Positions 1 through 64,000 of a DNA stretch of 64,000 nt are shown here, in pieces; within the stretch, counting starts at the first letter, position 1; each line of letters begins with the position of its first letter. The stretch spans positions 620,001-684,000 of the forward strand of contig CP142735.1 of assembly GCA_036630325.1 (NCBI GenBank), in the 5' to 3' direction. The stretch comes from Vairimorpha necatrix (taxonomy: Eukaryota). The notes under the pieces were generated by a model. It saw nothing but the letters and a program-made list of their open reading frames with translations. It searched no databases and was not told the origin of the DNA. The translations under genes and the position numbers were made by a program.

Positions 1-166
1 GACGCACATAAGTTTCTGTGGATTAACATGGTGATTATCGTGGGCATATTCATCATCTAAGTTGTTCAGACTGCATCATAGAAAGAAACTTTTTTTATGC
101 ACCTAAGATTTAAATCAGCAATACCCAATCGTGAGCTCTGCCTTCGGCCACTGAGCCGAAAGCACC
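1..166 (-). mobile_element. 5' part of tRNA-headed SINE-like element (copy 3, runs off the window)
   Basis: The reverse complement begins GGTGCTTTCGGCTCAGTGG (tRNA-like A-box). It continues TTTCTATGATGCAGTCTGAACAACTTAGATGATGAATATGCCCACGATAATC, matching 15195-15256 of the full copy. Confidence 0.75.
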
Positions 167-533
167 TTATATCTATAAGGCAGTGGTTGATCATCATGGA
201 TACTACATAGTGTAATTTTGTTTTAGCCACTAGGCATTTATCATTTCTTATATGTATATAAAATCTTAATAAATTTAATATCTCTTCGTTACATTTGAAT
301 ATTTGGTCTATCAACGTAAAAAAAAATAGTGAAAATAATATATAAAGACAATATCGATAACATTTTTTAAAATCGATACGAATAGATTGGCATGCTAAAT
401 TGGTCATCATTGTAAAATAATCACAACCAATATGACACAATTTTTTTTGAAATAACAAAACTATTAAACAAATACTAATGATATGAATTATAAATAATTT
501 AACATTATAAATCGCTAATGAAAAAAAGTTCTT

Positions 534-2416
534 TTATTTCGATAGTTTAAATCTCATGTTTGGTACTCTGAATCTTTTATAAAGTAAAATTACAAAACCT
601 CCTAAACTTAAACAAGATACAAACATAGCGAAAATAATGATGGAGTCGGAATATTTTCCAAAATCTTTATAAATAATTGTTTTTTGTGCACCTTCTTCGT
701 AAGAAATTTGAATAATTTTTCGAAAGAATGTTTTTTCTAAATATGTTGATATTTTTGTATTATTTTTGAATTTTTCTGTTAAACCAAAACATCTCATTTC
801 TAAAAAAACTCTCAAATTGTATGTTGGAATAAACATTGAGAAATATCGAAATAGACTAATATTGTTTGATTTAAATGAATCGTAAGTAAAATTTATAAAG
901 ATTAGATTACAAGTAAAAATGTATACGCTACAAAAAAATACATTGTATTCAAATATTAAGGACACGAATGTATATATAATAGTGTTTATGATAGTAAAAA
1001 TGCCGATAGACAATAATATAAGAGGCTGAAACATAATATTGTTGTAAAATAACAGACAAAAACTAAACTTGATAAAAAAAATATAAAATTTTTTACAAGA
1101 GAACAAAAAAATACAGCAATGAAATATGTACCAAAAGTATAACGACCGTCTAAATATTCAAATGAAAAATAAAAATTTTCTGAAGGTAAATTAGTTAATG
1201 ATTGAAGCATCCATGTAAAGGGAGTAAAAAAGAATATTTGATTGACAATAGCAAAACCAATACTTAAAATATTATTATATGAGCAAAATTTCAGTTCTTC
1301 ATATAATTTTTTACCCACAAGTGATCTAGATCCAATATAATCAATTATTGGATCGAAAAAAAGGGTAAAAATATATAACACAAAAATAAAAACATTTTTT
1401 ACAGACCCAAACTCGAATTTTCTAGATGTTTTTATTTTAAGCTTTATAATTTTCCATATATCAAGATAATTATGACAAAAATTTAATTTTTTGTAATTAT
1501 TACATGCTATAGTTGGATAATTAGCATTATTTATCTTGTTTTTCTCGACTATATTTTTGCAATGTTGTCTATACTTTTTAGGTAATGGTATGATAGAATG
1601 CGCAGATGATAAAACTAATAATAAATCCGACAGTGTTAAGGGTGTTTTTGTCTGGATACCGTTGTCTATCAAAAAAGATTCTACTCGACTATACGGCCCA
1701 ATATAAAAAACCCCTCTTATTACCAATACTATTAAATCATCAAAATACATAAATAATTCAGGAGCTGGATAATGTAATGTACATATCACCATACAATTAT
1801 TTTCCTGGGCATAATTTTTTAGTATACAAACAATATCTAATGCCATATATAAATCTAAGCCTGTTGTAGGCTCGTCTAAAAATAATATTTCTGGGTTATT
1901 GATCATAGAAATAGCAATTAATGCCTTTTTACATTCAAATTCAGATAGATCTTTCATCGAGCTGTGTTTTTTATGCAACATTCCACATCTTGTTAGTATT
2001 TCGTCAATATTTTCTTCATCCAATTTATAGCTTTGAACGTCTCCATGTAATACATAATATATCATATGTTCATAAATAGACAGCTGAGGATAAAATAAAT
2101 CATCTTGTGGAACATATGAAAATTTAAATCTCCAATATTCGGGGTCTCTTTCTTTTCCATTGTACAATATTTTACCAAATGTTTTATCATTTTTATTAAT
2201 ATCTCCAATAAGCATTCGTAAAAAATGTGTTTTACCACTTCCATTAGAGCCAAGTACAGCTGTGAGTTTCCCTGACTCTATTTTTCCAGATAAAGACCTA
2301 ATGATTTTTGTGTATCTGACATTTACAAATGAATCTACATATGACTCATCAAAACAAAGATTCTCAAATTCTAAGCTCTTAACGTCCTTTTCCATTGATG
2401 ACGATATATCGTACAT
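534..2416 (-). pseudogene. ABCG-family half transporter (NBD-TMD), divergent paralogue, frameshifted at an A8 run (1074-1081); may be intact if this is a sequencing error
   Basis: ORF 986-2416 has Walker A GSNGSGKT, YVPQDD, Walker B ILFLDEP and a degenerate signature LSEFE. ORF 534-1106 carries the family C-terminus RVPNMRFKLSK. One extra A restores FIFFFIKF. Confidence 0.85.
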
Positions 2417-3004
2417 TTTAATAACTAATAAGGAGTATATAAACCAATCAATTTATTCAATAAAATTGACGGCCGAGAAAAAAAAAACGAATTTTTACAC
2501 ATGTAAGTATTCATAATATCAATGCAAAATATTTTTGACATTTTAAATAAAATTACTCCTTTTAATCTTAAAATATTTAACCGAATACAAACTTTATTAA
2601 TAAATATATGGTTTGTGATATCAATCTTCTAACAACAGCATCTAACATACCAAATAATAATTTTAATTATAAATAAACCCTGTAGTTAAAACATTTAAAA
2701 TATTGTAGTAAAACAGCCTTGATGCAATAAATTAATTACAAAATCGCTAAAAAACAAGAATTATGTACATTTTTTTTAAATAAAATAAAGACAACATATA
2801 TGGAACCTCTTACATCATACTGTTTTTTATCGCATGCTGAGAATACACGATCTAATTTAAATTTCATAGGAATCCAAAAAATTATCTTTTTCTATGATGC
2901 TCTTCTAAAAAAAAAATTTCGTTACATGTTTACACGGGGTTACTTATGTATCAAATAATGAATTACACTGAAATTTTGTTTTTTTTCTGTCCAAAACAAC
3001 AGTT

Positions 3005-6000
3005 AAAAATAAATAATTTATTGAATTAATTTTCTTATTGATTTTAGGTATTTATAACACAATTTGTACCGGCGTCGCCTATTTATCAGCTCTACAAAAT
3101 TATTATTCTCTAAAATAATTTTTTTTTAACTCCAAACTTAAAGCTAAACTCATAAAAAAACACAACTTCTTTATCAGTCGCCATAATTTCTAGTACGCTT
3201 AAGCTCTAGCCCATTCTTCATCTCCTGCATCCTCCTGATCGTATTCTCGTCGTCGTTCCAAAAAATGGAGTCTAAAGTCTTCATCAGCACAATAGACTAG
3301 ATGTGCTTCAAGTTGGTATTGGATTTCCAGCTTCCAAAAGTACTTTCTGTGAAATAAGATCACCACTCCATCCTAAATCATTACATAAGGAATTATTATT
3401 GCGCAGGATTTATTTATTAGTCGAATTTCATTAGCAAGAAATTTTCTTAGATTTCAATCTCGACTATAATTTGTCGAAGCTGGTTGGTTATACCAACTTC
3501 AACAATTAAAATGTCTTTCTTCTTGTTGTCAAACACAATAATATCATGCTTATTATATATCCCCTTTATATTAGTGAAATATTCTCGTATCTACTCTTAT
3601 TCCTCACGATGATTTTCCATGTTCTTGTACTGAGTGTCCACGTATTTTCTTGCTCTTCTTAAACCTATATTTACTACATAGTAAGAGATGAATGCATCTA
3701 ACTACCTCGTTGTGTCTTTCATATAATCAAAACATAACACCCAACCTTACTTAGTAGCGAATAAACCACGGTCTTCCTATGAGATCCACAATGAGGACAT
3801 TGACCCTTTTGTCACCTGAAAATATTTCTATTTAGTAGGAAGAAGTAAATTGCTTTATTTCTAGCCTACGTGTTTCTTTTGACCAGCCAGGTATAAATCG
3901 ATAGTGATTTTAAATTACTCTCCTTAGCTTTAAACAACTTACCACGGTCTTTCCTAATGTTAATTTTAGTGTAGAGCCCCTTTTCTGGAATTCTATTAGA
4001 ATCTTCTAGTTACCTCTCCTACAAAGCTATACCTAATCCTTTGATACACGTTGATTGTAAGCAAGTGGGATTTACTCTTCGCTTCTACTTAAAGTGTCGC
4101 TGCACGTCTTAGTGGGTTATTTCTAAACAAATCTAATGTTTTAATATATATATATATATATATATATACATTTAGAAGCATACTTCCGCTTCTATCTTTG
4201 ATAATTATTGGTCCTCTTCACATTTCGAATAAGAATAGGTATAGTCTTTCCTTCGAGGCTGGCTGTAGATAGACCTGGACATAATAAGTATCTGTCGGAT
4301 ATCAAAATCGAGACATTTGAAATCTATAGGTTCTAATCTTAATAATCCTACATGATAGTTTATTACTGATATTGCATGCTCGTTTATAGCTCGAATCATA
4401 TTCTTACTATTTAATTGAGTCTTGCACAGTTTTTCAACCCTCTGTAGGATCTCATTTCTTACTTTTTAAAAGTCTCTCTTTTGACAGTACTTGAGATATC
4501 CTCTGTTAAATTGTTGTATTTGTATTCTTGATGCTTTCTAATACTACAGCATTTTCACTAAAATCACTACAGTTAGTTGAAAGTTTACTCCTTTCATTTC
4601 TAAACCTACAGCAAAGAAACTCTTTTTAGTTTCCTCTTTCATCAGTTTTAAAACGTCATCGTTCTCTGCGAGATGCTTAATATCATCAATAAATAGATGA
4701 TGGTTTGTTACATAAAACTTTTAATGAGTCTGTCTTCCTACTATTAGGTAGGTCGAATTCATTTTGCTCAATGGATGCGTACATAGTATAAACAAAGACG
4801 ACGACATACATCCCCTTGTAATATCTTTCAATCTCTTATTCAATATCGTTTCCATTCGCGATTTATTCTCAATGTGCGACCTTCTCACTGTGGCTTGTAA
4901 GAATTTACTTACCCAATAAAGAGATTTAACTTACTAATTCACGTTAATGTTTACAATTATCTACAGAACTGTAGGCTTTCTTTACATCTGACCAAAGTGA
5001 CTTCAGCTTATTTCCACGCTCCTTTTGGCAGATATTAATCATAGCTTGTTCTTTTGCTCCTTGGACGTGTCTAACTGTCCCTAATTGATTCTCCGCCAGT
5101 AGCCCTCTACTTTCTACAATTAGCTGCATTACTTTCGTAGTGCATTTCGTTGTAAGCTTGTAGAGGTTCGACATACAGGTAATAGGCCCGAAGTCGTTAC
5201 ACTAGTGGGGGTACCTTTGGGTATTAAATAAGTAATCCCCTTGTAGAACCAAGCTTCGGGTTCTTCTTCATCCACGCAAACTTCCTCAACAATCTTGCAA
5301 AGGAATGGATGTAAAGCTTCACAATTCTTAATAAAGAAATTGAAGATTCCATCACAGCCTGCAGCCTTCCAATTTGGTAAATATTTAATAATATCTACAA
5401 ATTCTTGCAAGGTTGGGAAAGTGATCTGATCTTGGCTACCAGGAATGTATTCTAGAAGATATTCCTCGAAACTATTGCAGTCTTCGGAATGCTCTTTCTT
5501 ATTCCACATGGTAGACCAGAATGAACTAATATCTTCTTTGCTTACATTATGAGTAACCTCATTAGCACACTTGAGTTTTTTATAGAAATTGCTTCTAATT
5601 AGCTCAAAGTTTTGATTTTCACGCCTATACTCACTGCGTCGGTCTGCGGCCTCTAGCTTCCTTGAGTATATGGCAATCCTCCCGTTAAGTATAGCAATAG
5701 CTTCAGAAGTATCTCGGTGTAAACATGCGGGCATGTTGAGTTCACGCATTACCTTCTTGACTTCACGCTTTTCCTCATTTGAGAGTTTATCAAAAATCTT
5801 GGCTTTTTTGATAAGCATTACCTTGTCTTCGATCTCAGTAATCTTTTTCAAGATACTTTCTTTCCGAGACGAAGGTACAGGCTTCTTACTGGCCATTTCC
5901 TGAGAGCAAATCTGTGTAGCTTGAAGTATTTTTGCCATCTCTGTCATGTTATGAGGGGGTGGTATCTAACATGACTATCTTATCTACCGCCTTGACTGTA

Positions 6001-6565
6001 GCATCAAGTTTCAACAGATCAACCTTCGCGGAAGAAATCTTCCTTGTTCTTTCTACCTGGTCCACACATGTGTTCTGAATACAACTAAGTTTCTCCAAAA
6101 CAATTTTTGTGCTTTCAAAAAGGGCTCGGTTTCGAAGAGACTATTCCCTTCTTTCGAGCCAGCTTCAACTTTTCTTCTTTTGGTAGGACACTAAGAATTC
6201 CCGGGCCGTCATTTGTCTACCACTATATCTTGTGAGCGCTTTCTTCGCTTTGCACTTGAATTCTAGTGAGCTCATCTAGACCCAAATTTTTCACAGAAGA
6301 ACTCGGTAGCTTTATTCCACCCTCCTCTTGGCATTCTACCAAATCTATTTAAAATTGATAGAAATACTCTTTGAGGCCACTCTTCTTCACTCGCATCGGT
6401 ACTCACAAGTACTGCTGCAAGAGTGTCAGAAGTGGATTGAGTGGGCACACTAGTGAGTTCTAGCCCCTGCTCTTTGTCTCTTGTGTCTAATTTGTCCCCG
6501 TTTGCTTCAGAGGTTTGTTTTACATTTTTGTTGGGGTTTTCCTCCTGCTCTATCTTTACCCTCAT
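3005..6565 (-). mobile_element. Decayed near-full-length non-LTR retrotransposon with RT and C-terminal restriction-like endonuclease (R4/Dong/NeSL-like)
   Basis: ORF pieces show LPNWKAAGCDGIFNFF, GITYLIPKG, ENQLG, DVKKAY and a FIDDIK-type YxDD box (~4680-4695). RHNEV-like zinc knuckle and endonuclease remnants lie at 3400-3800. Many stops and frameshifts; the ends are approximate. Confidence 0.85.
4144..4168. repeat. (TA)n microsatellite inside the LINE
   Basis: Pure TA run seen directly. Confidence 0.9.
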
Positions 6566-6692
6566 TTTAATATCGTTAATTAATATAAAATAAAAATATC
6601 TAAATTAGTTGTAAGCCATTTTTATGATGATATTTTTTTTTGCTTTTCTATTGGTAGGATTAAAATTTTTTTTAAAGGAGGTATAAATCTTT

Positions 6693-6881
6693 AAATGTCA
6701 ATTTTTTAAACGCCTGTCAACAGTTTTGGCGTTGATTTTTATAAAAATAAAAATTTGACATGTCAAAAAAAATTTAACTTAAATTTGCTTATTTACCGTA
6801 ATTTTTAAAGCAAAAAGAAATTATACAATTTAGCTATAACTCCTTTTTTAATATAAATGAAAAACTTTAATCTGCCCCAAA
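6693..6881 (+). promoter_or_regulatory. Conserved upstream region of ABCG genes (TGTCA/TGACA motifs, palindrome TTTGACATGTCAAA, CCCC before ATG)
   Basis: A near-identical block lies upstream of the 53455-55305 gene (~55306-55500, reverse). Related motifs occur at 25930-26114. Confidence 0.6.
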
Positions 6882-8749
6882 ATGGAAAAAGAAACCAAAA
6901 CACTAGAATTTGAAAATCTTTATTACGACGTGCCAAATGTCGATCCAAATATACATGGTCCATACGCTGAGATTTTAAAATCCTTATCTGGGAAAATTGA
7001 GTCTGGGAAACTTACAGCCGTACTTGGCTCTAGTGGATGCGGTAAAACTCATTTTCTTAGAATGCTTGTTGGAGATATTAGTGGAAAATCAAAGACATTT
7101 GGTAGAATATTATATAATGGGGAAGAAAGAGATCCAGAAGGATGGAAAATGAAGTTTTCATATGTTCCCCAGGATGATATATTTTATCCTTACTTGACGA
7201 TTTATGATCATTTGAAATATTATATGTCACTTGGTGAAGCAAAATATCGGGAATTTGACGAACGTAAAGCCGACAAAATACTTGATGGATGCGCGATATT
7301 GCATAAAAAACATAGTCTCATTGGTGCACTCTCAGGAGGTGAACGCAAGCGAGCTTTGGTCGCAATATCTATGATTAATGATCCAGAAATTTTGATTTTA
7401 GATGAACCTACAACAGGCTTAGATTCAAATACAGCATTAGAAATCATTTACACTTTAAAAAATATGCACAAGATTATAATTGTATGGTTATATCTACAAT
7501 TCATCAACCTGGTGCTGGTCTTTTCAGCTACTTTGATGATTTAATTGTATTAGTTAAATTAGGAGTATTTTATATTGGACCATATAAACAATTAGAATCT
7601 TTTTTGGTTGAAAATGGGATCTCTACAGAATCAGAGTTATCGTTGCCAGAATTATTGTTCGTTATTATATCTGATCACTCCATTCTTTTCGAAGCCGAAA
7701 AATATAAACCGAATGTTAAGAGAATAATTGAAAAAAATAAGCAATCATGTAGAAATGAAAATACTGCTGAAATATGCAATAACTACAAGACTCTCACTTT
7801 TAAACCTAAATTATATGATAGTTGGAATGTGATGAAACATTCATTCTATACTACCTATAACATACACAAATCAGGTATTGATCAAGTTAAAAAGGTTTTT
7901 GGATCAATCATAGTACTTTTATTAGAGCCATTTGTGCATTTATTTTTATCTCTTCGATTCAATCATTTAGACATTTATGGCGAACTGAAACAATGTTCCT
8001 ATGATCAAATATTCAGTTTTAGTTTTGTTGTAGTTAACGATCTATATATGTTTTCTTTCCTTATTTGGTTTTTTAAGTCTTGCACAAGTCAATGGGAGTA
8101 TAACGAATATTTCAATTTTACTTTCGAATATTTAAATGGCAAATACTCATATGGTACGTATTTTATGGGGATGTTCTATTATTGTCTGGTTGAAAATTTT
8201 ATGTTCTTCTTTGTTAAGTTCTGTTTTTTTCTTTTATTTTATAGAAATTTTTTGTTCCATCCGCTGGTGTTTTTAGTTTTCACTATTTCTACAATTATTA
8301 ATATTTTTTTATACACTTGTATGTCTATTATTAATAACCATAATCCTGTTTTTTTCCTTCTTAATTTATTGTTACTACGATCACCTCAAGTATTTCTCGA
8401 TGCAATTTTCAAGCTAAATTATGATAACAAACTTTTTTATATATTATCAAGCATCCCAATATATAATTTTAGACTCTTTTTAAGGATGAGATGTTTTGGA
8501 CTAGCAGAAAAATTTCATAACAAGACTGCGATTCTTAAATTTCTGAAAAAAACATGCGTTAAAAAAATTATCTATTGCTCATATGAAGAAGGATTAGAAA
8601 ATACAATTATTTACAACACATTCGGTAAATGGGCAGATTTTATAACAGTATTTACTATGTTTGGATCTTGTTTATTATTAACTATTATTGTGACATTACT
8701 TTACAAAATCAACAGGATTCCTAACATGAGATTCAAATTATCAAAATAA
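6882..8749 (+). pseudogene. ABCG half transporter with a -1 nt frameshift at an A6 run (7457-7462; A7 in paralogues)
   Basis: Motifs GSSGCGKT, LSGGERKR, ILILDEP, then STIHQP in the next frame, followed by the TMD and the RIPNMRFKLSK end. Confidence 0.9.
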
Positions 8750-10610
8750 TTAATGTATTTTAAATTTTTTTTTTCCAATATTATTTATCTGGTTATAATA
8801 CATCACACTTTAAATCGACTCAGTCGTTTAAATGTTTAAGCTCTATACAACAATACAAGAAGGAGAACAAGATATAGTCATACTTATTTTCACTTTTATA
8901 CTTATTTATAAATCAATATACATAAATGTTTCAGATACTTATTTAAAAAAATATTAGGATTATCCAATAGATTACTATGAAAAATCCATGGAGTTTTTAA
9001 TGAAAGTCATTAGAAAGTTTAATTGACTACTAATAATGCGATAGAGGAGAATACCGGGACAGAAAACTTGTTACCATGTAATAAAATTTGGTAATATTCG
9101 ACTTTTGACATCGAAACTAAAGAATACAACTATACAAATTAACTTTTGTATGGTTTGCATTGATTTATCTTTTAATTTAGTTAGTATAATGATTTAATGT
9201 TGTTTCGTTTAAAAAATAAACACCTCTAATGCGATAAAAAGTGCATCATCATATAAAAGAGCCGGATTTATTGTTATGCAAGATAAATACGTTATAACGA
9301 CGATAAAAGGTTATGATATTTATATCAAAAAATTAAATATAATTTTTTTAAACATAAAAAACAATTATTTATTGTCATTTAACAATTTTACAGAATCCCG
9401 TTTTGCTGCACTTTCTACATATACATTCTTATTGTCAAAAAAATCTTTATTTGTTCTATTAATATTAAATTATACTTTTGATACTTTTTTGTATATTTTT
9501 GTTATTTTTCATGTTTTATAACATAACAATTGGTTAATGCAAAATTTCTTATATTACAGATCTAATCATTAAAAAAACAGAAACAAACTAATATATAATT
9601 GGAAATATCTACTAAGATTCGCACAGTTTATAATAAAATAGGTGTTTTATTTGTTAATGTAATGTAATTTTTTATATTTGGTTTTTTTAGTATAGTATAA
9701 TTAATAAATGAAATTAATTGTGTTTTTGATAATCTATTATTTTATTAAAACACTAGCGTATTTATTCTTGTTCTAGAAACGGGATTAATTTATTTTTTTA
9801 TGGCATTTACTTCCCCTATATTTTTTTTAATTTCCATTTTTGGTTTGAATAAGAAAAGGATGTTGTATGTATTGAAAAACAATTATTATGAACGTTTAAT
9901 GAGTAAAATGAAGTTAAAAACACTTAAAAATCTCAATAAATTAATTTGAGAACTTTTAAAGCTTCATTTTTGCTACTTACATTCAAAATCATTATTGATT
10001 AAATGTTTCTGGAATTCTCGTGGAATATTAATAAATTCTAAAAAACGATTCTGACGATATTTTGATACTAAGTTTTTCAAAAAATTATTCCAACAACTAA
10101 GTACTAACATTTATTATCCGTCTTCACAATGTTCAGTTATAAGCATTGAATCTAAAGATGTTATCTTAAAACACAATAAGCCCAAAATATATAGTGTAGA
10201 ATTTTCAAAATTTAAAAAGGGTTAAAAAATTAAATAAAATTCTTTTATATTTATGAATGAATATGTTAATGACTAATATAGGGGAATACAAATAGTTGTG
10301 AAATCAAGTGATGACAGTGGGCAAGAGGCCGAAAAAGCATTGAGAACAAAAATTTCGATGTATGCATTAAATATAAATATGATTCGGAAGGAGCTGTGTA
10401 ATAAAGAAATTTTTGGGAGATATACCAAGGCTAAAAAATTTTATGAACTCTACTATAAGTAAGAAAGAAAAGAATTATTAAAAAATATAACTACAAAATT
10501 AAGATTGAAGAAATAAAACGAGAAAAAATCTAAGGACCTACGAAAATTAGAAGAAAAATAAATATCTTTAATGAGACAACGACGAATAAAAGAGGATAAT
10601 AAGGAGCTGT
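8750..10610 (+). repeat. Segmental duplication: 3' flank shared with the 26115 ABCG copy (27978-29322)
   Basis: Collinear matches include ATGCAAGATAAATACGTTATAACG (9276/28489) and ATGTTAATGACTAATATAG (10263/28972). About 9753-10262 is absent from the second copy. Confidence 0.8.
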
Positions 10611-10615
10611 TTTTT

Positions 10616-13600
10616 TGTGGAAAGTGCTGCACATGTCAAATATATCGTGTCGTTGTTTTGATATATTTGACATCGTGTTTCATTAAATATATTATAATAA
10701 ATAAACCGATATTTTCATTCCAATAATTTGGCGAGAACGACAAGAAATTCCTGATATTTAGAAATGAAGAAAAGGACGATTCACAGCAGTTTTTGGAGGA
10801 CATGCTGGAGGTGTGAGGTTGCAGGAGTACAGAGAGGGCAAGCTGACGCATTTATTTAAAATGTCTAAAAAAAAGAAGCGAGAGACTGGATGACTCGCTG
10901 CCAATTAGTTTGGACTTGATAAGCTAATTACAATATTTAAAGAAAGATTTTTTTGGTAGAATGCAGTTGAAAATATGTATTGATAAACATAATTCGTTGA
11001 GATACCAGGAGGCTCGATTTAAATTATCTGGATAAGATGGCAGGACTAGAACGAAAAGATATGTTTCTGAGTTTATATTAATTGCCTACGCGTTAAAGGG
11101 TCTACCTAATGATTTGGCAAATATTGATCTAGTAAATAATAATGATTTGTTATCGTAGCGTACATTTACAGAGCTTTGAGTAACGTGAAGTTCGATAATT
11201 ATCAAAGATATACAGAAGTAGAGCGAGGAGAGCTTATGTAGGAAGGTAAACGCTAGCAAAGGAAAAGTCAGGCAAAAAATAATGAGAAAGCTGGAAATAT
11301 GGAAAATCTAGGTGTTTAATTTGTGAGAAAAGAGGCCATATAATCGCACAACAAATTTAATAGCTTTTGTAAGAGTGTATAAGTTGTAGAAAAGGTCATT
11401 GAGAATGAGTAAGAATATGAGGAAAATGATTCCACTAAATCATTTTTACTATTCCGTGTCGAAGTTTAATGACATTAGAACAACGCTTAAAGCTGCGTCA
11501 TTAAGCAATTCAAAAGAAAAAAGTCAAAGTCTTTATCGACACAGAAGCAAACTTAAATCTCTTTGGTCCGAGCCTTTTCCAATTAAACCGTTGTTAATGT
11601 TTTGAAACAACAGCTCAGGGCGGGCAATAGATCGAAAATAAGGATCATCGAGAAACAGTAATCAATATAAATTGAAGGGATGACATTTAAAGATAAATTT
11701 ATTATTAACAGAGATATTACGGTTTTGTGCATTATAGAGCAAGGGTTACTCGACAAATATAAGATAAATTTATAATTTGGAAATTACAAAATTGAAATTG
11801 AATCTGGACGTTTAGCAAAAAGGAAAGGCATAGGGTATCACAAAAATATTACGAAGAATGACAACCCAATACTATCTCAGTTGTACAAATTAGGGGAGCA
11901 AGAGAAGAGATTGCGTCCCAACGAGTGAAAGAGTATTTAAAAAATGGAATAGCTAGACCCAGTATGGGAGACGGAAAAGCCTGATAAATATAGTCCTAAA
12001 AAAGAATTGGGATCATAGATTATGCGTTAATTATCGAAAAAAAATGATGCAACCATCAGAGACTCGTATCCAATGCCCCGAGTAGAAGAGTTCATCAAAG
12101 CATTTATAGGAGCAACTTATTACACCAAATTAGATGCGGGCGAGCTACCACCAAATAGATATTGCACCTTGTAAAATTGAGAAGGCAGCCTTCGACTTTA
12201 GAGAAGGTTTATTTGAATTTAAAAAGATGCCATTTGACTTTTTAATGGTCCAGCTACATTTCTGCGGGCGATGAATAACATATTGATGGAATTTTTGTTT
12301 GAGTTTGTGGTGGTTTGTATGGATGATATACTAATTTATAGTAAAACTGAAGAAGATCATATGAGAGATGGTTAAATGGCATTGGAAAAGCTCAAATCGG
12401 TAGGACTGAAACTCAATAAGAAGAAATGCGAATATAATAAGACCGACTTAAAAATTTTAGGTCGGAAATATCAAAGGAAGAAACAGGGGTTACGAAGAAC
12501 TAGTGAGAAGTATTTAACAGCTAGCAATGACTAAAAATAAGAAAAAGCTGCAATCATTGTTGTGATTGTATAATTATTATGCAAAATATATAAAAAACAG
12601 ACAGGAGGGTTAGCCCACTATTGATATAATCAGGCTCAAGGATGAGGAAGCAGATTGTTTTTGGAAAAGTGTGCAACATAAAGCTATATATCGTAAGGAT
12701 ATTTAAGAGGTAAAACAGGCCATGAAGAGAATGCCTTATTGACTATCCCAAATTTGAAGGATAATTCATTTCGACTACAGATGCATCAAACGAGGGATGT
12801 AGTGCCACATTGGCACAAATAATTGGAGGAAAAGAAAGATTGTTTCTCATTACAGCTCTTTACACTCGAAGACAGAAAGAATTGCTTCGTGACGGAACAA
12901 GAACTATTGGCGGTTATAAAATCCATTCAACATTTCAGAGAATATTTATTGTTAGGTAAGTTTACATTAAAAACTGATCATCAAGCTCTAAAATATCTGT
13001 TCAAGTCCAGAAATGTTAAAGCAGGGGTGGCTAGATGGTCATTGAATTTACTGGAATATGACTTCGATATTGAATATATAACAGGACCATCAAACCATAC
13101 AAATCTCCTAAGCAGAGAATTTATAAAGAAAGAAGAGAAGGTTTATCAAATAAATTTAGCACAAAAGAAAATTATTAAAAAAAGAGAGAACATTTGCATT
13201 GCTGTTGTTTATCATGATTTATTAGGTCACGGATCAAAACAGAACATGAAGTATAATATCGGACAAAAATACTCATAAAAGCATATATATAAAGACATAT
13301 AAGATTATATTGACTTTTGTGAAGTTTGTCAAAGGAAAAATCCTCAGAAAAAATTTAAAGACATTGTATCAGTGTTAGCAATTAAATAGGAGAAAATCTG
13401 CGAGTTAGACATGGTAGGCCCTCTGAAAGAGAGTGAGCAAGGATACAAGTATTTATTAACAATGATAGACTATTTCTCAAAAACTGCAGAGGTAGTGCCG
13501 ATTTATACAAAGGATATGAATACGGTTGTTTATTTGATCGAGTAACATATAGTCAGTAAACATGGAGTTCAAAAAGCCTACTAACTGATAATGGGAAAGA

Positions 13601-14277
13601 GTTAAAAAATAAAATCTGTGATGAATATGCAAAGATCAAAAATCCTATCTGGATATATGGTCCCCCCATAAACCTACGACCACGGGGCTTGGGGAGAGAT
13701 TTAATAGAACAATAGGTTCAAAGTTAAGAAAATTACAGAATCGGGAAGATTGGATGGGCAAGATGCGTTCCTAAATTGGTCAAGGCCTTTATACAGTCTT
13801 ATCATAGAGCTATAGGCTGCACTTCAGTAGAACTTATTACAGGAATTGTTCTTAATTTGGACTTACAGGAAGGGATTAAGACATCAAAAGAAAATAAAGA
13901 ATATTAGGAACAGGCCTCTAAAAATTTAGAAGCCTACAGACTTGAATATAACACGAGTGGAAAGAAAAATTCTGATAGTAAGGACACCATAAAGGTAGAA
14001 GAATAGGATTGGTACTGTTTAATTCTCCCTATAAGAGGAAAAATAGAACCTAAATGTGAAGAAAAAGGAGTGGTAGTATAACAAAAATTTCATTCATTTA
14101 TAGTAATAATAAACAATAGAAAAACAGTTACATCGAGTCGAAATCATGGCAAGATTTTATAGGAGGGGTAGTGTAGGAAGTGCTGCACGTGTCAAATATG
14201 TCTTGTCGTTTTTTTATATTTTTGACACTATGTTCTTTAAATATTTATATAAATAAACGTATGTTTTCATCCCAACA
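10616..14277 (+). mobile_element. Decayed Ty3/gypsy LTR retrotransposon, ~106-110 bp LTRs (10616-10725, 14172-14277)
   Basis: TG..CA-type direct repeats, PBS TGGCGAGAAC at 10729, PPT AGGAGGGGTAG at 14161. RT remnants (MDDILIYS), RNase H (TDHQALKYL) and integrase remnants. No matching TSD. Confidence 0.85.
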
Positions 14278-15117
14278 TTCATAATTCTACATGGTAGTTT
14301 ATTACTTAAATTGCATGCCCATTAATAGCTCGAATCATTCACCATTTATATGTCCTTATGCTGTTTTCCAAACCTCTGTAGGATCTCGCTCCTTACTGTT
14401 TCAAAAGTCTCTTTTCTGACAGCACTACAGATATCCTCTGTTATTCTGATATATTTGTTTTACTGATGCCTTCAAGTACTACTGCAAATTCACTGTGCTG
14501 TCTACAGATAGTTGTTAGCTTTTTCCTGTTCATTTTAGACTACAGCAGAAAAGGCCTTTTACGTATCCTCATGCATTAGTTTTAAAATAAAACTGTTCTC
14601 AGCGAGAAGCTTACTATCATTGTTAAATAGATCATGGTTTGTTACATAAACTCTTTCATGAGTCTGTATTCCTAATATAGAGTAAGTTGAATTTTTTCAC
14701 TGCTCAACTTGCCCATAAATAGTACAAAAAAAGCGACGACAAGAAATCTTTTTAGATTTTTGCGATCTTCTTATGCAATAACGTTTTTATTCCTAATTTT
14801 ATCTCAATGTGCCTCCTTCTCGCCGTGGCTTGTGAGAATTTACATATTTATTAAAAATATTCAACATACTAATTCACGTTAATAGTTATAAATGATCTAC
14901 AGAGCTGTAGGCTTTCTTTACATCTGGCCAAATTGTCTTCAGTTTGTATACCAGCTCCTTTTTGCAGCTATTTTAGTCAAAACTTGTTCTTTTGCACGTT
15001 GGGCTTGTTTAATTGTCCCCAATGACTCTCTGCTAGTAACATTCTACTTTCTACAGTTGACTGCATTACTTTCGTAGTATGTTTATAAAGGTTTGATATA
15101 CAGGTAATAGGCCTGAA

Positions 15118-15909
15118 GGTGCCCTTAGCACAGTGGTAGAATGCAATGTATCCATTGAGCAATGGCTGGGTTCGATTCCCAGGGGCACCAAAATTGTTTC
15201 TACTTTCTATGATGCAGTTGGAACAACTCAGATGATGAAAATGTCCACGATAATCATTAAGTTGATTCAATAAAACTTGTGTGTGTCTAGCCACAGGCGG
15301 ATTAGCATCTAGTGTAGAAACGCACTTCAAAGCCAAAAAGCAGTATCACCCTTTGGGGACTTAATGATACATAAAAGTATCAAATGGGTAAGGCCTAGTT
15401 AGAGCCCATGGCTAGTGCACTCTAGAGTGGGATCCTAGAGCTAACTAAAAGACTAGACGATGTAGGGCAATAGAAGGTCTCGTGGTCCCTATCCTACAAG
15501 ATTCTGTAACACGGTGGCCGAAACTAGTGGGAGACTGGTGGTCAACGCAGCCCACTAAAAACGCCGGCTGGTGATGTGGTCGTGTAAGGAGCCGTGTGTG
15601 TAATACAGATGATTATAGGAACCTTTGAGTCAGTACGATGATGTCTCTCCTCGGGTTATAGATAACCATGCCCGTTAAGTATATCGGCCGTGAGGTCACT
15701 CCGGACGCGATTTGAGGTATAAATGGAAAGTGTTTTCCTGGAGCCAAAGTCCAATGGATACGGCTTAGCTTGCTGCACCGGCAAGTTGAATGGAGGGAGT
15801 TTTAGTGAGTAAGAATCATACAGTACCAGTTGAATGAGGATCACACCCAAATCCCTCTGGTCCCTATGTAAGGTTTCTCCCTACCTCTTCCTTGCAAGGA
15901 AAAAAAAAA
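15118..15909 (+). mobile_element. tRNA-headed SINE-like retroelement, full length (copy 1)
   Basis: Head 15118-15190 has an acceptor-like stem GGTGCCC/GGGCACC, A-box TAGCACAGTGG and B-box GGTTCGATTCC. A10 tail. TSD AATAGGCCTGAA (15106-15117) / AATAGGCTTGAA (15908-15919). The empty site is visible in the LINE copy near 5181. Confidence 0.85.
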
Positions 15910-17316
15910 TAGGCTTGAAGTCATTGCCACTAACGGGATACCTTTGGGTATTAAATAAGTAATTCCCTCGTAGAATTAAGCTTCGTGGGGTTCCACATCC
16001 AGTAATATTCCCTTAAAAATTTTGTAAAGAAATAAGTTTTATTTCCCCTTTCTTAATAAAGAGATTAAAAAATCCACAAACTGCAGTCTTCAATTCGGAA
16101 ATATTAATTACAAGTATGATTTAAAAATCCAATTATTGAATTTTTTATAGTCCAACTTTGCATTTTTAAGTCCACTTTTTTGAAAAAAATAACAAAAACC
16201 CAAATTTTAATATAAAAACTAATCAATAAAATTATGTGTCAAATAATATACAACCTCATTTAATTAGATAAACTCGTTTTTCTACTTTGCTATTTCAAGC
16301 CATACTAACATATTAGTGTAGAATCCATTGCACGAAAGGCTAAAATCATCGTATAGCACTTGTTCCAAATCTGTTTCTACTGTATCATTTGAGTTCCGTA
16401 TAGCACAAAACCTTGATTTTATCATAGAAAAAAATTCTTCTATGGGATTAAGCTGTGAGGAATATGGAGGCAAATTCATAAGATATGCCTCACTCTCCTT
16501 AGCTTACCCATTACTTCTATTGAATGATGAAATTTAGCATTTCCTTTAAAAAAATCTTTTGAGGATTTGTTTGGAAAAAACTACAAGCTGCCTTTCAATA
16601 AATTCGACGAATAGTGCATATAATATGACCCCTCTTTTCATTTCGTATGCTATAAGATTTGATTTCGAAGTCTCGCATAAACTCCAATTTTTGCCTCGAT
16701 TTGCAGAGACTGTTGTAAATGCTTTTTTTATTTTTGTATGACAACCAATAATGCCTCGTGGTATGAGCATTAATCCATTTTTATCCGAAAATATCAAATT
16801 TTCTAGTGAATATCTGATATTTCCATGGCAAAAACAGCTCTTTTATCAATTTTGTCTTGCAAATTACACTCTGCAAGAATTGGAGATAGTCTTTTTCTCG
16901 TAATATTAAGATATTTATACTTTATTGAAATAGTCAAAAAAGACATTTAAACATTTGCTATTGTATTTAGTTCTTCTTTGATTCAACCAGAAGTCTTGTA
17001 ATTTATAAGTGCAATGATGTTTTTAAGCACAAGGTCGATAGGCCTTAATACTCTAGGACAGGGGTCGGCAACGAAGCGCCCGTTTTCATTTTTCATATTG
17101 AGAAGAAATTTAAAAATTTATAATTTCAATTTTTTGAAAAAAATTTGATCAATTACATTTTTAATGCTAAATATTGGGAGTACATTATAAGGAGTTAATC
17201 TACTTTTCTTTAAGCAAAAAGACCTTTCAACAAAAATTTTCATACATATGATGATTATAACAATAAACTTATATATTTAAATTATAAAGTTCTTTAATAT
17301 TTATTTTGACAATAAT

Positions 17317-19111
17317 TGTCACAGTTAGTTGGTGGAACCAGTTAGTAGAGGGAACCCTAAAAAAATTTAAAAAAGGACCCCGTGGGAATCGAACTTGGGA
17401 CTTCTCGAAGGAATACAATCACAATGAACGACTTTTTTGAGACGGTTCAAAATTTGTCCTAATTATATTATGGGGTATATTTCGAGTAATTTTATATAAA
17501 TTTGGAGGGAAAAGAAATAAAAAAATAAAATAAACAACTTTTTTAAAAAATTTATTCGTTATCAAGCAATCTTAGATCTCTAGTGTAAATTTCTTCTATA
17601 ATAACCAATGGATCAGCTTCTTTAGATAATTTTACTTTGTTAAATTGAAGTATATCCATTACAATATATTCATCGACATCTAAATGTTCGTATAGAGGAA
17701 GCCTTCTAGTACTTGATTATTGTCTAAATATGGTCTTATAAGAACCCTATCTCCCAATTTATATTCATAGAAGTCATTTCTCCACATACTCCTTTCAATC
17801 ATTCTATAACAGACATTTTGAGTATTAAATCGTGCTGATTCGTATTAAATTTCATTTAAAAAAAGATTTTCATTGTTTAAAGCATATAGTTCTTCGTTAT
17901 TTACGACGTTATTTTTGTCAAAAACAAATTCTTTCTTCGTTCAACTTCCTCATTTTCAACTTCGTTATTATTTGCAACCGAATCTAGAATATCAGTGATT
18001 CTAGATTCTTGCATTATGTCTTTAATGGGCTTACCAAACATTAAACTGAATGGAGTTTTTTTAGTTTTGAATGCCTTAAGTTGTTATATGCCCAGTTAAC
18101 TTCTTGGCGTACTATGGTCCATTGCCCTAAGATGTTCTTCGACCTCAGAGTAGATGCAATCATCCATTTTAATGTTTGATTGCATCGTTCTATCTGTCCT
18201 TGATTACAAGGACATCTAGCTCTTCCTCTTACATATCTTATTTCATACTTTACACATAAATTCACGATATATTGATTAGCAAATTCTCTACCGTTGTCGG
18301 TATAAAGTATAAAATAAGGTTCAAACGTATTGAATAGTGTTTCAAGGCAATACGCACACTAATGCCAGTTTTGTCACCCAATGGAATCGTCCAACAGAAC
18401 TTGTTAAATGAATCTACTGCGTTAAGTGACAATTTATATCCATCATTAAATTAGTGATACAATCGAAGATCAATCAAATCAGCAATATACCTTTCTCTAG
18501 GATATTTTGAAATGATTGGTCTAATAACTGGTCTGGTTATTAGGTTTCTTCTTGCTTGACAAATATCACATCTTTTCAAAACTCTCAGTACTTCGTTTCA
18601 AGTAACGTCGTATACTTTTGATTGTAACAATGGATACAATCTGTCACGCCCAGGATGTCCATCAGAAACATGAATCAGTTTGATGAAATCCAGTTTGAAA
18701 CGCTGCTCATTGGTTGTAAAGAATCTCAATGATCTATATTGATCTACTTTAAACCTCACAGTTAGTTCAAAACTTCCATTGTTGTTTTCTTCAAACAACA
18801 TGAAACGTTCAGCTTTTCTTTTAAAATTTTTACGATCAACTTTGTACAACAACGTTGGTGGCAGCAGACCATATAATAAAAAATTGTAAACTTCTTGTCT
18901 TTTATCATTGTTCATTTTTATTCTCATAAGCCCACAAAACAAAAAATTATTTACTATAAGTTGAAGGATAATTTTACTGTAATTTCTTAATAATATTTTT
19001 ATTCCTTTTAAGTAAATTTTGTTCTTCTTCGAAAGGTCCTGGATTCGATCCCCATAGAGCTCGTTTTTAAGGGTTCCCTCTACTAACTGGTTCCCTCTAC
19101 TAACTGCGACA
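17317..19111 (-). mobile_element. Integrase-only TIR transposon (Ginger2/TDD-like), decayed
   Basis: TGTC..GACA ends, TIRs with a repeated CAGTTAGTAGAGGGAACC unit, 5-bp TSD ATAAT. HHCC (HVSDGHPGRD) and rve remnants (QGQIERCNQT). Confidence 0.85.
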
Positions 19112-19866
19112 ATAATTATGCCATAAAACATGCTAATTCAACATTCAATAGATTTTAAAAATTTTACAAATTTTTTTACCCTTTATGGAACCTTCAAAAA
19201 AAAAGAAAAAATTATCAATTTAATAATTTATGGGAAGAAGATTTTTTCTTTATAGAATTTTAATGTGGGTGTATTTGTTTATTGTGCAACAAAAGCATTG
19301 CAATATGCAAAAAAGGAACTTAGAACGACACTTCAATAGTTTGCATGAAAATATAAATATTGAGTACCTACTGAATTCATAAACTGCAAAAAAAGAAGTT
19401 GATATCTTCAAAATCAACAATTGTAAAACAGTAGAGATATTTTCAAAGCCAAAAGAGCTTTCGAATGCGGCCACTGTAGCTTTAATTAATTTGCACATCT
19501 GTTAGCTAAGAAAAACCCCCTTTACTGATGCAGAAATTATAAAAGAAGTTATGATAACAGCGGCGGATTCTCTTTTTGAAGATTTTGAAAACAAGACAGA
19601 AATGAAAAAGCTATTAATATGTTGCAGTTATCAGCAGAACTGCATCAAGAAGAATAGAATTAATTGCTAATAATTTAGAATTATAATTAGATAAAGACCT
19701 AAGAAATTGTATGTATTTCTCTTTTCAGCTTGATGAATCTACCGATGTAGTTGACACAGCACAACTAAATGTTTCTATAAAAATGGTATTTAATGACTTT
19801 TCAACTAAAGAGGGTTTTTTAAATTTTCTTTTTAACTGCTCGTATAACGGGAAAAGATATTTTTTC

Positions 19867-20885
19867 GGCTAAAGTAAGCATTAGCTACAAAAAATCGATG
19901 TAGGGGTTTTTTGTTTTTTCCCCCCTTTTTTTAAAAATGGAGGAAAGAAAATGTTGAGGAAGGAACAAAAATAAAAACTAGAATAAAAATTTTAATAAAG
20001 CTTCGAACACTGGAGTTGTGGAGTTTCTTTGGATCATATATCTAAATAAATAAAGTTTAGCGCTATTCGATGATCTGTTTCTATTTGGTATAGAATGTTT
20101 TAGAGATCTCCAATTACCTTCTATGGTATTGGTATGTACTCCTGTATTCGGTTTCCTAAAATGTAATGTATGATTAACCATATGATGTTGGTTAAATATT
20201 GTATTTAAAGAATGATACGCTCTCCACATATCGCTATATATAATACTGCTTCTACTTACATATTTTAAAAGAAGTTCAGTAAGTGTCCTTTTGTTTCTTT
20301 TCTTAATATATACTACTATTATTCTACGTTGGATGGTACGTTCAACCATTCCAAAACACCAAAATCCTTTTACTAACTTCCCCCTATTGTATTTATTCTT
20401 CCCAATCTTAGTCTCATCAATTTCCACAATAGTATTATCGCCTCCAATAGTCCCTATACAAGACAAATACTTATCATAAAGACTCATGTCTTTTAACTTT
20501 TTTAGCACGGAAGATATAGAAGGTTTAGTACAACCTAAACTTGAGAAATGGACTTACGTGAATAACCTAAAATCCATAATTTAGTATTTGTAATATTGTA
20601 ATGTAATTTAGCCTAGAATCCTGAAAGAAAGTTGTTTATTAAATTGAAACTGTGTTTTTACATGAGCTCCATTGACACCTTATGAGACTTTTTTGCTCCC
20701 CTCTTTGCTTCATTTTTTGATTACAGACGCTACATTTTTTATTTTGTTTCTTAATTATTAGATCATTATATATGATCTCCAATTCTTCTCTTGTCCGAAT
20801 TCTTTCCTCCATTTTTAAAAAAAGGGGCAAAAAAAAAACAAAAAAACCCTACATCGATTTTTTGTAGCTAATGCTTACTTTAGCC
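19867..20885 (-). mobile_element. Merlin/IS1595 (ISXO2-like) transposon with frameshifted transposase (20639-20830 and 19978-20508)
   Basis: ~85-bp TIRs starting GGCTAAAGTAAGCATTAGC and 8-bp TSD ATTTTTTC. Motifs VEIDETK, YSDMWRAY and HTNTIEGNW. Confidence 0.92.
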
Positions 20886-23800
20886 ATTTTTTCTTTATTT
20901 AAAAATTTATTGTCGATAAAAATATACCACTTCGAAAACTTTCTTCTATTACTACTGATGGTGCACGAGCAATGGTCGGAAAAGAAAACGGATTTTTTGG
21001 TCTATGTAGAAAAGATTCTTTGTTTTCAAAGTATATTTCATATAACTGTATAATTCATCAACAAGTTTTATTTTTAAAAAGTGTTAATTTTAATCATATT
21101 TTATTAATTGTTACTAATATTATAAATTCGATAAGAGCCAAAGCCACTCAACATAGGCTGTTTAAGCTGCTTATGAAGGAAGAAAAAGCAGATTAAAAGA
21201 ATTAGTTCTTCATACAGAAGTGAGATGGCTTAGCCGAGGAAAAGTTCTTGAACGCTTTATTAAGCTTTTACCTCAACTAAAGAAATTTATTGCAATGAGA
21301 AATGAAACTTATATAGAATTAGAAAACAAAAGTTGGCTATTAGATCTTAGAATTTTTAGCGGATATCACAATGAAATTTAACGAACTAAATTTAAAATTA
21401 CAACAAAAGAATTCACATATTGCAGATATGATGAGCTTAATTAATTCTTTTGCAAATAAGTTAGAACTTTTTAAAATACATTTAATGAAGAAATCCTTAT
21501 CTCATTTTTAAATTACTAAGTTAATAATTGAAAAAAGAAATTTAAGTATTCATGAATTCGATCCTACATCGTACATAGGCGCAATAGATTTATTACTGAT
21601 TGAGTTTTCTAAAAGATTTCATGATTTTTGATCATTAGAGGAAATAATTCCATTTTTTGTTAATCCTTTTAATGTTTTGATTCTAATTTACCAGTAAAAA
21701 TTTCTAATTTTTTTCATATAGTTAACATGGACGACTTAGAAATTGAAATTTTTAATTTGAAGAATGATATAGTTTTAAAATCTCATTATTTAGACAAGGA
21801 CTTTGTAAATTGGTTTCAGATAATAGTTTCCCCATTTTAAGAAAATGTGCACTTAAAATATTTTCATATTGTGGAACCACATATAATTGTGAAGCTTTTT
21901 TTTCGAATATGACGTATTTAAATTCGTTTATCGAACACAACTTACGGACAAACATTTGATAGCTATTTAAGAGCTGCAAATTCATCTTATATCATTAATT
22001 ATGACCAAATTGCAGATGACATGCAAAATCAAGTATCTCATTAAAAAGTATTGTTTCTAAGTATTTCTCTACACGTAGTTAATTTTTATTATTTCTTCGA
22101 GATTTAATCGAAAACAAAATTTAAACCTCTTTAAAGTAATTGTGATGAAATTTGCTTAGCATTCTTGTCAAAACAATGTCTATTAAATCTATATAAAACC
22201 ATTAAATTTATTTTTTTGGATTCTTTTAAACACTTAAGAAAACTCTTGTAAATATATTTAATTATAATTTTCATTTTAATATAAAAAATTAAAACTTGTT
22301 AAAGTGCCTATCTTTAAAAATACTGGAAAAAATCATAATTGTATTATTCGCTACGAAATGTTTTTTTTAAAAAATTTTATAGAGCATTTATTATATTTTT
22401 CTTAGATATTTTTTTGAGCTTGCGTCCGTTTTTTGTTTTAAGATTTTGAAATTGCCCATTTTGAATTTTTTTATAAAAAGGTTGCCGACCCCTGCTCTAG
22501 GAGATGAAACTTTAGAACGATTTATTGTAAATGTAGAAAAAATGAATTCTCCTTCAGACACTTTTTCTATGGTTATTTAAACTGTTTTATAACTTAAAAC
22601 TAATGTAGTTGCAATATTTTTTAAGGTCAAGTTTTCGATTTTTATATGTCTTTCAATCAGTTTTAAGACATCTGAAGTGATTGTAGATCTCGCTTTTCTA
22701 GGCACTAGGGGGATTTTTTTAAAAAGGCCATTGAAAGTAAAAAAATGGACAATTAAAATACAAAAGTTGGACTATAAAAATGCAAACCCCTGTAATATCT
22801 ACAAATTTTTCCAAGGTCGTAAAGTGATTTGATCTCGGCTATCAGGAATGTATTTTAGAAGATATTCCTCGAAACTATTTCAGTCTTTAGATTGGTCTTT
22901 CTTATTCACACGGTAGACCAAAATATATTAATATCTTCTTTGCTCACGTTGTGAGTAACCTCAAGCTCACGTGAGTTTTTTATAAAAATTGCTTTTGTTG
23001 AGTTCAAAATTTTAATTTTCCCGTCTATACTCTCTGCGTCGGTCAGCAACCTCTAGCTTCCTTGAATATATGGCTTTCATATCGTTGAGTATAGTAATAG
23101 CTTCGAAACTAACTCGGTGTAACATGTAAGCATGTTATGTTCACACATTACCTTCTTGGCTTCATTATTTCCCTCACTCGAAAGTTTATCAAAAGACCCT
23201 TCTTTTTGATAAGGTTTACCTTTCTACGATCTCAGCAATCCTTTTAAGATACTTTTCTTCCAAGACAAAGTGTCGAGCTTCTTATTGGCCATTTCAAGTT
23301 AGCAGATCTGTGCAGCTTGCATATCCTTGTAATCTGTGCCATTTATGAGTGGGGGATGGCATTAACGTAGCTATATATCGCCTGACTGTAGCATCAAGTT
23401 TCAAAAGATAAACTACCAAGGAAAGACCCACCACGTTCTATCCAACTGATCAACACAATTGTTAATGATTAAATTAAGTTTCTCCAAGTCTAATTTTTTT
23501 GATTGTAGGAAGAACTCGATTTTATAGCGACTATTTCTTTCTTTCGAGCCGGTTTCGGCTTTTCTTCTTTCTGCGTGGTTCACTAAGAATTACGGGTTGT
23601 CATTTGTCTACCACTATTACTTGTGAGCGTTTTTCGCTATGCCCTTGAATCTGGTGAACTCATGTTAGGCTCAAAATTTACACAGAAAACCCCAGTTTAT
23701 TTATTCCGCCTCCTCTTTGAATTATCAAATCTATTTATGACTGGTAGAAATATTCTTTGGGGACACTCCTCTTCACTATCTTTGGTACTAACAAGTACTG

Positions 23801-24481
23801 CTGCAAGAGTCTCAGAAGTAAATTAAGTGGACAAACTAGTGTCTTCTGGTCCCCGTTCTTTCTCTTATATGTCTACTTCCCCTTTTTCCACTTCGAAGGC
23901 GGGGGGGGGGGGGGTTGTTTGTGGTTTTTCAGTTTATTCCTCCTGTTCTATTTTACCTCCATTCTTTTATCATAATTTTATTTTATTACAACAACCATTT
24001 TTAATACGTAAAAGTAAAAAATCAAATTTGGGATTTGTCGAATTATGGTAAACTCGGTATTAAAAATTGTGGATGATTGGTGTTAAATATTTTACTTTTT
24101 TATTCCATTTTATACACATGCTAATATAACAAGAAACGCAATCAAATTAGATTATAAGTATTTCTATAGTTCATGTATTTAGATATTATGTTTATTATTA
24201 CTTAAGCTATATAGGATCCCAAAGGAAAATTCAGTTTTGTTTTATCTCGTTGATTCCGCTTTACCATCATCCAGTAATGAGGCAATAGATTGAATATTCT
24301 AAGCCGTTTTTAAAAAAATGAATATAATTTTTTTGAGACAATCTATTATAAAATATAGATCGTATTTGAAAAATTTATCTATTTATTTATTCAATAATAA
24401 TTTATAGACAATTTTGTAAAAAATTTTAGCACTTTCATACTAAAGACTATAATTATAAATAAAATTTATAAATCGTGTTAT

Positions 24482-25207
24482 GAGGGCAAGGACAGAGCAG
24501 GAGGAAAAAAACAAAAAAATTTACAAACCAAACCTCCGAAGCGGAAATCTGAAAAATAGACACAGAAGAGAAAGAACAGGGGCCAGAACACAAGGTTTGC
24601 ACACTTAATCTACTTCTGAGACTCTTGCAGCAGTATTGTGAGTACCGAAGCGAGTGAAGAAGAGTGGCCTCAAAAGAATTTCTATCAATAATAAATAGAT
24701 TTGGTATTACCAGGATCGACTTACTATAGTTGAGAATAAAAAACTAAGAAAATATGACCTTCTTGCAAATGAACTGGGACTCATACATAAATCCCGGACA
24801 AGAATAGTTTCTTATATAATGACATGGGATGGAGTGGTGACCAAATATCACAGAAAGGACATCGGGGAGCTAGAAATCCAACACTACCTGGAAGCATATA
24901 TCCAGTCTATTGTGATGAAGAAGACTCTAGAGTCCATCTCTTTGGAACGACGACGAGGACACGATCAGGAGGATGCAGGAGAAGAAGAAGTGGCTAGAGT
25001 GTAAGCGCTATAGCGAATATGGCGATTGTTTAAGAAGTGGTGCCGGCAAAGGGGAATGAAGCTGAAAAAGTGAAGTTGGAAAAAGTTAATAATTCCACTG
25101 AAAATAAGGTCTGTAAAAAGCCAAATCCCATGAGCGATACCGGTAAAGCTATGCTATAACTATTTACGACTGATGATAAATTAACTCAAAAATCTTCTTT
25201 TTTTTTT
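24482..25207 (+). mobile_element. Internally deleted mini-LINE (5' end fused to 3' end of the RLE LINE) with a T-tract tail
   Basis: The 5' part matches the MRVKIEQEE region and the 3' part matches 3010-3495. 13-bp TSD TAAATCGTGTTAT at 24469-24481 and 25208-25220. Confidence 0.8.
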
Positions 25208-25399
25208 TAAATCGTGTTATAGACATCCCTTCTTTTTAAATTTCCTAGTTTCAAGTTTTTAATAACTATACTAATTCTGTATTATTATTTAATTTGATGT
25301 AATTAACGTACAATTAATTAAATCATTATCTTTCAATAATATTTTTTTGCTTCTTATTCGAAAAATAAAAAATATTGAGCTGAAATACATTACTATTTA

Positions 25400-25800
25400 T
25401 GGAAATGTGAGGAAAAAAGTGATCGTTGTTGATGTTGGAATCAAAAGCTTAACAACCCTTGTGCGGTAGAAACAGAAAAGAAACATAAATACAACTTGCT
25501 CGCCAATCATGTGGCTTCTCTCTATAAGTACAAACCGAAAATTATTCCTTATGTGATGACATATGATGCAATAGTAGCTAATTTCTATCGCTCACATATA
25601 CAAGAGCTCCGATTAGTACCCATAACGGAAGCATATATACAGATAAGAGTCCTTTGAGTGATTTAGAAAGCCTAACTATGTCAATCGGACATGGGCTTGA
25701 TACTGAACAGGAAGGGGTATTTGAGGACCAAATATGTGAATTTTAGGAGGAACTCCAGGCATTGTCAGAAGAAATTAGATGTATAGTCTGGAAAAAGTAA
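25400..25800 (+). mobile_element. Old 3' fragment of a related RLE LINE
   Basis: Translates to KVIVVDVGI..KYNLLAN..KIIPYVMT, homologous to the endonuclease region at 24750-24830. Confidence 0.55.
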
Positions 25801-26114
25801 TTAGTAAGCAAGATATAATATTATATGCTAAAAAATTATTTATGTTGAGCTGTAATACATTATTAATTTTAAAATTATCATTTACATTAATGTATGAATA
25901 AAAATATTTTCAAAAAAGGATACAAATCAAATGTCAAAATTTGTAACTGCTGTCAACGGGGTTGACGTATGAAAAAAATTAAATTATTTGACATGTTTTA
26001 GAAAACAAAACTTTTGTTTAGGATTTACTGAAATGTTATATATGTAAAAAATTATACAATTTAGCTGATACTCCTTTTTTTATGTAAAAAAGAAAAATCT
26101 ATAACACGCCCAAA

Positions 26115-27977
26115 ATGGAGAGAGAATTCAAAACACTTCAATTTGAAAATCTTTATTACGACGTGCCAAATGTCAATCCAAATATAAATGGTCCATACGC
26201 CGAGATTTTAAAATCCTTATCTGGCGAAATTATATCTGGGAAACTTACAGCTGTGCTTGGTTCTAGCGGATGCGGTAAAACTCATTTTCTTAAAATGCTT
26301 GTTGGAGATATAAGTGGAAAATCAAAAACATTCGGTAAAATTTTATGTAATAGCGAAGAAAGAGATCCAGAAGGATGGAAAATGAAGTTTTCGTATGTTC
26401 CTCAGGATGATATATTTTATCCTGACTTATCGATTTATGATCATATGAAATATTATATGTCACTTGGTGAAGCAAAATATCGGGAATTTGACGAACGTAA
26501 GGCCGACAAAATACTTGATGGATGCGCAATATTGCATAAAAAACATAGTCTTATTGGTGCACTCTCAGGAGGTGAACGCAAGCGAGCTTTGATCGCTATC
26601 TCTATGATTAATGATCCAGAAATTTTGATTTTAGATGAACCTACAACTGGGTTAGATTCAAATACAGCATTAGAAATTATTTACACCTTAAAAAAATATG
26701 CACAGAATCATAATTGTACGGTTATATCTACAATTCATCAACCTGGTGCCGGTCTTTTCAGCTACTTTGATGATTTAATTGTATTAGTTAAATTAGGAGT
26801 ATTTTATAATGGCCCAAATAAAAAATTAGAATCTTTTTTGGTTGAAAATGGGATCTCTACAGAATCAGAGTTATCATTGCCTGAATTATTGTTCGTTATT
26901 ATATCTGATCATTCCCTTCTTCCCGAAACTAAAAAATATAAATCGATTGTTAAGAAAATCATTGAAAAAAATAAGCAATCATGTAGAAATGAAAATACTG
27001 CTGAAATATGCAATAACTACAAGACTCTCACTTTTAAACCTAAATTATATGATAGTTGGAAGATAATGAAACATTCCTTTGATACTACCTATAACAAAAA
27101 CAAATCATATTTTGGTTTCGTTTTAATGACTTTTTGGACAATCTTATTAATTTTATTGGAGCCAATTGTGCAATTCCTTATTTCCCTTCAATTTAATTGT
27201 TTAGAAATCAATGAAGAATTGAAACAATGTTCTTACAATCAAATATTTGGGTTTAGCTTAGCTTTAGTTAATCATCTATATAATTTATCTCATATTGTTT
27301 GGTTTCTTTATGCATACACAAGTGTATAGAAGTACAACGAGTATTTTGCTCCTGAATATTTAAACGGCAAATACACATATGGTACGTATTTTATGGCAAT
27401 GCTCTACTATTCTCTAATAAGAACTTTTATGTTCTTTTTTCCTAGGTTCTGTTTTTATCTATTGATTTATAGAAATTTTATGTTCAATTCTCTAATATTT
27501 TTAATTTTTACTATTTCTACAATTATTAATATTTTTTTATACACTTGTATGTCTATTGCAATTGAATATAATCCTGTTTTTTTCACTATATATATGATGA
27601 TAATACTATCACCACAAGTTATTGGCGATTTGGTGTTTAAACTAAAATATGACGATAAACTTACGTATGTGTTATCAAGCATCCCAATATTAAATTATAG
27701 ACTCTTTTTAAAAATGAGATGTTTTGGATTAGCCGAAAAATTTCGTAATAAGACTGCGATTCTTGAATTTCTGAAAAAAACATGCGTTAAAGAAATTATC
27801 TATTGCTCATATGAAGAAGGTACAGAAAATACAATTATTTACAACAAATTCGGCAAATGGGCGGATTTCATTATCGTTTTTAGTACATTCCGAACTTGTT
27901 TATTTTTGACTAGTATTGTAACATTGCTTTACAAAATCAACAGGATTCCTAACATGAGATTTAAATTATCAAAATAA
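26115..27977 (+). pseudogene. ABCG half transporter with an in-frame TAG (27327-27329) replacing Trp
   Basis: ORFs 26115-27329 and 27393-27977 are in the same frame. The intact paralogue reads NVWKYNEY where this copy reads SV*KYNEY. Confidence 0.9.
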
Positions 27978-29482
27978 TAAATTCAACCTAAATCTTTTTT
28001 CCAATACTTCTAATCTGATGTTATACATCACACATTAAATTGACCCAGTCGTTTAAATATTTAAACTCTATTTTATGATACAAAAGGGAGGACCAGGAAT
28101 TCATACTTATTTTCACTTTTATCCTATTTATTAATAGAATCAACATTTATGTTTCAAATACTTTTTTTAAATAAATAGAAGGATTATACATGGAATATTT
28201 TTAAAAAATTCCATGAAGTTTCTAATGAAAGTCATTAAAAAGGTGAATTTTGGCCGGTATTACTGATGGAGATGAATACCAGGAAAGAAAATTTTTTAAA
28301 CTGTATATAACTTGACTTATTTGACATCAGAACCAAAAAAAACTATTATAGAAATTAAATCTTAATGGTATGGATTGCATCTTTTAAAATAGGTAGTATA
28401 AAGATTTAAATGTTGTTTTTTAAATGAAATAAACACCTCTTACACGATAAAAATTGCATCATCATACAAAAGAGGTGAATTTATTGTTATGCAAGATAAA
28501 TACGTTATAACGACAATAAAAGGTTATGTAATTTTATTCAAAAAATTGAATATAATTTTTTTTTAAACATAAAAAACTATTTTTATTGTCATTTAACAAT
28601 TTTTAAGAAACCCTTTTGCTGCACTTTCTACATATACATTCTTATTCTCAAAACAATCTTTATTTGTTCTATAATATTAAATTATACTTTTGATAACTTT
28701 TTTGCATATTTAGTTATTATTGTTGTTTTATAACATAACAATTGGTTAATAAATATTTATTATATTTCAGAGCTATTCAATTTGAAAATAGAAACAAAAT
28801 CTAAATAATCTAAACTAATATTTCATTGGAAATATCTACTATAGATTTTGCACGTTTGAACAAAAAAGATGTTTTTTTATGTAATTATATATATTGGTTT
28901 TTTTTAGTATCGTATAATTAACAAATGAAATAAATTGTTTATTATTAAAATCTATTATTTAATTAAACAACATGTTAATGACTAATATAGAGGGAGACAA
29001 ACAGTTGTGAAATTGAGTGATTACAGTGGGCAAGAATACAAAAGAAGACTAAAAACAGAAATTTTGATGTATTCACTGGATTTAGATATGATTTATAATG
29101 TGTTGTGTAAGGAAGAATTTTTAAGAGATATAACAGGACGAAAAAATATATGAACTGTGATTTAAGTGAGGAAGGAAAGCTAAAAAATTAATAAAAATGA
29201 AATTACAAAATTAGATTGAAAATTTTTTTGCGAGAAAAACTAAAGAGCTACAAAAATTCAAAGAAAAATTAATATCTTTAATGAGACAACGATAAATAAA
29301 AGAGAATAAAAGGGAGTTGTTGCATTGTGATAGAACCCGAACACTGCTATTACTAGAATTTTGAGGAAGCAAAAAAATATGATTATAATAAAAATGTCAG
29401 TATTTTTTTAAGGAAGCTAGGCCAAAAGTTCTTCTCAAACTAATAATAAAAGTGTATGTTAACCATTTATTTATTAAGGGTT

Positions 29483-30463
29483 CTAAACCCTACATCCCCC
29501 CTCCAGACGGGTAGTCTCTCCATCTTCTAAACAACTCTTCCTTATCTCTTTCAAATCATAATGCCTCTTTTTAACAATTTTACCATCCAGTAGTCTCACA
29601 ATATATGAATCATTTTCACTTATAGCTACGATCCTTCCGCGACCCGTGAATCTTCCCTTGTCTGTTTTCGCACGTGTACCTAAATTTTCTCTCCTAGCGA
29701 TTCTTACCTCTTGGCCTACTGTAAATGTCTCTCTGTGTCTTCTCTTGAACCGACCAGCATATTTTCCATTTTCATCATTTTCAATTATAACTTCAGCAGT
29801 TTGATCTCTCCACGCTTCCATCGGCGTACATTTTATTGCTGTATGTAGTGTATTATTATATCCTTTGATTGCTCTTTCTATCTTTTCAGAAATATTCCCA
29901 TCATTTTGCTTTATCAATGTCTCTCTTATAGTTCTGATGCATCTCTCGATTCTACCATTACTCCTATGAGCTTCTAAGCCCACTTTCCTATGTTTAATAT
30001 CATTAATACTACACCATTCTTTAAATCTATTACTTACAAACTCTTTTCCGTTGTCTGTCACATATTCCTCTGGAAATCCATCTTCCCTTATCCACTTTTG
30101 TAATACCTCTATAACTTCACTACTCTCTTTACATCTCAAATTCGAACCCCACAACCTTCTAGTAAAGTAATCAATACCCAGTAACACATACCTATTCTCT
30201 CCACCTATGTCCATTAAATCCAACGCCACTTTCTCCAATTTCTTTCTAGTTACTACGAAATCACATCCTCCTGTGTTTTTCCTATTGTTAATCCCACATA
30301 TTTCACAATTCTTAATTACCTTATTAATATGATCTTTCATACCAGGCCAATACCATCTTTGTTTAATGTTATAATAAGTGCCTTTGACACCTCTATGGTT
30401 TAACTCCTCATGTACTCTTGTTATTTCATGTTCTCTACTATCTAGGCTCAATATCTCTTTCAC
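29483..30463 (-). CDS. Integrase portion of pol (HHCC, DDE), stop codon inside the 3' LTR
   Basis: Motifs HEELNH..CEIC, ALDLMD, TDNGKEF and NGRIER. Separated from RT-RH by a frameshift near 30520. Confidence 0.9.
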   Translation of the reverse strand: MKEILSLDSREHEITRVHEELNHRGVKGTYYNIKQRWYWPGMKDHINKVIKNCEICGINNRKNTGGCDFVVTRKKLEKVALDLMDIGGENRYVLLGIDYFTRRLWGSNLRCKESSEVIEVLQKWIREDGFPEEYVTDNGKEFVSNRFKEWCSINDIKHRKVGLEAHRSNGRIERCIRTIRETLIKQNDGNISEKIERAIKGYNNTLHTAIKCTPMEAWRDQTAEVIIENDENGKYAGRFKRRHRETFTVGQEVRIARRENLGTRAKTDKGRFTGRGRIVAISENDSYIVRLLDGKIVKKRHYDLKEIRKSCLEDGETTRLEGGCRV

Positions 30464-30506
30464 CTCACCTGTGGAAAATTCCCAATACTGTTTACCGTCC
30501 TTTTCT

Positions 30507-31853
30507 TTAATATGTTTCTGCTTTTCCCAAAATTTGTTTTTCGATCACTTCTTTTCTCTTGTTGTCCTTTTCTTTTTGTTCATCCGAAACTTCTACCTGA
30601 TCATACTGCCTGCTTAACGCATCTGCATCTGTCATCAACTCCCCTTTCACATACTCTATTGTAAAGTCAAACTCTTGTATCTGTTCTACCCATCTGTTTA
30701 TTCTGTTATTATTGAAGTATGGCTTATTTCTGATCTCTACTAATGCTTTATGATCCGTCATCAAATGAAATTTCCTTCCTCTCAAATCACTTTCAAACTT
30801 CTTTATTCCAAAAAACACCGCCAACATCTCCTTCTCACTTATCGTATATCTTCGCTCGGTAGGAGTCAACATTTTCGATGCCCATTGTATCGGAATCCAC
30901 TCACCCTCTTTATTTTCTTGTAATAGAATTGCTCCGATCCCCGTATCACACGCATCAGTTCTTACTCTAAATAGCTTTTTTCCGTCCGGAATCTTCAACT
31001 TTTTCATATCTCTCAAGCCTTGCTTCATATCCTCAAAAGCTCTTTCCATATCCTCCGTCCAATTCCACTTAACATCTTTCTTTAAAGCCTCAGTAAGCCT
31101 TACTGTTCTATACGCATAGTTGGGAATAAAGTCTCTAAACCAACCAGTTAGTCCTAAAAATCTTCTTAACTCTCTAACATTCTCAGGTTTTCTATATTCC
31201 AATGTCTCCTGCTTTTTAATCTCATTCGGTCCCATGACCTCCCCATTAATTGTTACTCCCAGCAACATCACCTCTTCTTTTTTGTATTGTATCTTTGTTT
31301 GGTTTATTCTCAACCCACACTCTTTAAACTTTTTAATTACCCTCTCTAGTAACTCGTCATGCACTCTTACGTCTTTACCATGAATAACTATATCATCCAT
31401 ATATACTTCCACGCCTTTACCTCTGAATTCATCTAAAACTCTGTTCATTACTCTCTGCATTATATGAGGCGAATTCTTAAACCCCATAACCATACTATTC
31501 CATTCGTATACTCGACCATTCACTTCAAATGCTGTTTTGTGCTTATGGTGCTCCTCAATCTCAATATGATAAAACCCTTCTTTTAAGTCGATAACCGTAA
31601 ATACTTTTGACCCCTGTGTGGCTCTCATAATATCCTTAATTAACGGTAGTGAGTACGGGTCCTTGTCAACCAAATCGTTTAACGCCATCAAATTGCTTAC
31701 CAATCTTACGTCCCCATTTGGTTTTTCAAGTGCTCTTATTGGACTCCTCCACTCACTTTTGGAACGTCTTATAACCCCTCTATTTTCCAACTTATTCAAG
31801 TACTCCTCAAATTTCACCCTAAGGTAGTATGGCACATTCTGCCCTCTTTTCAC
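30507..31853 (-). CDS. Reverse transcriptase-RNase H portion of pol
   Basis: Motifs IDLKEGFYH, MGFKNSP, YMDDIVI, TDACDTG and TDHKAL. Confidence 0.92.
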   Translation of the reverse strand: MKRGQNVPYYLRVKFEEYLNKLENRGVIRRSKSEWRSPIRALEKPNGDVRLVSNLMALNDLVDKDPYSLPLIKDIMRATQGSKVFTVIDLKEGFYHIEIEEHHKHKTAFEVNGRVYEWNSMVMGFKNSPHIMQRVMNRVLDEFRGKGVEVYMDDIVIHGKDVRVHDELLERVIKKFKECGLRINQTKIQYKKEEVMLLGVTINGEVMGPNEIKKQETLEYRKPENVRELRRFLGLTGWFRDFIPNYAYRTVRLTEALKKDVKWNWTEDMERAFEDMKQGLRDMKKLKIPDGKKLFRVRTDACDTGIGAILLQENKEGEWIPIQWASKMLTPTERRYTISEKEMLAVFFGIKKFESDLRGRKFHLMTDHKALVEIRNKPYFNNNRINRWVEQIQEFDFTIEYVKGELMTDADALSRQYDQVEVSDEQKEKDNKRKEVIEKQILGKAETY

Positions 31854-31906
31854 AACCTTTTCACCTTGCTTCCTATTTATTGGACACTTCTCTCCTGTGA
31901 GATATT

Positions 31907-32506
31907 TTATCTTTTCTTTTCTTCTGATTCTTTAAAAACTTCCGGATACTTTTCAATTAAATTTTCTAACTTATTTACTGTTTTACATCTTTTCCCTTCA
32001 TTGTTGATAATTGGTTCTTTCTGTAAAACTTGTTCCTTTTTAATTTTATATTTTTCCCTACCAGCTACACTTTCATGACATTCTCTAGCGTAATGCCCTT
32101 CTTTCTTACATATAAAACATTTTGTAGTTTCTCTGATTTCTCTTCTATTCCTATACATCCTAAGATTTTCTTTTCTTTCTTCCCTAAACTCTTTCAACAC
32201 TTTATCCATAATCTCTTTAATCATTTCTTGTCTTTCTTCTGACTCTCTCTCAAATTCTGCTCCTTTTTGTAAGCCTTTATAAATTTCCTCCCAACTGCTC
32301 CTTCCGTCACAAAAATTTTCAAAAATATAATCCTGCAAGTTCGCAGATGCCAAATCCATAACATCTTTCCACTCAACTTTCTCAACTTTCAATATTAACT
32401 TTAGTCTCTTATCTATCCTAATTGCCTCTTTCTCTAATGTTCTAGCCTCTTGACTACGGGACTCTCTTGTTTCCCTGTTCATCCTTGTGTTCGGCATGTT
32501 AACCAT
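31907..32506 (-). CDS. Gag with CCHC zinc knuckle; ATG inside the 5' LTR; no protease motif before RT
   Basis: CFICKKEGHYAREC is followed directly by the pre-RT linker LIEKYPEVF. Confidence 0.85.
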   Translation of the reverse strand: MVNMPNTRMNRETRESRSQEARTLEKEAIRIDKRLKLILKVEKVEWKDVMDLASANLQDYIFENFCDGRSSWEEIYKGLQKGAEFERESEERQEMIKEIMDKVLKEFREERKENLRMYRNRREIRETTKCFICKKEGHYARECHESVAGREKYKIKKEQVLQKEPIINNEGKRCKTVNKLENLIEKYPEVFKESEEKKR

Positions 32507-33012
32507 TTATTTATTAAGGGTTCTAAACCCTACAGTGTATAAAATATTGTAAAGGGTAAAGTTAAAGTTACGAAGACAAAAATATCTTTTGTTGGCGACT
32601 AGGAGATAAAAAAGGCAATCTTAAGATAATTTTAAAGAAGAATCTAGAGAGATCTTTGTCGAAGAAAATAGGAAGATGCTCTTATAAATTAAAAAATGCA
32701 AAATTATAACTTGAAATGTCCTGAGGTTTTTAGGAAAAGGATAGAATAACACAAGCTTGAATAAATGATCTTGTAACTTATCTAAGAAATTTAGAAAAAA
32801 AACAATTTTTTAAAAGATTTAAATCTAATTGATTAAATTGGTTAGAGCACATCGAAAGCCTAATGGAAACATGTAATTTGTAAGATACTTATAGTATTTA
32901 AATCATATGGTAAAAGTGGAAGAATTTAAAGTGTCGAATACCCTAGATATATTTATAGTAACACAGACGATCGTTTTGTCGTTGTTAAATCTTAAAAATA
33001 GATTTTTTTTTT

Positions 33013-33788
33013 GGTTGCTCTTAGTCCAGTGGTCAAGGGCGATGCTACCATTATGCAATAGCTAGGTTCGAATCCCAGTAGCACTAAAATTGTTTCTATA
33101 TTCTATTGCAGTTGGGACAACTCAGATAGAGAATACATCACGCTAATCTATTGTTATTTTTTTGAAACTTATGTGCGCTCATCAATAAGTTAATTGTCAT
33201 TTAGTTTAAAAATCCATCTTAAGAGTAAAAACAGCATTTCAATCGTAAGGATTTAATGCACATATAATATCTGCTGGTTTAACCCTTTTGTAACCCATGG
33301 CTAGTGAACTTGGGGGTATCACAGACCTAACAAAGAGACTAGACGAAGTTGGACACTAGAATGTCTCGTGAATCATATCTACAAAGTTCTGTAATGCGGT
33401 GACAAACTAGTGAGAGACTGGTGTTCAACGAGCCTAATAAAAATGCCAGGCTGGCGATGTGGCGGTGTAAGAAGCCATGTGTTTAATTTAGATGATTATA
33501 AAGACCTCTGGGTAAATACGACGATATATCTCCTCAAATTCTAGATAAACATGCCCGTTAAGTATATCCGCTGTGAGGTCACTTTGGACGCGATTTGAGG
33601 TAAAAATGGAAAGTGTTCTTCTGACCCAAAGTCCAATGGATACGGCGGAGCTTGCTGCACCGGCAAGTTGTATGGAGGGAGTTTTAGTGAGTAATAATAT
33701 CATAGTACCAGTTGGATGAGGATCACACCCAAATCTCTCTAGTCACTATGTAAGGTTCCTCCTTACCTCTCATGCAAAGAAAATAAAA
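33013..33788 (+). mobile_element. tRNA-headed SINE-like element (copy 2), inserted in a decayed gypsy RT
   Basis: Head has TAGTCCAGTGG and GGTTCGAATCC. The body is collinear with 15118-15909 and the end is A-rich. The TSD is degenerate. Confidence 0.85.
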
Positions 33789-35892
33789 TCAGATTATGTA
33801 ACTATATTTTAGAGCAGGATAAGTATAAAGATTTGGGGGAGTCTATCGGTCATGTAACGATGAAACGGTGCACAATGGTTTTAAAAACTCTCTACAAATA
33901 TTGCAGAGGATTATGGATTTCATTTACGAAGATTTAAAAAGTAATGGAGTAAAAAAAGTGGCATTTACGACCTTGTTATGTACAATATTAATATTAAAGA
34001 ATATAGTCGTTTGCTCGGACTTGTTTTTAAAAGATTAAAGAGAGAAATATGTAACTTAACTTTAATTAAATACAGTTTTGTGAAAGAGCTAACTCAATAA
34101 TTATTAAATTTAATAGAGACGATTTTACGCCATGTAAGATTATGAAGAAGGAATTTTGAGAGACCCGCCGCCGGCTTGTGTTCCTGATGTAATAAACCTT
34201 TTACTATTAACTGATGGTCCAAAGACTCCATAAAGACTACGTAGCGAAGACACTTAACTTGAAATAAATTTAAAAGTTAGAGGTAAAGATTTTACATGGG
34301 CAAAAGAAATAAATTTAGAGTATATAAACGCAAGAAAATACACAGTTAATTATTAAAACTGTAAATATTCTGTAAATTAAGAATTTTTATAAGGACGGAT
34401 GCAATTAACATGTGATGGGTGCGGTTCTACTATAAAAGATTAAAAGGAGAATGGGTTTTGAAGGTGTAGGCAAAAAGGGTTGGCAACTGAAGTTAGCTAT
34501 GGTATTTCTGAAAATAAAATTTACGTAGAATTTTAAAAGTTAAGAAATTTATATGTAAACATGGGGGAAGAAGATTTAGTGTAAAAACAGATCATAAGGC
34601 TTTGCTCAATTGCGAAATAGGCCGATTTTAGACAATTCAGGAGTAAATTGGTAAGTAGAAAGAATCTTGTAGTTCAAATTCGAGAATAAATATAGAAAGT
34701 ATTGGAAAAAATCATGGCTGTTTGATTAAGTTGAATCAATCTACAAAGAAGCGGAAAGGAAAAGACGACGAATAAAGCTGAAAGAAGAAATAAAACACTT
34801 GTGTTAAAAAAGAAGACGGAAAAATATATGGCTATTTGACAAGGAAAGGAGTTGAGAATCCATTTGAAGAAGAAAGAGAAAAGTTGATAGATTATTGCAA
34901 TGTTAATTTGAACCATAGATGAAAAAACGGCCTATAACGAGCATAAGAAAAGATATTATCGATCGGCAATCAAGGACCAAATTAATGAGGTAATTAAAAG
35001 ACGGGAAATCTGCCAAAATACAATGTAGAGAGTGAGTTTAGTAAATATATAACACTAAAAGTATAAAGACAAGATTAGAAAGATCAAATTGAGTTGAGTT
35101 GAAAAAAAAGTGATAGTTGTCGCCGTATATTATTTTACAAGACGATTGTAAAATAAAGGATTTGACAATAAGCAAGCTGTCGGAATTGTTAGATTTCAAA
35201 ATGAATTGTAGATGCTGAGAAAGTAGACAGAAATACGTAAAAGATAACGAACGAGAATGTTGCAATGTTGAATGGTAGAACAATACTTTCATAAAAATTA
35301 ATTACAAATAAGGGCATAAAGTCTAAAGAGCAAAATGTATGGTAGAAAGAGCGTTTTTACAGCGAGATATTTAGAATAGAAAGAAAGTATTCGAGGATAT
35401 GGACTAGGTACCATTGAGAAATATAACTCTAGTTGCCACGTAGTTAAAAATATATCATAATAAGGTCAATGGGTAATAAAAGAGGAATGATGTGATAGAG
35501 AATAGCTTAAAGGGGGGGACTGCTTGCAGATTAGAGTCACGGTATAGATAACGATCCGCAAGGATTAAAAAAAGATATGATGGTGAAGAACGAAAATCAT
35601 AAAGATGTGATAAGTATGGTCTAAAAAGGGTTTTATAATTGGCACTTATAGTAAAAATATTCAAAAGGTTTCAAATATAGTTATAAATAAGGGCGCAATG
35701 GCCCGAGCCCAATATTTCCACATTTTTTTACGTACTAAATCCAGCAAAGGCCGCTAAATGGGAATTGGGGTTTACGACCATATAACAAGAGTCGAAATTT
35801 TACCGATTACTTGAATTTCATTTGGATTATCATTTCCGAGGTTATAAATATTTTTGTTTTTTAGATGATTTCTTCAAAAATATTTTATTCTT

Positions 35893-36096
35893 ATGATATG
35901 CCTGGAGACGCTTGACAGTAGATCAAAAAAATTCCAAGACCCACATGAGGCAAAATGTTTGCTATGTTATATAAATCTCCTAACAAACAATCATAGAATG
36001 TATGAATGTCCTTGTATAATAATATTAACTCTGGACGATTTGTATATAGACTGCCGCAGGGTTAATATACAAAAAAGACGGTATGTGGAACATTAG
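35893..36096 (+). pseudogene. Short ORF with a zf-RVT-like CxxC..H..C motif (non-LTR retrotransposon C-terminal fragment)
   Basis: Sequence LETLDSR..KCLLC..NHRMYECP. Confidence 0.4.
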
Positions 36097-36204
36097 TTGG
36101 ACTTTTTGATAAACTTCATTTTTTTATTTTCCAAATACCTATAAGTACTTATTTGTATATTTGTGATGACCTAATCAATTAAAACAAAGCTCATCACATT
36201 ATTT

Positions 36205-37470
36205 GGGGTGAAGGATACTTTAGACCCCCTTTGAAGCGCTTCAATTTTTTTTTCGAACCCCAAAATTGAAGTGCAAAAAAAAAGAGGAGCAAGAAAGGGA
36301 CAAAAATTTCTTATCACTTTAAACATTAAAAATACAAAATAATTATATATTCAGATACAAAATGTTATTAGAAACCAAGATATATTTATCAAAAACACTT
36401 TTTTATTATATTTATGAAGGGATTATTAGGATAATTTCTTTTAAAAGTAAAAAAATTAAGAAATAGATTTCATCTTTTTCAGTCCGATATCTTGCAGGAA
36501 TCACTCTTTTTACACCAGCCCATGTTCCTTCAATTGTGTTGGTATGAACACCATTCTCGGGATTTATAAAACCAAGGGAATGGTTAACAGTATAGTGTTC
36601 GTATAAGCCTAATTGATTTAAATTTATATACCCTCTCCAACAATCAGTATAAATAATACTTCCGGGATGTACATATTCTTTTATTAATCTTTCGAGAGTC
36701 ACGGCTTTTCTATTTTTAACTTTAATTAAGACTAAGCCTTGTTCTGTAGTCCTTTCCACCATCCCAAGTATCCATACGCCGTCAACTTTGTGGCCTTTGT
36801 TGTATTTTCGCTTTCCGAATTTAGATTCGTCAATCTCCACATTTATACCTGGACCTCCTATTTTTTTATTACCAGTTATATGCTTATTTAAGTTTCTGAA
36901 AATTCTATAAATTGTTTTTCGATTGAAACTATGAATTTTTTTAATAGTTTTTATGGCCGTATTTTCAACAAAAAGAAATATGACCTGGCATATTATCAGC
37001 CAAGGTAATTTAGCTCCATGAAAAGGTTTCTTGTTTGTTATCGTAAATTCTTTTCTGCACCTTTTTGATGTACATCTCACTTGATTTTGTATTCCTATAC
37101 GTCTTTGTACATTCCCATAACAAAGTGGACAAAACCTTGAATTTAAAGTAGATATAATTACTTCCTCAAGTATTTTCTCAACGTCCTTGTATATTTCTGT
37201 CATTTTTAAGGGGAAAAAATGAAAATTATCATAAAATAAAAGAATTTGAATTTAGTTTGAAATTTTAAGTAGACACTTTTTATTTTTAGATATTGGTATA
37301 AAATTTAATTTTAAGTCGTTTTATATAATTATTTTGTATTTTAATGTTTAAAGTGATAAGAAATTTTTGTCCCTTTCTTGCTCCTCTTTTTTTTTTGCAC
37401 TTCAATTTTGGGGTTCGAAAAAAAAATTGAAGCGCTTCAAAGGGGGGGGGGTCTAAAGTACCCCACCTCC
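36205..37470 (-). mobile_element. Merlin/IS1595 transposon with ~145-bp TIRs
   Basis: Long inverted repeats (36205-36350 / 37322-37470) and 8-bp TSD CATTATTT. Confidence 0.92.
36412..37203 (-). CDS. Merlin/ISXO2-like DDE transposase, 263 aa (extreme C-terminus possibly frameshifted)
   Basis: Zinc ribbon CPLC..C..C, VEIDESKFGKRKYNKG, YTDCWRGY and HTNTIEGTW. CCCC lies before the ATG. Confidence 0.9.
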   Translation of the reverse strand: MTEIYKDVEKILEEVIISTLNSRFCPLCYGNVQRRIGIQNQVRCTSKRCRKEFTITNKKPFHGAKLPWLIICQVIFLFVENTAIKTIKKIHSFNRKTIYRIFRNLNKHITGNKKIGGPGINVEIDESKFGKRKYNKGHKVDGVWILGMVERTTEQGLVLIKVKNRKAVTLERLIKEYVHPGSIIYTDCWRGYINLNQLGLYEHYTVNHSLGFINPENGVHTNTIEGTWAGVKRVIPARYRTEKDEIYFLIFLLLKEIILIIPS

Positions 37471-37754
37471 CATTATTTGTTTCCTATTCTGAACAAATAC
37501 TCTGTGGACTGATGGTTTCCCATCAGTCCGAGAAGAATGTTTTAAACTAATGTTTTTATTATTCTTCATCTTCATACCCCAAGGGTATGATTTTCTTTTA
37601 TATTTATAGGCGGGAAAATATTGTACATTTTCCCTCCATAAACATAGTTTGGTAAAGGAGGAGAATACTTATAGAATAGTATTCTCTAGTCTCCAGGGTA
37701 ATCTTAGGACCACTGGAGATCTGTCACTTGACACTCCCCCTTCTTTAGAGGCTC

Positions 37755-38210
37755 CTAGTTTACCATTTGTTGACGCGTCTTCAAGTACTTCCAGTTGATA
37801 ACGAATGCGTCATTATTTAGGCTATATAATTTATAGACTTCCTCTATTCCACCCGTAGGGATAGTAAATGACCTTTTCATTTTGTCATTTATTTTCTTCT
37901 GAATGCTTATCGGTGGTTTTCGCTTTCGTACTACGTCCCGAACTCTATGAACACTTAATTTCACATTGTCTTTAACTTTTCCCTTTTCATTTCTTGGTTT
38001 CTTCCGCGAGTAAGCGATAGATGTATAACGAAGCATTTCTTTTTCGTCGGAGTCTTTCCGCCATCCATTTATCATTTTAATAGATCTAAATTGTCTATTT
38101 ATAAGCTCCGGTAGCATACTGCCCCTGTAAATTTTTTTCCTCCTTTTTTTGTGAGGTATATGTTCTCTGCCTTTCCCCCAGGTATTTAGCTGTAGGTATT
38201 TTAACTCCAA
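37755..38210 (-). CDS. ORF ending in a diverged integrase C-terminal (GPY/F-region) segment
   Basis: VRDVVRKRKPPISIQKKINDKMKRSFTI..INWKYLK aligns with VVLRRKPLIKIKNKLDSKFEGPYTI..VNWKDLK of the inner element. Confidence 0.55.
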   Translation of the reverse strand: MELKYLQLNTWGKGREHIPHKKRRKKIYRGSMLPELINRQFRSIKMINGWRKDSDEKEMLRYTSIAYSRKKPRNEKGKVKDNVKLSVHRVRDVVRKRKPPISIQKKINDKMKRSFTIPTGGIEEVYKLYSLNNDAFVINWKYLKTRQQMVN

Positions 38211-38235
38211 TTCAAAGTTTGTAAATACGGGTGGA

Positions 38236-39042
38236 TCATGTAATTTTTGTATTAAATGATGTGGGTAAAACTCTTTTTTTTTTACTTCTGTTTAGTTTTC
38301 CCTTGTCATTACAAATTACCATGTCACTGAAAGATGCTTTGATTGGAGCGACCGGGAGAGTAAACGTCGATACAGTTTCTTCCTCTCCAGTTTTACTCAA
38401 AAGCACTTTGGGCTTGACTCTTATCGCTTCCCTTTGACCTAATGGTCTCCTATGTTGGATGCACTTAGATTCCGGACAATACTTTAGCTCATCTATAACA
38501 TTGCTACTACTAAAGCTTAAGTTTTGGTCTTTAATATGGAAAGCCTTCGAATGTACTATGGCAAGTTTATTACTTTTTTCTTTTCCTTCTTGAAAGTAAT
38601 TTTCTTTTACAATGTCTGTTAGATGTGTTTCGGATATTTTTCCCGTTGTGCAGACAGATTTCGTTGTTATAGCGCCATCTATTTTATCAAACCTTTTGAG
38701 TAGATTTAGTTTCTTGGCATCTACTATGCCAATTATAAAGTCTTCCGGTAATTTATCTATTACGTGAGCCTCGATCATTTCATTTTTCTTGATCTTGGGC
38801 CTCTTTATAAAGACTTGTATTTTTCCTCCTGATTTGACCTGGCCCCCTATTCCTTCAACCGTAAGAGTTTCTTTTGTTGGCTTTAATTTCAGTTTTTGAA
38901 TCATTGTTTTACTAATGAGATTCACTTGAGATCCGGTATCAATAAGAGCGGAAAATTTTATCGTTCCCGAATATAGATTTATCCTCGGGCGGATATCTTG
39001 TAGTTTAGTAGTTGATTTCATTTCTCCTATCCTTAAAAGCAT
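38236..39042 (-). CDS. Retropepsin protease plus unknown C-terminal region
   Basis: Motifs ALIDTGSQVNLI, GIGG flap and DFIIG. Confidence 0.85.
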   Translation of the reverse strand: MLLRIGEMKSTTKLQDIRPRINLYSGTIKFSALIDTGSQVNLISKTMIQKLKLKPTKETLTVEGIGGQVKSGGKIQVFIKRPKIKKNEMIEAHVIDKLPEDFIIGIVDAKKLNLLKRFDKIDGAITTKSVCTTGKISETHLTDIVKENYFQEGKEKSNKLAIVHSKAFHIKDQNLSFSSSNVIDELKYCPESKCIQHRRPLGQREAIRVKPKVLLSKTGEEETVSTFTLPVAPIKASFSDMVICNDKGKLNRSKKKRVLPTSFNTKIT

Positions 39043-39050
39043 GGCAGAAT

Positions 39051-39641
39051 TTACTTGTTCTGCTTTTTCTCCACAAATTTTATTATCTTTTTTTTTTGTG
39101 AGATAGCTTCATAAGATGGTTTTCTACTAAATGTTTTCTTTTTGTTTAAATGATAATTTATAAGAGTTTGTTTGTTCTCAACTAATTCCAGCAATTCTAA
39201 CCAATCTTTCGTTTCTTCAATAGGCTCCTTCAACTTATCAGGGGAGTTCCTTCCTATAGAAATCTTTGATCTGGCAAAATATTCAGGGTTTCCTTTTGCA
39301 TATCTTTTGAGGTCATAGGCGTAATTTAAAATGTCGCTTTCCTTTGGACCTTCCACATATAGATGCATGAACCTACCTGCTATATCTTCTGTTAGTTTCT
39401 CTTTTAAATACTTTTTTTTAAACTGGGTTTTGAATGAATCATAGTCTGTAATTTCATCACCCTCGAACGCTTTGAACCATGTTAACGCCTTGCCTTTAAG
39501 TTTAGATTTGGCAATATCTAGCGTTTTATCTTGCGTATACACATCCTCAATTTCGCGGAACTGAGTTAAAAAATCTTCGGCTTGTTTTAGATTTTCGCCG
39601 TTAAATTCTGTCCACCTCTTGCTCAGACATATTTTCTTCAT
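39051..39641 (-). CDS. Retrotransposon Gag (N-terminus cut off by the nested insertion; continues at 43654-43780)
   Basis: Clear paralogue of Gag 39805-40713 (FREIEDVY, KLKGKAL). Confidence 0.85.
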   Translation of the reverse strand: MKKICLSKRWTEFNGENLKQAEDFLTQFREIEDVYTQDKTLDIAKSKLKGKALTWFKAFEGDEITDYDSFKTQFKKKYLKEKLTEDIAGRFMHLYVEGPKESDILNYAYDLKRYAKGNPEYFARSKISIGRNSPDKLKEPIEETKDWLELLELVENKQTLINYHLNKKKTFSRKPSYEAISQKKKIIKFVEKKQNK

Positions 39642-39647
39642 GTGGGT

Positions 39648-42600
39648 TGTCAGGGGACAGATCTCCGGTGATACTAAGATTACCCTGAAGATCTGAGAAT
39701 ACCATGCTGTAAGTATTCTCCCTCTTTACATGTATAATTTTTGAAGGGAAATTGGTGATATTTTCCCGCCTAAAATTATAAAAGAAAATCATGCCCAGAA
39801 GGGTATGAAGAATAATAAAAACATTAGTTTAAAACATTCTTCTCGGACTGATGGGAAACCATCATTCCACATTGGTGGTAACGGTGAAGAGGATAAGATG
39901 GATGAGATCGAGGACATCTGCTCTTACATGAAAAAACTATGTCTCCAAAACAGATTGACAGAATTTACCTGCGAAGATCTAAGTAAAGCCGAAGACTTTC
40001 TATCTCAGTTCAGAGAAATTGAAGACGTTTATTCACAAGCCAAGACGCTAGATATTGCCAAAACCAAACTGAAAGGCAAAGCGTTAAGATGGTATAAGGC
40101 TTTCGAGGGTGAAGAGATAACAGACTTCGAGACGTTCAAATCCCAATTCCAAAAAAAATATATAAAGGAGAAACTAGTGGAGGACAACACTGATATGTTT
40201 ATGCACCTATATGTTCAAGGTCCAAAAGAAAGCGATATTATAAGTTACGCTTATGACCTAAAGAGGTATGCTAAGAGAAACACAGAGTACTTTGAAAGAT
40301 CAAAGATTGCCATACTAAGAAACTCTGTGGATGCTTTAAAGGAGCCAGTCAACGATACTCAAGACTGGATAGAGTTATTAGAACTACTAGAAGAAAAAGA
40401 AACTTTTATAAATAATTACATAAAGAAAAGAAAAAACTTATTTAGGAAGCCACAACAGGAAACACCTTTACAGGAAAAAAAAGAATATAGAACTATAAAC
40501 AAGAAATCAGTTCAGATAAATTCGAATTCATCATTACTCCTGAAAATAGGTAAAGTGGAAACAAAAAAAAATTCAACAGATATCCGAGCCAGGATAAATC
40601 TTTTTTCAGATAAAGAAAAAATTGCTGCGCTAATTGACACCGGAGCCGAGATTAACTGCATAAATTTGAATAAAGACCAAGCATTAGGGTTAAAACCAAA
40701 AAAGAGGCGATGACCATAGCAGGAATAGGAGGTAAAGTGAAGTCAGAAGGGATAGTAGAATTTCTAGTAAAAAATCCTAAGACCAAAAAAACAAAAGTCT
40801 TGAAGGCACACGTAGTCGGTAATCTACCAGAAGACCTAATAATTGGCCTAGTAGATATCTTGAACTTAAACTTACATAAAATACTGGATAAAATTAAGAG
40901 TACCAAAATATAAAAATCTATCTGCACTACAACGGCGAAAGCATCCGAAATTCAAATAGCAGATGTTGGAGAAGAAGATATGACAGAGAATGAAAAGGGA
41001 AAATTCATTAAAGTTATTTCAAAACATCCCGATGTATTTTCTGATAATAATCAACAATCGTGCTTAGACATTGAGCATGCGATTGAAATAACAAATGACT
41101 TTTCAGAGGTAAAGAATATTCAATTTAGAAGATCGCCGGAACAAAATGAAATAATCGAAAATAAAGTAAAAGAATTCCTAAGTAAAGGATTCATTGAGGG
41201 TAGTGAGTCAGACTATACTTCTCCGGTAGTGCTTGTAAAAAAACCGAATGGAGATACACGATTTTGTATAGACTATAGGAGACTCAATAAAATTACAAAG
41301 AAGATGATTTACCCAATCCCACTCGTAGAAGAAACCATAGAAGAACTTCAAGGAGCGTCCATATTTACAGTTTTGGACTTGGAATCAGGATACCATCAAA
41401 TACGAATTCGAAAAAAAGATAGGCATCTAACAGCTTTCAGAAGTAGATCAGGAACTTTCCAATGGGTTAGAATGCCATTTGGGCTGGTAAATGCACCTTT
41501 TACATTCCAGAAAATAATGAACTCGATATTATCTCCCTACTTACATAGATTTGTACAAGTTTACCTGGACGATATAATGATATATTCGAAGTCAATGGAA
41601 GAGCACCTAATACACGTAGAAGCGGTTTTTAAAATACTAAACAAACTGAAACTGAGGGTTAACTGCGGAAAATGTAAAATCGGAAAGAATACAGTGAAGT
41701 TCTTGGGATACACGATAAATAAAACTGGTATTAGTATACCGTTAGAACAACAGACTAAATGTCTAAATTTGAGAATTCCCACAACACTTAAAGAAACCAG
41801 AGGATTATTGGATTTATAAATTAACTTAAAAAATTTATAAGGAGCTACACAGATATAATGGCTCCTATTTACGATTGCCTTAAGAAAGGAAAATTTGAAT
41901 TCTCGGAAGAAGCCATACAAAGTGTTAAGAAAATAAAAGAGATTATTACGAGTTCTCCCGTCTTAAAGCTTCCAGACTTCACTAAGAAATTTATCTTGTA
42001 CACTGATGCATCAAACCTTTATATAGGAGCAACGCTAATGCAAGTATACGATGAGACAGAAATGCCTGTATACTTCATTTCAAGAAAACTAAATCCAGCT
42101 GAAATCAATTACACAGTAACCGAAAAAGAATGCCTGGCGATAATATGGAGCATATCTCAATTCCGTATTTATCTTACAAATACTTTTACCATTAAAACTG
42201 ATCATCAAGCACTCAAATGGCTGCTAAGTTATAAAGAAAGTACAGGAAGACTAATGAGATGGATTCTCACATTGGAAAATTACTCCTATGACATCGAATA
42301 CATAAAAGGAAAAGATAACGTTGTAGCTGACGGATTGACAAGATTTGTTCACACAGTAAAATATAAAAATGAACGAGAACTATCGCCCGAGAGTCGTAAA
42401 GAACTTATACTGAAATGCCACGAAGAATGTGGACATGGAAGCACTCTCCCAACATACACTCTAACTCTTGACCAAGCCAAATAGAAAGGCATGTATGAGG
42501 AAATAAAACAAGTGATTGGAAAGTGTCAGGTATATTTAAAATTCAATTCAAAAAGAATACCAAGAGAACACCACAGGATTCGCCTAAAAGATCCATTCTC

Positions 42601-43653
42601 ACTGGTAGGAATTGATATGGTAGGACCTCTACCTAAGTCCGAGAATGGTAAAATATATCTAATAGTCGCCACCGATTACTTGACAAGATGGTGTGAAGCG
42701 AAAGCCGTAAGAAATAAGACTTCTAAAACAGTGGCTAAATTTATATTCGAGGAGATTATATGTAGACATGGCCCACCCAATGAAATTCTTTCAGATAGGG
42801 GACTTGAATTTTTAAACAGTACGGTCAAAGAACTATGTAGAATATTTAAAATAAGAAAATCTTTTACATCAGCCTACCACCCACAATGTAATGGCACGGT
42901 AGAAAGAACCAATCAATCACTAGTGGCCAAATTGGCAACGATAATAAATGGAAGGTGGAAAGACTGGGACGAATACGTCGAACTGGCTCTATACGCGTAC
43001 AGAATTTCTCCCAGAAAAATAACAGGACTCTCTCCCTTTGAGCTATTATATGGACGAAAACCTATGACATGGGAACATCCCGAAGAAGAAACCTTATATT
43101 TGGAAGATAATTTTTTAATATTTGAAAGATTAAAGCATACTCGGGATATTATGTTACAAGCCGAGAGAGAGGCCAGAGAGGTGAAATAAAGGATGTCAAA
43201 GAACAGACACTTCAGATAGGAGACGTGGTGCTAAGAAGAAAACCACTCATCAAGATTAAAAATAAATTGGATAGTAAGTTCGAGGGCCCATACACGATAA
43301 CTAAGGTGGGTAAGAAAGGGGCATATGAAATAATAAGCCCTAATAATGAAGTGTTCTCGGTAAATTGGAAAGACTTAAAGAAGATGGACTTTGAACTAGA
43401 AACCTGGGAGCCGATAAAGAAAGGGGGAGTGTCAGGGGACAGATCTCCGGTGATACTAAGATTACCCTGGAGATCTGAGAATACCATGCTGTAAGTATTC
43501 TCCCTCTTTACATGTATAATTTTTGGAGGGAAATTGGTGATATTTTCCCGCCTAAAATTATAAAAGAAAATCATGCCCAGAAGGGTATGAAGAATAATAA
43601 AAACATTAGTTTAAAACATTCTTCTCGGACTGATGGGAAACCATCAGTCCACA
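39648..43653 (+). mobile_element. Full-length Ty3/gypsy element, 224-bp LTRs (39648-39871, 43430-43653), gag-PR-RT-RH-IN with several lesions
   Basis: TSD TGGGT, PBS TGGTGGTAACGGTGA (tRNA-Leu-like) and PPT AAGAAAGGGGGAG. Motifs LIDTGA, YLDD, TDAS, IDMVGP..SDRG and GPY. Confidence 0.95.
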
Positions 43654-44686
43654 TGGGTGATAAGACTATTTAGGTGATCGTTCAAATCCTCGTCACCTTT
43701 ACCACCATTGTGGACTGATGGTTTCCCATCAGTCCGAGAAGAATGTTTTAAACTAATGTTTTTATTATTCTTCATCTCCATACCCCCAAGGGTATGATTT
43801 TCTTTTATATTTATAGGCGGGAAAATATTGTACATTTTCCCTCCATAAACATAGTTTGGTAAAGGAGGAGAATACTTATAGAATAGTATTCTCTAGTCTC
43901 CAGGGTAATCTTAGGACCACTGGAGATCTGTCACTTGACATACTCCATGTTCATGTAATGAGGCACTATACTCCGTTTCAAGAATGGTCTTTCTAAACTT
44001 TTGTTGTTATTTGTTTGTTTACAAACAAACTGTAAAAATATTAGTATCGAAAAAGCATAAAAGGGCATGATGAGATGGAAGGTGAATACAAACGCTAAAA
44101 CAATAAAAGCATTATTTTTGAAAATACCTTTATTCTCATCGGGATGTCACTTCTCCTAGGATACGTCAATATTCTGTATTCGTTTTCTGAAGTACAGCCT
44201 ACACTATACTTAACTAAAAATTCCCGATTTCAGTTTATTTTGTCTTCGGGGCCAAAAAAAAATTTATGAAGCATTGAAAAGGAAAACCCTAAACGTCTAA
44301 ATAGGGTGTTTGGAGAAGTGATACAGACAGACGAAATGGTAATGGTAAAAAGATAATTTTTCAAATTCCATCAGAAAGTCATGACACAGTTGCTTTACAT
44401 GATTGATAGATTCAATATAAGGGCGAACATTAGAATTGAGAATCAAAATATTACCTACCCGGAAACTACTTACTATGACTTGATTTTTTAAGAAATACAT
44501 AAAATCGAAACGATTGTGTAAATGATGGGCATAAATAATGTCTTACAACATCAAATTTATCAACGGCGAACACGGCATGTAATATATGACGCCCTTTTAA
44601 AACAAAGCAGGAGAGACTACAAGTTTAATAGAAGGAGTCTGGTCATATCTTAAATGTGATTTAATAATTAGAAAGATATTAAAGAT

Positions 44687-47600
44687 TGTTAGACATATCC
44701 AAGTTAAGGGGTAGTTAATAATAAAAATATAAAGTAAACAATGACATGAGAATGTCACAACATCCCTCCCTCTATAAGAAATAATCGTCTTCGTCGATTT
44801 TTTTCAGCTGCGTAGCGTGCCTTTTACTTATTTCCCCATTACTATTGATTTCATATGTATCGTTAGTCAAAATGCCTATAACTTCTCCTGTTCCTACAAA
44901 CTTTGGCTGTCCTTTGTATTTGTGTATCTGGTCTTGTATAATGACCAAATCTCCAAGTTCTAACTTTTTATATTCAGGTTTCTTGAATAAACTCTTGTAT
45001 CTATTTATTCGGTTTTCAAAATGTTTCCTTTTAACTTCTGGGATATTTTCTAGATCTAATGCTTCTATTGGGGCCATCCCCGTTGCTCTATGACTTATAC
45101 AATTATACGCCTCAATCATCTTATCGACTCTTTTCGACAGTCTGATGCTCTTATCCTGCTTATTTATTCCTTCGCCCACAGTTCTATTAAATCTCTCTAT
45201 TCTACCATTTGAACAATGATGGTAGGGCGAGGTATTATGTTATCTTATTTTATTCTCTAATGACCAATTTCGTATCTTTTCACTTATATTTTCTTTTGCG
45301 CCGTCTGATATCAGTGTCTGTATATTCACCTTTTTGTGTACAATTTCCAAAAACATCAATATGTTATCACTACTTTTCGTCTTGAATACTTTTGCAAATG
45401 CGAATCTTGAGAAATAGTCTATAGCCGTGAATATAAATCTATCTTCTATCGGTCCTATGATGTCAAAAGCGACTTTTTCTCCGGGTTCAAATGCTTCCAC
45501 ATGCCTGAATCCTTTAATTCTCGCCGGATTATACTCTTTGCATTTATAACATCTTTTTAAAACATCTTCTACCTTCTTTAGTGTTATACTTTGATTACAT
45601 TGTTCTTTATTTATTTGTTCATGAGTAGCTTTTGCGCCTCTATGAACTAATTTTTCGTGTACCTTCATGATATATCAACAATTTCCTTTTTTCAATAACA
45701 TTTATTGTCCCGTAATGCCTCGAGAGAGCATCAACGTGCTCCAAATCGGTAGGTGTTTTGTATCGTATTATAAAATCGTACATCTGTAATCGTTCTATCC
45801 ATCTTATTATCCTGGGAGAATTTATCTCTCCCTTACAGTTTAAGGCTTCCAGTGCCTTATGATCCGTGTAAATTGTAATTTCCTTCCGAGGAGGAAATAT
45901 TTAAAAGGTTCCATTGCCCAAAGTGTGGCTAACATTTCCTTTTCTGTAATCGTATAATTTCCTTCAGCCTGCCATAATTGCCTTGAGGCGAAGGCAATAG
46001 GCCTTTCTTGCCCGTCTATTTCCTGGCTAAGTACGGCACCTAATCCCGTGTTCGATGCGTCTGTTGTTAAAACAAAGTCTCGTGTAAAGTCAGGTTGATA
46101 CAAGCATAAATCCGATATTAATGCATCTTTCAAAGTTTGAAATGCCGTTTCTTGCTCTTTTTCCCAAATGAACGGTTGTTTCTTTTTTAATAATATCACT
46201 AGTGGGTAGCATATCTTTGCGCAATCCTTTATAAATTTTCTGTAATAATTAACAATGCCTAAAAATTTTCGTACCTCATCTACATTCCTCGGGGTTGTAT
46301 ATTTTTTTATACCTTCAGTATTATCTGCCAATGGAGTTATCTTATTATATGTTATATTGTGACCTAAAAAATTTATCTCTTTTTTCATTATTTCCATTTT
46401 TTCCCTGTTTGATGAGAATCCTGCGTTGTTAAGTAGTTTACATACTCTTCCCACAGCCTTTTTATGCTTTTCAATTGTTTCAGTATATATTAGAATATCA
46501 TCCACATAGGCGAAACAACATCTCCCAATTTCTTGCTTAAGAACTTTATCAACTATTCTTTGAAATATTGCTGGGGAGATATTAAACCCCATAGGCATCC
46601 TAGTGTATTCATATGTCCTGTTTTTTATCCTGAAAGCGGGTTTCATCATGTCGTCCTCTTTTAGCTTTACCTGAAAGAATGCCTCCTTCAAATCTATCTT
46701 AGTAAAATACTTGCTTTTTCCCAGGCGGTAAATAAGCTCTTCTATCCTTGGTAGAGTATAACTATCTAGTGCCACTATTTTGTTCAGTTTGATTAAATTT
46801 ATTGTAAGCCTTATACTTCCATCTTTTTTTTCGACGGGTCTAACGTTATTTAACCACGTAGAGTGAGATTCTCTAATATAGTTGTTGGATAATAATCTCT
46901 GTATTTCTTTTTCAATTTTTTTTCCCATGCTTGGGGTATTCAATATGACTTATCTACAACCTTTTAACCATCCTCAGTATCTATATTACATTCAAATCCC
47001 TTTATTCCTTCGTTCTTCCACGCACATAATTTATTTATTTCTTCATTAAAATCGGTTACTACACTGATAGGATTTACGGTCTTTGGTGTTCTCATCCATT
47101 TACGTCCTATTATCACCGTCTTATCATTCCGCTTTGGTAAAATATAAAACTTCTCTTTTTAGCGTTCTTTGCTATGCTCAAATTCTATTTCCACATATTT
47201 ATCTATCGTAAACTCTTCTAATAGGCAGGTGTATAAAGTTATCGGCGTTTTCAATAAAGATGCTCTAATCTGCAAGAGTGCTTGTATCGGGTTTGTTATA
47301 AAACTATATTCCGATCCTGTGTCAAAAATAGCCCTAAACTGAAGACCCTTGATATAAACTAAATTTTCTTTAATAATTTCATCGACCGTTTCGACGTTAT
47401 TCAGCTGTCTTTTTTGGTCTGTTCTCGTTGCGCTGCTTGGTTTTGTATTTAGTCTTCTGAAATAAGCTTCTCTCTTAATTACCTCTATTTTCCTTATAGT
47501 ATCTAGGAATTCTTCATCAATTTTTTTAAACTTAAGTGTTGCTTGTTCACACTCCTCTCTCAACTTCCTCAATCCGAGGTAACTAATCTCTAATATAAGC

Positions 47601-48058
47601 TCATCATCATCAATAATAGCCTCTCCCAATTTTCTCATCCTTATAAAAAATTCATGACAGGTTTCTTCCTTTTTCTGGAATTCTCTCAAGAATTCTCTTT
47701 TAGATATTTTTTTGTTAAAAATGGAAAACATATATTCCTTCCATGCTTCGTAAGAAATCTTATTTAGTTTTTTATCCCTTTCTAAACGTTCATGGGCTTC
47801 GATTATAGCCACATCTGCTTTGTCCAAAATTTCCTCAATTTTTTCTTCATCCGTTAAGTATTTAAAAGCTTTCTTTCTTTCTTTCTAGTTTTTTTAAGGT
47901 GGCTTCAGATCTTTACCAGTTATTTGTATGGTGAGATCATTCAGTAACTTCACTATGTCTTGTTTTGAAATATTCTCCACCATGTTAGACATATCCAAGT
48001 TAAGGGGTATTTAATAATAAAAATATAAAGTAAACAATGAAATGAGAATGTCACAACA
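44687..48058 (-). mobile_element. Ty3/gypsy element with 76-bp LTRs (44687-44762, 47983-48058), frameshifted
   Basis: TSD AAGAT, PBS TGGTGGAGAAT (tRNA-Ala-like) and PPT GGGGAGGGA. Gag-PR (FDTGS) 47159-47827, RT-RH (YVDD) 45840-46943, IN 44772-45668. The LTRs differ at 2 sites. Confidence 0.95.
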
Positions 48059-48613
48059 AAGATAATGGAATCCAGGGATTTTAGAAAGAATTAAAAGGAG
48101 AAGAAGGCGCTGAATATATAATAATATCATGAGTTTTAAGAGGTTTTTTTAAATTATCAAAGTTTTTTCGAAATAAATGCATTATTATTATTTTTCGTTT
48201 CTCAATAGAGGAACCCTTATAGATAAAAAAAGTCCAGGCTCAGTCCGTTGCGCAGGATGATGAAGATACTTTAAGAAGGATCATTTTCATCTATAAATAG
48301 TAGAAAGTGAATAGTTGTTGTGAGTATATCATTATCCGCCCAAAGCATGATGTTTAAATAATTATTCATTAACCGCAAATTGCGCTACACGTTAATGTTT
48401 TTTATAAGATAAAATATTCAAAAAAAAAATGTAACGGGCACGAGTTTAATATAGAAATTATTAAAACAAACGGGAACAACTATTTAATATATAAAAACAT
48501 GTTTTTTATGTTAAACATCTGTTTTTAGTATAAATTATGTCATTTTTAACTCTCAATGTATGCATGGGCAAGGAATAATTCCGTTGGCAACAAGTTTTAT
48601 ATAAAGAAATATG

Positions 48614-51200
48614 TGTCACCGTTCGGAGCGGACGCCAGGGAAAATGCATACTTGAGAAAAAAAAAATGTCCGTTCGGAGCGGACGCCAGGAAAATGCTTA
48701 CTTGAGAAAGGTAAAATATTTATAAAAAACTTTGGTATTTATTTGTGATTCGCATCTAAAAATTCTTTAATTTGAAGGGCATGAAGATAAAACTGAACAA
48801 CAATGAAAGACAAGAAGGTTTTGTCTTCTTAAAGATTGGTATTGTTCCAACAAGGTTTGTAGAAAAAACAAAAAAAAATGCTATAAGAAAAAGCAATAAA
48901 AACTATCCCTTTTGAGGATGTGATTAATGGTATCACAGAGCTCACGGAGAGATTTAAAGTAAATCTATAGATCATTAAGATTCCTTAACCCCAACGAGCA
49001 ACACTTTAAAATTGATTTACGTCTCAAATGATCATTCGGGACAGGACAGATTGTTTCCATTATTACAAACAAAAGTCTACGACGCAACCCAAAAAGATAT
49101 CCAGAGAGTTTTATATAGCTGTGATATATGTCGATCAAAGAGAAATCTAGTAACTAGACTAGTTATTTGACCAATTGTAGCAAAATTTCCAAAGGAAAGA
49201 TAAGTTGCAGACTTGAATGATCTCCGGCTATATCACGAACTCAATATAGGATATAAATGGTCATTGAATACTGTAGATTCTTTTAGCAAATTTTGTTGGA
49301 CGGCACCACTGCTTGATAAAACAGTTATTAGTGTAGGGAATGCCTTTGAAAAGTTGTTTAAAACGTTTAATTCTTGTTATATACTTCATGCCGTTAACGG
49401 CAGAGAATTTGAAAATCAAACACTCGTCGATTTATGTCAGAAATATGAAATAAGACAGATAAGGAAGAGAGCTAGATGTCCATGGATACAAGGAAAGATA
49501 GAACGATACAATCAAACAATAAAATGATTAATTGCATCTACTCTCAGGACAAATAATATTTGGGGTCAATGGACCAAGGTACGAGAAAAATCACCTGATC
49601 ATATAATAACTTCAGACGCTCTACTACGAGACAAACACCATTCTCTCAAATGGTTGGTAGACCAATTAGGGATAAAATTGACGAGTCTAGAATTAAGAGT
49701 ATTCTGGATTCGATAAATAGCGAAAATCACGAACAACAATGTGAGGACGAAGAACATTCTGACATAAGTTTAACAGATGTTCTAGATTGCAATACCAATC
49801 AAGAAATTGTACAACTATATGTTTGGAATAACACAACCCTTTTTTAATGAAATTTATCATGATGCAACTGGATATCACACAAACAGCTGCAGATGGGATG
49901 AGCAAAATAGTATGTGGAATAATGATTTCTCAGAATATAAAATATGAGATACAGTCCACACAAGGCCCCATTTGGACAACGACGTCAATACCAGAGAACC
50001 TTCTCTTTATGTAAATTTTGATGCAAAAGTCTATTTGGTTACAAACATAATATGGCGCTTCTCCGTCTTGCTGCCCCATTTTTTTGGTGCTGCAAAACAG
50101 TGGAAAACAAAAATTTATAATTTTATTTTTTTTTAAAAAAAGACCTCCAAAAGACAAAAAAAAATTTTATAATTTTAGATATTTTTGTTTTCCAATCTTG
50201 CTTTGTGTTAAGACTGCACGATAGAGACAAGGATCATTAATCTGACTAGACTATGTTGTTCTTTTAATCATGTTGTAGCAAATCTTGTAATATTATTGGA
50301 AAAAGGAAAAAAAATATTAGTTTTTAGATGTTCGAGACGAGAATGCAGGGCAAAAAACTGCATTTTATCTGCATTAAGTTAACATTTGAAATTTATTCTT
50401 TTGTTGTGTTCTTGGCCCTTTGTAACAACAATTATAGATTGATTATAAGTTTAACTGGCGTGTCAAATGACACTATTTTAAAAATAAAGCTTAAATTGTG
50501 AGAATGCATTAAAAAGAAATGGAAATCGTCTGCAAAATCGGGAGTTAAAGTTCGGGTTGATGAAACTTTATTGTGTAGAAGAGTTAGAATAGAGTTATAT
50601 TTAGAACTTATGATGAAGCAAAAGAATCTTTATGGATTTAGGGGTATTATAAGCTGTAAATAGAAAAATTTGTATAGTACAAGTTTTAGATCGAAAGATA
50701 AATACTTTAACAAGGACAATAGGAGATAGAGTTTTTCCAGGATCAGTTCGTTTTCTGAAGGTCATTCTAGTTATCCCCGTGTAGCAGCAAATCTAAAACT
50801 TAAACACATTATTGTATATCATTGAATAGAATTCACCAATGAAGATGGATTTCATACTAATAAGATCGAAAGTTTTTTGTATGGATTAGAAATGATTGAA
50901 CAGCACGGAGTAGAGCGTGTGAATATCGAGTCATGGCTTGAAAAATTAACTTTTAGAAAAAAATTATAAATAACGTAAGGGAGAACAAGGAAATGGAAGT
51001 TTTAATTATTTATATTTTTTTTTATTTTCGCTCCCCCCCCCAAAAAAAAATGGGGCAGCAAAACGGTGAAGATCCCGTATTACAATTTAATATTGTACAA
51101 TTATGTAGAGTAGATAATAATCGAATTTTTCAAAAGAAATAAGTACTATAGATCTAAGGTTGCATGGTGAAGAATAAAGTACTAAAAATTTTGTTAATTT
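48614..51200 (+). mobile_element. Decayed Ginger-like integrase transposon (same family as 17317-19111), interrupted by a Merlin remnant
   Basis: TGTC start with two tandem CCGTTCGGAGCGGACGCCAGG units. rve remnant 49213-49527 (NGREFEN, QGKIERYNQT). The right end was not found. Confidence 0.7.
50054..51075 (+). mobile_element. Decayed Merlin/IS1595 element
   Basis: TIRs GGCGCTTCTCCGTCTTGCTGCCCCATTTTT / AAAAATGGGGCAGCAAAACGGTGAAGATCC. VRVDET and GFHTNKIE remnants. Confidence 0.75.
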
Positions 51201-51739
51201 TATTTTTTTCCCTTTTTTAATTCTTCCTGATGTATCCCACTCTGAAATACGTCTCCAAAATACTTTTATTAAAATTCAGTTTATTAATATTTTTATTGTT
51301 TAATCCAGGTGTCCCCGGTCGGTGTTCGGTCTGTTTCCTTAATTCTTTGTTGATTGTGTTTCATCTTGTATTGTATGGGTCAGACCCAATTTTTTATTTA
51401 TAGCTTTTATTGTTTATTTGGTACCCAAACAAACAAACAAAACAAAATTAATAAATGTGTGGATCTTTAAGCAAGGATACCACACTTCCTTTTAGAAATT
51501 ATAAAATAAAACAAAACTATACCTCTTATAAAATCGAGACAAAATTTGGCGTATATTAAGACGAACATTTATTTATTACTATTTTCTAGTTTGCCCCTCA
51601 CTTAAAAGATTTTTTTTAATTTTTTTCCCCTAGCTCGCGCTGCGAACGGGCGTTCGCTCTTACCTGTGACTTAAATACCATCGAAGTTTTTTTTCGAAGC
51701 TCAGATCAAGATTTTCATCTTTTCATTTATAGAAAGTAT

Positions 51740-52957
51740 GGCGCTACTTCATTTTCTTGCCCTCCCTAGAAAAAAAAATTATTTAGAAGAAATTTTGTTT
51801 ATTTCAACCTACAAAGTTTTAAAATTTTTATATAAGCACACATATGATCATCATTATTGAAATGATTGATATTTTTTTTTCCAAGCGAATTCTTTTAGAA
51901 ATAAATTTATCCTATGCCTTTTAAGCCCCATTCTCGATCTATATTCATTCTTCAAATGGGACCACAAATTTTCTATATTATTTGTGTGGTCTCCTTCTGC
52001 ATTTATAAACCCAAGCGAATGATTTACTTTGTAATGTTCACTCCCAAAATTTCTAGAGGCTGGAGGGCATGAAGGGTATCCATCAGAAATTATAATAGAG
52101 CCATGTTTTACTCTGTGTCTAATAAACTCTTCAATAGTACCAGATTGTCGATTCGGTAGCAATTCAAGAACAAATTCTCTACAGTTACCTTCTACTATGC
52201 CGCCTATAATCCATTGAATTCCAGACATGGAATCCAAAGTTGAAGAAGGATTGGATACAATTACCCGTTGCATATGGCGGTTTCATCAAATTGTACACAA
52301 ACAGAAGTTCCTCATATTTGGTAGCTTTTATCGCTTTTAGAAGCAATGACTTCCATCACTGTATCCTTGTTTTAAATATATGAATATTCACATATTTTGC
52401 AAAGATCTATTGCTTGGTAAGTAGTATAATTTAATACCCAGCCATAGAATGCTCTAAGAATTTTGTGAAATTGAACGCTTATCCCTTTAAACATCGTACC
52501 ATTTTTAAGTGAACTCTTCGAACCACACTTTTTATTAACACAACGATAAGCTTTACCGTCAATTTAGCCGGAACATCCATTAATGTTCATAAGAACAGTT
52601 CGTTCTGATGTCGAACAATGTCTGCAAGCAATCGATCTTTTTAGAAGACCATTATCTAAAAAAAATCAATTGCTGCTTCATTGTGCCTAAAGCACGCATC
52701 TTCGCAGATATTTAGCTCCCGAATAGCTTCCTTTAAATTTCTTATTAAGGATTAAAAAATTAAAATTTTTTAACCCCTTAATGAGGAATCTGAAGGAGGC
52801 ATTTAAAAATTCTCAAATCGACAAAAAATAAAAAAATACCTTAACTTCATTTTCTTGCCCCCCTCAAAAAAAAAATATTTAGATTTGAAAAATAACACGA
52901 TTTTGTATCTTTTTATGTATGTTTTTTTTAGGGGGGGCAAGAAAATGAAGTAGCGCC
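51740..52957 (-). mobile_element. Merlin/IS1595 element, frameshifted transposase (51854-52273 plus upstream remnants)
   Basis: TIR GGCGCTACTTCATTTTCTTGCCC and TSD GAAAGTAT/AAAAGTAT. Motifs ISDGYP, VNHS and HTNNIENLW. Confidence 0.9.
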
Positions 52958-53454
52958 AAAAGTATGATTTAAACAAGTCTAAGAATATTTTAAGTTTAAA
53001 TTATAGCCGTCAGTATCCCGGGTTATATATATGATAGGCTGACTAGAAAAGGCAAAAGCAAGCAAAGACTTCCAAAATTTTTTTAGTTGATATAAAATTC
53101 TAATATTATGGCAATATAGAAATTCAAACATGGTACAATAACGATTAAATCCTGTGTAACATAAAAAGACTAAAATAAATAGATCGAGGATTTCAAAATA
53201 CTAAAAAGAAGGTCGGGAAATCTAATTAAAACCTGATATAATACAGTAAATATATGATATTTTGTAGAAAAATCTACAATAAAGAAACCCCTGGAAAATA
53301 TCTGCAACACTGTTATCATTTTGTAACGGTTCACTTAGACGATGTTTACTATTATTTACAAAACAACACTAAACATTTAGTTCGAAAATTACAAAACTAC
53401 AAAAAGGGAAGGGGGGTAAAAAAATAAGGAGCTTTACAAAATAGAGTAAATTAT

Positions 53455-55305
53455 TTATTTTGATAATTTAAATCTCATATTAGGAATCCTGCCAATTTTA
53501 AAAAGTATTGTCACAACACCAATCAGCAATAAAGAAGATCCAAACATGTTGAAAACTGTAATAAAATCTGCCCGTTTGCCAAATATATTGTAAATAATAG
53601 TTTTTTCTGCACCTTCTTCATATGAGTACCTGGTAATTTCCTCGACGAATGTTTTACTCAGAAATTCAGATATTGCAGACTCATTCTTAAATTTTTCTAA
53701 TAATCCAAAACATCTCATCCTTAAAAAAAGTCTAAAATTAAATATTGGAATGAGTGAAAACAGATACGCAATGGAATTATCATAGTTTATGTCATAAATT
53801 TTAATGCTATATTGTGATAATTGAAATAGCAACAGGAAAAAAGCAGGATTATATTCAATAATAATAGACATACAAGTGTATAAAAAAATATTAATGATAG
53901 TAGAGATAGTAAAAACTAAAAAGACTAGTGGGTGGAACAAAACATTTCTATAAAATAATAGATAAAAACAGAACCTAGGTAAAAAGAACATAAAAGTTCT
54001 TATTAGAGAATAGTAGAGCATTGCCATAAAATACGTACCATATGTGTATTTGCCGTTCAAATATTCAGGAACAAAATATTCGTTGTACTTCCATACATTT
54101 GTGTACGAATAAAACACCCAAATGACATGAGATAAAAAATATAAATGACTAACTATACCAAAACTTAAACTGAATATTTGATCATAAGAACATTGTTTCA
54201 ATTCTTCATTTAGTTCTAAATAATTATATGAAAGGGATATAAAGAAATGCAGAATTGGCTCCAATAAAATCAATAAGATTGTCCAAAAAGTCATTAAAAC
54301 GAAACCAAAATATGATTTGTTTTTGTTATAGGTAGTATCAAAGGAATGTTTCATTATCTTCCAACTATCATATAATTTAGGTTTAAAAGTAAGAGTAGTG
54401 TAGTTATTGCATATTGTAGGGGTATTTTCATTTCTACATGATTGCTTATTTTTTTCAATAATTTTCTTAACATTCGATTTATATTTCTTAGCTTCGGGAA
54501 GAAGGGAATGATCAGATATAATAACGAACAAAAATTCTGGCAATGATAAGTCTGATTCTGTAGAGATCCCATTTTCAACCAAAAAAGATTCTAATTGTTT
54601 ATATGGCCCAATATAAAATACTCCTAATTTAACTAATACAATTAAATCATCAAAGTAGCTGAAAAGACCGGCACCAGGTTGATGAATTGTAGATATAACC
54701 ATACAATTATAGTCCTGTGCATATTTTTTTAAGGTGTAAATAATTTCTAATGCTGTATTTGAATCTAACCCAGTTGTAGGCTCGTCTAAAATTAAAATTT
54801 CTGGATCATTAATCATAGAAATAGCGATCAAAGCTCTTTTACGTTCACCTCCTGAAAGTGATCCAACGAGACTATTTTTTTTGTGCAATATCGCGCATCC
54901 GTCAAGTATCTTGTCGGCTTTACGTTCGTCAAACTCCCGATATTTTGCTTCCCCAAGTGACATATAATATTTCATATGATCATAAATCGATAAGTCAGGA
55001 TAAAATATATCATCCTGGGGAACATAAGAAAACTTCATTTTCCATCCTTCTGGATTTCTTTCTTCACCATTGTATAAAATTCTACCAAATGTCTTTGATT
55101 TTCCACTAATATCTCCAACAAGCATTCTAAGAAAATGAGTTTTACCACAGCCACTAGAACCAAGCACAGCTGTAAGTTTCCCAGATTCAACTTTCCCAGA
55201 TAAAGATTTCAAAATCTCAGCGTATGGACCATGTATATTTGGATCTACATTTGGTACGTCGTAATAAAGATTTTCAAATTGAAGTGTTTTAGTTTCTCTT
55301 TCCAT
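53455..55305 (-). CDS. Intact ABCG-family half transporter (616 aa, NBD-TMD)
   Basis: Walker A GSSGCGKT, signature LSGGERKR, Walker B ILILDEP, H-loop STIHQP and a hydrophobic C-terminal half. CCCC lies before the ATG. Confidence 0.95.
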   Translation of the reverse strand: MERETKTLQFENLYYDVPNVDPNIHGPYAEILKSLSGKVESGKLTAVLGSSGCGKTHFLRMLVGDISGKSKTFGRILYNGEERNPEGWKMKFSYVPQDDIFYPDLSIYDHMKYYMSLGEAKYREFDERKADKILDGCAILHKKNSLVGSLSGGERKRALIAISMINDPEILILDEPTTGLDSNTALEIIYTLKKYAQDYNCMVISTIHQPGAGLFSYFDDLIVLVKLGVFYIGPYKQLESFLVENGISTESDLSLPEFLFVIISDHSLLPEAKKYKSNVKKIIEKNKQSCRNENTPTICNNYTTLTFKPKLYDSWKIMKHSFDTTYNKNKSYFGFVLMTFWTILLILLEPILHFFISLSYNYLELNEELKQCSYDQIFSLSFGIVSHLYFLSHVIWVFYSYTNVWKYNEYFVPEYLNGKYTYGTYFMAMLYYSLIRTFMFFLPRFCFYLLFYRNVLFHPLVFLVFTISTIINIFLYTCMSIIIEYNPAFFLLLFQLSQYSIKIYDINYDNSIAYLFSLIPIFNFRLFLRMRCFGLLEKFKNESAISEFLSKTFVEEITRYSYEEGAEKTIIYNIFGKRADFITVFNMFGSSLLLIGVVTILFKIGRIPNMRFKLSK

Positions 55306-55853
55306 TTTGGGGCTGATTAGGATTTTTTTATTTATATACTAAAAAGGAGTTATAGTTAAATTATAAAATTTTTTTTACTTCAAAAAATTACGGTAAATAA
55401 GCAAACTTAAGCTACTTTTTTTTTTTTGACATGTCAAATTTTTATTTTTATAAAATGCAACGCCAAAACTGTTGACAGGCGTTGAAAAAATTGACATTCA
55501 AAAATTTGTACACCCTTTAAATAAAATTATAATTTTACCAATAAAAAGCAATAAAAATTAACTTATCAAAATGTATAAACACAATTTGATTTATTTATAT
55601 TTGTTCTTGTATTAACTATAAACATTATTTTCTTAGAATTTTAATATAACTTTTAATTTAAATTTCTTCAAAACATTTATTGTGCGTAATTATCGTAGTA
55701 AATCAGAAGACTATATAAATGGTCGTATTTTGCCTCGAAAGGCGTGGCTAGACTTTTGATTGAAGTTTTCTTGCTCTTTTAAAAAAGTTTATAATATGAT
55801 GCGTACACAAATTTTTGACTATTTTAAGTTAAATCATCAAAAAGGTTAATATT

Positions 55854-57674
55854 TGTCGCGCGCGCGGGGCGCACGTGCGCCCAGCCCGCACACGGCCCAA
55901 TTCCCGCTTTTTAAGCCATTTTTCATTTTTGTTAAGGGTGCTTATGAAAAATGGCTCGCGCGGGGATCGAACCCTTCCTCTTAAAATTTGACCAGTTCGT
56001 TTCAGAATTTCTGACCCCTGAGCTAAACTCAGTTATAAAAAAACCTTAAAATATAAATAAGTTAAAAACAACACCATTTTAAAAAATATTTCATAACATC
56101 CCTCAAATGGTCTTACCTGTGAAAAACTCGGAAGAATATAAAAATATTCTAGATATTATTGTAGAAAACAAAGTCGTAAAAGATATTTCGAGGTTTTCTT
56201 TGGCGAGATTAAGGAAAAAGGCTGAACACTTTACAATTGTAGATAATCATCTTTACTTAAGAGGTATCGACAATCTACATTTAAAGGTTTTTGCACAAAC
56301 GGATATTTGTGCGATGAAGTTAGAAATGCAAAAACTTCACGTAGATGGGCATTTAGGTCAGAATGCCCTATACCTAAAAAGTAAATGTTTATATTTTTCA
56401 ATCCCAAGGGAATTGATACGTGATGTTGTACGTGAATGTAAAATTTGCGCTCAATGTCAGCCTTTGAAGACAAAGGAAAAAATGAAACATATTACAGCAG
56501 AATTTCCATGGGAACGCCTAATGATAGATCTTATTGATATGAGATCATACAAGGAGTTTAACGATGGGTATTGCTGGATATTATCTATTTTGGATGTATA
56601 TTCAAAATTTGCCAGAACATATCCATTAAAAGGTAAGACAGCTGAGTGTGTTATAGAGTGTTTGGAGGATTTATTTGAACATTATGGTGTACCTGGGATC
56701 ATTCAAAGTGATAATGGTAAGGAGTTTAGGAACAAATTGATGTATGATCTTGCATCAAAATATAAAATCCTTCTAATAAACGGGAGACCTAGACATCCAC
56801 AGGCACAGGGTCAGGTGGAACGGTTTAACCAAACAATCACAAGGTTATTATCAAAAAAATTAATGGACGAAGAAACATCAGAACGAAGTGAAAGGTGGAT
56901 TGATTGTCTAAAAAAGGTTACTAGTGTTTATAATCAAGCAGTTCATTCTGCGACTTCTTTTACTCCATTTGAGAAAATGTTTAACAGAGCTGGTTACAAC
57001 ACAGTAGTTCGTAAAAATTTTGAACCTGAGAATAAAGTGTCTTTAGAGTTAGATAGAGAAATATGTCCTGTGTCTGTTGATAATGAAATCGATTGTGTTA
57101 AAAAGGAAGAAAAATCTAAAGAAGACTGTGTATTTTCGAGTTACCAAAAAAAATACTTTGCACGAATGGATAGACGCGCGGTACACAATTCTATTTATGA
57201 TTTTGAAGTAGGTGATACTGTTTTATTGAAAAAAGATTTTGATAATAATAAAAAAACTAAGAAAAAAAAACTTGAATCTTTCTATCATAAAGAGTCTATA
57301 GTAATAGAAATTTTATCTAACAATCGAGTAAAGTTAAATTTAGAAGGAAATGAAGTTATAGTAGATTTAAATTTGATTAAAAAAATAAAAAATTAGTTTA
57401 TATATTTTGTCAGTACTTTTACTTATAAGGATTCCCGAACCCAACTTATTATCTTGAGTTTAAAAAGATTCCAATATCAAAAATATTCCCATGCAAAAAA
57501 AAAACTTCTGTAAATCTAAACAATTTAATTATCTTTTTAAAGTAAAACAAATCTATTATTTTTTATTCCTTAATTTTCCTTCGGAAAAAAAAAAATTGTT
57601 CTCACTGCGCTCGAACCCGGCAAAAACTTCGTTTTTGTGCGGGCTGGGCGCACGTGCGCCCTGGGCGCTTGACA
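55854..57674 (+). mobile_element. Apparently intact integrase-only TIR transposon (Ginger2/TDD-like)
   Basis: TGTC..GACA ends, GC-rich TIRs containing the palindrome GGGCGCACGTGCGCCC, and 5-bp TSD ATATT. Confidence 0.9.
56107..57396 (+). CDS. Retroviral-type integrase/transposase (HHCC + rve DDE), 429 aa
   Basis: Motifs HVDGH..CKIC, MIDLIDM, QSDNGKEF and QGQVERFNQT. CCC lies before the ATG. No RT nearby. Confidence 0.92.
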   Translation: MVLPVKNSEEYKNILDIIVENKVVKDISRFSLARLRKKAEHFTIVDNHLYLRGIDNLHLKVFAQTDICAMKLEMQKLHVDGHLGQNALYLKSKCLYFSIPRELIRDVVRECKICAQCQPLKTKEKMKHITAEFPWERLMIDLIDMRSYKEFNDGYCWILSILDVYSKFARTYPLKGKTAECVIECLEDLFEHYGVPGIIQSDNGKEFRNKLMYDLASKYKILLINGRPRHPQAQGQVERFNQTITRLLSKKLMDEETSERSERWIDCLKKVTSVYNQAVHSATSFTPFEKMFNRAGYNTVVRKNFEPENKVSLELDREICPVSVDNEIDCVKKEEKSKEDCVFSSYQKKYFARMDRRAVHNSIYDFEVGDTVLLKKDFDNNKKTKKKKLESFYHKESIVIEILSNNRVKLNLEGNEVIVDLNLIKKIKN

Positions 57675-58311
57675 ATATTTGAATGTAAATAAATAGATTT
57701 AGATTTTAAAAACAATTAAATATAAATTTTTAAAGACTATCAATGGCATTAAATCTGTCTTCCCCTGGCAGATTTTGTAATGAACAATAACGGGAAAGAA
57801 CAACAAAGAAAAAAAAATTTTATGTACAATGTATGGCTTAAGTAAAAACATTAAATTACTATCTTCTCATGAAAAGGATTTAATTTCTTAATTTTTCACA
57901 GTGAGTTTGTATTACATAGGCATGTTGATTGTTGCCACCATCACTTTCGGGCCAATCGTTTGATTTAGAAAAAGTTCAAGCCAGTGTTACCAAAAGGAGA
58001 GCTAGTTATTGTAGAAGGCTTTTATTAAAATGAAAACTACATTTATTTGGCATGTTTTATTCTATTTAAGATTTCTTAATTATTTTTAGTTTCGAATCAT
58101 TATAATTTGTTTCGTTTTTCTGTTTCATTCTGATTTTTGGCGTGTAACACAGCCGGAACATCAATAAAAAGGATTCTTGGTCAAAATGTTTAAAAAAGAA
58201 AGTTTTGTTAAATAAAGAAAGTATTGAGAAACTTGTTAAGTCAAAAACATGAAGTATAAAATAAAATATATCTATATGATGAGAAACGACTAGAGTAGTA
58301 AATTAGATATC

Positions 58312-59169
58312 GGCTAATTTTCACTTTATCCCCCCCCTTACCAATATAAATACAGAATTTTTTATTTTTAGCCCTGTTTTTTAAAAGTCGAAGCGTCCAG
58401 AGCGGAAAGGAACAGAGAAAAATTTACATAAGTAAAAAAAGGTCTTAGAAATATCTAATTTGAACATGTTTATGAAAAATATATTATTTAAACCAATTTG
58501 TTAATGTTTTCTAATAAACTATGAGTTAAATAGAAGTCTAAATTTGTAAAAATATGTTTTAACACATTGCTTTCTTTTGTCATTACATTTAATTTTTGCT
58601 AAAGATAAACATGTTTATACACAGTTTATGTTGTTTAAAACAGATTCTAGGTTTGGTTATTCTTAGTTTGGTAGTATATTTATTAGTCTTGTTTTTTAGG
58701 GTTAAAATGGTTTTTTTAGACAAACAGAGAATAATAATGTTATATTTATGCTCTTTAAACAATTATTGAATCGTATATAATGTCAATTTATTAATATATG
58801 TTATATTTTAGCTCCAAAAGTAAAATATTACATGTTTGGAAAATTCTTTAATTCTTGTTAAATATTCATTTATAACAGCAAATGAACCTTATAAATATTG
58901 TTTATATAGAGATTTTCGTTGTTATACATTGCAATGTACAATAAAGATAAATCTTGATCAATAAGTGGAAGAAGGAAATTTAAAAAAAATTGAAAAAAAA
59001 ATATAAAAACAATTGTTTTATTTTTGGTAAATATGCTATTTATTACAACTTTATTTTTTTGACTTTTGTTCCTTCACATTTTTTCCGCTTCGAATTTCGA
59101 AAAAAGGGATATTTTTTTAAAAATTCTTAATTTATATTGGTAAGGGGGGGGATAAAGTGAAAATGCTCC
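58312..59169. mobile_element. Non-coding TIR element (MITE, probably Merlin-derived)
   Basis: Inverted repeats TTTTCACTTTATCCCCCCCCTTACCAATATAAAT / ATTTATATTGGTAAGGGGGGGGATAAAGTGAAAA with GG..CC ends. The TSD is unclear. Confidence 0.7.
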
Positions 59170-60073
59170 TGAAAATATTTGATGCTGAATTGGCGTGAGT
59201 TTGATTGTTTCTGTAACTAGTAGAAATACTGCTATTTCCTTGAGTCAATACAAGATAATTTATAACCTGTTACATTATGATCATCAATCAATAGATAGCA
59301 TATGAGGCCACTTAGACAAGCAAAAGAATGAGGACTGTGAATTACACCATCAATGCTGTAACCCAAGCGATTCTGAGACACAAAAATAAACAGTTAAGTT
59401 GGTTTTTGCTCATCTATAATAGAAATATTCGATCTAAACAAAGACGAACACTATGAATATCTTTTACAGTTCCTCATGGCTTTCCTAATCCTGAAAAATT
59501 AACGAATAAATCGTCTTCTTTCATTATTATATATAAAACTTTAAGTGTATTTTTTGTTTTTCACTTTTGTAAAATTTTCAAAACGGGTTCCAAACGGCCA
59601 TGTACCTACTTAAAAACTACATTTTAGAAAATATAGCTGAAACAATTCATCATCATTATTAAACGCATTATTGATACAATACGAAGATTATAGTTATCAG
59701 ATTTTTAAAACTGATAGATGAATCGAATCTGAATGAAGAGACCTTTTGATATTGAAGGAACCTGGTTTGACTTTTACAGCATATAACATTTAGTTGTAAA
59801 ACTTAATGCAATAAATCCACCGCGTCACTTGTACTGCGATAAAAACCACAATATCTTTCCATTAGATAGATGTTTTGAAATTTTACCTATAAATAAACGT
59901 TAAGATATAATATTTCTCTTTAACCTATCCATAAAATTTCTTAAGAATAAAAATGAAACCCGAGAGACTTATTTTTTAGACGCTCTCGTAACTATAAACC
60001 AATTCCAAATATTTATGTCATTTTATTATATTGTTGTTATCTAAAACCTGTTTGAATAAATTCTTGAGTTGTT

Positions 60074-61330
60074 TGTCACCGTTTATAACGATATTTAGGG
60101 AAAAACTATACATAAGAAGAGCAAAAAAATATCCGGTTGGTGGAATATTTTATTAAAAATGCTTACTTTATATGGTCAAAAAAATATTACAAAAGAAAAG
60201 ATTGATGGTATTTTTTTTAAATTTGTATGTTAAAGATTTTTTAATATTGGGGCATGAAAATAAAATTGATTAATGATAAAGGACAAGAAGCTTTTGACTT
60301 TTTCTAACAAGGTTGGTAGATAAACAAGAAAGGTTGTTTTTAGGGCTTATCAAAAATAAAATATTCTATTTAAGAATATAATTAATGGAACCACAGAGCT
60401 TAATTTATGATTTTAAGTAGGTCTAAATTGATTATTTATAACAAATAAGCCACGCTTTAAAATTGATCAACGTTCAATATGGCACGCAGGACGGACATAT
60501 TTTTTCCATTATTGCAAACAAAAGTCGACGACGCAGCTCAAAAAGATATCCAAAAAGTCTTGAATAACTGTTATATATTTCAATTAAAAAAGAAAACTAG
60601 AACTAGACCATTATTCAACAAATTGTTTCAAAATATATAAGGAAAGATATGGTGCTAACTTGATTGATCTCTGACTATATTAAAAAAATAATAGATATAA
60701 ATTTATTAAATAATGTAAATTCTTTCCCCAAATTTTGTTGGGCGTGTTACTGATTGATAAAACAGGTAGTAGTGTAGTAAATGCCTTTGAAACATTGATT
60801 AAAACGGTGAGTTCTTGTTATATACTTCATACTGATTGCGACAGAGAATTTATAAATCAAATGCTCGTCGATTTATGTAATAAGTATGAAATAGGACACT
60901 TGGGGGAAGGCCAGATTTCTACGGATACAAGGTCTAATAATACGATGCAATCAATTTTTAAATAGATAAAAGTAAAAACTTTGGAAAGAAAAATATCTCG
61001 GTCAATGCATAAGGGTACGAGAAGAGGGTACCTGATCATTTAACAATTTAAGGCACTCAGCTGCGAGACAAACTCGATTTCCCCTATATTTGTTAAACAC
61101 ATTGGGGCATTTTGGACAAGTATTTATTGCGGGCATTCTAGATTCAATTGAAAGCGAAAATCATAAACAAGAATGTGTGGATGAAGAACGAGCTGAAGGA
61201 AGTTTTAAAGATGTATCAGATGCAAATACTATTGAAGAAATTCCACAACTATAGGTTAAATAACACAACCCTTTCTTAACTCGATTTTTGACATGATAAG
61301 TTAGAATATACACAAACTGAGTAAGATAGA
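60074..61330 (+). mobile_element. Highly decayed third copy of the Ginger-like integrase family
   Basis: Collinear with 48614-49900 (TGTCACCGTT start; HTDCDREFINQ). Confidence 0.7.
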
Positions 61331-61889
61331 AGGATACAAAGAAGTTGTAAAGAAAATATTATAAAAGTAAAAAATATTCATGTCCGGAGAATTCACCTAA
61401 AGCAATTAACCGAAAAAATGAAACATAAATTTTTATAGGGATATTCATTAACACAAATATTTAATTAAAATTTTTAATATGTATGGATCATATATATTGT
61501 ATATTATAGCTGTTGAGTATTATATTTTAGCTCAACAAATGAATTAAAAGTTTAAAAATTTAAAAATATAAAAATATTATAAAAAATAATCTGAAAATGT
61601 AGGATGCGGACAACGCATCATCAATTCCTCAAAATTATAACATACGATTTACTAATTTACTTGTAGCACATTGTTATTACGTTGCATTCGGTTGCAATGT
61701 TCTATCTAGACATATTGTAATAAAAGTCTCATCCAGTTTTTTACCAAAGTAAAATGAAGGTATCATAGGCACAAAAGAGGAGGCGCACGTTTGCAAAGTG
61801 AGATGTGTACTTTGCTCAAAAATGCCATAACTCTCTTTAGATAATTTAAAAGTTGCATTCCAAACCCCAAATTCAAATATGCAAATCGA

Positions 61890-63250
61890 AAATATACTCT
61901 CAGGGGAAAATAGCAAAAGTTACTTCTTAAGGTCATCTTTTCATTAAAGACAAGGAGGTATCGGAAATATCCAAAGTATATTTAAAATGTGAACACTATC
62001 AAAAGTACAAGTGCAAGTGCAAAGTAAGTTCAATATGTAATGCCGCAATTAAAGTGTGTGGCGAACATAATCATTCTATAGATGCCGCTAAAGTGGAATC
62101 CGATAAAAGATATGCATAATATTCGAGCCTTTGGAAACCCCTCAAAAGAAGCGCTACAATCAATTATATCAGAATGTTTATCACTATACAACCAAGCTGC
62201 AGCCTCGAAATTGACACGACGAGCGTAGCCTTTGTTATATTCGTCAAATTGCTAAAGCAGGCAGCGTGCTTCTAAATTCGAGCAGGAAATTGCGTTCACA
62301 GACAAATTTAAAGAAACGGCCAGAGGTGAACCCTTTCTGTTGTATGATTCTGGGGCAGATGGAAAAGGAATTTTAATTTTTTCGTCGATTACAATTTACA
62401 GATTTTGCAAGATAGTCAACAATAGTGGTAGATGGCACGTTTAAAACCGTTCCATTATTTTTTCTTCAATTGTACACCTTCACGGCCTAAAACAAAGTGC
62501 TTCAGTCCCCTTGGTCTTCGCTTTATTCTCAACTAAATTAGAGCAAACCTATTTCAGATTTCTTAGCACTTTGAAAGATTTTGAACCATCCTTAAATCCG
62601 CAATCGAAAACTGTAGATTTTTAAAAAGCATGCTGAATGCTATACAGTACAGTTTCCAGGAGCCATGTAAAAGAATAATTTTTTCATTTCTCCCAATGCA
62701 TTTTTCGAACCGTTCAAAATCATGGATTCAAACTACTGTACGATAAAGATCCAGAATTTGCACTGCGAATAGGAATGCTAGCAGCAATCGCATTTGTACC
62801 ATCCGATTTAGTTGTTGACGTTTTTGAAGAATAAGGTGACGGAATACTGATCATCAGAGCTTTAGCCGTCTAAGACTATTTTGAAGATACTTGTATTGAC
62901 CGTAAAAACCGAAGACAGCGTCGAACACCAAATTTTCATTAGAAATATGGAATATGTACACTATAACAATAGATGATCTTTCTAGGCCCAACAACCGGCC
63001 AAAGGTTGGCATTGAGGGGGGGGGGGTTCGAGTCGCAAACAGGTGGCACTCACCTGAATATTTGGAAGTTTATTAATTGCTTAAAAAAGAAACAAGCTCT
63101 AAATGAGGTTCAATTTGAACAATTTTTTGCTGGATATAATGCTTATCTTTATAAAAAAAAAGTATCGCGATTGCATAACGAGAATTCTAAATATCATTCT
63201 CAATTTTAACCGAGAAAATTTTAGGATATATTGGTTCTGTGCCCATGATC
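61890..63250 (+). mobile_element. Decayed Mutator-like (MULE, FLYWCH-type) transposase
   Basis: Remnants KCEHYQKYKC, LLYDSG, DGTFKTVP..QLYT, VPLVFAL, FFHFSQCIFR, DYFEDT and NIWKFI. Confidence 0.75.
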
Positions 63251-63429
63251 TATCATTTTAAAATAAATTTTTATTTTTTTTTACATTTTTTTATATATTT
63301 ATAAACATTTTAATACTTTTATATTTTTTAATTCATTTAGTGATATAAATATATTAATATTAACTGCTATATTGCATAATATATATGATTTCTACATAAA
63401 AATTTTTTAAATTAAATATATATAATGCA

Positions 63430-64000
63430 TATCTTCTTCATAATGTAAGCAAAGAAGATATAGTTCATTCTGGTCTACCATGTGGAAAGAAAGAGCAATC
63501 CGAAGACTGCAATAGTTTCGAGGAGTATCTTCTAGAATACATTCCTGATGGCCAAGGTTAGATCACTTTCCCAACCTTGCAGGAATTTGTAGATATTATT
63601 AAATATTTACCAAATTGAAAGGCTGCAAGCTGTGATGGAATCTTCAATTTCTTTATTAAGAAGTGTGAAGCTCTACACCCATTTCATTACAAGATTGTTA
63701 AGGAAGTATGCCTGATGGGAAAGAACCCAAAGCTTGGTTCTACAAGGGATTCCTTATTTAATCCCCAAAGGTACCCCCCCCCCCACTAGTGGTAACGACT
63801 TCAGGCCAATTACCTGTATGTTGAACCCCTACAAGCTTTCAACGAAATGCACTACGAAAGTAATGCAGCTAATTGTAGAAAGTAGAGGGCTACTAGCAGT
63901 TAACCAACTAGGGACAGTTAGACAAGTCCAAGGAACAAAAGAACAAGCTATGATTAATTTAGCAGTCAATAAGGAGCATGGAAACAGGCTGAAGACCTCG
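63430..64000 (+). mobile_element. RT-region fragment of the RLE LINE family, runs off the window
   Basis: Reverse-complement match to ~5000-5560. Confidence 0.9.

Follow-up and report, generated by a model that had tools for sequence, protein, structure and literature searches.

How short can the long terminal repeats (LTRs) of a mobile retrotransposon be, and how far can its signals overlap its genes? The question is raised by an element of 3078 bp on the minus strand (29457..32534) of a 64,000-nucleotide stretch of Vairimorpha necatrix DNA, hereafter the window, which is bounded by two identical 38-bp TG..CA repeats. We consider that this copy is very probably a recently inserted, now defective member of a multi-copy, microsporidia-specific lineage of the Ty3/gypsy type. 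The element is a slightly more extreme member of a compact kind that is already known, if undiscussed, since LTRs of 45-50 bp were recorded in 2014.

The initial annotation had assigned the window to a microsporidian genome, in agreement with a neighbouring ABC transporter, which shares 90% identity with a protein of Vairimorpha necatrix. The LTRs of other gypsy elements in the window measure 76, 224 and 231 bp, and the window also contains protease-bearing gypsy elements (RVP_2 in the element with 76-bp LTRs; Asp_protease_2 at 38236-39042).

Element ends and insertion site

In the orientation of the element, the LTR begins with TGTAGGG and ends with GGTTAACA. The 5' LTR (32497..32534, minus strand) contains a first ATG (32506-32504) and its final A begins a second one (32497-32495); the 3' LTR (29457..29494, minus strand) matches it letter for letter. 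A search with the 38-mer allowing up to three mismatches returned two matches in the window, and none of 100 shuffles gave any. Logan contigs from sequencing runs (X1 to X4) end within the LTR (at 29466, 32514 and 32525), as is expected of a branch point and of a 31-mer graph where a repeat begins or ends.

The letters GTGTA stand on both sides of the element (29452..29456 and 32535..32539) and are also present in a contig of run X2 that connects 29450 to 32534. This contig omits 3083 nt, or the 3078 bp of the element plus 5, and its depth (18.6) is similar to that of the single-copy flank (17.6). The omission of exactly the element and one GTGTA identifies the contig as an empty site and the element ends as real. 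Seven letters fit either side of the join, so that the length of 5 bp for the target-site duplication (TSD) presupposes the usual TG..CA ends. The element thus has precise ends and, read in this way, a 5-bp target duplication, and it is mobile, the empty site being present in another strain or species. The identical 38-bp TG..CA repeats with an exact GTGTA duplication, first proposed from the letters of the window, agree with the empty site in X2. Direct TG..CA repeats, a short TSD (4-6 bp by definition) with a precise empty site and a polypurine tract, all part of the structural definition of an LTR retrotransposon, were found.

Coding capacity and frame breaks

Pfam searches detected RVT_1 (1.3e-31), RT_RNaseH (8.8e-31), Integrase_H2C2 (8.3e-15), rve (9.7e-11) and zf-CCHC (2.9e-4). 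The order reverse transcriptase (RT)-RNase H-integrase, with a gypsy-type RNase H and an H2C2 integrase, is that of Ty3/gypsy elements (Metaviridae), the group to which the element had been assigned. Three frames, all on the minus strand, carry these domains in the window copy: a Gag-like frame of 199 aa (31907..32506), an RT (YMDD) plus RNase H frame (30507..31853) and an integrase frame with the H2C2 zinc domain and the rve core (29483..30463). The integrase stop TAG (29483..29485) lies at positions 10-12 of the 3' LTR. The placement of the gag ATG in the 5' LTR and of the integrase stop in the 3' LTR, as initially described, is correct, and so is the statement that there is essentially no non-coding sequence: 28 + 26 = 54 of 3078 nt (under 2%) lie outside the reading frames. 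The coding region of this copy is not a single frame.

The Gag-like part is predicted to consist of long helices and carries one CCHC knuckle (32078-32119; 21.2 bits against a cut-off of 20.8), followed by the start of the RT region. A Foldseek search of its model (pLDDT 77.9) returned no PDB match to a capsid fold at E<=0.001, which is a weak negative. An aspartic protease between Gag and RT is a usual feature of Ty3/gypsy elements and is absent here. No Pfam protease family was detected in the window copy at E<=0.01, the sole D[ST]G in gag plus pol falls in RNase H, and about 40 aa separate the knuckle from the RT N-terminal motif.

Comparison of the window copy with high-depth contigs of four runs revealed one 5-nt and one 2-nt indel, which divide the single gag-pol frame into three. 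The first break (30521..30525, minus strand) is a homopolymer run with two letters fewer than every covering run contig, and it puts RT-RNase H and integrase in different frames; the two additional letters account for a depth of 65.3/65.3 in X1, 143.4/143.4 in X2 and 4.9/4.9 in X3. At the second (31910..31914, minus strand), the window has five letters more than the run contigs, equal to a single unit of a short tandem repeat, so that the Gag-like part and RT no longer share a frame. These letters are absent at a depth of 60.6/60.6 in X1, 308.9/479.3 in X2 and 2.8/2.8 in X4. As judged from its sequence, the window copy would be unable to make the polyprotein because of these two indels.

Intact copies, by comparison, are about 3.08 kb long and have one frame of some 1000 codons that encodes a helical Gag-like part, a CCHC knuckle, RT, RNase H and integrase, without a protease. 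This frame begins 10 nt before the end of the 5' LTR, passes through both the primer-site position (TGG right after the CA of the LTR) and the polypurine tract, and terminates 12 nt inside the 3' LTR. A gag-pol frame of this size in an element of 3.0-3.2 kb is continuous in relatives, as it is at both breaks in the run contigs, and is interrupted twice here.

Signals within and beside the LTR

The polypurine tract GGAGGGGGGA (29495..29504, minus strand) adjoins the 3' LTR, where the initial annotation had placed it, and is translated within the integrase C-terminus. A relative, L005, has GGAGGAGGGGA at the matching position. The LTR itself contains AGGGTT-TAG-AACCCT, CCC (LTR position 15) and AATAAA (LTR positions 20 and 24). 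The CCC and AATAAA motifs attributed to it are thus present, CCC sitting 14 nt ahead of the first ATG, a spacing at the limit of those reported for N. ceranae. The proposed hairpin stands as far as its letters are concerned, but its folding (-5.9 kcal/mol, z -0.24) is no better than that of shuffles, 78 of 200 being equal or better.

The primer-binding-site position immediately 3' of the 5' LTR (32483..32496, minus strand) reads TGCCGAACACAAGG in the window and lies in the coding frame. It starts with TGC in the window copy and with TGG in all three covering runs (TGG>TGC; depth with the run letter at 32494 was 153.3/153.3 in X1, 1392.9/1392.9 in X2 and 6.12/6.12 in X3). The only tRNA in the window, a tRNA-Met, does not fit the primer site past TGG. 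Pairing between the LTR and the primer site (-5.5 kcal/mol) was equalled or bettered by 302 of 500 shuffles.

Copy number and distribution

The element family is multi-copy. In X1, word depth was about 58-79 across the element and 1.98 in the flank bin; the corresponding values for X2 were 61-1864 and 17.6. These are Logan contig depths and not copy numbers. One X2 contig passes beyond the LTR end into a flank other than that of the window copy (ACCTTAAAA...).

Of the best 50 matches listed, 48 reach an identity of 40% or more, and an aspartic-protease Pfam family is absent from all 48. A scan of eight relatives gave no retropepsin family at E<=1; the sole sub-threshold peptidase hit, Peptidase_A17 (E 0.068), covers residues 483-590 of P0122, which belong to the RT/RNase H part. 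Many of the proteins among the matches listed are 996-1045 aa long and encoded on contigs of 3.03-3.16 kb, and the contigs of relatives exceed their ORFs by just 25-100 nt. With Nosema, Vairimorpha, Nematocida, Enteropsectra, Pancytospora and Pseudoloma among the lineage names of the matches listed, the family is widespread in microsporidia, as single ORFs of about 1000 aa on contigs of about 3.1 kb.

Gag and RT share one frame in P0001 (Nosema granulosis, 84% identical), and RT and integrase do so in P0002. In L005 (76% identical) a single frame leads from gag through to the LTR. A 38-nt stretch of L005 matches the LTR at 29 of 38 positions, is preceded by a purine tract, has ATG at position 29 and ends in TAACA; its ends are placed by homology alone, on a contig without the 5' LTR. 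A 38-nt LTR thus appears to be conserved in this relative. Moreover, M-A or M-G is found at the expected CA|TGG junction in 9 of 13 aligned N-termini of relatives.

Comparison with known elements

Anncaliia algerae elements with LTRs of 45 and 50 bp were tabulated in 2014 (supplementary table, Parisot et al.), so the initial annotation overrated the novelty of the present element. By our count from that table, an ORF start within the LTR is seen in 43 of 50 complete elements of A. algerae. The Aalg retro L consensus has a 50-bp LTR, an ORF at 32-3049 and a total length of 3127 bp (Parisot et al.). Like the 3078-bp element described here, it is of the Ty3/gypsy type with a single ORF, which starts within the LTR, at position 32 of 50. 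Its LTR also contains AATAAA and CCC and ends in GTTAACA, followed by TGGCG, so that ATG spans the border in the same junction as in our element. Our element has the marks of a compact single-ORF lineage resembling Aalg retro L: an LTR of at most 50 bp that holds the start codon and ends in TAACA, with TGG next in the covering runs. The two differ in LTR length (50 against 38 bp), in the ORF, which in Aalg retro L stops 28 nt short of the 3' LTR and in our element inside it, and in the GGG..CCC hairpin, which is not visible in the A. algerae LTR. Aalg retro L comes from a distant microsporidian genus, and the likeness is one of coordinates and DNA junction. Neither the 2014 A. algerae passages that were accessible nor literature phrase searches yielded a discussion of short LTRs.

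The closest proteins are Nosema granulosis products recorded as Retrovirus-related Pol polyprotein (P0001, P0003, P0004) and unnamed proteins of about 1000 aa on contigs of about 3.1 kb (P0122-P0158), which are 47-85% identical in RT-RNase H. Their domains follow the same order, gag and pol share a frame, and no protease family occurs among them; the comparison covers their proteins and, for L005, also DNA.

Tf1/Tf2 of Schizosaccharomyces pombe resemble the element in being of the Ty3/gypsy type and in having a single reading frame for gag and pol; Tf2 occurs here solely as the name given to database matches. Tf1 encodes a protease, its LTRs measure some hundreds of bp, and its own 5' end serves as the primer. 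The present element differs in having no protease and in an LTR/primer-site pairing no better than that of shuffles.

Very short terminal repeats, TG..CA ends and a 5-bp TSD are also features of the plant SMART/TRIM elements, as described for FRetro129 (PMC3281118; 85-bp terminal repeats, TG..CA ends, 5-bp TSD, 292 bp in all). Those elements, as described there, are non-coding and non-autonomous, whereas our element has repeats less than half as long. Membership in the TRIM/SMART miniatures was rejected, since 'no coding capacity' does not apply to an element encoding RT, RNase H and integrase.

Proposed cycle and alternatives

Most likely, the element would use an ordinary LTR cycle. Its transcript would start inside the 5' LTR, a few nucleotides ahead of the ATG at LTR position 29, very short leaders being usual in microsporidia. 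Polyadenylation would follow the AATAAA at LTR positions 20-29, close to the LTR end, which would leave about 20 nt for U3, about 10-15 nt for R and scarcely any U5. A tRNA would prime at TGG, and integrase would generate the 5-bp duplication. Since 38 bp offer scarcely any room for a promoter, transcription may rely on the DNA flanking the element. The polyprotein may function uncleaved, or else a protease from co-resident protease-bearing gypsy families may process it.

Taken to its limit, the first of these options would make the lineage a minimal LTR retroelement whose replication departs from that of textbook gypsy elements, and in which one uncleaved Gag-knuckle-RT-RNase H-integrase protein acts on its own RNA in a LINE-like manner, without its own protease or capsid shell. 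Strand transfer would depend on an R of about 10-15 nt within the 38-bp LTR, and the coding frame would overlap every cis signal, from the start codon and the primer site to the purine tract, the stop and the poly(A) signal. We put this forward tentatively, as an unlikely reading in its full form.

The possibility that the lineage is non-autonomous deserves serious weight, even if we would not wager on it: it would provide only its own RT and integrase and receive protease, perhaps also Gag, from protease-bearing Ty3/gypsy families of the same genome. The missing protease in the window copy and its relatives and a Gag-like part made of helices and one knuckle, with no match to a capsid fold, speak for such dependence, as do the protease-bearing gypsy elements of the same window. 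However, the protease-less design has been kept with intact frames of about 1000 aa across distant microsporidia, Anncaliia included; parasitism would have to be long-lived and to find unrelated helpers in each genus, and RT identity to the neighbour is 37%.

That the family has LTRs of ordinary length and the window copy is a deletion derivative keeping 38 bp at each end is very improbable. The longer LTRs of the other gypsy elements in the window would suit it, but the high-depth contigs of four runs match the window across the inner border of each LTR and split into branches at the outer borders, and the empty site omits exactly 3083 nt. The 38-nt length recurs in the 76%-identical relative, the A. 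algerae relative has 50 bp, and the contigs of relatives leave little room beyond their ORFs. An assembly artefact, with longer repeats collapsed or sequences joined into a chimera, is less credible still: one indel lies in a homopolymer and the other in a short tandem repeat, typical sites of long-read error, and the frameshifts could be errors, but independent short-read-derived contigs from four studies reproduce the internal sequence and LTR borders, and one run contig reproduces the flanks without the element.

Implications for annotation and for the minimal LTR cycle

The preferred reading, a defective copy of a compact multi-copy lineage, makes this mobile element with 38-bp LTRs and no protease a natural test of the minimum sequence for an LTR cycle (promoter, R, poly(A) signal and integrase ends), and of whether Gag-Pol processing is dispensable. 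If the LINE-like, uncleaved polyprotein is real, it would set a new lower bound for LTR content. Genome streamlining in microsporidia has reached their own parasites as well.

The default minimum LTR length of LTRharvest is 100, so structure-based finders skip such elements, as the initial annotation had anticipated for finders with a minimum of about 100 bp. Short-LTR elements skipped in this way distort estimates of repeat content and gene number for microsporidian genomes. In public records, products of the family are named 'reverse transcriptase', 'endonuclease' or 'krab-a domain-containing protein', and some are found in bacterial MAGs.

Ends and copy status of the element

The Ty3/gypsy retrotransposon at 29457-32534 (minus strand, 3078 bp) is bounded by direct repeats at 29457-29494 and 32497-32534, both 38 bp long and identical, with TG at the start and CA at the end. 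GTGTA flanks the pair of repeats on both sides (29452-29456 and 32535-32539) and represents a duplication of the target site, 5 bp long (TSD), since TG..CA is taken as the ends of the element. The genome search for the 38-mer proposed in the initial annotation was carried out on the 64-kb window: with up to three mismatches it gave two matches, and 0 of 100 shuffles contained any. No solo LTR was found in the window by this search, and blastn against the window found only the element itself.

The ends were tested with Logan contigs of four public sequencing runs (X1 to X4) placed on 29300-32700. One X2 contig joins 29450 to 32534, seven of its letters fitting either side of the join, and skips 3083 nt, the combined length of the element and one GTGTA. 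It has a depth of 18.6, versus 17.6 for the single-copy flank. The contig shows the site empty in another strain or species, and the 3078 bp are therefore one inserted unit. Contigs break within the LTR, at 29466, 32514 and 32525, as they must in a 31-mer graph, which branches there. The possibility that longer repeats had collapsed in the assembly is excluded by the empty site, the depth and these breaks inside the LTR. The 38-bp repeats and the TSD of the initial annotation are real, and its structural reading of the element is right.

Word depth over the element was about 58-79 versus 1.98 in the flank for X1, and 61-1864 versus 17.6 for X2, Logan contig depth not being equal to copy number. 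One X2 contig passes out of the LTR into flanking sequence unlike that in the window. The element is mobile and multi-copy, and its repeat ends where the window places it. Next to the LTR, at 32535-32543, the 8-9 letters GTGTATAA(A) are common to contigs from other loci in X1/X3 and X2, which then diverge, as judged from the 17 of 33 loose ends listed in the flank comparison; in another X2 contig the flank is different (ACCTT). This sharing may reflect a preference for insertion at alternating purine-pyrimidine sequence.

Coding content and frame breaks

ORF and Pfam analyses identified three frames, all on the minus strand: a frame of 199 aa at 31907..32506 that contains one CCHC knuckle (zf-CCHC, 21.2 bits with a cut-off of 20.8), a reverse transcriptase (RT) and RNase H frame at 30507..31853 (RVT_1, E = 1.3e-31; RT_RNaseH, E = 8.8e-31) and an integrase frame with H2C2 and core domains at 29483..30463 (Integrase_H2C2, E = 8.3e-15; rve, E = 9.7e-11). 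The first ATG (32506-32504) occupies positions 29-31 of the 5' LTR, a second ATG begins with the final A of this LTR, and the stop codon TAG (29485-29483) occupies positions 10-12 of the 3' LTR. A gag start and an integrase stop inside the LTRs had been claimed and are found there, as is the polypurine tract abutting the 3' LTR: GGAGGGGGGA adjoins it and is itself part of the translated frame. Only 28 + 26 nt of the 3078 bp lie outside reading frames, in agreement with the claim that the element has almost no non-coding sequence.

The copy in the window is defective as assembled. At 30521 all covering contigs have two additional letters (depth 65.3/65.3 in X1, 143.4/143.4 in X2 and 4.9/4.9 in X3), and at 31910 contigs lack five letters (60.6/60.6 in X1, 2.8/2.8 in X4 and 308.9/479.3 in X2). 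Both positions are slippage-prone runs located exactly where the frames of the window switch, and the indels are either real or assembly errors. Relatives run through in one frame: from gag to RT in P0001, a Pol-polyprotein record of Nosema granulosis (84% identical), from RNase H to integrase in the related protein P0002, and from gag to the LTR in L005, a metagenome locus. At the break between gag and pol, a programmed -1 frameshift was considered and rejected, as no canonical slippery heptamer was seen by eye and the run contigs are without the five letters. At 32494, the three covering runs have C versus G in the window, so that the 5' LTR is followed by the triplet TGG in these runs and by TGC in the window. 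Two long X1 contigs differ from the window by seven substitutions over about 3.05 kb.

A lineage without protease

The RT-RNase H frame is matched by 554 proteins at E<=0.001, the nearest named ones belonging to Nosema granulosis, Vairimorpha apis, V. necatrix, Pseudoloma and Nematocida. Of the best 50 of the 120 longer proteins listed, 48 are at least 40% identical, and none of these 48 among the matches listed contains an aspartic-protease Pfam family; the other two are arthropod proteins of 31-32% identity, both with such a family. Among the unnamed matches listed, the closest with a protease family is at 39% identity. Many of these 48 proteins have lengths of 996-1045 aa and come from contigs of 3.03-3.16 kb, two cases being 1010 aa on a contig of 3079 nt and 1014 aa on one of 3077 nt. 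No retropepsin family was detected in eight relatives scanned at E<=1, the single sub-threshold peptidase match being Peptidase_A17 (E 0.068) over the RT/RNase H part of the relative P0122. The knuckle and the start of the conserved RT region are only about 40 residues apart, and the one D[ST]G motif in gag plus pol is within RNase H. Because relatives have no such Pfam family, the gap is this short and D[ST]G is confined to RNase H, the lineage of the 38-bp element has no protease.

The predicted structure of the Gag-like part consists of long helices and the knuckle (pLDDT 77.9). Foldseek gave no PDB match to a capsid fold at E<=0.001, a weak negative, and the knuckle alone resembles retroviral nucleocapsids over 16-25 columns (E>3). 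No relatives were found in the viral contigs scanned. Among the metagenome loci, L001-L003 (56-59% identity) represent copies that are truncated, nested or decayed and have no readable LTR pair, L006 is decayed, and L004, a weak match of 26%, was left out. Microsporidian retroelement contigs, including L005 and L006, occur in bacterial MAGs (Clostridium sp., Turicibacter sp., Bacteroidales, Bacilli, Aeromonas); this is bin contamination from gut or water metagenomes.

Conservation of the short LTR and published precedent

L005, a 3024-nt contig from a bacterial MAG record, codes for a protein 76% identical to that of the element. Its purine tract is followed by 38 nt, of which 29 are identical to the LTR in the window, and then by an unrelated flank. 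This LTR has CCC at position 15, AATAAA at 24, ATG at 29 and TAACA at the end; its limits rest on homology, since the 5' LTR is absent from the contig. In a protein alignment, Met-Ala or Met-Gly is present at the expected junction in 9 of 13 relatives, as would result if a CA|TGG border lay within the frame, and five of these nine have a further Met 3-6 residues earlier.

A literature search by phrase for very short LTRs turned up no case below 85 bp; the LTR of the Bombyx element 'mag' is 77 bp. Supplementary Table S1 of Parisot et al. 2014 (PMC4202319) contains 50 complete LTR elements of Anncaliia algerae, four of which have LTRs shorter than 100 bp (45, 50, 73 and 90 bp). By our own count, 43 of the 50 elements in this table have an ORF that starts within the LTR (PMC4202319). 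The element 'retro L' comes close to ours, with a 50-bp LTR, an ORF at 32-3049 and a total length of 3127 bp, and the LTR of its consensus ends in GTTAACA followed by TGGCG, the same junction as in the 38-bp element with the TGG of the runs (PMC4202319). In the passages of the main text consulted, a single polyprotein is mentioned and no remark on LTR length was found (PMC4202319). As LTRs of 45-50 bp are already present in the supplementary table, 38 bp is not a new category; it is the shortest LTR documented here.

Possible mode of replication

The element would be expected to replicate by the standard LTR cycle, its transcripts both starting and being polyadenylated within the 38 bp. AATAAA at 20-29 together with the ATG at 29 would allow an R region of perhaps 10-15 nt. 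CCC is 14 nt upstream of the ATG, a distance at the limit of the range described for genes of N. ceranae. The compression of functions into 38 bp proposed in the initial annotation is plausible. The LTR hairpin finds no support as a functional signal: it folds no better than shuffles. L005 has a 5-bp stem at the corresponding place, but the A. algerae LTR shows none. Two candidates for priming found no support. For Tf1-like self-priming, the duplex between LTR and primer site has -5.5 kcal/mol, and 302 of 500 shuffles were at least as good; tRNA-Met, the sole tRNA in the window, does not match past TGG. A polyprotein without protease may act uncleaved or, alternatively, may be processed by proteases from other families resident in the genome, for example that of the 76-bp-LTR element (RVP_2).

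Other elements and genes in the window

The window is a stretch rich in repeats and gene families. The 76-bp-LTR element is a second compact gypsy element (44687-48058, minus strand, 3372 bp) with TG..CA LTRs and the TSD AAGAT. The purine tract GAGGGAGGGA adjoins its 3' LTR, and its 5' LTR ends in TCTAACA followed by TGGTGGAG, with an ATG again across the border. It codes, in several broken frames, for an RVP_2 protease (E 2.5e-4), RT-RNase H and integrase. Between its RT and that of the 38-bp element, identity is 37%. Two further elements are nested. The inner one, of gypsy type (39648-43653, 4006 bp), has 224-bp LTRs, the TSD TGGGT and a gag ATG (39805) within the 5' LTR. The outer one (37503-43940, minus strand) has LTRs of about 231 bp and the TSD TACTC; it measures only about 2.4 kb without the insert and has kept a protease ORF (38236-39042).

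An 1821-bp unit (55854-57674) has GC-rich terminal inverted repeats of about 40 bp (TGTC...GACA) with ATATT on both sides. It codes for a 429-aa protein (56107-57396) that contains an integrase core; a match to the H2C2 zinc domain is weak and below threshold (E 7e-4, 20.1 bits versus a cut-off of 25.5). The unit looks like a DNA transposon using an integrase-type transposase, which we take to be Ginger-like. A Merlin-type (IS1595-like) DDE transposase ORF is located at 36412-37203. The tRNA-Met-like gene (15118-15190), whose CCA end is encoded, is in one copy of a duplicated segment (4339-5306 and 14278-16033, about 9.9 kb apart, 73-87% identity). ABC-transporter paralogues (986-2416, 6882-8749, 26115-27329 and 53455-55305) are interspersed with transposons, and the ABC transporter neighbouring the 38-bp element shares 90% identity with a protein of V. 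necatrix.

What the first reader, a model, noticed from the sequence alone, without database searches (positions are those of the whole stretch)
32497..48058. Gag reading frames open inside the 5' LTR in three unrelated gypsy families
Seen: the 38-bp LTR reads AACCCTTAATAAATAA-ATG GTT AAC ATG. The 76-bp LTR reads ACCCCTTAACTTGGAT-ATG TCT AAC ATG GTG, continuing through the PBS. The 224-bp LTR reads GCCCAGAAGGGT-ATG AAG AAT (39805), open through the LTR end and PBS into Gag. The outer 232-bp LTR has the same frame (MKNNKN..GGKGDEDLNDHLNSLITH joining MKKICL). Known: Gag normally starts downstream of the PBS, and microsporidian genes have a CCC/GGG motif just before the ATG and very short 5' UTRs. 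Inference: these elements have moved translation initiation into R/U5, so U5 and the PBS are protein-coding. This would be a lineage-wide adaptation to near-leaderless mRNA. Alternative in-frame ATGs exist downstream, so the start sites are not proven.
Basis: partly seen in the sequence, partly recalled or inferred. Interest (0 to 1): 0.75.

Follow-up and report, generated by a model that had tools for sequence, protein, structure and literature searches.

The report
Retrotransposon Gag genes starting inside LTRs
In several gypsy-type retrotransposons of the insect parasite Vairimorpha necatrix the capsid (Gag) reading frame appears to begin inside the terminal repeat and to run through the tRNA primer site, a compact layout known from yeast Ty1 but apparently not described for microsporidia.

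Summary
The window is Vairimorpha necatrix. All four elements are real Ty3/gypsy insertions with TG..CA LTRs of 38, 76, 224 and 232 bp, 5-bp target duplications and polypurine tracts. An ATG inside the 5' LTR is in frame with and open into Gag in A, C and D. In B it is in frame, but two stops follow at codons 33 and 36.

Chance alone gives this in 6-8% of shuffles per element. Comparison is more telling:
- A Nosema granulosis relative of A starts at the ATG made from the LTR's last A plus the TG of the primer site.
- 14 of 25 distant Gag families from four named microsporidian genera carry an LTR-end/PBS footprint in their first 40 residues. Eight of these have no Met between it and the Gag core.
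- One fetched contig shows the whole layout in DNA.
- The LTR ATGs sit behind host-like CCC (and, in C/D, TATA) motifs.

No transcription start or protein N-terminus was measured. Yeast Ty1 and Candida Tca5 are precedents. Verdict: real, probably functional, and a new variant of a known arrangement.

The parts
32497..32534 (-). Element A 5' LTR (38 bp, TG..CA). It holds GGG and CCC in an inverted repeat, two overlapping AATAAA, and an ATG at 32506-32504.
   Evidence: identical to 29457-29494; flanked by TSD TACAC (32535-32539 and 29452-29456); CCC at -14 from the ATG
32495..32497 (-). Element A junction ATG: the last A of the LTR plus the TG of the PBS-like sequence TGCCGAACACAAGG (32496 downward)
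   Evidence: aligns with residue 1 of the Nosema granulosis polyprotein P0005
31907..32506 (-). Element A Gag ORF (199 aa, CCHC zinc knuckle) starting at the LTR ATG; in-frame ATGs at codons 1, 4 and 9; TAA directly upstream of codon 1
29457..29494 (-). Element A 3' LTR, preceded by polypurine tract GGAGGGGGGA
47983..48058 (-). Element B 5' LTR (76 bp) with CCCC, then an ATG at 47992-47990; junction ATG at 47983-47981; PBS TGGTGGAGAATA from 47982
   Evidence: TSD ATCTT; CCC at -15/-14
47159..47992 (-). Element B Gag-protease frame from the LTR ATG. It is interrupted in this copy by TAA (47896-47894) and TAG (47887-47885). The next in-frame ATG is at codon 88 (47731).
   Evidence: 2 stops in 87 codons in this frame against 9 and 9 in the other two frames; RVP_2 hit
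44687..44762 (-). Element B 3' LTR
39648..39871 (+). Element C 5' LTR (224 bp): TATAAAA at -28 and CCC at -11 from the ATG at 39805; AATAAA inside codons 4-5; the last 67 nt (ATG to LTR end) are translated in the Gag frame
39872..39892 (+). Element C spacer T plus PBS TGGTGGTAACGG..., read in frame as Ile-Gly-Gly-Asn-Gly
39805..40713 (+). Element C Gag-protease ORF (302 aa) from the LTR ATG; further in-frame ATGs at codons 32 and 42 (MKKLCL)
   Evidence: (Retrotrans_gag, Ty3_capsid)
43430..43653 (+). Element C 3' LTR; TSD TGGGT at 39643-39647 and 43654-43658
43709..43940 (-). Element D 5' LTR (232 bp): TATA at -34/-28, CCC at -11, ATGs at 43781 and 43775 (a 6-nt in-frame duplication relative to C)
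43659..43708 (-). Element D spacer A, PBS TGGTGGTAAAGG and the first part of the stretch before Gag, cut off from Gag by the insertion of C
39051..39647 (-). Element D: remainder of that stretch and Gag (MKKICL..., ATG at 39641), in frame with the LTR ATG once C is removed
37503..37733 (-). Element D 3' LTR (231 bp); TSD GAGTA at 43941-43945 and 37498-37502

Best explanation
These are Ty3/gypsy LTR retrotransposons of Vairimorpha necatrix whose Gag (Gag-Pol) reading frame begins upstream of the primer binding site. It begins inside the 5' LTR (families C/D and probably A and B), or at the latest at the ATG formed by the LTR's terminal A and the first TG of the PBS (A, B).

Proposed mechanism. 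The 3' half of the LTR carries a host-type microsporidian core promoter: a CCC motif 6-15 nt upstream of the ATG, plus a TATA box at -28 in C/D. Transcription starts a few nucleotides upstream of the LTR ATG, as in microsporidian host genes. The genomic RNA therefore has almost no leader, and the first AUG is used. R/U5 and the PBS are then translated as a 4-45-residue N-terminal extension of Gag, while still serving as strong-stop template and tRNA primer site. In C, D and L001 these same nucleotides also carry an AATAAA signal.

Shown: the anatomy, the frames, the motif positions, and conservation of the in-phase junction/PBS footprint among distant relatives. Inferred: the TSS position, use of the LTR AUG, and that the arrangement is an adaptation to short leaders.
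For: (1) Anatomy and frames. LTR boundaries are fixed by TSDs, TG..CA ends and polypurine tracts. The LTR ATG is in frame and open into Gag in A, C and D.

(2) Family A. The only database relative is P0005, a Nosema granulosis partial polyprotein with 49% identity over Gag. It begins at the residue aligned with A's codon 4, which is the junction ATG. A's codon-9 Met is Asn there, and conservation starts at once (NTR..RE..ESRSQEAR).

(3) The C/D clade.
- phmmer against 1.84 billion representatives gave 25 hits.
- The named ones come from Dictyocoela muelleri, Anncaliia algerae, Hepatospora eriocheir and V. necatrix.
- 14 of the 25 families carry an [N/I/S]-G-[G/D/V..] motif within their first 40 residues, one of them (P0011) seen only through its cluster member P0033. 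In C, D and L001 this motif is the translation of LTR-end 'CA' + spacer + PBS 'TGG'.
- The strict form [NI]G[GDV] occurs in 9 of 15 complete N-termini, against 2.3% of random 40-residue windows from the rest of the same proteins.
- In 8 of the 14, no Met lies between the motif and the Gag core.
- The column of the C/D 'MKK' Met holds L/V/I/A/T in every other family that has a residue there.

(4) DNA proof in a distant relative. L001 (36% Gag identity) reads integrase 3' end, polypurine tract, 352-bp LTR, spacer A, PBS TGGCGACGG, Gag. Its ATG lies 82 nt inside the LTR and is in frame, with CCCC at -7, TAAATA at -28 and AATAAA in codons 8-10.

(5) Host-like signals.
- CCC lies within 15 nt upstream of all four LTR ATGs, against 6.0% of all 2,195 ATGs counted in the window (those with 40 nt or more upstream). 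TATA at -25..-32 occurs at 2.05% of them, and both together at 0.41%.
- Of the 10 other ORF starts printed, the 6 that carry a CCC within 15 nt have it at -12 to -6: three ABC genes, a transposase, the integrase ORF and the ORF at 5947.
- N. ceranae has CCC enriched at -10..-3 and TATA near -27 (PMC2685015, passages).
- E. cuniculi 5' UTRs are under 7 nt, with CCC upstream of the TSS (PMC2803860, passages).
- 77% of V. necatrix genes have CCC/GGG within 30 bp (PMC10759460, passages).

(6) In every case the first ATG after the CCC is the one in the Gag frame.

(7) D differs from C at the ATG by a 6-nt in-frame duplication. The diverged 36-nt stretch between PBS and MKK has the same length and no stop in both.

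(8) In B the Gag frame upstream of codon 88 has 2 stops, against 9 and 9 in the other frames.
Against: - No TSS, ribosome or protein data were available. Everything on initiation is inference.
- Shuffles give the observed pattern by chance in 5.6-8.2% of trials per element.
- Between C and D, the 12 codons between the PBS and MKK differ at 20 of 36 nt, with 0 synonymous and 10 non-synonymous codon changes. Gag codons 42-141 show a third-position excess (17/12/39) with 26 synonymous and 28 non-synonymous changes. Amino-acid constraint therefore begins sharply at MKK, as expected of a start codon.
- The 22 LTR-encoded codons differ at 1 nt between C and D. Their conservation can be explained at the nucleotide level (R/U5 function or recombination) and says nothing about coding.
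- In C, D and L001 an AATAAA lies 10-25 nt downstream of the LTR ATG. If that signal had to lie in U3, the TSS would be downstream of the ATG.
- B's frame is closed by two stops, and no relative of B was found.
- Element F shows no LTR ATG.
- 11 of the 25 homologues lack the motif. Seven of them start within 12 residues of the core or inside it, one hit is internal to a longer protein, and three have long N-termini without it.
- Database N-termini are ORF-caller choices, not measured starts.
- CCC at -14/-15 in A and B lies outside the -10..-3 peak reported for N. ceranae.
- A's PBS-like sequence starts TGC, not TGG. No tRNA set was available to confirm any of the PBSs (one search found one tRNA in the window).
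Confidence: 0.65

Rival explanations
1. Gag starts downstream of the PBS, at MKK (codon 42) or codon 32 in C/D and at codon 9 in A. The LTR ATGs are incidental, either because the TSS lies downstream of them or because they are bypassed. The open upstream frame reflects chance in short, stop-poor sequence.
For: The shuffle probability is 5.6-8.2% per element. C versus D shows a sharp onset of purifying selection exactly at MKK, with 0 synonymous and 10 non-synonymous changes in the 12 codons before it. The AATAAA downstream of the LTR ATG in C/D would be simplest to accommodate in U3. Three to four homologues (P0009, P0020, P0028, and P0021 in part) start close to the core.
Against: The MKK Met is L/V/I/A/T in all other families with a residue at that column. 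Eight families have no Met between the PBS footprint and the core. A's codon-9 Met is Asn in the N. granulosis relative, whose protein starts at the junction ATG. The footprint is in one phase in 14 families and strongly enriched at N-termini. An out-of-frame ATG in U5 of C and D (in CTGATGGG, 21 nt before the LTR end) would precede any post-PBS start on the mRNA (sequences).
Confidence: 0.2
2. In families A and B, initiation is at the junction ATG (the LTR's last A plus the TG of the PBS), not at the ATG three codons upstream inside the LTR. The PBS is coding, but U5 is essentially untranslated.
For: The N. granulosis protein starts at the residue aligned to A's junction ATG. The junction ATGs have A at -3, and in B also G at +4. 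The upstream ATG in A has T at -3. An LTR end 'CA' abutting a PBS 'TG' creates this ATG automatically, and it is in the Gag frame in both A and B.
Against: Both A and B keep the upstream ATG at the same distance (9 nt) and behind the same CCCTTAA-N7 spacing. CCC would be 23-24 nt from the junction ATG, which is far for a microsporidian start. The DNA upstream of the N. granulosis start could not be seen.
Confidence: 0.35
3. The N-terminal similarity among homologues (MKNNK.., NIG/NGG) reflects only conserved nucleotide signals (AATAAA, LTR end, PBS). These happen to be swept into predicted ORFs by longest-ORF gene callers, and the region is never translated.
For: The KNNK codons contain AATAAA in C, D and L001. 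The NIG/NGG motif is the LTR end plus the PBS. C and D are nearly identical at the nucleotide level in this part.
Against: Nucleotide signals do not require a fixed phase relative to Gag, nor absence of stops over 40-60 codons in 14 separate families. Nor do they explain the lack of any alternative Met in 8 of them. The stretch after the PBS keeps an acidic, amphipathic pattern across families in the alignment (by eye, not scored).
Confidence: 0.1

Closest known systems
Ty1 (and, from recall, Ty2) of Saccharomyces cerevisiae, Ty1/copia superfamily
   Same: GAG opens upstream of the PBS, so the PBS lies inside the GAG ORF and the same RNA bases serve for priming and coding. [quoted passage not shown]
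   Different: Ty1 is copia-type (IN before RT). It has a 334-bp LTR and a leader of about 50 nt (figures recalled, not from a call). The elements here are Ty3/gypsy (RT-RH-IN order), with LTRs down to 38 bp and a presumed near-absent leader behind a microsporidian CCC promoter.
Tca5 of Candida albicans (Ty5-like)
   Same: Its first two in-phase candidate ATGs of the single ORF lie within the left LTR, and the true start is unresolved (PMC4139406, passage read).
   Different: It is a copia-type yeast element. The review calls the position unusual. No comparative evidence of the kind found here is given in the passage read.
Microsporidian Ty3/gypsy families (Nosema bombycis Nbr elements; Anncaliia algerae and Edhazardia aedis families)
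   Same: Same host phylum and superfamily, and microsporidia-specific clades. A single Gag-Pol polyprotein is described for them (PMC4202319, passages). The homologues found here come from these genomes.
   Different: The passages read say nothing on the PBS, the LTR length or the place of the start codon. A full-text search for microsporidia + retrotransposon + 'primer binding site' returned 1 paper, unrelated. Xu et al. 2006 on Nbr elements is not in the library and was not seen.
Ty3 of S. cerevisiae, the type Ty3/gypsy element
   Same: Same superfamily; tRNA-primed; Gag with a capsid domain (Ty3_capsid Pfam hit for C and D).
   Different: The Ty3 PBS segment adjoins the 5' UTR, and GAG3 starts downstream of it (PMC4974528). 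Here the ORF covers the PBS.

Membership tests
Ty3/gypsy LTR retrotransposon | Direct LTRs with TG..CA ends flanked by a short target-site duplication | tested here: met
   A, B, C and D all have this, with 5-bp TSDs
Ty3/gypsy LTR retrotransposon | Polypurine tract before the 3' LTR and a tRNA PBS (TGG...) after the 5' LTR | tested here: met
   PPTs are present in all four. The PBS is TGGTGG... in B, C and D, with 0-1 nt spacer. A has TGCCGAAC (non-canonical first triplet). tRNA identity is not testable.
Ty3/gypsy LTR retrotransposon | Pol domain order PR-RT-RNaseH-IN | tested here: met
   RVT_1, RT_RNaseH and rve occur in that order in A, B and C. An aspartyl protease is found in B, C and D. 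None is detected in A or in its N. granulosis relative.
LTR elements with Gag initiation in the 5' LTR (Ty1-like layout) | In-frame ATG inside the LTR, downstream of the promoter signals | tested here: met
   Seen in A, B, C, D and L001. CCC lies 6-15 nt upstream, with TATA at -28 in C/D.
LTR elements with Gag initiation in the 5' LTR (Ty1-like layout) | Frame open from that ATG through U5 and the PBS into Gag | tested here: met
   Met in A, C, D and L001. Not met in the B copy, which has two stops. F is uninformative.
LTR elements with Gag initiation in the 5' LTR (Ty1-like layout) | Arrangement conserved among related copies and families | tested here: met
   Seen in C versus D, in L001, in 14 of 25 homologue families, and in N. 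granulosis for A
LTR elements with Gag initiation in the 5' LTR (Ty1-like layout) | Mapped TSS upstream of the ATG and a Gag N-terminus at that AUG | not testable with these tools
   No transcript-end or proteomic data were available
Ty1/copia superfamily | IN located upstream of RT | tested here: not met
   IN follows RT-RNaseH in A, B and C. The resemblance to Ty1 is in layout only.
Microsporidian host-gene start architecture | CCC (or GGG) motif within about 15 nt upstream of the ATG | tested here: met
   A -14, B -15/-14, C and D -11, L001 -7/-6. The background is 6.0% of ATGs.
Microsporidian host-gene start architecture | TATA[AT]A[AT] beginning near -27 | tested here: inconclusive
   C and D have it at -28. 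L001 has only TAAATA at -28. A and B have none; A's LTR is too short to reach -28.
Microsporidian host-gene start architecture | 5' UTR of a few nucleotides | not testable with these tools
   Known for E. cuniculi (under 7 nt; PMC2803860). Not measured for V. necatrix or for these elements.

The most novel reading that the evidence does not exclude
Microsporidian Ty3/gypsy elements have collapsed their whole 5' region. Transcription starts within a few nucleotides of an AUG inside the LTR, and R, U5, the PBS and (in the C/D clade) the poly(A) signal are all read as Gag codons. This overlap would be what allowed LTRs to shrink to 38 bp, which would be among the shortest functional LTRs known, with the start codon of some families assembled from the LTR's last base and the first two bases of the PBS. 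The layout would be ancestral to a phylum-wide clade (Vairimorpha, Nosema, Anncaliia, Dictyocoela, Hepatospora).
Probability: 0.35. Interest if true: 0.7.

Novelty: new variant of a known kind. Interest (0 to 1): 0.5.

Why it matters
If confirmed, this shows how retroelements adapt to hosts that have almost abolished 5' leaders. The cis signals for reverse transcription (R, U5, PBS) and for 3'-end formation would have to share nucleotides with the Gag coding sequence. That constrains both and may explain the extreme miniaturisation of the LTRs, down to 38 bp.

It has practical uses:
- Annotating microsporidian transposons. LTR finders that expect a non-coding PBS, or LTRs of at least 100 bp, will miss or mis-start these elements.
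- Gene calling in repeat-rich microsporidian genomes.
- Using LTR promoters as compact expression signals in organisms that still lack genetic tools.

It also gives a second, independent lineage besides yeast Ty1 in which a PBS is translated.

Tried and rejected
- Word-index protein searches were largely unproductive. C Gag at near length gave none of 1,285 candidates. B Gag read through with X at its two stops, at 'longer' lengths, gave none of 4,199 candidates. A Gag at 'longer' gave 1 of 768. B therefore has no comparator.
- BLASTP of B Gag against A Gag found no significant similarity (best E = 1.3).
- Exact look-up of 8 transposon ORFs of the window found none in the protein collection. 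Only the 2 ABC transporters were found, which named the organism.
- blastn-short with the four LTRs found no further or solo copies in the window. Within-family LTR variation could therefore be studied only for C versus D.
- A profile built from the Gag alignment and run over the six-frame translation of the window found only C and D. The Gag frame of the decayed element F could not be set, and F stays uninformative.
- Rfam found nothing in the window. ARAGORN found one tRNA-Met, whose 3' end does not match the PBSs beyond TGGTGGT (by eye).
- I first misread the plus strand and thought D's LTR frame was shifted relative to Gag. The script join by coordinates showed it is in frame.
- bioRxiv supplements and the RNA-seq data of the V. 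necatrix genome project could not be examined.

Full report
**Origin and setting.** The window comes from Vairimorpha necatrix. Two ABC-transporter ORFs match proteins of a 1,069,813-bp contig of that species exactly. The window is AT-rich, with 23-38% GC per 2-kb bin. It is packed with mobile elements between copies of an ABC-transporter gene.

**Checking the observation.**
- Element A (minus strand) has two identical 38-bp LTRs (32497-32534 and 29457-29494) with TG..CA ends. A polypurine tract precedes the 3' copy, and a 5-bp target duplication (TACAC) flanks the element.
- Element B (minus strand) has 76-bp LTRs (47983-48058 and 44687-44762) with 2 mismatches and TSD ATCTT.
- Element C (plus strand) has 224-bp LTRs (39648-39871 and 43430-43653) with 3 mismatches and TSD TGGGT.
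- Element D (minus strand) has LTRs of 232 and 231 bp (43709-43940 and 37503-37733) and TSD GAGTA.
- C sits inside D in the opposite orientation, between D's PBS and its Gag.
- Pfam finds RT, RNase H and integrase in that order in A, B and C, Gag domains in C and D, a zinc knuckle in A, and aspartyl proteases in B, C and D. RT identities among the three families are 32-37%. They are distinct but not unrelated.

**The frames.**
- In A the ATG at LTR position 29 (32506) opens the 199-aa Gag ORF. A TAA lies directly upstream of it. In-frame ATGs follow at codon 4 and codon 9.
- The codon-4 ATG of A is made of the LTR's last A plus the first TG of the PBS-like sequence.
- In C the ATG at 39805 lies 67 nt before the LTR end and opens a 302-aa ORF that runs through U5, a 1-nt spacer and the PBS (TGGTGGTAACGG).
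- In D, leaving out C and one TSD copy by coordinates puts the LTR ATG (43781) in frame with, and open into, the Gag that begins MKKICL.
- In B the LTR ATG (47992) and the junction ATG (47983) are in the Gag frame. This copy, however, has TAA at codon 33 and TAG at codon 36, and the next in-frame ATG is only at codon 88.
- That frame of B has 2 stops in 87 codons, against 9 and 9 in the other frames. It therefore looks like decayed coding sequence.
- A fifth element (F, 10616-14275, LTRs about 108 bp and 82% identical) is too decayed to read and shows no LTR ATG in a recognisable Gag frame.

**Is it more than chance?** Within the window the case is only modest. Dinucleotide shuffles of LTR plus leader produce an in-frame, open ATG wholly inside the LTR in 8.2% (A), 7.1% (C) and 5.6% (D) of 20,000 trials. 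The stronger evidence is comparative.

**Family A.** Its one database relative is a partial polyprotein of Nosema granulosis, with 49% identity over Gag. It begins at the residue aligned with A's codon 4, the junction ATG. A's codon-9 Met is Asn there, and sequence conservation starts immediately. The only Met shared by the two is therefore the one built across the LTR/PBS boundary, which makes the PBS coding. Whether the ATG three codons upstream is also used cannot be told.

**The C/D clade.**
- A full HMMER scan of 1.84 billion representatives with C's Gag gave 25 hits.
- Those with names come from Dictyocoela muelleri, Anncaliia algerae, Hepatospora eriocheir and V. necatrix. One comes from a MAG labelled Clostridium.
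- In C and D, the LTR end 'CA', a one-base spacer and the PBS 'TGG' are read as xxC-A?T-GGx, that is [any]-[N/I]-Gly.
- The same short motif sits within the first 40 residues of 14 of the 25 families. One of these (P0011) is seen only through a fuller member of its cluster, P0033.
- The strict form [NI]G[GDV] is present in 9 of 15 complete N-termini, but in only 2.3% of random 40-residue windows from the rest of the same proteins.
- In 8 of the 14 families no Met lies between this motif and the conserved Gag core.
- The column holding the 'MKK' Met of C and D has L, V, I, A or T in every other family that has a residue there.
- Of the 11 families without the motif, 7 begin within 12 residues of the core or inside it, 1 hit is internal to a longer protein, and 3 have long N-termini without it.

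**DNA confirmation.** It reads integrase 3' end, polypurine tract, a 352-bp LTR (1138-1489), spacer A, PBS TGGCGACGG, Gag. The ATG at 1408 lies 82 nt inside the LTR and is in frame with Gag. It is preceded by CCCC at -7 and TAAATA at -28, and followed by AATAAA in codons 8-10. The amino-acid motif is thus the LTR/PBS junction in a third, distant element (36% Gag identity). This locus was found through a predicted protein that already included the extension, so it is not an unbiased sample.

**Promoter context.**
- CCC lies within 15 nt upstream of all four LTR ATGs: -14 in A, -15/-14 in B, and -11 in C and D. C and D also have TATAAAA at -28.
- Among the 2,195 ATGs counted in the window (those with 40 nt or more upstream), 6.0% have such a CCC, 2.05% such a TATA and 0.41% both.
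- Of the 10 other ORF starts printed for comparison, 6 carry a CCC within 15 nt, at -12 to -6. These are three ABC-transporter genes, one transposase, the integrase ORF and the ORF at 5947.
- Published work agrees (passages read). N. ceranae has CCC enriched at -10..-3 and TATA near -27 relative to start codons (PMC2685015).
- E. cuniculi has 5' UTRs under 7 nt, with the CCC-like signal upstream of the TSS (PMC2803860).
- V. necatrix has CCC/GGG within 30 bp of 77% of genes and of 54% of predicted transposons (PMC10759460).
- In each LTR the first ATG after the CCC is the one in the Gag frame.
- A and B share the layout CCCTTAA-N7-ATG-N3-AACA|TG at their LTR ends.

**Evidence that cuts the other way.**
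- Between C and D, the 22 LTR-encoded codons differ at a single nucleotide. The U3 part of the LTR is only about 84% identical. This conservation is at the nucleotide level (R/U5 function or recombination) and says nothing about coding.
- The 12 codons between the PBS and MKK differ at 20 of 36 nt, with no synonymous and 10 non-synonymous codon changes.
- Gag codons 42-141 show the usual third-position excess (17/12/39 by codon position; 26 synonymous and 28 non-synonymous changes).
- Amino-acid constraint therefore begins sharply at MKK, as it would at a true start codon. What is kept upstream is only the length, the phase and the absence of stops.
- The AATAAA just after the LTR ATG in C, D and L001 would lie in R, very close to the cap, if the TSS precedes the ATG.
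- A's PBS-like sequence begins TGC rather than TGG. None of the PBSs could be matched to a tRNA set.
- Database N-termini are gene-caller choices, not measured starts.

**Most likely mechanism (inference).** The LTR's 3' part acts as a host-type core promoter, and transcription begins a few nucleotides before the LTR ATG. The near-leaderless RNA is translated from its first AUG. R/U5 and the PBS then encode a loosely constrained N-terminal extension of Gag while keeping their roles in reverse transcription.
- I put 0.65 on initiation at or upstream of the PBS.
- I put 0.2 on the rival in which Gag starts downstream of the PBS.
- For A and B the choice between the LTR ATG and the junction ATG is open.

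**Relation to what is known.** The layout is not unprecedented.
- In Ty1 the PBS lies in the GAG ORF (PMC4974528).
- In Candida Tca5 the first in-phase ATGs lie in the LTR (PMC4139406).
- Both of those are copia-type yeast elements. The elements here are Ty3/gypsy, and the type element Ty3 has its PBS next to the 5' UTR.
- In the library searched, papers on microsporidian transposons describe single-polyprotein gypsy clades but not the PBS or the start-codon position (PMC4202319).
- A full-text search for microsporidia + retrotransposon + 'primer binding site' gave one unrelated paper. The 2006 paper on Nosema bombycis Nbr elements is not in the library and was not seen.
- I therefore class this as a new variant of a known arrangement, of moderate interest. 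A bolder reading remains open: LTR miniaturisation made possible by complete overlap of cis signals and coding.

**What stayed unchecked.** Transcript ends, proteomics and the genome-wide frequency of the pattern were also out of reach.

Noticed in passing
window 29457-32534 (element A): A complete-looking gypsy insertion of only 3,078 bp with 38-bp LTRs, confirmed by TSD, PPT and TG..CA ends. From recall, LTRs this short are not described. No protease domain was detected in A or in its N. granulosis relative, whose precomputed Pfam domains are RT and RNase H only. A's three ORFs lie in different frames.
   Followed up: partly
window 32477-32496: A's PBS-like sequence starts TGC, not TGG. The N. 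granulosis protein has Ala where A has Pro at that codon, which would fit a canonical TGG there. That is an inference from the protein, as its DNA was not seen. A's copy may carry a PBS mutation.
   Followed up: partly
window 37503-43940: This is a nested insertion. C (39648-43653) sits in antisense orientation inside D, between D's PBS and its Gag. D keeps Gag and protease but lacks RT, RNase H and integrase, and its LTRs differ at only 2 positions. It looks like a recently moved non-autonomous deletion derivative.
   Followed up: partly
window 39805-39871 versus 43709-43775: The last 67 nt of the C and D LTRs are 98.5% identical, while the upstream LTR part is about 84% identical and Gag is about 77% identical. 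The break lies at the ATG. This could mark the start of R, with R-U5 exchanged between families during strand transfer, which would place the TSS next to the ATG.
   Followed up: no
window 39814-39819; L001 1432-1437: An AATAAA poly(A)-type signal lies inside the Gag codons (Asn-Lys) just after the LTR ATG in C, D and L001. In A two overlapping AATAAA end on the A of the ATG. In B an ATTAAA precedes the CCCC.
   Followed up: partly
window 15118-15190 and 33016-33088: There is one tRNA-Met (CAT) gene and a decayed tRNA-like copy inside a duplicated segment (15120-15908 versus 33016-33788, 77% identical). Element A's 5' LTR lies about 480 bp from the tRNA-like copy.
   Followed up: no
window 36213-37463; also 19978-20487 and 51854-52273: An IS1595/ISXO2-like (Merlin-type) DNA transposon has about 140-bp terminal inverted repeats (94% identical) and a 263-aa transposase ORF with CCCC at -10. 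It was inserted next to D's 3' LTR. Two further transposase fragments lie elsewhere in the window.
   Followed up: partly
window 986-2416, 6882-8749, 26115-27977, 53455-55305: Four ABC-transporter paralogues lie in segmental duplications (66-85% identical). Two are split by frame breaks. Three of the four carry CCC at -7/-6 before the ATG.
   Followed up: partly
window 56107-57396; fragments at 18068-18768, 48938-49712, 60494-61059: An intact 429-aa ORF carries integrase zinc-binding and core domains and CCC at -7, but has no RT nearby. Related decayed copies lie elsewhere in the window. Its nature (solo integrase gene or another element type) was not resolved.
   Followed up: no
L001 (NZ_JBOFRG010000211.1, 2,034 nt): A contig filed in a MAG labelled Clostridium sp. 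encodes a eukaryotic gypsy integrase, LTR and Gag related to microsporidian elements. It is almost certainly a binning contaminant. It reads 3' end of pol, LTR, PBS, Gag, which means either tandem elements or an assembly collapse across the LTR.
   Followed up: partly
window 10616-14275 (element F): This is an old gypsy element with LTRs of about 108 bp (82% identical) and many stops. Its PBS TGGCGAGAACG can be read in the same phase (xxT GGC) as in the C/D clade, but a stop lies just upstream of it.
   Followed up: partly
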